In this document: piece after piece, positions 1 through 64,000 of the stretch
How the letters are laid out: each line of letters begins with the position of its first letter
Numbering within the stretch: the first letter of the stretch is position 1
DNA from: Saccostrea echinata
Taxonomy: Eukaryota
Reading direction: 5' to 3'
Assembly (NCBI RefSeq): GCF_033153115.1
Contig: NW_026889796.1
Span: 6,820,001-6,884,000, forward strand
DNA: 64,000 bases
Notes under the pieces: generated by a model
What the model was told of the DNA's origin: nothing
The model's input: the letters and a program-made list of their open reading frames with translations, nothing else
Databases searched by the model: none
Position numbers and translations under genes: made by a program

Positions 1-1996
1 CCCTCTCTCTCTCTTTTGCTAAAAGTGAGAGTGAGACCCCCTCCCCCTAAAAAGTAATAGGATTTCCGAATTTGGTGATAAGCCAGTTTTTTTTCTTGTC
101 AATTTGGTAGGTTTTTTTTATTTAGCGAAACGTCCCCATCCCTCCTTTTTGCATGTCAATACCCCCACCCTCGATTTATAAAGAGAGCTTAACTACTAGG
201 ACTGAAATAAAAACAAGAAAAGTTCAATTCAATAAAAGGCCAAATAATTTTTTTTCTTCAGTTTAGACACCTCCTATAATTCTAGAACCAAACTACCGAT
301 TCACAAAAACATGTCAATACAAAAACCCAAATTAAAACAAGAACTTTATATCGGTCTTTTCCCTCTAGAGTCTTTTTCAGAAAACTGGCTCTTGAGTAGA
401 ATTTCCCTTTCAGAAATCCCACACCAGATTCAATTTTCCTGGGAAATCCCTACTCTGTGTAACAGTTTTAAAGTGCGATTCCCTCAAAAGCCATTTTACC
501 CCTTCTCCTATAAAATATCATGCCAGTACTTATATACGAGGGCAAGGGGGCGAGACATGGTTACAAATGTCCCTCTATAATTTTTCCACAGGTGCTCTCG
601 CAGTAGACAATCTTAATGAAACTTCACAAAAATTGTAATAAAAAAGTCTAGTTGCGTCAAAAATTTAATTTAAAAAAAAAGAGGAATTTGATTTTTAATG
701 GATTTTTTCTCCAGTTTTATTTCATCAAACTACATGTGCATAATATTGATTAAGTGTCTCTCCAAGTTTCTGGAATTTAAAATAGCTGTCCAGTATTACA
801 CCTCTGTGGTCGAGGGGTCATACCTATCCTACAGCTTAGAAGAGCAGTGCTTTTTGTATTGTACTTTTTTTTAACTACTAAAATTCCATACTAAATTTGA
901 ACAATTCCTGAGCAAAAACACTAATATTTCTATTAAAAAATCAGTTGATTTTCATATAAACTTTAATAATGTCGATATGATTTAAGCATTGATAAAACAG
1001 GGGAAAACCTACTCTGAGAAAGAAATAGGGGAAAAATAGGCTTTAGTGTAAGATTTCCCCTGGGGGAAATCCCATTAGATTCCGGGGGGGGGGGGGGGTT
1101 ATAGGGGAAATCCTACTTTGTACACCGGTTGTCATAAAAATTACATCAATTAAATGTTTTGATTTCATAATTCCATTTTTCTCGTAGAAAGACACATTTT
1201 CTCTATCGTAGAAAAATATATTCCTTTGCAAAATCAAGGTTGTAAATGCTAAGTATATTACCTAATTTAAAATATTTTAGAAAAATATAGGAAGAAAATG
1301 AAGAATTCAAAAGGTTTCAATAAATAAGACAGGCGGGGGGGGGGGGGGGGTCGGGAAATGGGGTCCGGACCCCCCTCCCCCATGGGATTTTCAGTTATAA
1401 TTTTTTTTTGCTTGTCAAAAACTTCATATGAGAGTCATTTTTTTTTAACTGGTTGAACCCCCCTTCTGAAAAATTCCTGGAACTGCGCATAAGAGGACTA
1501 CCGATTTTCTGTGCTTTTCTCTGATCTTGGATGTCAAAAACCAAGGCACATGCAGGGCTTGATAGAGGTAGAAAACTTGAAATAACCTAATGGAAAAAAT
1601 GAAGGAGAAACGGTTGAAAGAGAAAGCTACTTGATGTTTTTCTCTATGCAAGACAGAGAGGACAAAGTGAGAAAAAAAAAAGAAAGAGAAAGAGGAATCA
1701 AGGGTATGAATGGGGATATGTATGCCTGTGGCAATTTCATATTAAAAATCTTACAATTTATTTATAAGATAATAAGATTTTTAGTGTACATCTTAATATT
1801 TTCAACGAAGATTCAAAAATTGAAAAGTTTGTGACCTATAATTTTTTTAGATTTAAAAAAAATAAATAAAATTTACATTAAACAACTAAAATATGCAATT
1901 ATAACGTTTAAAACGTTGTAACAACGTTATGACTTTAATAACGTTATTTTGACGTAACGTCAATGTGTACCAACACCGTGCGCAACGTCAATAACG

Positions 1997-2536
1997 AAGC
2001 TTTATGATAAACGTGATGACTTTAACTTTTTAATCGTCAACTTCCCTTACTTATGCAGCAATATACCTTCATCACCTGCATACGGAGTTTACATCTCTCA
2101 GTTGATTCGATACGCAAGAGCATGCTCTACGTATGTACAATTTCTAAAACGAGGTAAATAATTAACAAACAAGTTAATGAAACAAGAATATCGGCAGTCT
2201 CGTTTAAAGTCATCATTTCGTAAGTTCTATGGTGGATACAATGACCTTGTCAGCAAATACAATTTAACATGGAGTCAAATGCTGACTGACGTTTTTCATA
2301 CTGGTTGTTTGGCCATTATTTACACAATGGATTGTCGACGAATTTTTCCGTTATTTCCTGATCATAACAAGGAGCACACGGCGGGTGTTTTACCGGTCGG
2401 CAGGGGATGCTCACTCCTCCATGGTATCTGATCCCACCTCTGATGTTTTGGAGGACCGTGTTTGCTCTCGTCCTATTTTGTATTGTTTAATGGACTTTTG
2501 AGCTTGAATACTGTTCGTTATCTCCATATATTTCAT
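1997..2536 (+). mobile_element. Penelope-like retroelement, 3' fragment (RT C-terminus + 3' UTR)
   Basis: Encodes YDKRDDFNF..VNFPYLCSNIPSSPAYGVYISQLIRYARAC..LKSSFRKFYG..MLTDVFHT, typical of the C-terminus of a PLE reverse transcriptase. Homologous to the copies at 17062-17810 and 31385-32570. Boundaries approximate. Confidence 0.8.
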
Positions 2537-2660
2537 GGTATGAATACCTATTCAAAATACCATCTGACAGCATCAGAAAAAAAAAATTAATGACGATGTG
2601 TAAAGACTTCCTTTTACATTATGGAATTGGCCTCAAAATCCAACTATTGATAATATAATA

Positions 2661-3903
2661 CCCTAAAACCTTGTAAGTATACCGGATTTAATAATAAGCC
2701 AGTTCTGAAAATAAGCCATCTTTTTCTGGCATTGAAAATTACTCGAAAATAAGCCTGTTTTGAAAATAAGCCGGTCATGTCAATGCCATTTAGGAAAGAT
2801 TTTAGACTAAAAGGAGTTTTTTTTCTACATGCAAGATTTTGAACACAGTATTCTTTTATTCTTTTATTTTATTATAAATATTCCATGACATTTATGATAG
2901 ATTCAAATGAAATGTCTAAAACTTTGATAAAACCATAAAAATTCAATCAAAGTCCAATATTTAGTTTTAAAATTATTTTTTAAAAAATCCTTAGGCATGA
3001 TAAAATATTAAAATTTCAACTTTCAGTTATAGTAAGAACACTATACGTAGCACTAAAATACAGGGCTGTACTGGTGCTGTCACACACTTAATTTGAGCTC
3101 AGCCAGAGGAATGTCTTCATCAGAATCACTGCAGTTGTCCAAAATAAAACAGCCCATTTCATCGTCTTCAGCCCCCTCCTTCTCCGTCTCAGCTGTCGAT
3201 GCACTGGAAGTGAATGAGGTGATCCTCACTACTATCTATCTTGCCCGGTGCGATAAATTGTGCCGTTTTTTGAAATTGTTAAACCAGCCGCGACTGCATT
3301 TGAAGTCAGAATCTGCAAGTTCGGCCGCACGTGATTTAAACCACCATAATTTTGCCTTCAATCCCTCCTCCCGAATTTCTATAAATTCACGATGCAATTG
3401 CCTTTCCATTTCAGGATAAAGTGATTTTCGCCCCGAACCATGTGACTTTGAACCTTTTGGCGTTTCTTGCAGTTTTATTTCTGTCTGTTGAGTCACACTG
3501 TCTTAATCCATCGCCGCACATTGCTTTCGTCAATTCCAAAATACTTTGCGGTTTTGATGATACAATTTTTCGTATTGCCAAGTGACAGTTCTTTGTAATG
3601 CTCTACAACCCTAAGTTTAAATTCTCTGTCATAACTTTTTTTGGAGTAGGAGTACGTCTAGCAGTCGCCATTGCCAATAGCTCACTGTTTTAAAAACGGG
3701 CGCCCAGAATTAAAGACACTTGAACACTATTCATCCTGGATATTCTGTTTTTAGAATAAAAAAAGTAGTTCACAATCGATCGATTACAATTTATTGTTTT
3801 GATAATAAGCCGTGATTTGAAAATAAGACGATTTTGAAAATAAGCCCCCCACTTTCTTACCAAAACTTAAAATAAGCCGCGACTTATTTTCAAGGTTTAA
3901 GGG
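2661..3903 (-). mobile_element. Internally deleted pogo/Tigger-like DNA transposon
   Basis: Imperfect TIRs (TA|CCCTAAAACCTTG ... CAAGGTTTAAGGG|TA) and repeated subterminal AAAATAAGCC motifs at both ends. Frameshifted N-terminal HTH (KSYDREFKLRVVEHY..AKYFGIDESNVRRWIK) followed by a CENP-B/Tc5 HTH (ORF 3236-3496, GRKSLYPEMERQL..FKCSRGWFNNFKKRH) and an acidic tail. No DDE domain. Confidence 0.8.
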
Positions 3904-5428
3904 TATCAGAGCATATTACCATTTGTAACTTTCACATTGTTTGATGTCTTCACAACATTTATGTTGGTTAGATATGGTCAATTTGAAAAAAAAAATCTGT
4001 AAAACTGTAGAGTCATTTATGCAAGAAAAATTTGAAGGAAATGCATCGAGTCAAGCTGTCGTCGTAATAAGTCAATGATGGTGAAAAACATTGCATTTTT
4101 CATCAAACGGGTTTTCAAACATTCCTATAATAATCATGAAATTTAATTATTCTATATCTGATTGACAGTATCACATAGATCAGCTTCAATGAATATTTCT
4201 TTGTTTTGTCTTTTGTAATGTATGTGAACCCCGTATACATGTCATTATCAAAAATCAAAATCAAAAAATAAAATAATAAAAAATAAACTATGTCATAGAA
4301 ATTGTGTTTCTAGGTCAGTTGAAATGAACATTTCTTATGTAATACATATATTTTTTTTCTTTAGATGTAAGTCCCTTATTAATGTCACTATAATAAAAAA
4401 AATACTATGTCACAGAAATAGCGTAATATTACTTTTGACAATTCTGCTCTAGCAGGCTTCTTCGTGGAATTGCTATTTTAAATGGTACCAACTACAGGAA
4501 AGATAATCAAAGCAATACATTAACAGTCATAACAGTATTTATTAAACTTAAAACAGAAATAATGTACAAAATCACAAACGTATTTACAAAACATTGACCA
4601 TCATATAATACGTGATGTCAAAGTTTGAAAAGCAACAAAATAGAAAAAAAGATATATAACACAGATTTCAAGACACACAGAAAAATAACATTGACGAGAA
4701 AATGCAACGTATTTTATCATGACGTATTTTATCGAGGTAGTTTAATATTACCATTATGTTATTTTCAAAGTTTATATATTGTATTCATGACCTACAAGAG
4801 AATAATCTGGAAAAAATTAACAAATTTACACCACATTGTTTTTCTCTTGTCACAAATTTTAAACACACGTAATTTACATATACAATATTAACCATATCTT
4901 ACAAAACCACCATTGGAAAAAACTTTGATCTCTGAAAAAGAAAGTTTTACAAAGAACGCTTAGATAATAGCATTAAGATGAACATTGACAGAATAAAGAA
5001 AGCGTAAGATTTCAAGTTAATGCCTGAATTTCTTTTCTTTGGTTAAGTTGTATAGAATCATTAACTATTTGTCATAATAAAAAGTTTCTTGAAGGAAAAA
5101 AGTTGTGTCAGAACGACATAACCAGTCTGCAAATTTAAGTTATGCTTTCCCTTTAAGTAGTGTTAGTTACATTATGGTTTTGGATACATGTATAAAGAAA
5201 CCGTCTATTTACAGACCCCTATTCTATGTTAAAAGTGGAAATGATAAGTGTTTCAAGTGTCACTTAGTATGATAGATCGTTATCTTAACAATAACAATAA
5301 CAATCCCTTTATAGAGATCACTATCAGACAGATACAAGTATTAATTAAACAATACTCATTTTACATATTAGTTTGGGAATGAGTTATGATTGCATGTGAA
5401 GTGTTTATATCGGGAAGAAGAATTTTTT

Positions 5429-5583
5429 NNNNNNNNNNNNNNNNNNNNNNNNNNNNNNNNNNNNNNNNNNNNNNNNNNNNNNNNNNNNNNNNNNNNNNNN
5501 NNNNNNNNNNNNNNNNNNNNNNNNNNNNNNNNNNNNNNNNNNNNNNNNNNNNNNNNNNNNNNNNNNNNNNNNNNNNNNNNNNN
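5429..5583. other. Assembly gap (run of N)
   Basis: Run of N just downstream of the TNF gene 1 stop codon. Confidence 1.
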
Positions 5584-5651
5584 GATAGTGACTTACAAAA
5601 GGGAACGAATTACAGAGTAATCATAGTTGTATAAAGTTAAAATAAGAGTTG

Positions 5652-8600
5652 TCATTCTTGGGTGTTACAACTGTAATCACCATGCAGTAGAGCTCGTGCA
5701 GGATTGATCTGAACAACACCAAAATAAGACGCTTCCGTATTAGTATAGATAAATGTAGGGTCTCCAATTGGTCTTATCATAATGTAATCATCACATTCAA
5801 GCTTGAACATCCCCATGTGATTCACTGTGTCAAAAGGATACTCTCCAACTGTTATATCGTAATATGCTTGACCCCTGGAACAAAACAATTAATATAAGGC
5901 GGATAAATGATATAATAATCATATTAAAAAACACTTTTGTTTATGTTTTTGAACAGGACGTTGACCTAGGTGCTATACACTATATGTTATCCTATTTTAA
6001 AAACTATGTCAGACAGGTCACGGGTTTATTTACTTGTTACATAATGTTGGTAAATATACATTGTCAGGAATTACAAACCTATTATCCTGTGTTATGTAAC
6101 TTTTTATCAAGGTCTTTTCGTTTCCACCATGAACCAGAACTGTTTCAAATCCCACGGATGGTTCGTACCTGTACATCATAGCATAAAACTAACATTTAAT
6201 AAACGCAAAGTACTAGTATGTGCGCATATAGTTGTAAATAATTATGAAGCAATTTATGCTACGTTTATTAAAAACTACTAGATCTTAGATAAAATCATTC
6301 TGAGATTTATGATGCATTCTAAGTTAATGTCAGTGTTTATAAATGGATTTGTTTACATATAAAATTGATCTCTTAAGTAAAAGCATCAAATGCTTTTAAA
6401 ACACAAGAGCCAAACAGATCAAAGCTCTTTTAATATTCATTTAAAATTGAACTAGATGCCAACAGAGCAGTGCTGTAAACAAGACAGATTTGAGATGGGT
6501 AGCAATTTGTTATGAAGTGGCACTGCTTTGCAAAAAGAACACCCTACCGAAACAGAAAGCAAATATTTCCTCAAAGTCTATTTATACTTTGGGGCATAAA
6601 TCACAAGTATTTGCATCAGAACAGTTCGTTACTATAGAATTAAAGCATAGTTATCGCCATAAAAAGAAGATAAGATATCTGCTTATAAATTAATAAACCT
6701 GTCTGTGTAAAGCTTCAAATTCATTTTTAGTATTAGAAAAAAGTACACACCAAAGGTAAATTTGTGTACTTCTGTACTTATTTACTTTTATTTTCTATTT
6801 AAGCCTTTTTTCTACATATAGAATAAAAATGCAAAAATACAAGCAGTACGAAATCGTGAAACGTCCTTGAAATGAAATGATCACGATAAACGAAGACAAA
6901 TTTAACATCCATTAATCAGACAGGTATTCATTGAATCGAGCTAATATTCTTAAATCGTTTCTCTTACTACATGTATTTATAAGCTTTTTGTACGATGGAA
7001 TAAAACTTTCAAATAACACTGTGTTGCGCTTTCTTAAGTACACAGTAGAAAAGCTTGATTATACCTACTGGTTTGCTATCATTCAAGGACCTTAACATAA
7101 AAGGAATTGTCCTTAGTTTTGTAAGTTTATTGTCAGTCTAATACATTTTGAAAATATATGTATGTTAAAAAGTCTCCAAGAAAAATATCATTAATTCCGT
7201 CATGTAAATTGAGTTATATATTACATGAAGATGTTGATGCTGAAAGATTTTTTGAAAATTATGTATCACTCAAAATGATACGAATGACTAAGTGGCCCTT
7301 TTCAGTCAAGTATGTTAAATTTGTTAAATGTTCGTTTTTAGTTGTTATTTTATTGTAAGATGGCATGCAAACAAAAAATCGTATCATCTTACAGCACCCT
7401 ATTTAAGTATGCCAATCGTAGCAACCGTAGCTATATCTACCCTCGCTCTGGACCGTTGACTGCTACTTGAGCATATACTAAATATATGCCTGGACTGCGA
7501 ACTTTGATAGCTACAGGCATATTGTAGGCGTTGTCTCTGATATAGTCAAAAGTGGAGGAATATATAGACTCCGGATCACTCCATCTGAAGCAGTGTTTCC
7601 TATTGTAGCAACCCTCTACAAAAGTAAGGTTATCAGTATAGACGTTAAACCGACAACTTGATATATACTAAGTACTCAAGAGCTTCCATACCGGAAGTTA
7701 TCTCTTGACATATTAGAATGTTCAATCTTTTCATAGTGAAGTCGTTTTCTAAAATTCAAACTGTCTATAGCAAAATTGTACAGCTTTGAAAAAGAAATTC
7801 AAAATGTAGTATTATGTTTCCTACCTATGTTATTGACGGGAGATTTAAGGGTGTCCTGAGTCATGGAGGAAGACATTGTTAAGTGGACGACCTTCTTCAT
7901 TATTCCATCTTCAAGAAAATTGCTTGACTATGATTGATTTTGACTATATTTAAAATCAAATATATCTAAATGCATCTTTAATTCTTATGAATTTGACTAT
8001 TTTTAAAATTAAATTACAAATATATCTAAATACATCCTTAATTCTTATCGGAGAGAATTTCAGAAAATAAAACATTAAGGCAGAATGAAATAAGAAGAGA
8101 GGGTTACCTTCCAAGTTTCGAATCGTGGTATTCACCAACTTGTCTGAAAAAAGAGAGAATTCAGTTATATTGAGACAAACCAGCCTGTTGAAATACTGCT
8201 ATTCTAGTTTTTTTCAATTATGCTTCAATTTTCATAATATATATAAGAAATATATATAGAGAACATTTCGTACTCAATTCTCTTTTTATTTCAGATAATT
8301 CTGCCCTTACTTGATTCCTCCATCGACCTGAAATTACACAAGGAAAATTATTTCCAAAAAAAAAAAATGAATGGGAAAGAGAGAGCATTACGAAAGTACA
8401 ATAACATGGGCTATACAGAAAGTTCTGATACTAAAGCAGTTTAGTATAACTTTTGATTTTTTATTCCTTCATATTGATGTTTTACTGAAATTTTTCGTTT
8501 CCAGTACTCGAATGGGACGTAAAACAACATACAATCAATCAATCAATCGTTTCCAGTAGGATAAATGACAAATTATCAAATGTTGATGACTGTCCCTGTA

Positions 8601-9892
8601 AAAAAAAATATTCTTACAATGTCTTGTGATGTATCATTGATGAAAAATTATACATATGTATACAGTACTTCATATGTTCTATATAAAGTCTCATGTTGGA
8701 AAATATCGGAATCTTTTTCTATTTACAGGAACACATGATATGATTACCAATGCTCTTGATTGCCAAAATATGTGAATTTATAATACCAGAAAGGTAATTC
8801 GTAAACATTGGTTTATTGTAGTTGTGACTGCAACATTAGCCAAAGGCGCTAGCAAGATATTGTCCCATGATTTTTAATCGTTTAGAGGTTTAAACATGAA
8901 TTTTAAAGAGTAGCATTGTCTTTAATGATCTTCACATCTGAGATGTTTTGCAGTCGAAGATAAGCTCAAAACAGTTAAAACAATAGTTTCCCTCAGAATT
9001 TTTTTTTGGTGATCATTGCATGGAATGTTTCAAAGTCGATGTTACATGTTAGCAAGTTTAAATAAAATGGATCCGATATTACTGATATTCAGGGAAAGAT
9101 AAAGACATATTTTTGAAATGGTCACGCGCATACACTGTTTTATGACAATAAGCCCCAGAACTTTTGTATTACTTGTCGTAAATAATTACCATTTCTTTTC
9201 TCTCTTCTGTATTCAAGATTTCTCTGCAAGAAGAACACTCTTGTAAGCTGTCGATATTATTCAGTAGCAGTTAAAGAAATAACCATACATAAATCTAAGC
9301 CCTTTTAAAGGTTTGGAATCCTTTTTAAATATGAAGTCCGTTTAAAATAATGCAAACATGCTGAATATTTTTATTATGAAAAAGGTGAAGATAACGAACA
9401 GTGATCGATCTTTAAAAAAAAAAAACTACGAACGAATAGAGGCATAAATCGCGGATTGAACCCACGGAAATTCCCAAGTATAAATGAACATTTACTAGTA
9501 CCTCTGCTTGTCTTTTTTTAAAATCAAATTTGACAAAGCAATTGCCGCACACCATAATTTCATAAAACCCATATATATATATTACTTACGTTGATTTCAG
9601 ATGATTTCTTCTGTCCATATAAGATACTTTTAGGTTCAAATAAAGGCCTTTGCGCCAAATAAACTTGAGCTTCTTCATTGTTTTGCAGTCTCTGTAGGGT
9701 TTTTTCTAGTTGATTAGTTTGAATAATTAAATAAGCTACAACTACTGACAAGAAAACAACAGCAGCTCCAAGTACTTTGATGGTGGTTGGTAGGTATTTC
9801 TCATGGCTGCAATTTGCACCGTGTACAGATCTTTCCTGAATCGGCAGACACAGACACGTGCTTTCCGATTTCGGTAAACAATTGCACTCCAT
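5652..9892 (-). CDS. TNF superfamily ligand, gene 1 (type II membrane protein, about 332 aa)
   Basis: GT-AG exons 9892-9590, 9223-9190, 8327-8274, 8143-8108, 7908-7825, 7615-7441, 6168-6079, 5874-5652 sum to 999 nt in frame. TM segment VLGAAVVFLSVVVAYLII, furin motif REKR, coiled-coil stalk, and TNF-domain motifs KKVVHL, FRW, IKVRSPGIYLVYAQV, GMFKL, SYFGVVQI. Confidence 0.88.
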
Positions 9893-9913
9893 TTAGAATT
9901 GGGATTTTCCCAT
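9893..9913 (-). promoter_or_regulatory. kappaB-like site (GGGATTTTCC, 9901-9910) overlapping a 6-codon uORF that abuts the gene 1 start codon
   Basis: Minus strand reads ATG GGA AAA TCC CAA TTC TAA ATG. The GGGAAAATCC motif is also present at almost the same distance upstream of the gene 2 ATG. Confidence 0.5.
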
Positions 9914-10322
9914 TTTTAGCCTACATCAAAGTTTTGGTTTCGTTCAGCTTTATATGAAGTATGCTATTTTACCTACTTTGAAGATCTGAGTTTATTCTTA
10001 GGCCCGCCCTCATGCCCCGCCTCTTCTGTAAAGTATATACATACAAATACCCTTCTCTTACAAGGTCGTTTCAATTGAATGGTAATTTGTAAATATTTTT
10101 TCTGTAGTCGTTTATTAATATACTTTAAGATTTAAATATAGATATACCCTAGAACTTAGCCTATAAGCCTCTGATTTCTCAGTGAAATCTATGAAGATTG
10201 ATAAATATGTAACCATGATGCTTTGTTTGCTTGAATGCTTTACGTCTCCACTCAATTTGGATGCCCCCAATTGTCGGTGAAGGCTGAAACTTAGACTGCA
10301 ATCGGCACTTATGGCCATTGAG

Positions 10323-10326
<4 letters not shown>

Positions 10327-10396
<70 letters not shown>
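10327..10396. repeat. (AT)n microsatellite
   Basis: Perfect AT dinucleotide run. Confidence 0.95.
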
Positions 10397-10401
<5 letters not shown>

Positions 10402-12205
10402 AGAGAGGTATGATTTGGAAAACATTTTCCTAAAATCAGACTTATATATAATTTTTTTGGAATAATGTTTGGAAAATCAAAATATTAAACCATATTTTTT
10501 ACAAAAAAGTGTACAAATCAAGAAATTTTTCTAAAATCATACCAGTAATAGACTGATATATGTATATTTGTATTACTTTTCGGTTGACTTAAGGATTTAA
10601 TGAAAATAGAAGAGATTTTAATCAATGGTTTATTTATTTAATAGTATTTCACAGTACAAAATGAATACATTTCTATAATTTCTAAACCTTAAAAGAAGAC
10701 TGTTTGTGCCAATAATGAGGAAATATATTCATGTGTTGGGACCAATAGCAATGAAGTATCCAAAAATGAATCAAATTTAAATTCATAAAAAATTATTATT
10801 TATAAATGTAACCAAACACATATCAACATTGAAGCTATATATTAGCACAATTACATCACAACATTGAATTCTAATCATTATTTAAGTTTATTAACACAAT
10901 TTACTCAATTTCCATGTTATCTATAAACCCCTTGAAAACAAAGACATGTTTTAAATACAAAAGCTGATATACATTTATACATTTTAAAAATATAAAACGT
11001 TATTTTGTATAATTAAACAATAATTAAAATGTCATGTATATTTATATACAATATTGCCATTTCTACAGTCAAATGTTTTATATATTGGATTTTTAGCGTG
11101 TTCAGCATAAAAGTCTTGACCTCAACATTACATCCTGATTTTCTAAAGAAAAAATTTACTTTGCATTGCAGGTTTTTATTTAATAGCACAGACACCATCA
11201 AAAATGTTTGAGACCTGAAAAGGCCTACAGGAAAAAAATTAACAAAATTCCTGATATTTATATATATACCATACCAGTATATGTCATTGAATAAGTTACA
11301 AATTGAATTAATGATACGACAATTAAATGCTCACAACACATCATTGTCTACTGCAGTGGATGTTAAAAAAAATGGAAGTTTATGCTTTAATAAATACATT
11401 ATATTATATTTTGCTCTCCGTATTTTAGTCCCATATACGCAATATTAAATTCCTATAATTAATTGTTCAGAGACTTTTAACAACTTTAGAGATATGGTTT
11501 GTCTGTAAATGAATAGGTTCTGCTTAAAATTTCTTCTTCTAGAATTTGACAAACATGGAGAAATATATTTGGAGCAAAAATTTATCTTATACGATAAGAT
11601 GCTAATCAAATATCCATTTCATGAGAAAAAGCACTGCCATTTTACGCTTTCAAAAGAAAAAAATATGTAAAATATGAAATATTCATGTACACTAGAGCGT
11701 AAAAAAATTCTATGTACATTTTATAAAAATAAAAACATTAAAAATAATCATAATAATAAAAACAAATCCACATTGTCTTATTTACAATAGATATAGAGAT
11801 GATTACTGGCCATACCACTGGCAATATCAAGCAATATGAAATGAAAAATATATGGGTTATGAAGGGACAAATAACTCATGCGTTGCCAGTATAGGATGAC
11901 AAAGTTTGTTGATAGGCGATTATTGTTGTTCAAGAAAAAATATAAAACAATATGAACAATTAAGGGGCTTGTTCACAAACACACACACCCACTATCGCCA
12001 TTGCTTAAGGCAACGATATGGATTAAAAATTTATCGTAATCATAAATGAAATGTTTTAAATTTGGCATCTATCAAAAATGAAATAAAGTATCAAACTTTA
12101 TAATTTATTAAAACGAAATTGATCTCTTACATATGTTACATAGTTGTATTTATTTATATTTCATTTTTTAATTTTCCTGTAAGCTCTCACTTGTCAAACG
12201 ATATA

Positions 12206-12332
12206 CAGTAAAACTTGCTTATAAGGAAGTCACTTAGACTTCGAATTTTACTTCAATTCTTTTTATCTGTATTAGGAACATAGTAAAAATGGTTTCTTGA
12301 AACCGACATTTCCTTATAACCGAGTATTACGG
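12206..12332. mobile_element. Tc1/mariner-type MITE overlapping the gene 2 stop codon
   Basis: Left TIR TA|CAGTAAAACTTGCTTATAAGGAA; reverse complement of the right end is CCGTAATACTCGGTTATAAGGAA. Confidence 0.55.
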
Positions 12333-13791
12333 ATGGTTACTGTGGTCTTCATATTCAGGATTATTTGCTGGATTTACCTGGTAAATACCAAAATATGATG
12401 TATCACTCCCGAAAGAAATCTCCGTATTCCCCATTAGTCTTACATATATCATATCATAGCAGTAGAACTTAAACGTCCCCTGAGCAAGGACCGTGTCAAC
12501 TGGAAACGGTTTACTGTTTATATTCTGGTAACGGCGTCCTCTGGTAAGGAAAATATATGTAACTTATATGCAAGAAGAGAAAACAGTATCAAAGTGTTGA
12601 GTTAAAAGGTTAATTCAATTTGTACTATTCAAAACTACAGCTTATGAAGTTAATACTACCTCTGGTCCTGTGTGGCAATGCCTTTTGACAAGGTAAATTC
12701 GCGTTGTCCTCGAACTTGGACAATCTGAAATCCTACGGTTGAATCATAACTAGTGCTATAAAAATAAATTTATTGCATAAATTCTCATAACTTCATGATT
12801 TATTCTAAATTCAATTGCTTCACCTTATTCTCCATACACGTGAACAAAATCACGGGAATTTAAGTGGTTAAAAAAAAAAAAAAATATTGGTTAGCAAATC
12901 ATTTATTTTTTACCTCAGATCTGGCCCACTGATTGCAAGTTGGGCGTATACATAATATATTCCCGGACTGGTAATTTTTATTGCCACTGGCATATTGTTC
13001 CCATCTTTAATGAAAGTGAACGAGTCTTTGAATTCTTCCAACGGATTGTCCCATCTCAAACACCCTGCGTTGCTTGAACAATTGGCTATTGACAAAATTA
13101 TAGATATGAATGTATTTTGTTGGACTTTAAAAGATATTTCAGGTCAAATTATAAAATCGAATCAGTTTTCATAATATGTCTTACCAATATTATCCACTCT
13201 AGTGTACAGTATCGTTCTGTTCATGCTATTACTCATGGCAAGATGTGCGACTTTCTTCAAAATGACAGCTACATAAAATAGACGTTAACTTTTAAAATGA
13301 AATATCCTAGTATTAAGAAAAAAGAACAGGAATCATCAATACACAGAGCAATATGTGGATAGAAAAATACCTGTTAGTCTCAAGAAAGAATAACATAGAA
13401 TTTGGCTATATAAATTGAAGAAATTTACCTTTCAAAATTTCAACTGTACAATTAAGAGCTGCATAACCGTCTTCGAGGGTTGAAACTCTATTCCTTAACC
13501 CTGAACAGAATACAATGATAATTATTATGTTTAATGTATATTTATGTCTCATCAATGGCATATTTATTTTCAAATCAAGATGTACATGAAGTACACATTT
13601 GCATAGTATTTTTACTGTTTGATTTTCAGATCTAAGGGTAATGATGTTTTGTGAATGGAAAATTCTCAGGAATTTTACTGAATATTTGCTTATAAATTAT
13701 TATTCTGGATTGTTTTCTTTTCTTAATTATTTTACATGATTATTTTCTTTTTGTATACACCATATCATTTTTTAAAAATAAATTTTCCTTA

Positions 13792-13871
<80 letters not shown>

Positions 13872-15490
13872 TATCGAGATGTGTGTTCTTGGCCATGGGA
13901 TAGAAAACACGTGTTGGATAAAATCAAATCCAACCACAAACCATAACAGATTCTTTTTATCACATGTTTTACATAGCTATCACATGTTTAACAATGTTGT
14001 TGTTAATGAATCCATCTTATTTGACCATCATTTTAACGTAAAATCATCGTGATTTCACAACGGTTGATATGAAAACGACATCTTTTGACCGATATCTACT
14101 ATATAAAGGAGTAAACATTTTCGAAAATGCTATATAATTTAAGCGTATTTTCGTGATTTTGTCATTTTGGGATATTGACGCTTAAGAGCGTCCGCGGAAT
14201 ATGGTATTGCACGAATCACCGCTTCTATACTGTAATGAGAAAAAACGCCTCACAAAGATTACGTAAACATGACATCAATATAAGAAGCATGTTTTCTCCA
14301 TTGTGACGTAATGACAGTCAAGTCTGTTCAGTAAGCACTACGTCAGATTATTCAATTTGAGTGATTATAAAATGTAACTGTAATGGACTTCATTAAACGG
14401 TCAATATGTGGTTATAAGGACAAATGTCAAGTGGTGGTAACTTCAGACACAGAAAATAATAGCGACCTCGCAAGCTCAGTGGCTATAACTTATTGAGTTT
14501 TCGGTCAATATCTCTTGACATGGGTCCTTATAACGAAATATTGATCTACACTGAAGTTTATAATTATATAATATCCCAGTAAAGATTATATGATAAAGAT
14601 GTCATGAATTCCAGTTTAGCACACTAACGACTTTATCTTTTTCTCCAGACTTAAAATTGTCTCCAGAATGATTATATAACATCAAAATGTCACTGAAATT
14701 AAATAGAAAACTGCTATTTTTATGTTAAGTAATATTTGTTTATTTAATATCATTTAAGGAAACAGAACACCAAGGACACAAGCAGGAAATAAAATCATAT
14801 CCTACTTAGATATCCTATATTACGTTTATATTCTGGCCAAGGTAGAGATTAGTATACTTGTTTTAGATGTTAAGTCCCTCTTTTAATTATTTCCTCTTTG
14901 TTATTAAATAGTTATATACTCACTTCTATTACTACGACGTTCTCTGACTAAGAATGGTAGGGGCATACTCTGAAAGTAATCACTTCTTTAATAGTATTAT
15001 TAGTTTAAATGGTTGATCATTGAACGAATATGGAGGCATGTTGTTTTATTCCATAAAAAGAATTAGATAAAATTAGAAAAAGTAAAGAAATCAGAGCATT
15101 TATTAAGTAATGAATTTTGCATTGTAAACTTTAAAATAAAAAATGCAAGATTATTTGAACACAAAATCAGTATTTCATTTGATAGGGTTGCTTTTTAGAT
15201 ATAAAATTGTATAAAATCAAAACACATAATCAAAATAATACCTTAGCTCTGTTATTTTCCGTCGAGGAATTTTTCATTTCATTAACCATTTGTGCTTTCT
15301 TTTCGCCATTCTGTGTGCATCCATTCAATTTTACTGAAACCGTATAAACTTGATATTGCAAAAAAATATTCCAAATAACAAGAATGAATACTGCAAAAGA
15401 CAGGAAGACCAAAGCCTTTTTGCAACCCACATGGCTACATGAATAAGCACACGAACAATTGGATTTTTTCTGTGAAAACATGTACTCCAT
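12327..15490 (-). CDS. TNF superfamily ligand, gene 2 (type II membrane protein, about 310 aa), paralog of gene 1
   Basis: Exons 15490-15242, 14969-14924, 13500-13429, 13268-13185, 13085-12914, 12755-12660, 12540-12327 sum to 933 nt in frame. TM ALVFLSFAVFILVIWNIFL, furin motif RERR, and TNF motifs KKVAHL, LRW, IKITSPGIYYVYAQL, SYFGIYQV. Intron phases in the TNF domain match gene 1. Confidence 0.88.
13795..13868. repeat. (AT)n microsatellite
   Basis: Perfect AT run in a gene 2 intron. Confidence 0.95.
14400..14545. repeat. Degenerate intronic inverted repeat (fold-back element)
   Basis: TCAATATGTGGTTATAAGGACAAATGTCAAG pairs imperfectly with CTTGACATGGGTCCTTATAACGAAATATTGA. Confidence 0.6.
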
Positions 15491-15500
15491 TTTTGGGTTT

Positions 15501-15510
15501 GGATTTTCCC
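15501..15510 (-). promoter_or_regulatory. kappaB/Rel-like site GGGAAAATCC upstream of the gene 2 ATG
   Basis: Same 10-mer as in gene 1, 10 nt before the ATG (9 nt in gene 1). Confidence 0.45.
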
Positions 15511-17061
15511 TTCTCAATTATTTAACATTTTTTTGGTTTCAGTCTCAAACTCTATGAGAATGTAGGGAAACGATCGCCACTATCTAAAGAGACGGAGGAC
15601 CGCCTTACTCTCCGCCCCTCTGTTCAAATGTCGTAGCTATTTATGAACTATGCAATCGCAAAACATTAACAAACAAATTAGTGAACAACATGACTTTGCA
15701 AAAATATTGACTACTAGGAAATTTCAGTTTGCAACTTGCATGATTGACAAATCATCAAATACAATAAAAAGTCAAGGACAATAGTGTGAGAAATAGAAAT
15801 TCATAGAATTAAAACTTGCAACTACAGATTGACAATGGATCTAATTATTAGATATCTGCATATTATATCATTGGCTGTTCTGTACATACATCTTAGAAGG
15901 TCATTTTTTAAAATACACCCAATCAAAGGTCATATTTGGAACTTGCATGTTCTGAGTAAAAAAAGAAATTAAAAAAGAAACGTATATGTATGGCTGTGAT
16001 GTCCGTTTTTGAGCATTATTTAAAACTATTCTTTAGAAGATTGTTTAATTAACTTCTTTCCAAAAAAATCCTTTAAGACATTAACCACTTTCCTTACATG
16101 CAATACGTATTGGAAGGCCATTATTAAAAATAAACACATTCAAAAGTCCAAAGATTTGGAACTAGCATATATTCTGTGATAATCTGTGCGAATGGCTGCA
16201 ATGTCTGTATTTGCCCATCACAACTTTTTTTCTGAAGGATGTTTATATGCATTTGTGTACAAAACAAAATACCTTTGCAACATTAACCAACTTCTTAATC
16301 TGTAAAGGTCTCAAAATGTAGGTGACCCAAAGAACCGCATGTGAACGTGGATTTAAGTGCTTTGACTCAAATGTAAACAAGAAGGATTTACAAGCAAATG
16401 TGTTTGTTAAATTGACAAGGTGTATTTTACCTTATCTGGGCAAAAAATTTATTGTATTTAAAATACAAGAATAATCAATTATTCAACAATATATGTAGCA
16501 ACATTAGTTTTACAAGAAACCACACATTTACCCCTTGTGAAGACTCTTGACAAATTGTGTAACCTTCACGGCCTAAGTCAATATTATCTCTAAATATATA
16601 GATATATACCATGGAGAAGCAAATGGCTTCATTTGTTTTATCATTTTCTTGCATCAGTTAATGAGAAATATCTTAAAAACAAATATTTATTTCCAATATA
16701 AGACATTATAACCTCACACTCAGTATGACATTACAAACATGAGTTGAGGTATCTGCTTTTAGAAGCATCTGGTCAATTTCGACTATTGTGATGTCATAAC
16801 CATTGTTGTTTAAAGTTACATAATGAGTCAAAATCATGTATTTCTTTTAAGATAACTATATCATAATGCGGAAGATTTATGAAAAATATGAGTATAGTGA
16901 AGATATGACAAACTCAACTGTACTGCAAAGCAAGAAAAGACTGCAAAATATAAGTGCCGAAAAAACAAAGGTTGTAGTTATCGTGCATATCAAGGTCACG
17001 CAACTTTTATTTTTAGCGTAACCATGTAAACAATATTGAACTAGAGCATACAAAGGTGAGA

Positions 17062-17810
17062 AATGAAATATGGAGATAATGAACAGTATTCAAGTTCAAA
17101 GTCCATTTAGACAATACAAATTGGGAGCAGAGCAAATACGGACCTCCAAAAACATAAGAGGTGGGATCAGGTGCCATGGAGGAGTGAGCACCTCCTGTAG
17201 ACCGGTCGCACCCGCCGTGTTCTCCTTGTCATGACCGGGGAAAAAAAAGGGAAAAATCCGTAGACAATTCAGTGTGTAAATAATGACCAAAAAATTAGTA
17301 TGAAAAACGTCAGTCAGCATTTGACTTAATGATAGGTTGTATTTGCTGACAAGGTCATTGTATCAACCATGAAACTTCCAAAATGATGACTTCAGACGAG
17401 ACTGTTGATATCCTTTTTTCATCAACTTGTTTGTCAAGAGCTTGCCTCGTTTTAGAAATTGTTCATTTGTAGAGCATGCTCTTTCGTATCGAATCAACTG
17501 GGAGATAAAAACCCCATATGCAGGTGATAAGGGTATATTGCTACATAAGTAAGGGAAGTCGACGATTGAAAAAAATGAAGTCATCACGTTTATCATAAAG
17601 CTTTGTTTTAAGGCTACCATTAAAGTCTTTTTCTAGTAAAATATCCAAATATATAAACAGATATGTCAGACTCTGTGGTATCTTTTAGTTCAAGGTCACT
17701 GGGATATATCGAGTCGATATATGAATGGCAGTAACTATTCTTAATTAATAATATGTCGTCGATATATCTAAATGTCGAGTTGAAGGCCACAGCAAATTGT
17801 AATAAACTTT
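17062..17810 (-). mobile_element. Penelope-like retroelement, 3' fragment
   Basis: Frameshifted RT pieces (AFNSTFRYIDDILLI, FPYLCSNIPLSPAYGVFISQLIRY, LKSSF) and the same 3' UTR as the other two copies. Confidence 0.85.
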
Positions 17811-19304
17811 TGAAATGTGGTATCAAAATTTTTGGTCTACCGACATTCAGTTTTTGATACTTGAGACCATGGTAACTTCTACAACCTTTCTACGCACACA
17901 TAAAATAAGGAGGAAGAAGTAAGCAATATTTTCGTCTTGGGCCAGGTAAAAATTATTTTTTTTTCTCCATAAAAGTAGATTTTATAGGTTCCAAAACCTG
18001 TAATTTTCTGAAACCTAATACTTTCAGGAATTGAACAAAATCATTCTTTTTTTGTCAATATTTTCCCGTTTGTGCTTCACAGTGACATTTAACAGAAGGT
18101 TGTTTCCAGTGTAAAAACATCAAGTCAGTATGCCTTTTTCTGAAGATATATCCAGTTTTGACAGGCATTTGTCGAATGTTCGGTTTTGATTAAATTCTAA
18201 AGATATTCAAATACCATATCTTGACAATATAGAAAGAATTGAATAGGAAAAAATTAGAGACGCACTTGTTTATGCCACAAGCTAAAATTTTGAACCGCAC
18301 AAAATACCCTTCATAATGAATGCAGCTGATTAGTTTTACCTAATTTTTACAGAGATAATTGGATTTCAGATGATAGTAAAATGAAATAACTCCACATGTA
18401 ATAAATTCATACTTATCACAATATCTTTAGAAAAATTTTAATTTCGTAAAGGAGAGGGTGAAATTTAGAGGATTGCTTACCATTAACAGGTTTTGGGAAC
18501 GTCAAATGGACTACAAAGAAAGATCGATTTAGAAGCAATATTCATAGAGTTGGTAAATTCGTTGTGTCCTCACCAACAAATATGATCTCAAACTAATTTG
18601 TAAAAGCTTTTTGCTTGAATAAATAAATTTTGATTTTACTAAAATTAACAAGAAATATTGTTTGAATATTCAATAATCTTAATAATCAGTTTATATCTAT
18701 CTTGTACCCAATGGAAAAATCTCCAAAAGAAATAATTTATGTTGAAACCAATAGTTTTTCTCTAAAAACTTCCATTTTTTTTAAAGATAGGTGGGCTGCA
18801 CAAAATTTTTGTTTTCCAGGATTCGATTCAGACGCGTTTCGCTTTTTCGTTAGACAAACCCGTGTTTTAATATGAGAGATATTCATGAAGGTACCGGGGA
18901 GAATTGTTCACAGAGTCTTACATCATGCAACTCATTTTCAAAGACCACAAGGAAGGGGTTAGAAAATCAGCCAGTTTTTTTTTTTAAAATTCATTCATTC
19001 AATCAACGATATAAACAATACAAATAACAAGTTAAAGACAATAATAAATATTTACAACCATTACAAACCGTACTATTTACATTGAATTACAATTTTCATA
19101 TAAACATTACAATGCTGTATTTACAAAATAAATGTGAGGTAGAATTGAAGTATTTACACTTAATAAACCTGTTGCCGACGAATTTCTCTTCCTTTTTTCT
19201 AGGACTCTCAACACTGAGATCGACTTTGACTATGCCATTTAATGAAGTTTATATGATGTTTTGACAAATGTGGAAGTGCTGGAGAATTTGTTCAACAATA
19301 TAAG

Positions 19305-22300
19305 CTAAACAGTAAAAACAGCTCCTTTTTTGTTGAAAATGCCAACTTTAATCAGTCCAAAGAAAGATGCATTCGATGTAAAGACAGCTCGAATCCCAGA
19401 TTTAGAAATATGCCTTATTTCAATTGTATCATCTTTCGCTAGTTTCACCATTCCCATGGTAAAGCAGGATGTTTTGTCTTCGTCGTGCAACATCATGTTA
19501 TTTGAATAACATGCCAAAATAGGAGACTTATCGTTTCTTATGACGTGGTAACCCTGTGTTCCATTTCCCTTTAACGTTATCTACAATAGAAAATTCAACA
19601 CCGGTTTTTAGTGCAAATAAACCTGGGGAAAAACACTCACTTTATATATATATATATATATCAATAGTTTTCAAACAAATTATTATTTAAAACTTCAATA
19701 TTAAAAGGGCTAATTTTTAAAGTTACTAATTTTTGAAACCTGATCAAACTACATGTACATGTAAGAAAGTTCAGAGGTGCATTATTTCTAACATATAGGA
19801 AGTTTTATTTACCAAAGCTTTGCCATGTGCTACTCGGAATATAGTTAATTGTTAGCATTGATAAACGTAATACAATGATTACAAGCACAATCGATCTTTT
19901 CGAAGTACCTAAGACTCACCAAATTATAATAAATTTTATGAGTATATATCTTACTGATAATACCCACCTGTGAATACAAAAGATAGAGCCCAGATTGCTT
20001 CACTTTCAGTTTTCCATTAGGAAAGTCTAGCTCAAACTGCTTTTCTCTTGCTTTTTTTGGTTGATTGAAAAACCAGTCTGCATATTTAAACTTGTGGAAT
20101 GTTCCTGAAAGATTTTCTGTAAATGAAGATCATCCTTTTAGATACCATAACGAAAAAAAAAATCATTTTATTTAAATTACTTGAAACCATTGATACTTTG
20201 AGAAATCATGAAAACATTTTTCAAAATTATAAATTTATAATGAATTATAATGCAATGGACCAAAAACAGAGGGATTTTTCTCTCAGATAATCACTCTTTG
20301 AATAAAATAGTTTGGACTTTAATTTTTGGACAGCAATGATTGAGTGATAATAGAAATCTGTAACGTTTATATATTTTATTATTTGCAACACTAGATAAAA
20401 AAAACTACTCAGCGACACAGCTATGACAGAATACTTCATATTCTCTTTTGTTTCTTTATAACTACATTTTCCATGCTTCTAAAACAATCAAACAAATATG
20501 CAGGTTCTTCCCCAGAATTATAGAGTCAAAACATAAAGAAAAGGGGCATTCTTTTAACAAAGCTAAATTTGATTAAAAGGTGTGATTTTCAAATTTAAGG
20601 CAAGTATTACCGTCGGAATGGTAACCACCTCTCCCAGATGAATGCAAAGCGGGAAGCACAACATTCTAGAAAAATAAGGGTGACAGAATTTGTCACTTCC
20701 ATTTTATTATAAGCCATTCTTAATTCCAGCTTTAATGCAAATGTACGTATAAACCCCCTGCGCAGTAGCCATGCATTGCTAAAAATGAATGTGCGTATAA
20801 GAAAATGACAACACAAGACTGGAATTACCATTAGGTCTATGTTCGTCCTCACACCCAACAACCTGCAGCCCCGTTAACTACAAAAGGAAATATGACTAGA
20901 TTTACCGTAAGCCCAGTGGTCAACTGGTTCATTGCTTATTTCTACCATGCCCTCAACCTGGATAGCTTCTACAGTCTACAATTAGAATTAACCAGATAAA
21001 GTCTCAGGCTTGCAGCCCCGAGATCTCAGATTATCCCCGTATATTAATCTATTTCTGTATGGAGTTTGATCCAAATTGTCTTTATGTGTGATCAAACATA
21101 AACATGTCGACCATAAACAAATATTAAATAGTAAAAATATTAATCATTCTGATTCTAATTCAACTAAAAGTTAATGATTTTTACCTGTTCCAACTCACGT
21201 ATATGCACGTGAAATATGAAAACATCTTATAAATGCTAAATGATAAGAGTAAAAACGTAGATAAATAAAAATTGAATAAATAAAATGTATATAAATGAAA
21301 TATAAAGGTGGAAAATGCATAGGTATATTTTTTACCCAGATAAAAATTAAAAATATATAGAAATATATGATAGAACCTTTCCATTTTTCATCAATGTATT
21401 AAAACACTTAATATCGTCTCAAATATTCTTAAAGGAGCTTTAAATATAAAGGTTTCACGAACAAGACGTGTTAACTTGTAAAAGATTCCCTGATTTTGAC
21501 CAAAGCAAAAAAGACCTGCCGTGAATGGCATATTAACATTAACATATTTTTCAGTAATTGACCCTTTCCGTTGTCACAGTAAGAAATCATAAATTTCATA
21601 CATAATTTTCAAATAATAAGTTTCTTATTAAAGAGCTACACACTCTATGTTCTTTTTATATTCTTTAAAACGAAAATAATAATAATATCAGCATTGTATA
21701 GATTTGTTAAGTGATCCAAAGTCGTTTAGTCTGAAATTTTATTTTCTGCAAAATCTATTTTGGGTTATATAAAACACGAAAAGCTCAGTTACAAATCTCT
21801 TTCTCGTTAATATAAAAATATAAACTAAATGACTTTTACACAGAAGATTTGCACTAAAAACTTTGAAAAAAGACCAAGACATGACGACCTCACCCACTAA
21901 TAACAGGTAAGATGATATTAATAAATTAGTAATGGGCCATGCCCGTGTTAAAGATACAAGGCCATTTAACCGCTCTTTTACAATGACGAGGCAGAAAAAC
22001 ATTAAAAATAGGGAAATCTGTTATTGTTTGCTTTTATCCAATCATTTATTTGCAGAGTAACAGTTCTAAATTAGTATGTGATATGGTGGTATGCATTCGC
22101 CTCATACGTTATGTGCACTTTTATTTTGAAACCCGTGATTCAATATATATATACATGTATACAGCAAAACTTGTCTAATCCGGGCACCACTGGTTCCAAA
22201 GAAATTGGCCGGATTAATTAGACAACAGTCCGGATTAGACAACATTTTATACAAAGGATATTAATGAAAAGATTTTAAAGTTTACATCGTATTAGGCAAG

Positions 22301-25300
22301 ATTTTAGATTATACAGCATTATACGAGATTGGACAAGTTTCACTGTATACTGTACATGAACTTGGATTCATAGCCTCCAAAATCGACCAATAGTATTTGT
22401 GATTACAAAGCATGTTTCTTAGTTGCCATGAAATTACATTTGAAATAGAAAAAGACCCTTAAGATATCATACGTGCAATTTATTATACACACAGTCAAAA
22501 AACCAATTAAATCTCGCTGAAACAATCATAAACATAACTGAATCACACATTGACATTCATAGGTTGGTGCTTTTTTTGCATATTTTTTCAATGTTCCACG
22601 CAGATAACTAGAACATGTAGTTGTTTTTATCTACTTGTGGAAAATTTTAAACACTTATGTTGCCTTTTGGATACATAATTTGCGCACTGTCTACTTGAAT
22701 ATAATTTCATTGATAAGTCCGTCCCATCTTTAGTATATCTAATTCTTTTTGTCGCTTATCATCATATATGAAAATTACAATAAAAGATACACAACATAAA
22801 AATGCTTTATCTACACCCTTTAAATAATCTAAATTTACTTGAATTTATGCTGATTCTTAGAAGAAAGATGACTGAATATAATGATACATATAGATAACAT
22901 TTTTTTTTCGTGTTGAATATATAAAGCAATAGTAATAAATAAGCTATCATTATTTTTATTTAAACTGTTATTAAAACTATTGTTTTCTATCAATGTTTTA
23001 TTTACAAACTGTTCATTCTTAATAAATGAAAAGGGGAAAAATAACAAGGTGATCATTACGGTTTGAATAAAATGAAAACCATGATTGCTCAAAGTATCAT
23101 GAAAAAGTATCAATAAAATTTGTTAACAATTACAAAATGCTTATATTTACCCCTGGGAAAATCAGGATAACTTTCGCCCCCAGTCCCTTCAATATGTACA
23201 GCATCGATCTTAAAAATAACCAAAATATGTCTATTTCAAAAGTTAATTTTCAAATACATAAAAGTGCTAACAATGTATGCTAAAAATTGTTTCCATAACA
23301 AAATACATTATGGACAACAAATATACCATAATTTATTAACCTTAAATAAAAAATGTATTCTTCAATTGTGAATTTATGTTTAAAGAAGGTTTTGGTCAAA
23401 ATAATGGAGCTCCGAACAATTTAGATTTAAAACTAAAGAGCAATTTAGTTTTCATACACAATTTATACACATTTGATTTCATAGCCTCAGAATAAACATA
23501 ATTTATAGAGCTAAATGGCTAAATGCATCAATATTAATATCACCAAATAACAATGAATATGGTCACACATTGAAAAAAAAAAATCTTTCAGACAACAATT
23601 TTAAGAATATAAACTAATCTGATTACTGTGAATTTGAGAAAATCATTTTTCTTTTGCTGCTTTCTTTAAGAGAAACTTATTACCAATTCAAAATTAAAAA
23701 GAAATAATTATAATAACATGAATAGTAAATACAGCATATAAATGTCTGTAGTAAAAAGAATTCTTAGAAACCGATAAAAACTGAAAATTGAAAGACGTTA
23801 ATATAGGGGATGTGCAATTTTCTCCATTTTTGAAACATTCGTACACATTCTCAGGATTTATTCGCGAACAGTGTTTTGTTGATTTTCAAATCTAGTTAAA
23901 CTAAGTACATGTAAGTCTTAATATAAAAATTAATATTTTAAGAAAGAATTTCAAAATCTTCTTTTAATCTTCGATTTTAAAAGTCAACGTAAAACGTCAG
24001 TCCGAGACAACTCGACGTTAACTTTGAAATATATGTAGCGCAGTGTATATTACAAGATGTTTATTTAAATTTGTGACAGAGGAAAAGGGAAAACACTTCT
24101 GAAATGTAATTTCTTATACTGTTTGAGTACTGTAAACGTACTTATTTTAGTGGTAATAATATTTTAGCACTTTTGGCATTCCTTCTTTTCCGCTAATTCA
24201 TGTACACGCTAATACATGATTACAAATAATACATGTTTTAAAACTCAAGTGTGCTTATTATGATTGCGCTATTCAGATAGAGATTGTGCTAAATTCAGTG
24301 CTAATTAATGTACGTTTACAGACTGTTTTGGTGTCTAGTGTCTAGTTTTCAAAAGAAGAATTTTGCACGCCTTTATACAAAGTTATTAAAAAAACTGTGG
24401 TTCTATTCAAGATGTGACGTATTTTCTTGATTTTTTTTGAAGAAAATGTATTTAAAACTACCAAAAATGGAATTTGTAGTGAAATTGTAAATTTTATCCT
24501 TATCCTAAAACATTGAATTTCAGTGTTTCATCATTCAGAAATTTCAGAAGATTGTGTTTCTTTTTTCTCCGGATAATAAACCTTTCATAAGATACTATGT
24601 GTAATACTATATATAATTTTTGAACAAAAGAATTGTGAGACATCATTTATGAAAAATTCTGAATGCAGGAAACGCATGTTTAATTGCAACAATGAGCAGG
24701 AAAAAAAATCAAAGGAATAGCAAATCAGTTCTCAGAGTAAGCCAATTCTAGGTAATTAGAATCTCGAAATTCTTTAAATAGTTCAAAAATAAGATCTCTT
24801 CGATTTCTTTCATTTCTGGAGATTTCGTTCATGTTCTTACCTGTATTCATGAACACACATGGTAGCTATAGAGTAATTTTATGTTTGTATAATATCAATC
24901 TCATTGTTAGAACAATTTTCATCACAACAGAACGCTCATGGCAAATGAAGATATATGTTCAGGGAAAAAAAATCATGTAAATATTAAATGCAATTTAGTA
25001 AATACAAGTTTAAAATTTTTAAAATAGAGCATTTTTGCTAAAAAGACAATAAATTTCGCAAATAAGTTCATCGAGTACTTGACCCAGCCAAGAAGGCGAG
25101 ATGACATACAGCATACAATCAGATGTCCGAGTTCACTCTATAAATTTCTTCATCTATTTACATTCCGTAAAGGGTATTATAGACCCTCAGGATATGAACA
25201 GAAACAGGTCAGATTTTAAATACCCGTCTTGTTTTATACAAGTCTATTTTCAACTAGGAAGTTTATTTCCATTGGTTAGTAATTTAAACCAATTGAATCG

Positions 25301-26162
25301 TTGATATGTGTAAACATATGAAATCTGCTTGCTCTTCGATATTGTTAGATTCTATACATATTCGATACATATGAATTAGTTTTTGATCAAGATTTTAATT
25401 CAAATATTAAAACAATGCGAAAAAGATGCTTTCCCGGATTGAAAGGAGCATTATTTCGAACAATATAAAATTTTTTTTACAATAATTATTGACAATTTTA
25501 ATTCATGTTATAAGAATATAAACACGTCATTAAATTAATCTTTTTCTGCACAAGACATATTCCTGGAATTAAAACATGAAACTAGAAGTTATTTAGTTTC
25601 TGGAAATAAAACTAAATATTAAAGTCAATCCCATGCAATAAAAATAAACATGGAAGGGTTTTCTGGGAAATAAGGGATTGGGAATTATATTTATTAAGTT
25701 TCCACAATCAGTCTTTATTTACAACGTGGAGTTTGACCATTTCACTACAAGCTTGAGGATATTCTTAAGGTAAAAATCTTAACAAATTTTCATTTTAAGA
25801 AGAGCTCATACGTTTAAAAGATGATTTAATGAAACTGATTTGTTAAGGAGAATGGCATTTCTTTATTTACATATATCGGCTGATGTAAGAATACAAGAAA
25901 AATATTTCTAGATACTTGAGCAATCATGTTTACCGTGATAAATGATAAATTTATCTTCATCACATGTTGTGTTGTATGAATTAATTGGTTGGTAATTTCT
26001 CCTTACCTTTCGCTTGCAGCACGATTTGTGCCTGTGTTTATTTGGCTTAGTTTTCTTTCTTTTATCTGCATTTCGTTTTTGTCGGCTTTCAAACAACATT
26101 CCTTTGAGGGTGAAAATATGGTTTACTTCATTCTTCAAACTTGCAGGCTGAAAAAAATATGC

Positions 26163-26222
<60 letters not shown>

Positions 26223-37366: not shown

Positions 37367-40300
37367 CTAAGAAAGAAGAACTGCCCCAAAGAAAGTTTTG
37401 TCTGGGCTTATTGTAACAGCCGTGTCGCTTGTAATCACTTTTATTTGAACTGTGTCCCCTTTCTTTAAATAATGTAGTCCCATCATATTGCACGTCTTCT
37501 CCTTCGCATTGAAAAAATCCGATATTTCGTTTCGTTCATATTTATCAATACTGTCTGCACAGTGAAAGATTCTTCTGTTCGAAACAAAAATTCCGAAGAA
37601 TTCTCTAGTATCCTTCGTAAATTTCTCTATCTACCAATAGAAACAAATGAACAATTTACCTCAGATCAATTCAATGTGAATGCTTGTTTTCAATGGCAGA
37701 AAAAACAAACATCAAGCAACTTAATATTTTTCATTCCTGTATTCGATAAAAGGGTTTTAAGAAGAGTATTGCCTGTTATGCCTCGTCTGAATTGCTTTGA
37801 AAATTGAATTTCACTAATTTTTAATCCCTATATGTTGCATCTAAAATTTGATCATTCTAATGGTCATCCTTCGCAAGGACCGACTTGAAACAACATGAGA
37901 ATACTTCTATATATGTGTAGCTGTGTATTTTACTAAGTTTAATGCTTGGAGAAAACCTGAATTTGCATGAGCATTAATATATTATATAAATTTTTCAAAT
38001 AAAAGAATTTAAAATAAAAATCTTTCAAAAGAATTTCGTACGTATATACTTTTTGTAAAACCATGAATGATTTGATAATTATCTTTAAAAGATATTTCCT
38101 TCATATATCCTTATATGAAATTAAGGCTCCATTCCACTTATTTCCTGAATTGAGCCAATCTGAATATAGTTCTATACATGCTATTGGAAAGCTGTCAATT
38201 AAGATAATTTTGTGTCCATTTGATATCAGATTTGATACTTCGTTATGACAAATCGGTATTCTTCTAGTCAACAATTCTTAGCATCCAATTATGTACATGG
38301 TTGAAAACAGTTAAATAATTCAATTAAGAAGAGATTTCACATGACATTTTATCTAACAAATCAAGGCACAGTCGGTCGATGGACACAAATTGATTAGTTC
38401 AAACAAGACCATAAGGAGAAAAAAATATACTAGCATACAGTTTTTTTTATGACAAACATATAACAATAATAGCATATACAATTACCTGGGCATACAAAAG
38501 ATAAAGTCCTGACTGAAGTACTTCAAATGATTCGTGTCTGTCCGTATTAAGCACCAGTATGGTGTTTTGATATTCATTTTTCATCCAGTCAGCTTCTTGA
38601 AAATATGGAATAGCTTTATATTTCTCTGTAAATATGAAATTAAACAAAATAATTTTACAAGATCCAACTCTAAATCTAGAGCTTTAATTTGCTCGTTAAC
38701 CTTTATAAATACCTTTTAAAAAATCAATCCATGTTTATTTATATATGCCCATATAAAAAAGATCCCAGAACCTTGTTACACATAATAAGTATTAACCATG
38801 GGTACATCTTTGAGTTGTGAATAATTTTTTTTATTAATTCGAAACCAAGAAAGTATTACTATATACGCCCGATACAAATGTCAATACTGCAAATGTGAAA
38901 TGTATTGAAAGTGTGTGAATAATTACCTCGACTCCAAAATGTTTTGTTTGAAGGGCAATAGAAGTCTTCTATAGTAACTACACAATCTATAATATAACAA
39001 ATGAAAAAAAAGAAAGAAATTAAATAAAAAAGGTACATGTTGCCTTAAATATTACTGAAAATAGTATATGCCAAGTTAATGGACGTCAAGCACTTCTCTA
39101 GAAGTTTCAATTATGATTTGTATAACTGCAGAGGAGATGAAATACTTGTTTCATGATTTCCGATTCAAGTAGTTAAAACTTTCAGATGCAAAATATATAA
39201 TGGGTATATAAACAAACAACTATATTTAATCCTACTTGAATTACATTCTCTCCCTTACTTCTGTCTAAGTCATCATAAATCTACATGGCATAACATCTGA
39301 TGCTATTTTCCATATGCAACATACCTACCTCTTAAACTCGGTGGACTGGTAATAAAATGGGCACCTTTTAAATTTCCCTGAAGGAAGAAATTTGATAAAC
39401 TTCAAAAAATCTTTTCTTTGGAGCATGTTTTAGTGAACATGGACTAATGATAATACAACTATTTAATACTGCTACCTATGGGTGGACTAGAAATTCTGAT
39501 AGATGGATGCTATATCGCCAAACAAACTTTAATCAGTAAATTTTATTTGTCTTCTTTGCTAAGGTGAAATCATACTTGAGAGATTAAATTTTGTCATTAC
39601 ACGAAGAAGTTAACTCCAGATCAGATTGAATTTTTAGACTGAAGCATTTTAGAAGTTACTTTTAAATTAATATCCATAATAATGTCAACAATAAATGTAT
39701 CAGAAAACTGGCAGTGCATTCAGACTGATAAAATTTTAACATGCATTTTACGAATATTTTATTCTTAAGTTGTTGCTATATTTGAACTTGCCAAAGCTTT
39801 TTTCATTTGAGATGTTTATACTAAGACTGTACTAACAAATCACATTAACTTACAGGAGGACCTTGAATGCCAGGAAATCCTGAAAGAGAATGGAACGTGA
39901 ACACTTTATATATTAGTTCTTTGGGTTAAAGTACTAGTTAATTACTTCCAGGTACTTTTCAGCATTTAATTTTATGAGTGAAAAATTCTCTAATGGGACG
40001 TTTAAATATAAACATAATCCTCAATTTTTAAAATAGAAATGTTGTAGATTTTTTCTTAATACTTTGTCAACCTGCCTTTTTCTCCTCGGGGACCAGGGGC
40101 ACCTGGTGGACATTTGCATCTTCTGCGATTTCTTCTTTTGTTTCTTCTAGGTTTCTTCTTTTGGGTTTTCTCTTAAAAAAAAAACATTAGAAACATAATC
40201 GTATGGCATACGTTCATAGCATGAGCTAGAGTATTTTAAGTTCCATAACTCTTTCAAACACTATGCTTTGACACTTTTCCTTAGTATCCTGTAACTGTTT

Positions 40301-40960
40301 CGTCAGGATTTCATTGCTTATAATTACTGATCTTCAGCTTAAATAAAATTTCTTATTACACATAGAAGTATACTTAAAAATAAAATGATAATAATAAATA
40401 AAATAAAAATCAACTCTGTAACTAAGTCGTCAATCCTTATACAACACCTACTTTTGTCGGCACTTCTTCTTAGTCTTTTCACTTCTTCTGAAACACTAAC
40501 AAATTGTTTCACAGCTACAACTGATTCTATGGAGTCCTAAAGTTAAAAAATTTCTATATTTCTATTTTTTTTAAATTTGCATCACTGATCAAACAAAGGA
40601 CTGGGATCAAAGATGACACCGTAAGAATTTTAGAAATGCAATATACAAAGAATGGTCAGCAACGATATCCTTGCAACTTAACATTTCTAGAAACAGCACT
40701 TTATTCTAAATTAATTTAATTAATTTGAAATTAAATTTCCAAGTGATTTACAATGTACTTACTTTTTCATTGTCTTTGTATGCAGGAAAAGATATAGATG
40801 CCACGATTTTGGAGAGCTCCTTTACTTCACTCTTCAAAGTTGAAATTTCGTAGGCAGACCAAAGGAAGTACAGAAATGCAACGACCAACAACACGTGCGT
40901 CGCAACGGAAGATGCAGATAAAGAAAAGTTCATGTCTACTTTCCTTTTCGGTTCAGACAT
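37367..40960 (-). CDS. TNF superfamily ligand, gene 4, ectodysplasin-like architecture (about 305 aa)
   Basis: Exons 40960-40763, 40536-40452, 40171-40076, 39879-39854, 39377-39329, 38986-38927, 38625-38486, 37630-37367 sum to 918 nt in frame, using one GC-AG intron. TM segment, furin motifs RLRR/RNKR/RNRR, collagen GAP-GPR-GEK-GFP-GIQ-GPP-GNL, and TNF motifs GAHF, ADW, VLQSGLYLLYAQI, YLKKGDTV, TFFGAVLL. Confidence 0.88.
39476..39509 (-). CDS. Gene 4 candidate duplicate strand-A exon (HPSIRISSPPI-G)
   Basis: gatatag acceptor, gtagca donor, 34 nt, phase 0 to 1. ATT TCT AGT CCA CCC matches ATT ACC AGT CCA CCG of exon 39377-39329. Confidence 0.5.
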
Positions 40961-41075
40961 TTTAAAATTGCAACAGTATTTTTAAAATTTGCAGTAAAAA
41001 GGTAACATTTCCAGGATTATTTGCTTTTGAGAGTTATTCCTTTGCACATGTTTCTGATTGCAGCAACTTCTATTT

Positions 41076-41085
41076 TTCCCGGGAA
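41076..41085. promoter_or_regulatory. Palindromic STAT-like site TTCCCGGGAA upstream of gene 4
   Basis: TTC-N4-GAA about 115 bp upstream of the ATG, with an ETS-like ACTTCCTGT nearby at about 41102. Confidence 0.35.
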
Positions 41086-42206
41086 GAAGTCTAAAAGCGT
41101 TACTTCCTGTGCTGTAACAAGAAAGTTGAACCCAATTCGTGGAATTCTAGCAGGTGACCCTGTTGAGCATAATACCTATATATTTTACGCTACATTATTA
41201 TGCATATTTAAATGGGACAGGTATTGAGTTCGCGTCAATTCTTCTTAAATTTAATGACAATTAACTGGATGGCCTTGGGGGAAATTTATCTGTGGCCATG
41301 ATAATAATATTTACATATTTGATAAAAACAGAGGGCTTAAGTGCATGTGTTCAATTTATTTTTTACATGTCTCTACTACGTAAATATGACACGTGATTCA
41401 TTGGTGCATTTCAAACGAAATTTGAATGTATTATTCCATTATTACAGAACACCAAAATAAAGTTTTTCACAACTTGCATAGATGTTTAAAACAATATGAG
41501 CTGCAACTTCGATGTTGTAAATTCTTTGTTGCAATATTGTAATTAACTATTTAAATGACAGAAAAAAGAAGGTTTATAAACCTCTATTGTTTATATTTGC
41601 GATGGAAGAGCTATTTATATGCTTTGATTGAAGCAAAATTACATTATTGTCGTCCTGTACAATATTGATTTCTTATATAAAACTATACATTCCATTGTAT
41701 AGAAGTCTTTCTTCTGAAAAAAAAAAAATAATACTTTACATCAGTCTAATTGATCATAAAGGATTTAATTACATACAGATTTATCATATCAGCTCATTTC
41801 AACAACAAAATAAAATTCACAAAAATGCAGCTCTTATTGCTTTAATTAACAATATCCATTTACATATCCGTAGATGTATTTAAAATTGAGGACAGGGCAT
41901 TCTGGACAATGATCCAGTGAGAGTTAAATGTTTTAGATGTGGAAGTTTTCGTGGATAAACTTACATTTAACCAAGACTATTTATGTTAAACAAGGACTGT
42001 GCAAACTTCGGAAAAACAGCATGATTTTGTGTTTTATAACAAGCATTGACCACTGTTGAGTGACCATACTGGTTGCCACTTGAAAACAATGGCAACAACG
42101 TCACTCTTCTAGAAACCAGCTTCTTCTAAATTGTATATACTTTAGTAAAGGATGTTAGCAGTGATCTTTTTTATTGTTTAAGTTTTTAACGTCATCTACA
42201 TATTTG

Positions 42207-44697
42207 TCACGTTTTAAGCAATATTGCTCCAAAGTTTGTGTTTTCAGGTTTAAGTATGACTGCTGTATTGGCTGTCAGGAATCTGATAGAGAGCTGACTA
42301 CCCTGCTGTATGAAGAAGACACCAGACACACTACAGGTTTTTCCTTTGGAGTACATAAAAGGATTGGAGGGGATAGATCTAACGTAGTCGAGGCTTTCTC
42401 GGCAGTCCAGCTTTCGACTGCTGTCGATGTAGATCGCTATGTCGTGTGATGATTTAGTGGCCTGGATCAAAACCTGAAGCATATATACGACAGAACAGTT
42501 TAATACTGTATCAGATGTAAAAGATGGAGGTTTATGGAATGGGAAAAAGAGATTGTAGAGGAAACGCTAGAACATAGAAGTTATACATGAAACACCTGCT
42601 AATAAGTACAGGTATATGATAATAAATGCAAAGACCAGAAAATTGAAGGTGGCAAAAAGTACATTAAAAAATAGTCCACACTACCACTTAAGGAATGTTT
42701 TTAAGTTTTGTGTGAGTTATTGGTGTGTAAATCACACAGACTTGTCACGTAGGCATATTTCATGAAACGCGCTAGCGCTTCATGAAAAATATGCCTACGT
42801 GCAAGTCTGTGTGATTTACACACCAATAATTCACACTAAACTTAAAAAAAAATCCTTATATTAACATTTTACATGTTCAAAAGCACCAAAAATATACTCA
42901 ATTTTGAATTATTCGCTGCCCTATATCGTTACATTTTTATTAACGTCTCTGTAGCTCATTGTAACGTCACTTTAGCGCGAGTTTCTCCGTGCATATTTCT
43001 ACGCGTGAGTATACACAAAAAAGGCATTCAAATCAATTTCACAGTTTGCTTAGTAGAAAAACAGCAAATGTAAACATTAGTATGTGGACTGGGGTTTAGG
43101 CCAGTGGATGATTCTTTTATCTGCTGACAGATAATGTTGTATGTATACGATTCGTTATCCTTCATATCCACTTTCTATATACTTACTGATCAAGGTAAAA
43201 GTGTCAAAACCTTCAAGAGATAAAGCTGAGCGTAGAAAATTAATTCTAGCTAGGTAATCTAGTTACACAATGTAAATGTTCTGATATTTTAATAATAAAC
43301 TGCACACAATAAAACAAACAAAAAACATCAGCTAACTTAAGCCATGAAGGCTGACAAAATGTGCGGAATTGCATGAGGAGATAGGGATATGCAATACCTG
43401 ATTATTTTTGCAAGAGGATTATTCATTATAAACTTATCACTTATCCTTTTTCCTAGAAACATTTTAAATTGCAATGATATGTACTTATCATTCTAACTGC
43501 TTATCAGTTGTTTAATTACATTAAGATAAAAATGTCCGACTTATCGAACACTAGGATAGACTTTCCAACTGGAAAACGGGGCTTTAAATAAATCAACATC
43601 AACAGAGAAGAATAATGTTTGATACAGAAATAACTACGCCACGGGGCTATGGAAGTTGTCACAAATTACAAGGTTGGAGGATGCAGAATCTTAATGCACA
43701 TTGATACAAGAAAAACCGTAAGCTTGCGTTGAGATACAAGAGAAACGCTACCTTACAATATCGATGAGATGAAAGAGATAATGTGCGCTTGTATTAAGAG
43801 GGAAGAGAAACTGTAACCTTACATTGAAATATGAAACTGCTTGCTTACAATGAGATTCGGGAGAAACTGCAAGTTTGCAATGAGATTAAAGAGAAACTTG
43901 TAATCTTACAATAAAATACAAGATGAATTGTAATCTTACATTGAGATACAAAAGATGTAGACCAGACTTAGTCACTGTGAAGGAACTTGTGTCAGCTTGG
44001 CTTTGTGAAAGAGGTTCAACTTCCTCAATATGCTGTGACTTCATCCAAGGTGAAGGTTTGAAGAATTTGACTCCATGAAGAGGATCTACAAAGAGTATGT
44101 GGATGGAGTACTTAGTATGTGAATTCTACATAACAAATGGAGACAAAGGAAATTATCATTTATTGCAACAACAAAGATGTAATTTAATAAGCTAACCATT
44201 TATCATAAATGTTTGGTTCGCGCAGAAAGTTCCTGACCAGACGAAACAGCAGGTACCTGGAAAAAAAGAAGTTAATAATTTTTTTTAAAAAAAATCACAT
44301 TGGATATTACTACCAGTATGGTTCAATAATTAACTCATGCAGTTATTTAAGAAGCTACTTTGATAGTTAAATTTGCTTCTGATTTGTTGTTACGTAACAT
44401 TTAATCTTCATCATGAGAAGCTTTCACACTGAACCAACCTTTGCATGTTATTCCTTGCTTCTGATAAATGTCGTGATACTCGTGTGGCACATAATGAACT
44501 GCAGTCACTCCTGAATTAGCCTAAAACAGAAGGGGAAACGGTAAAAATACATTAGCAATGAATTTTAATCACATATTTTTTTTCGGATTAAATATGATTA
44601 TCAGTTTCAATAACAGCATAATAATTAAACTTACATCATTGAATAATTCCAGACCTGAAAGAATCAAATAAAACTATTTGTGTTATCACTTCATTAT

Positions 44698-44733
<36 letters not shown>

Positions 44734-44874
44734 GTGAGAGTTTTTATAAACACTTATTGAAAATCAACTTGATGCAGAATAAAAAAAGAAAAAAGTACTT
44801 GGGCTTCCAGACAAAAATCTTTTCATCCCTTTGTTTTCTGAAATGCAAGAACAGAACGATTATTTTCGTTGTTC

Positions 44875-44952
<78 letters not shown>

Positions 44953-45575
44953 AGTAAATAATCTTTTTCATTGTATTTTAACATAAAGCTTGTATCTTTC
45001 TGCAACAAGTTTAAGTCTAATAATAGTCTATGAATATTATAGGAAGCCATTTCAAATTATGAATAAATGACGGTCTCCAGCAAACAATTTTATGCTATCA
45101 GAGGAGAAATGTAGCAAAAACGTAAATAATTATTACTGAAGCTACCATACCATTGGTCAGAAAATTTCTTCTATTTCCAGCAATTTTGTCTTGCATTCTT
45201 TCAAGATCTATGACTGATTTTTGGTCTATACTCTACAATAGAAATGTGTAAGAGGCAGTGTATTTGAATGCATATTGCAAATAAATAAATAACTCGAAAT
45301 AAAGTTTGAAATTTTCAAAATATAGAACAAGAACAAACCGTGATATTCCAGTTGAAAATTTTTGATGAACTTAAGATTCTGCTCAAATTATTCACTTTTT
45401 CCATGACGTGTTGCACTTCGTCCATCATCTTAATATAAATGACAAGCAAGCAACTACAAACTCCAAAGACCATCATAAAAAGCAATATAACAGCAATTTT
45501 AGTTCCAGCTTTCTTTCGATACTTTTTAGATGTGCAAGCCTTTTCACTTAAGGAATAAACCTTGCAATTTGTCAT
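42207..45575 (-). CDS. TNF superfamily ligand, gene 5 (about 297 aa), paralog of gene 4 lacking collagen
   Basis: Exons 45575-45339, 45232-45151, 44654-44635, 44520-44439, 44256-44197, 44085-43940, 42473-42207 sum to 894 nt in frame. TM IAVILLFMMVFGVCSCLLVIYI and TNF motifs TAVHY, SPWM, VTKSGLHLLYLNV, KTCSVSGVF, TNFGAILL. Its 60-nt Cys-containing exon matches the one in gene 4. Confidence 0.88.
42689..42858. repeat. Near-perfect palindrome of about 170 bp in the last intron of gene 5
   Basis: TATTGGTGTGTAAATCACACAGACTTG..CATGAAACGCGCTAGCGCTTCATG..CAAGTCTGTGTGATTTACACACCAATA. Confidence 0.9.
43690..43950. repeat. Degenerate minisatellite with a unit of about 30 bp that includes the gene 5 exon 6 donor site
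   Basis: About 8 decaying copies of GAGAAACTGTAATCTTACATTGAGATACAA; the terminal copy spans the junction TATCTCAAT|gtaagattac. Confidence 0.75.
44878..44946. repeat. (AT)n microsatellite
   Basis: Perfect AT run in a gene 5 intron. Confidence 0.95.
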
Positions 45576-47823
45576 TTTTACTAGTCACTATTGAAAACGT
45601 TTTGACTGTGTCAATATTATTACCCGATAGTGTAATCAAAACAAATATAGGCTCATATATGACATGTGTAAACTTTATATAGTAAAAAGTGTTCCGATTA
45701 ATGTGAAATCAGCAGCCAATCAAGGATGGGTAAGGAAGTTAGTTAATTTCAACTCTGGTTGTGCAATTCTTCAGTCGGTAGACTTGGGATAGCCAGGATA
45801 TGAAAGCGGTGTTTCAGTACTGAATTCAGTTGCGTCATGTAGTCCAACTTGTACCGAATCGTCCAGAAGTTCAGCAACTCGGACAAACGACCCCATTTAA
45901 TCATATTTCACAGAAAATAAAGAAATATTTTTTTCTGGACTATTCGTTTTTTAAGTTCATAAATCCTAAATTCATGAAGCAGACCCTTTTTATTTCAGTG
46001 TACGTAGGCCGTTCTTTTCGGACACTGACCGAAAGAGGTAGTACTAAATGTACTCTTATCAGACCGATAAAAACTTTCGAAAGGAGGGTGGGATTTTCCA
46101 TCAGAATATATAAGGACAAGACAAATTCAAGCACTGGATTGTTTTTCTTTTGATACCAATTTATATAAGGGCCATTTACTAGTATATAATGTTATTTCAA
46201 TCTTTTCTCTGAATTCGCATATGCCTATGAAATACATATAACTGAAACCGTAAAACTGAAGAACCCAATTGATAATTCAAAATTAAGTTACCCAGATTTT
46301 CACATTGATCAAATCTATTTAATTTTACTTTTCTGACTTAAAGTGGTGAAGGTGTTAGTAAATGTTTTATTCAAAATTGCACTATGGCTTTCTCTAACGC
46401 GTAGATACATGATTAAAATAACCTCTGTAATCCTTATAATAACAGAACAGATTTCAGTAGAAATTAAGATGCACCCGCATTGCATAAACAGTCTGTATGT
46501 CAAGTACATTATACGTGTACATCTATATCAACAGATATCGCCCAGAAGCGACAACGAACTTTATTTACATTTCCCCCCAAACAACCTTAACCTTGCCACA
46601 AGGCCTTGATTCAGGTTTTTAACATATACTCACACCCTAACTTCTAACTAAGGCAAGTGTGACCTTCCAAACTGTCTTTGCTTCAAAGACCTGAGCAAAG
46701 AAAATGGAAGATTTCCTATCGCTTAGCAGAAGGCACATAATAATACAAACATGCAAGCAGTAACTGCCTGCACAGGAGGGCAAATTTTCTATGAACGTCT
46801 AAGTTTAAGATTATACTAACTTCAGTTTTAAAACAGACCATTTGACATAAATATACATGTATGTTCATTTCTTATTCCATTACTGAGAAAGTGTCTTATT
46901 ATCAAACCTTCAAGTAATGCTATGAAATAAATCCTATCCAAATTTGTTTAATTAATATAATTCAACAGTCAAAAGTTTTTGCAGTGATCATTCTTGTGAA
47001 TTGGACACAATTTTCCATGAGTATGCTAGGCATCTTTGCAAGCTCTTATTTAAAAAACGACAACAACATTGGTTCACAAAGATAAAGGCAAGTACATGTA
47101 TGTTATATGTAGAGTGCTATAAATATCCCGTCAATGTCAGAAATATCACTTGCAACATATACTGGTATCATGGTGATACTGGACACAGATTATCACCATC
47201 TTCACAAGCCAGGGGATTCAGATCTGCTACTAGGTTTCTAATGAGAGTAGTGGAACGGAAACACTTGGCTAGCAAAGATGAGATTATCACAAGAATATAT
47301 TTTCATTACTTGCCCTTTTAATATGCAGGTTGCTCAGTTGAGAACATTTAGCATTATTAAACCATTAATCTGTAAATAGAACACTGTCTAACAACATTGT
47401 GTAGAATACACAAGATAGGTACCAACTTTCTAAATTTTCACAGAGCATGCATCTCCTTTTCTAGACAATTCTGTTTCTTTTAGAACCTCAGAATACCTCT
47501 ACATGTTTCAGTATTCCTTTCTTAAAAGTGTAATATTACATTTGAGCCTATATCCAAAGACTCTTATTTTGCTTACATCAAAGGTCATTAAGTTATTCCC
47601 CTCCCTCCAATTAAAAGGATACATGTAATAAAGCTCATCCATCACAAATTTACTTCTCACTATTAGAAATTTGATTGTAAAGCAACTGATTTAGAGTATA
47701 GACTGTTTTAATCTTTTAGTTCTAACCTCTAACCTGACACCTAATAGCATCAATTAACACTTAAAATGACCAAATATGAGAATAAAGAAGATTCAGATTT
47801 CTGATAATCAAAACTATATAGGT

Positions 47824-47865
<42 letters not shown>

Positions 47866-48083
47866 AAAGCAATAAATAAAAAAACTATTTATTGGCTCTA
47901 CATTTACACCATAAGCATACTTGGTACACTTAGAATGCAAAAGAAAACTGATAATGCTGATTAGAATATCACAGTAAAATTCTCCACAAACATAAATGAA
48001 AACACCTTGTTTTACTACTGTTTTTCAGTAGATAACATATTTTGATTAAATAAAATCACAATTAAATACTGTCCCCTGTTAAC

Positions 48084-63001: not shown

Positions 63002-64000
63002 CTAAAACAACAAGAATTGAAAAGAATTAACATATTGGAGGAAATCCTGTCAAAGTAACATATATGTCATAAGATTTTTTTTTCTTCAAAAATCAACAGT
63101 AAAATTTATCTTAGATGTTGATGTACATACTTCATAATGCAATTACACTCTTCTATTTGTACAGATGGATTGCCACAAATTGCAAAAAATATGCTTAATT
63201 TTTAACAATACCATTATTATTTTACAACACTGCCATTACCTATTTGCCAAAGACTGTGTTTGTGCCTCTTTAAGCTGTGCAACTTTCATGGTCTCTGAAA
63301 GTCAACATTAGTTACATTACAGAAAAAAGTATCATTGTAAATCAACTTTTATTGTCTATTACCGCGGTAATATGTTCAAATTTTCATACTTTTCTTTTTT
63401 ACTCACAAATATTCATGCCATTAGTTTCTTATCACACACAATTTTTATTTAATTTTGTATGTATGAGGGATGTTTCCTCAAGTACAAAAATTAAAAGTTG
63501 TTGATGGATTTAAACTGAAAAATTTCAAAAGTTGTCACATATAATATTTGGTATATAGTAATTATAGATATTTTTATATTCATCTAAGATTAGAGCAGAG
63601 CCATTCTTTTTCTAGACATCTTTCAAAAAGAACCTAAAACTAGAAATCTGACCAGTCAGCAAGGGCCCCGCCGAGGGGAAGAAATATAAGGGTGCAGATT
63701 AGGGGATGAGAATTTTACTTGATTACAAAATTTAAAAATATATACAGATCGAAGAATAAGCAACAGCAACTGCTAAATATCCAACAACCTGTAAATAGTG
63801 TCCTTGTCCATAAGGCAGTAAAAAAACATCATATTTATAATAACTCAATTAAATATATATTTAAAGAAGAATGAAGCATGTGTTTTCTAAGATGCCAGCC
63901 TTCAGTGAAAGCAAATATCACCCAGGCTTGACCTTAACTTCAAAACAAATATCAGTTGCAGACAAAGGTGTTAATTAATCTTAAAGTGACAGAAACCTAA

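Follow-up and report, generated by a model that had tools for sequence, protein, structure and literature searches.

Two alternative exons of a TNF ligand gene in the oyster Saccostrea echinata, referred to here as C and D (3C and 3D in an earlier note on this DNA), are separated by only 28 nt. This raises the question of whether so short a spacer prevents the two exons from being joined to one another and, if it does, how much it contributes to the control of the larger exon array in which they lie. We addressed this question in a 64,000-nt stretch of genomic DNA (the window) that contains the entire gene, the parts of which are listed in Table 1. The gene lies on the minus strand and encodes a type II membrane TNF ligand of the Eiger/EDA-like kind. 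A hydrophobic segment of 19 residues begins at residue 29, within exon 1, and the stalk encoded by exon 2 contains a single RQKR motif (residue 111), which we take to be a furin-like site. The Pfam family PF00229 was detected in nine of nine proteins with scores of 40.9–44.6 bits (cut-off 23), and a protein record labelled Saccostrea echinata (P0029) is identical to the final 195 residues of the form of the window's ligand that contains exon C.

The array comprises exons A, C, D and E, which sit between the phase 0 donor at 26007 and the phase 1 acceptor at 20116 and all have lengths of 3n+1 nt. With sizes of 49–70 nt, a common phase and the same strand-A motif, the four exons agree in frame, length and region as laid down in Hatje 2017; their nucleotide identity, calculated with gaps and without a shuffle control, is 42–49%. 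The exon names in the earlier note imply a fifth exon, "3B", which we did not recover: scans for GT/AG sites and for the motif in all frames return four exons, and 3B is absent from oyster protein records too. One candidate for a fifth exon, near 21023–21000, shares 10 nt with exon D but contains a stop codon and lacks phase-compatible splice sites, and was rejected. A small G+C hairpin occupies 21002–21023 (minus strand), approximately 26 nt before the C acceptor, where it covers a branch-point candidate at −29; the 10-nt word that it shares with exon D is found at the start of that exon. When the genome was searched, neither the gene nor the array turned up a second time.

Table 1. Features of the TNF ligand gene, with positions in the window.
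Feature	Position	Strand	Remarks
Coding exon 1	26868..27134	(-)	Start codon and hydrophobic type II membrane anchor; open reading frame; contigs end at 26868
Exon 2	26007..26147	(-)	Basic stalk, phase 0 donor; joints from 26007 to A, C and D; loose ends to E
Alternative exon A	23151..23208	(-)	58 nt, phase 0-1, IDAVHIEGTGGESYPDFPR; joints exon 2 to A, A to exon 4, A to D
Helix I 5' arm (predicted)	23072..23100	(-)	Starts ~50 nt downstream of A donor
Alternative exon C (3C in the earlier note)	20906..20975	(-)	70 nt, phase 0-1, TVEAIQVEGMVEISNEPVDHWAY; strand 35-40 of model
C-D spacer, 28 nt	20878..20905	(-)	C donor, branch-point candidates (-25, -16), inner AG (-19), D pyrimidine tract and acceptor
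Alternative exon D (3D in the earlier note)	20829..20877	(-)	49 nt, phase 0-1, LTGLQVVGCEDEHRPN
Helix II 5' arm (predicted)	20750..20778	(-)	Starts 50 nt downstream of D donor; alternative local hairpin with 20739-20728
Alternative exon E	20611..20665	(-)	55 nt, phase 0-1, NVVLPALHSSGRGGYHSD; joints to exon 4 and short exon 4; exon 2 loose ends
Helix II 3' arm (predicted)	20248..20278	(-)	Duplex partner of 20778-20750
Helix I 3' arm (predicted)	20190..20224	(-)	Ends 73 nt before exon 4 acceptor
Exon 4	19968..20116	(-)	Phase 1-0; second in-frame acceptor at 20104 drops 12 nt; joints to both; Pfam TNF
Last coding exon	19305..19580	(-)	C-terminal part of TNF domain; joint 19968-19580 in 4/4 runs; Pfam TNF, weak alone

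The position of the exon-encoded peptide within the TNF domain emerged from alignment and from structure prediction. Across 72 distant TNF homologues the peptide falls on an A-x-H-x-x-G column block, with the C peptide A-I-Q-V-E-G aligning to columns in which A (50), H (63) and G (48) predominate. An AF2 model built from 87 sequences (pLDDT 84.4) places a strand at residues 35–40 and a lower-confidence loop up to residue 60, and supersedes a first model (20 sequences, pLDDT 55) in which the exon region was unplaced. The model superimposes on EDA-A1 with a Z score of 19.1 and an rmsd of 1.7 over 137 residues (model residues 32–186 on chain residues 247–388), and on the Eiger proteins of Drosophila and Spodoptera with Z scores of 16.2 and 18.9; in sequence searches of the PDB, matches stop short of the exon region. 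According to the model, each alternative exon supplies strand A of the TNF domain together with the following loop, and since each of them encodes this same element, exactly one array exon is needed per ligand.

All eight single-inclusion forms (four exons, each with either of the two exon 4 acceptors) are full length, at 289–300 residues, compared with none of the 22 skipped, double, triple or fused forms tested. Because all array exons are of length 3n+1, every double inclusion carries a premature stop, located 118–196 nt before the last junction; for an A-to-D join the stop is at codon 165, and for a C-to-D join it is predicted 157–169 nt before the last junction. Within exon A (23151–23207, minus strand), a shifted-frame ATG runs in frame into C, D or E, and two protein records (P0053 and P0107) begin there. 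An anchor-less ligand could thus in principle be made from RNAs that contain A plus another array exon; given that the main start is further upstream, the two records may instead reflect gene-caller behaviour.

That the C donor and the D acceptor are 28 nt apart, as the earlier note had it, is borne out by the sequence. Exon C is preceded by AG and followed by GTAAAT, the spacer (20905–20878) opens with GT and closes with AG, and all four splice sites of the two exons are used in spliced contigs. In comparison, the remaining gaps in the TNF gene span 163–2798 nt and the five introns of a neighbouring DM10 gene 143–277 nt, making the spacer an outlier within this small sample (n=12); our literature search found no oyster-wide figure for intron length. 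The further claim that 28 nt is below the normal spliceable size holds for free-living animals in the portions of two papers available to us (PMC13644364, PMC4165533), the former of which also describes introns of 22–27 nt in myxozoans and dicyemids, two parasitic animal lineages, and the latter precedents for unspliceable spacers of 14–37 nt. A distance of less than approximately 50 nt between donor and branch point serves as a criterion of steric exclusion in the available part of PMC5740500, and the entire C–D spacer, with its candidate branch points, is shorter than this.

The earlier note had further argued that the branch point of exon D must lie at or upstream of the C donor. Such a position is not required, as two UnA candidates, at −16 and −25, lie inside the spacer; others lie at −31, in the last codon of C, and at −43. 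An AG ending at −19 stands between the upstream candidates and the D acceptor, and is the first AG that follows those candidates. AGs less than approximately 12 nt from a branch point are usually skipped, so that branch points at −31 and −25 would be tolerated and one at −43 would not. With the branch point at −25 or −31, U1 and U2 would compete for the same bases, and with the branch point at −16 they would be 12 nt apart. Since every candidate puts donor and branch point less than 50 nt apart, the block would hold wherever the branch point lies.

We then turned to contigs from five public runs (X1–X5), which represent three samples from two studies and whose "RNA?" label is a guess. Complete tables of joints and deletions, obtained by small-window alignment, cover four of the runs (X1, X2, X3 and X5), and 15 of 21 joints are listed for X4; isoforms were not ranked by contig depth. 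All four alternative exons and both exon 4 acceptors are used. Joints from C to exon 4 and from D to exon 4 occur in every run, exon 2 is connected to C in four of the five (as joints in X1 and X4, and as loose ends in X1, X2 and X5), and exon 2 is joined to D in four (X1, X3, X4 and X5). Exons C and D are thus each connected to the constant exon on either side while their partner is skipped, and their splice sites are not chance GT/AG pairs; although the label of the runs is a guess, the joints coincide exactly with GT..AG sites.

Neither a C-to-D joint nor a deletion of the 28-nt spacer is present in the contigs of any of the four runs with complete tables, which come from two studies. The assertion in the earlier note that C and D cannot be joined thus draws support from their alternative use, from the missing joint and from the shortness of the spacer, but joints from C to E (240-nt gap) and from D to E (163-nt gap) are likewise missing from the same four runs. 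Moreover, contigs lose rare forms, so that the missing C-to-D joint is weak evidence, and the argument from size is the stronger of the two. Double inclusion of A and D was detected in three of the five runs (X1, X4 and X5), indicating that out-of-frame double joins are detectable in these contigs. This last observation bears on the alternative that splicing does remove the 28-nt intron, at a low rate, and that the resulting RNA is then destroyed or dropped by the assembler, an account that could appeal to the premature stop predicted for a C-to-D join, to the loss of rare forms from contigs and to the very short introns of myxozoans and dicyemids (PMC13644364). We give it almost no credence, as A plus D has a similar stop yet remains visible, the other introns here are at least 143 nt long, and the C. 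elegans spacers of 14 and 30 nt described in the available part of PMC4165533 were never seen excised.

Contigs do run through the C–D spacer in three of the four runs (X1, X2 and X3), and X2 lists exon D solely as joined at its 5' side through the spacer, with no exon 2-to-D contig listed. It could be argued on these grounds that the splicing machinery also treats C, spacer and D as a single 147-nt exon, with C and D representing alternative 5' and 3' sites and the fused form, which has a stop at codon 170, acting as a regulated off-switch. We regard this as very unlikely. Unspliced flanking introns are present in the same runs, and intermediates would account for the read-through contigs; X5, which is without intron cover, has no spacer read-through among the pieces listed; and contigs cannot phase both ends of such an exon. 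Among the observations that the earlier note had named as telling against its proposal, excision of the spacer was found in none of four runs, disuse of the exons is contradicted by the splicing of both, and the longer exon survives as a possible by-product in three of four runs.

The analogy drawn in the earlier note was with exons 2 and 3 of alpha-tropomyosin (Tpm1), and although the mechanism is indeed known the match is a loose one, with let-2 and egl-15 of C. elegans being closer. The intron between exons 2 and 3 of Tpm1 is longer than the spacer studied here. In the part of PMC10570038 available to us the Tpm1 branch point lies 41 nt from the donor; both genes thus have a donor too near the next branch point, through a distant branch point in Tpm1 and through an entire spacer of 28 nt in the oyster. 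According to the available part of PMC4165533, five C. elegans genes (let-2, egl-15, bet-2, gly-5 and gly-6) have, like C and D, adjacent alternative exons that are separated by a spacer shorter than a minimal intron and have not been seen joined, the spacers of let-2 exons 9/10 (30 nt) and egl-15 exons 5B/5A (14 nt) among them. The same source describes these clusters as consisting of 3n exons (PMC4165533), whereas in the oyster the exons have lengths of 3n+1 and the block concerns a single pair in an array of four. We consider a steric block between C and D itself to be highly probable.

Taken as a whole, the array leaks: A–D joins occur and give premature stops. The earlier note took the spacer as independent support for splicing control of the array, which is an overstatement given that the spacer governs one of six exon pairs and that A-to-D joins are seen; the array-wide inference goes too far, given both this leakage and the penalty that the frame already places on double inclusion. 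Joining contigs are present only where the frame shifts (A to D), as Hatje 2017 permits. Oyster protein records also contain frame-shifted peptides that correspond to A plus C (8 records), A plus D (4), D plus E (4) and A plus E (1), and none that correspond to C plus D or to C plus E; these counts come from the 94 of 109 oyster records with the exon 4 motif, 15 without it being set aside, and include redundant records. Protein records show C plus D poorly, as the shifted frame of C contains stops. Putative nonsense-mediated decay probably removes the leaked forms, although the ease with which A–D contigs are seen argues against decay.

These leaks also favor the view that the spacer is short by chance, through neutral deletion of an intron that was not needed, with splice-site competition and proteins choosing the exon and with frameshift and decay cleaning up afterwards. 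Double inclusions already carry a premature stop in this gene, as all of the exons are 3n+1, and the five steric clusters of C. elegans are all 3n, so that decay is no help there (PMC4165533, in the part available); the oyster block would be redundant for protein output. We nevertheless think this view unlikely. It disputes the purpose of the spacer only, and not that the spacer blocks joining, and it does not account for a 19/20 inverted pair, unique in the genome, whose halves lie next to the A donor and the exon 4 acceptor.

That inverted pair (23099–23080 with 20210–20191) forms the core of the first of two predicted long-range intron helices that flank looped-out exons; the earlier note had suggested RNA folding of the introns as a way to look for docking/selector pairings. 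A search pattern for helix I that allowed one N and one mismatch matched two places in the 923-Mb genome, both of them here, and hence the pair is not a repeat. Helix I has a predicted energy of −27.9 kcal/mol that was reached in none of 300 shuffles by either method in a restricted test; in a wide, unrestricted scan it is the top helix and was equalled by 9 of 300 shuffles. Helix II (−25.1 kcal/mol) was likewise reached in none of 300 shuffles by either method in the restricted test, is absent from the top matches of the unrestricted scan, and in an equilibrium fold of the whole region has a probability of ~0.07, as against ~0.8 for the local hairpin. The region for the restricted test was picked after helix I was known, and six regions were tested in all, in four of which pairing was not significant (8, 57, 83 and 86 of 100 shuffles). 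All 22 variant sites in the intron between E and exon 4 lie outside the two 3' arms, which together take up 66 nt (P 0.043).

The arms of helices I and II are separate and nested, rather than forming one shared docking site with competing selectors. The only other strong partner found for the 3' arm of helix I is a repeat-derived stretch near 22395, an extension of the helix overlap amounts to only −8.8 kcal/mol, and no helix was found for exon E. An inverted pair at 20725–20698/20259–20232 was rejected as being at chance level (reached by 297 of 300 shuffles). Repeat-like intron stretches lie at 22157–22350, with inverted ends of 24 nt, and at 24131–24321, and many contigs from elsewhere align on both.

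We consider it probable that C and D are two of four duplicated strand-A exons, that the spacer blocks their joining, and that the array is policed in layers. In the first layer, the C donor and the branch point and acceptor of D would not be occupied together, and joining of C to D would be blocked. In the second, helix I would bring A to exon 4 by looping out C, D and E, favoring A, and helix II would loop out E and bring C or D to exon 4, favoring one of these two. Helix II cannot tell C from D, so we infer that the pair would need the spacer to settle the choice. In the third, frameshift and putative nonsense-mediated decay would clear leaked double forms. The outcome would be eight ligand forms with different surface loops. 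At Dscam exon 17, steric hindrance reportedly acts together with RNA structure. In the insect docking clusters of 14-3-3zeta, Mhc, MRP1 and Dscam exons 4, 9 and 17, helices join sequence downstream of the variable exon to the intron before the constant exon, and the oyster helices are predicted to be arranged alike; as far as the available part of the source goes (PMC6071210), the oyster gene differs in that its helices are nested with separate 3' arms, none was found for E, and exclusion is leaky.

The swapped segment may bear on receptor contact. In the structure of EDA bound to EDAR, EDA residues 256–265 belong to the main contact patch (PMC9918506, in the part available), and these residues appear by range to fall within the swapped segment, as judged from the modelled superposition and without residue-level alignment. 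Human EDA-A1/EDA-A2 is also the closest solved fold, and in both genes splicing alters the TNF domain of a ligand; in EDA two residues (307–308) differ and receptor switching is proven, whereas in the oyster a strand and loop are replaced four ways, with or without four further residues (PMC9918506). The Eiger proteins of Drosophila and Spodoptera are likewise type II membrane TNF ligands, but the available portions of the two reports describe no strand-A exon array (PMC8024323, PMC6684607), and the Eiger receptor contacts lie outside the swapped loop, the key residues for Grindelwald in Drosophila being 337, 388–391 and 396–401, outside the N-terminal loop (PMC8024323). Our prediction from the model is that eight ligand forms differing in a surface loop would likely differ in receptor affinity or choice.

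Five oyster species (S. cucullata, C. gigas, C. angulata, C. virginica and O. edulis) each have annotations for all eight isoforms, and relatives carry the name "protein eiger-like". The best match outside oysters is a Mytilus gene with three alternative peptides at the same place, one of them clearly A-like, and with the variant that has or lacks four residues; the four-residue variant was also seen in two records of a scallop gene. We infer from search rank, and not from a tree, that the Mytilus and scallop genes are orthologous. A more tentative proposal is that oysters and mussels diversify one TNF ligand into receptor-selective cytokines by means of an old strand-A/loop exon array, with a three-layer switch in oysters in which helices would pick A versus C/D versus E and the spacer C versus D; this is possible, but we hold it with little confidence.

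We found no description of this array in a TNF ligand in the literature, although papers on the oyster TNF repertoire beyond the open literature could cover it; the available parts of bioRxiv 10.1101/2024.07.27.603686 and PMC11869874 (the latter on a different gene) contain no splicing content. The steric mechanism is already known, and what appears to be new is the setting, a four-exon array in a TNF ligand, whose isoforms are unnamed in public annotations. The setting is unexpected: the gene encodes neither a receptor nor a channel but a cytokine ligand, in which a core strand together with a surface loop is exchanged four ways, an arrangement found in five oyster species and with an echo in mussels. 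Should the forms use receptors differently, the array would be a larger version of the EDA-A1/A2 switch, molluscs would have widened TNF signalling without gene duplication, and isoform-blind studies of oyster TNF expression would average different ligands. At ~3 kb, the locus also offers a compact system for studying the division of labour between steric block, RNA pairing and decay in a single array.

A neighbouring TNF gene has one candidate strand-A exon (39377–39329, minus strand; 49 nt, phase 0-1, A-H-F motif) and no array was seen in it; the single such exon suggests an origin of the array from one exon through tandem duplication. Approximately five TNF-ligand-like genes form a tandem cluster at 5655–45584 (minus strand), with Pfam TNF E values of 4e-6 to 0.04 for the last exons at 42566, 37630, 19580 and 5888 and no match for that at 12563. 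A Pinctada gene model (P0119) fuses part of the relative of this gene to a protein resembling that of the final TNF gene in the window, which hints at a kept gene order, and in amphioxus three isoforms (P0226, P0228 and P0229) vary by inserts in the same loop. Upstream of exon 1, an open frame at 27624–27893 (minus strand) looks, on visual comparison, like the N-termini of the O. edulis X10 (P0020) and C. virginica X2/X3 records, which hints at an alternative first exon without a membrane anchor. Elsewhere in the window are a BTB-BACK (kelch-like) gene at 48087–52699 (minus strand), the DM10-domain gene at 54850–59318 (plus strand), a run of N at 5429–5583 (155 nt), and three related open frames (31686–32356, 17099–17889 and 2162–2428) that by eye resemble reverse-transcriptase fragments of retroelements.

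What the first reader, a model, noticed from the sequence alone, without database searches (positions are those of the whole stretch)
20611..24865. Array of mutually exclusive alternative exons diversifying strand A and the following loop of a TNF ligand (Dscam-like)
Seen: between constitutive exons 26147-26007 (ends phase 0) and 20104-19968 (needs phase 1, begins GA) lie at least five short AG/GT-bounded open exons. They are 24865-24841 LPCVFMNT, 23208-23151 IDAVHIEGTGGESYPDFPR, 20975-20906 TVEAIQVEGMVEISNEPVDHWAY, 20877-20829 LTGLQVVGCEDEHRPN and 20665-20611 NVVLPALHSSGRGGYHSD. All are 3n+1 nt long (25, 58, 70, 49, 55) and end in G, rebuilding the same Gly codon. Four align on a strand-A pattern (DAVHIEG / EAIQVEG / TGLQVVG / PALHSSG) followed by a loop of variable length. 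Including none or two of them shifts the frame, so normally exactly one must be used. Established: strand A (the AHL/AHV motif) opens the TNF homology domain and the AA' loop region contributes to receptor contact; in EDA-A1/A2 a small splice difference in the TNF domain switches receptor. Inference: one gene makes five or more ligands with different receptor-binding surfaces, and mixed trimers could add combinatorial diversity. I know of no described mutually exclusive exon array in a TNF ligand, but could not search the literature.
Basis: partly seen in the sequence, partly recalled or inferred. Interest (0 to 1): 0.93.

Follow-up and report, generated by a model that had tools for sequence, protein, structure and literature searches.

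The report
Oyster TNF ligand alternative-exon cluster
An oyster TNF-family signalling gene has four interchangeable versions of one small exon plus a 12-base acceptor choice; they are spliced in RNA and conserved across oysters, with a similar array in mussels, so one gene should make eight ligands differing in one edge strand and the loop after it.

Summary
The gene is an EDA/Eiger-like TNF ligand on the minus strand (27134-19305). It matches the Saccostrea echinata RefSeq protein "eiger-like" at 100%, exon by exon.

- **RNA evidence:** contigs from four runs show GT..AG joints from exon 2 to exons b, c and d, and from b, c, d and e to exon 4.
- **Extra acceptor:** exon 4 has a second acceptor 12 nt upstream that adds four residues.
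- **Relatives:** RefSeq models of four other oyster species list exactly 4 exons x 2 acceptors = 8 isoforms. Five Mytilus species have three alternative strand-A exons plus alternative acceptors.
- **Conservation:** each exon type is as conserved among oysters (65-92%) as the constant TNF-domain exons (69-75%).
- **Exon a:** 24865-24841 has no support.
- **Exclusivity:** it is not strict. b+d and d+e transcripts exist and carry premature stops. Only single inclusion keeps the frame, and c and d are 28 nt apart.
- **RNA pairing:** a 20-nt intronic complement, unique in the genome, links the intron after b to the intron before exon 4.
- **Untested:** receptor switching and mixed trimers remain inference. 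Structure models of the variable part were of low confidence.

No paper describing this was found.

The parts
26868..27134 (-). Exon 1 coding part (89 aa): short cytoplasmic tail, transmembrane segment, start of the stalk; donor GTAAGT
   Evidence: ORF and donor read. tblastn of the S. cucullata isoforms gives 74% identity. Helix 23-57 in the orthologue's model.
26007..26147 (-). Constitutive exon 2 (47 aa, ends in phase 0): RQKR furin-type site, then a basic stretch with CC
   Evidence: 100% match to P0035 residues 1-31. Donor used in joints to b, c and d.
25110..25246 (-). Non-coding exon x: donor at 25110 joined to exon b in one run; stops in all three frames; acceptor not defined
   Evidence: Joint 23208|25110 and a contig ending at 25110 in X5. 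Translation.
23151..23208 (-). Alternative exon b (58 nt, 19 aa + G): His-type strand A (AVHIEG) plus an 11-residue loop part; the most conserved version
   Evidence: Joints E2->b (X1, X5), b->E4 (X2) and b->d (X1, X3, X5). Identical peptide in S. cucullata and O. edulis. 92% mean identity among 5 oysters. Mytilus counterpart.
23080..23099 (-). Intronic arm 1, 51-70 nt after the donor of b; complementary to arm 2
   Evidence: 19 of 20 complementary. Only these two sites exist in the 923-Mb genome. Duplex -46.7 vs -28.2 +/- 3.9 kcal/mol, z -4.7. 3 of 200 shuffles give any such pair.
20906..20975 (-). Alternative exon c (70 nt, 23 aa + G): Gln-type strand A (AIQVEG) plus the longest loop part, ending DHWAY
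   Evidence: Joints E2->c (X1, X3, X5) and c->E4 at both acceptors. It is the exon in this species' only RefSeq model, P0035. 65% mean identity, length 18-24 aa among oysters.
20878..20905 (-). 28-nt spacer between c and d, too short to be removed as an intron; the branch point of d must lie in or next to the donor of c
   Evidence: Read. No c->d joint listed. No c+d isoform in any relative.
20829..20877 (-). Alternative exon d (49 nt, 16 aa + G): Gln-type strand A (GLQVVG) plus a short acidic loop part
   Evidence: Joints E2->d (X1, X3, X5) and d->E4 in all four runs. 81% mean identity. Transcript-derived proteins P0017 and P0019.
20611..20665 (-). Alternative exon e (55 nt, 18 aa + G): His-type strand A (ALHSSG) plus a Gly-rich loop part
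   Evidence: Joints e->E4 (X2, X3) and d->e (X3). Used alone in RefSeq isoforms of 5 other oysters. 74% mean identity.
20191..20210 (-). Intronic arm 2, 74-86 nt before the exon 4 acceptors; complementary to arm 1
20105..20116 (-). Optional 12 nt from an upstream acceptor of exon 4; adds ENLS in frame
   Evidence: Joints ending at 20116 as well as 20104. ENLS/ETLS forms occur in all oyster relatives, and +4 aa (DNFA) forms in Mytilus.
19968..20104 (-). Constitutive exon 4 (enters in phase 1): strands A' to C of the TNF domain, ending LYLLYSQ
   Evidence: Pfam TNF 20.8 bits on profile positions 12-36. 100% match to P0035.
19305..19580 (-). Last exon (91 aa + TAG): strands D to H of the TNF domain
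   Evidence: Pfam TNF 14.9 bits on profile positions 64-127. 100% match to P0035. Acceptor and stop read.

Best explanation
This is a real, conserved cluster of four alternative exons (b, c, d, e) in an EDA/Eiger-like, type II membrane TNF ligand gene of an oyster. A tandem acceptor 12 nt upstream in the next exon doubles the output.

Shown:
- Exon 2 splices to b, c or d, and each of b, c, d and e splices to exon 4.
- Each exon is 3n+1 nt long, so only single inclusion keeps the TNF-domain frame.
- b+d stops nine codons into d. d+e stops five codons into exon 4.
- c and d are 28 nt apart.
- Relatives carry the same 4 x 2 = 8 isoforms.
- Each exon type is conserved as well as the constant domain.

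Inferred:
- The exons arose by tandem duplication.
- c and d exclude each other sterically.
- Two-exon transcripts are degraded by nonsense-mediated decay.
- A 20-nt intronic pairing brings the donor of b to exon 4 and loops out c-d-e.
- The isoforms keep a common strand-A core that packs against the neighbouring protomer. They differ in a surface loop of 7 to 18 residues that tunes binding to the expanded TNF receptor set.
For: - Splice joints at the predicted borders, with GT..AG ends, in four runs from two studies.
- The locus is single-copy in the genome.
- 100% exon-by-exon match to RefSeq P0035.
- Isoforms X1-X8 of S. cucullata and O. edulis, X8-X15 of C. virginica and X1-X7 of C. gigas use one exon each, with or without the extra four residues.
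- Five Mytilus species have three alternative exons plus alternative acceptors.
- Identity among oysters is b 92, d 81, e 74 and c 65%, against 69 and 75% for the constant exons and 45% for the N-terminus. Identity between exon types is 15-33%.
- The MAFFT register shows the shared core and an invariant Gly.
- TNF membership: Pfam, PDB profile hits to EDA and Eiger at 1e-10, and Foldseek to EDA-A2 with probability 1.00.
- The homotrimer model scored 0.93 against a best control of 0.30, with pLDDT about 81 and runs agreeing in at least 95% of contacts. That mark was reached by 21 of 30 solved one-chain pairs and 0 of 23 single chains. The interface includes residues 28, 30-33, 35 and 37, of which 32, 33, 35 and 37 belong to exon c.
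- The intronic pairing is supported.
Against: - Exclusivity is leaky: b->d appears in three runs and d->e in one.
- The E2->e joint is not listed for this species.
- The joints rest on assembled 31-mer contigs with under 31 nt on one side.
- The runs are only guessed to be RNA, and their depths cannot rank isoforms.
- RefSeq isoforms are automatic models.
- AlphaFold2 models gave pLDDT below 50 over the variable region, so its fold and position are not shown.
- The trimer pass may reflect memory of solved TNF trimers.
- No orthologous DNA could be fetched, so dN/dS and conservation of the intronic arms are untested.
- No receptor data exist.
Confidence: 0.8

Rival explanations
1. The isoforms differ mainly in trimer assembly, stability, shedding or matrix binding, not in receptor choice. 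The swapped strand lies in the protomer interface and directly follows the furin site and the basic, heparin-binding-like stretch.
For: The interface of the trimer model includes residues 28, 30-33, 35 and 37; 32-37 lie in the exon and 28-31 in the basic stretch just before it. The exon follows RQKR and a Lys/Arg-rich stretch with CC.
Against: The interface-facing core is the part the four exons share. The parts that differ most are the loop residues, which the model does not place in the interface. In other TNF ligands the AA'' loop is a surface loop linked to receptor binding (PMC8781899).
Confidence: 0.25
2. Only one or two exons give a working ligand. The others act mainly as regulated unproductive splicing that lowers ligand output through premature stops.
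For: b+d and d+e transcripts with premature stops are present. In three of four runs b is joined to d, and the direct b->E4 joint is listed in only one.
Against: All four exons keep an open frame 0, type-specific motifs and 65-92% identity across four other oyster species, at or above the constant domain. Poison exons need no conserved peptide. Single-exon joints or models exist for every type.
Confidence: 0.1
3. The segments are chance open frames, and the joints are splicing noise or assembly artefacts.
For: The AG..GT, 3n+1, ends-in-G pattern is no commoner than in shuffles. This probably does apply to exon a.
Against: The same joints recur in four runs from two studies. The locus is single-copy. 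The same exons are used in transcripts and models of ten other bivalve species.
Confidence: 0.02

Closest known systems
EDA-A1 / EDA-A2 (vertebrate ectodysplasin splice variants)
   Same: EDA is the closest solved relative by sequence and fold. Both have alternative splicing inside the TNF domain. In EDA, a two-residue difference selects EDAR or XEDAR (PMC8685516). The stalk also has a furin site followed by a basic stretch.
   Different: EDA uses one alternative donor after strand C, giving two forms. Here, whole alternative exons replace strand A and the loop after it, and there is also an alternative acceptor, giving eight forms. This gene has no collagen domain, though a neighbouring paralogue has short GXY exons.
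Frame-enforced and sterically enforced mutually exclusive exon clusters (alpha-tropomyosin exons 2/3; human clusters in PMC5740500)
   Same: The exons are adjacent, share a phase and are not divisible by three, so joint inclusion gives a premature stop. One pair lies too close to be spliced together. PMC5740500 still counts clusters with joining reads as mutually exclusive when the exon length is not 3n.
   Different: The host gene is a TNF ligand. No TNF or EDA cluster is mentioned in the main text of that survey. The tropomyosin comparison is from my own knowledge.
Dscam1 variable exon arrays
   Same: Both have alternative exons that change a binding surface in an immune-related or recognition protein, and both may use long-range intronic RNA pairing (PMC6071210, PMC12962786).
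   Different: There are four exons here, not dozens. One candidate pairing was found, not a docking site with many selectors. There is no evidence of stochastic, cell-specific choice.
Drosophila / insect Eiger
   Same: Same family branch: RefSeq names the relatives 'eiger-like', and PDB entries 6zt0 and 6i50 are among the best hits.
   Different: I know of no alternative strand-A exons in Eiger; this is from my own knowledge and was not searched.

Membership tests
TNF ligand superfamily (TNF homology domain, PF00229) | Sequence match to the TNF homology domain profile | tested here: met
   Exon 4 scores 20.8 bits and the last exon 14.9 bits on non-overlapping profile parts. Each is below the 23-bit cut-off only because the domain is split over exons. 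Full-length relatives carry PF00229. Profile hits to EDA, Eiger and APRIL at about 1e-10.
TNF ligand superfamily (TNF homology domain, PF00229) | Jelly-roll beta-sandwich fold | tested here: met
   Foldseek matches EDA-A2 1rj8 (E 6e-8, probability 1.00, TM 0.67 on the target), EDA-A1 and Eiger. The core of the model has pLDDT 60-85; strand A is not confidently modelled.
TNF ligand superfamily (TNF homology domain, PF00229) | Type II membrane topology with a stalk | tested here: met
   There is an N-terminal hydrophobic segment in exon 1. The orthologue's model has helix 23-57 followed by a stalk helix. The furin-type RQKR is read.
TNF ligand superfamily (TNF homology domain, PF00229) | Homotrimer | tested here: inconclusive
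   Prediction only: 0.93 against a best control of 0.30, pLDDT about 81, at least 95% of contacts shared between runs. The mark was reached by 21 of 30 solved one-chain pairs and 0 of 23 single chains. It may be memory of solved TNF trimers.
TNF ligand superfamily (TNF homology domain, PF00229) | Binds a TNF receptor | not testable with these tools
   No receptor was identified or modelled.
Mutually exclusive exon cluster | Neighbouring exons at one position with the same entry and exit phase | tested here: met
   b, c, d and e all run from phase 0 to phase 1, end in G, and lie in one intron.
Mutually exclusive exon cluster | Exons are homologous versions of the same protein segment | tested here: met
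   They share the core [A/G][V/I/L][H/Q]xxG in register. Overall identity is low at 15-33%, so homology rests on motif, phase and position.
Mutually exclusive exon cluster | Each exon joined to both flanking constitutive exons | tested here: inconclusive
   Met for b, c and d in this species. For e only the downstream joint is listed here; E2->e is present in the isoform models of five relatives.
Mutually exclusive exon cluster | Never included together, or joint inclusion breaks the frame | tested here: met
   Strict exclusion is not met, because b->d and d->e joints exist. The frame criterion is met: both forms carry premature stops. This is the rule used in PMC5740500.
Dscam-like hypervariable array | Tens of variants per cluster | tested here: not met
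   Four exons here and three in Mytilus. No other candidate in the intron has support.
Dscam-like hypervariable array | Docking site competing for many selector sequences | tested here: inconclusive
   One significant pairing was found, between the intron after b and the intron before exon 4. Nine other pairs of intron segments were at shuffle level.

The most novel reading that the evidence does not exclude
Bivalves have kept, since before oysters and mussels split, a splicing device that turns one TNF ligand gene into a family of ligands. If the eight protomers mix freely in trimers, up to 64 kinds of inter-protomer groove would face an expanded receptor set. That would be a combinatorial cytokine code in an animal without adaptive immunity, with exon choice set partly by a long-range RNA bridge.
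Probability: 0.15. Interest if true: 0.9.

Novelty: new variant of a known kind. Interest (0 to 1): 0.68.

Why it matters
TNF ligands are thought to diversify by gene duplication, and bivalves are the textbook case of such expansion. This locus shows a second route inside one gene: swapping the first strand and the adjoining surface loop by alternative exons. The device is conserved across oysters, and a similar array occurs in mussels.

It gives a small, defined set of eight natural variants of one ligand. These can be expressed and tested against the animal's receptors, so the role of this loop in receptor choice becomes directly testable.

It is also a compact model of how exon choice is enforced, combining reading frame, a 28-nt spacer and a candidate RNA bridge. 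For annotation, this species' RefSeq record has only one truncated isoform of the gene.

Tried and rejected
- **Chance test of the bare pattern:** not significant. The case therefore rests on RNA and conservation.
- **Exon a:** rejected. It has no joint, no orthologue and no motif.
- **Other open AG..GT segments in the intron** (for example 24504-24462, 22017-21894, 20818-20755): no support.
- **AlphaFold2 models:** the e-type (P0026, mean pLDDT 51.5) and the c-type (P0035, 60.8) both had the variable region below 50. The test 'can each isoform complete the fold' is therefore inconclusive.
- **Orthologous DNA:** I could not compute dN/dS, measure the spacer in other species or check conservation of the intronic arms.
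- **Other intron duplexes:** nine other pairs of intron segments were at shuffle level.
- **Signal peptide from the +1 frame of b:** I considered that the +1 frame of b, with its conserved ATG, might give a signal peptide in two-exon transcripts. I rejected this by eye: the segment has charged residues and is not hydrophobic in the relatives. The C. virginica X1-X6 models that use it start in a shifted upstream frame, which carries stops in this window.
- **Strand-A-like exons elsewhere:** a motif scan of the whole window found them only in this gene.
- **Literature:** searches for gene symbols and for TNF plus oyster plus splicing or mutually exclusive exons found no description. Subscription journals are not covered.
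- **Joined model:** I did not build or search a joined spliced model from the window. Exons were searched by reference, and full-length proteins were taken from the databases by id.
Full report
**What is in the sequence.**
The window is AT-rich animal DNA. It carries five TNF-ligand-like genes in tandem on the minus strand.

The gene in question runs from 27134 to 19305:
- exon 1 coding part, 27134-26868;
- exon 2, 26147-26007;
- the alternative region;
- exon 4, 20104-19968;
- the last exon, 19580-19305.

A RefSeq protein, P0035 (XP_061194101.1, "protein eiger-like", Saccostrea echinata, 195 aa), matches exon 2, exon c, the long form of exon 4 and the last exon at 100%. The window is therefore from that oyster or an identical sequence. 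This species' annotation holds only that one N-terminally truncated isoform.

**Check of the observation.**
All five claimed segments have the stated borders, lengths (25, 58, 70, 49, 55 nt), frame and final G.

The bare pattern is not evidence. The intron holds 18 open AG..GT segments of length 3n+1 ending in G, against 16.5 +/- 5.9 in shuffles.

**RNA.**
The runs found with the locus are labelled only as possible RNA. Laid on 20055-26050, they give joints with GT..AG ends exactly at the predicted borders:
- E2->b, E2->c and E2->d;
- b->E4, c->E4, d->E4 and e->E4.

Exon 4 is entered at 20104 or at 20116. The extra 12 nt are in frame and add ENLS.

Two-exon joints also occur: b->d in three runs and d->e in one. 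From the frames, b+d stops at a TGA nine codons into d, and d+e stops five codons into exon 4.

One run joins a donor at 25110 to b. That upstream piece has stops in all frames.

Limits of this evidence:
- These are 31-mer contigs with 26-30 nt on the shorter side of each joint.
- Five joints were not shown.
- No joint for exon a or for E2->e is listed.
- Contig depth cannot rank isoforms.

The c-d-e cluster is single-copy in the 923-Mb genome, so the contigs are not from a paralogue.

**Relatives.**
A search with the last exon, followed by searches with full-length database proteins, found the orthologue in Crassostrea virginica, C. gigas, C. angulata, Saccostrea cucullata and Ostrea edulis.

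Reading cluster members shows the same design in each species: four exon types, each with or without the four extra residues.
- S. cucullata and O. edulis list exactly these eight forms as X1-X8.
- C. virginica lists them as X8-X15.
- Transcript-derived proteins from public RNA assemblies also carry single exons (P0017, P0019, P0022).
- C. virginica X1-X6 and P0058 are two-exon forms modelled from a shifted upstream frame. In this window that frame has stops, so here such transcripts are unproductive.

Five Mytilus species have an orthologue with three alternative exons, two His-type and one Gln-type, plus acceptors adding 4 or 6 residues. Oyster exon b and one mussel exon share nearly the whole VHIEGTGGE.YP stretch. 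Orthology of the other exon types between the two lineages is unresolved.

**Conservation.**
Mean pairwise identity among the five oysters:

| Segment | Identity |
|---|---|
| exon b | 92% |
| exon d | 81% |
| exon e | 74% |
| exon c | 65% |
| exon 4 (constant) | 69% |
| last exon (constant) | 75% |
| N-terminal part | 45% |
| between exon types, within a species | 15-33% |

Each version therefore keeps its own sequence as tightly as the constant TNF domain does. That argues against poison exons or noise. The exons align on [A/G][V/I/L][H/Q]xxG, with an invariant Gly. The remainder is 7 to 14 residues, or up to 18 with ENLS.

**What the protein is.**
- Pfam TNF matches exon 4 and the last exon on separate parts of the profile.
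- A profile of the family hits EDA-A1/A2, Eiger and APRIL structures at about 1e-10.
- The model's core superposes on EDA-A2, EDA-A1 and Eiger.
- The protein has an N-terminal membrane segment, a helical stalk, an RQKR site and a basic stretch with two Cys directly before the alternative exon.

AlphaFold2 gave low confidence for the variable part in both isoforms tried, so its fold is not shown.

A three-copy model of residues 28-195 of P0035 scored 0.93 against a best control of 0.30, with pLDDT about 81 and runs agreeing in at least 95% of contacts. That mark was reached by 21 of 30 solved one-chain pairs and 0 of 23 single chains, and the pass may be memory of solved TNF trimers. Its interface lists residues 28, 30-33, 35 and 37. 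Residues 32, 33, 35 and 37 are exon c positions on alternate sides of strand A; 28, 30 and 31 are the last residues of the basic stretch of exon 2. It does not list the loop residues 41-58.

**How choice is enforced.**
Shown:
- The reading-frame rule.
- The 28-nt c-d spacer.

Inferred:
- The branch point for d must lie in or beside the donor of c, so the two sites cannot be used together. This is the classical tropomyosin-type mechanism, cited from my own knowledge.
- Two-exon forms are removed by nonsense-mediated decay.

New here: a 20-nt arm lies 51-70 nt after the donor of b, and its complement lies 74-86 nt before the exon 4 acceptors. They match at 19 of 20 positions.
- The two sites are the only ones in the genome.
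- The duplex is far stronger than shuffles, z -4.7.
- Only 3 of 200 shuffled introns contain any such pair.

Pairing would loop out c-d-e and favour b->E4.

**Comparison and novelty.**
By the working definition in PMC5740500, clusters with joining reads but non-3n exons count as mutually exclusive. The nearest functional precedent is EDA-A1/A2, where a two-residue splice difference in the TNF domain switches receptor (PMC8685516). In RANKL, the AA'' loop is a surface loop linked to receptor binding (PMC8781899).

I found no paper describing alternative strand-A exons in a TNF ligand. The isoforms are, however, already present as automatic models in RefSeq for relatives.

Earlier notes of this scan list many other candidate mutually exclusive exon pairs in this genome, so the splicing mode itself is not rare here.

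**Method note.** Exons were searched by reference, and full-length sequences were taken from the databases by id.

Noticed in passing
window 5655-9892, 12330-15517, 19305-27134, 37370-40981, 42210-45584 (all minus strand): Five TNF-ligand-like genes lie in tandem. Pfam TNF gives weak to clear hits on their last exons. The C. gigas fused model P0028 suggests the same neighbour order there.
   Followed up: partly
window 39329-39377 and 39476-39509 (minus): The paralogue at 37370-40981 has two candidate strand-A exons of 49 and 34 nt. Both are 3n+1, end in G and share an SPP motif. There was no RNA or orthologue check.
   Followed up: partly
window 40072-40171 and 39854-39879 (minus): The same paralogue has a basic furin-like stretch followed by short collagen-like GXY exons, an EDA-like layout that the gene studied here lacks.
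   Followed up: partly
window 25110-25246 (minus): An extra non-coding exon piece has its donor joined to exon b in one run. It has stops in all frames. It may be an alternative first exon or a poison exon.
   Followed up: partly
window 26166-26219 (minus): A (CT)n run of about 27 units lies directly upstream of the exon 2 acceptor. It may be a pyrimidine-tract protein binding site.
   Followed up: no
window 1958-2498 (+), 17099-17889 (-), 31686-32545 (-): Three copies of a similar open frame look like parts of one repeated mobile element. One copy lies next to a reverse-transcriptase-like frame. All of this is read by eye only.
   Followed up: no
proteins P0024, P0005, P0080-P0089 (C. virginica isoforms X1-X6): RefSeq models of two-exon transcripts start from a shifted upstream frame without a membrane segment. 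They are probably annotation artefacts of unproductive transcripts.
   Followed up: partly
window 5429-5583: A run of 155 N, either an assembly gap or masked. It was left untouched.
   Followed up: no
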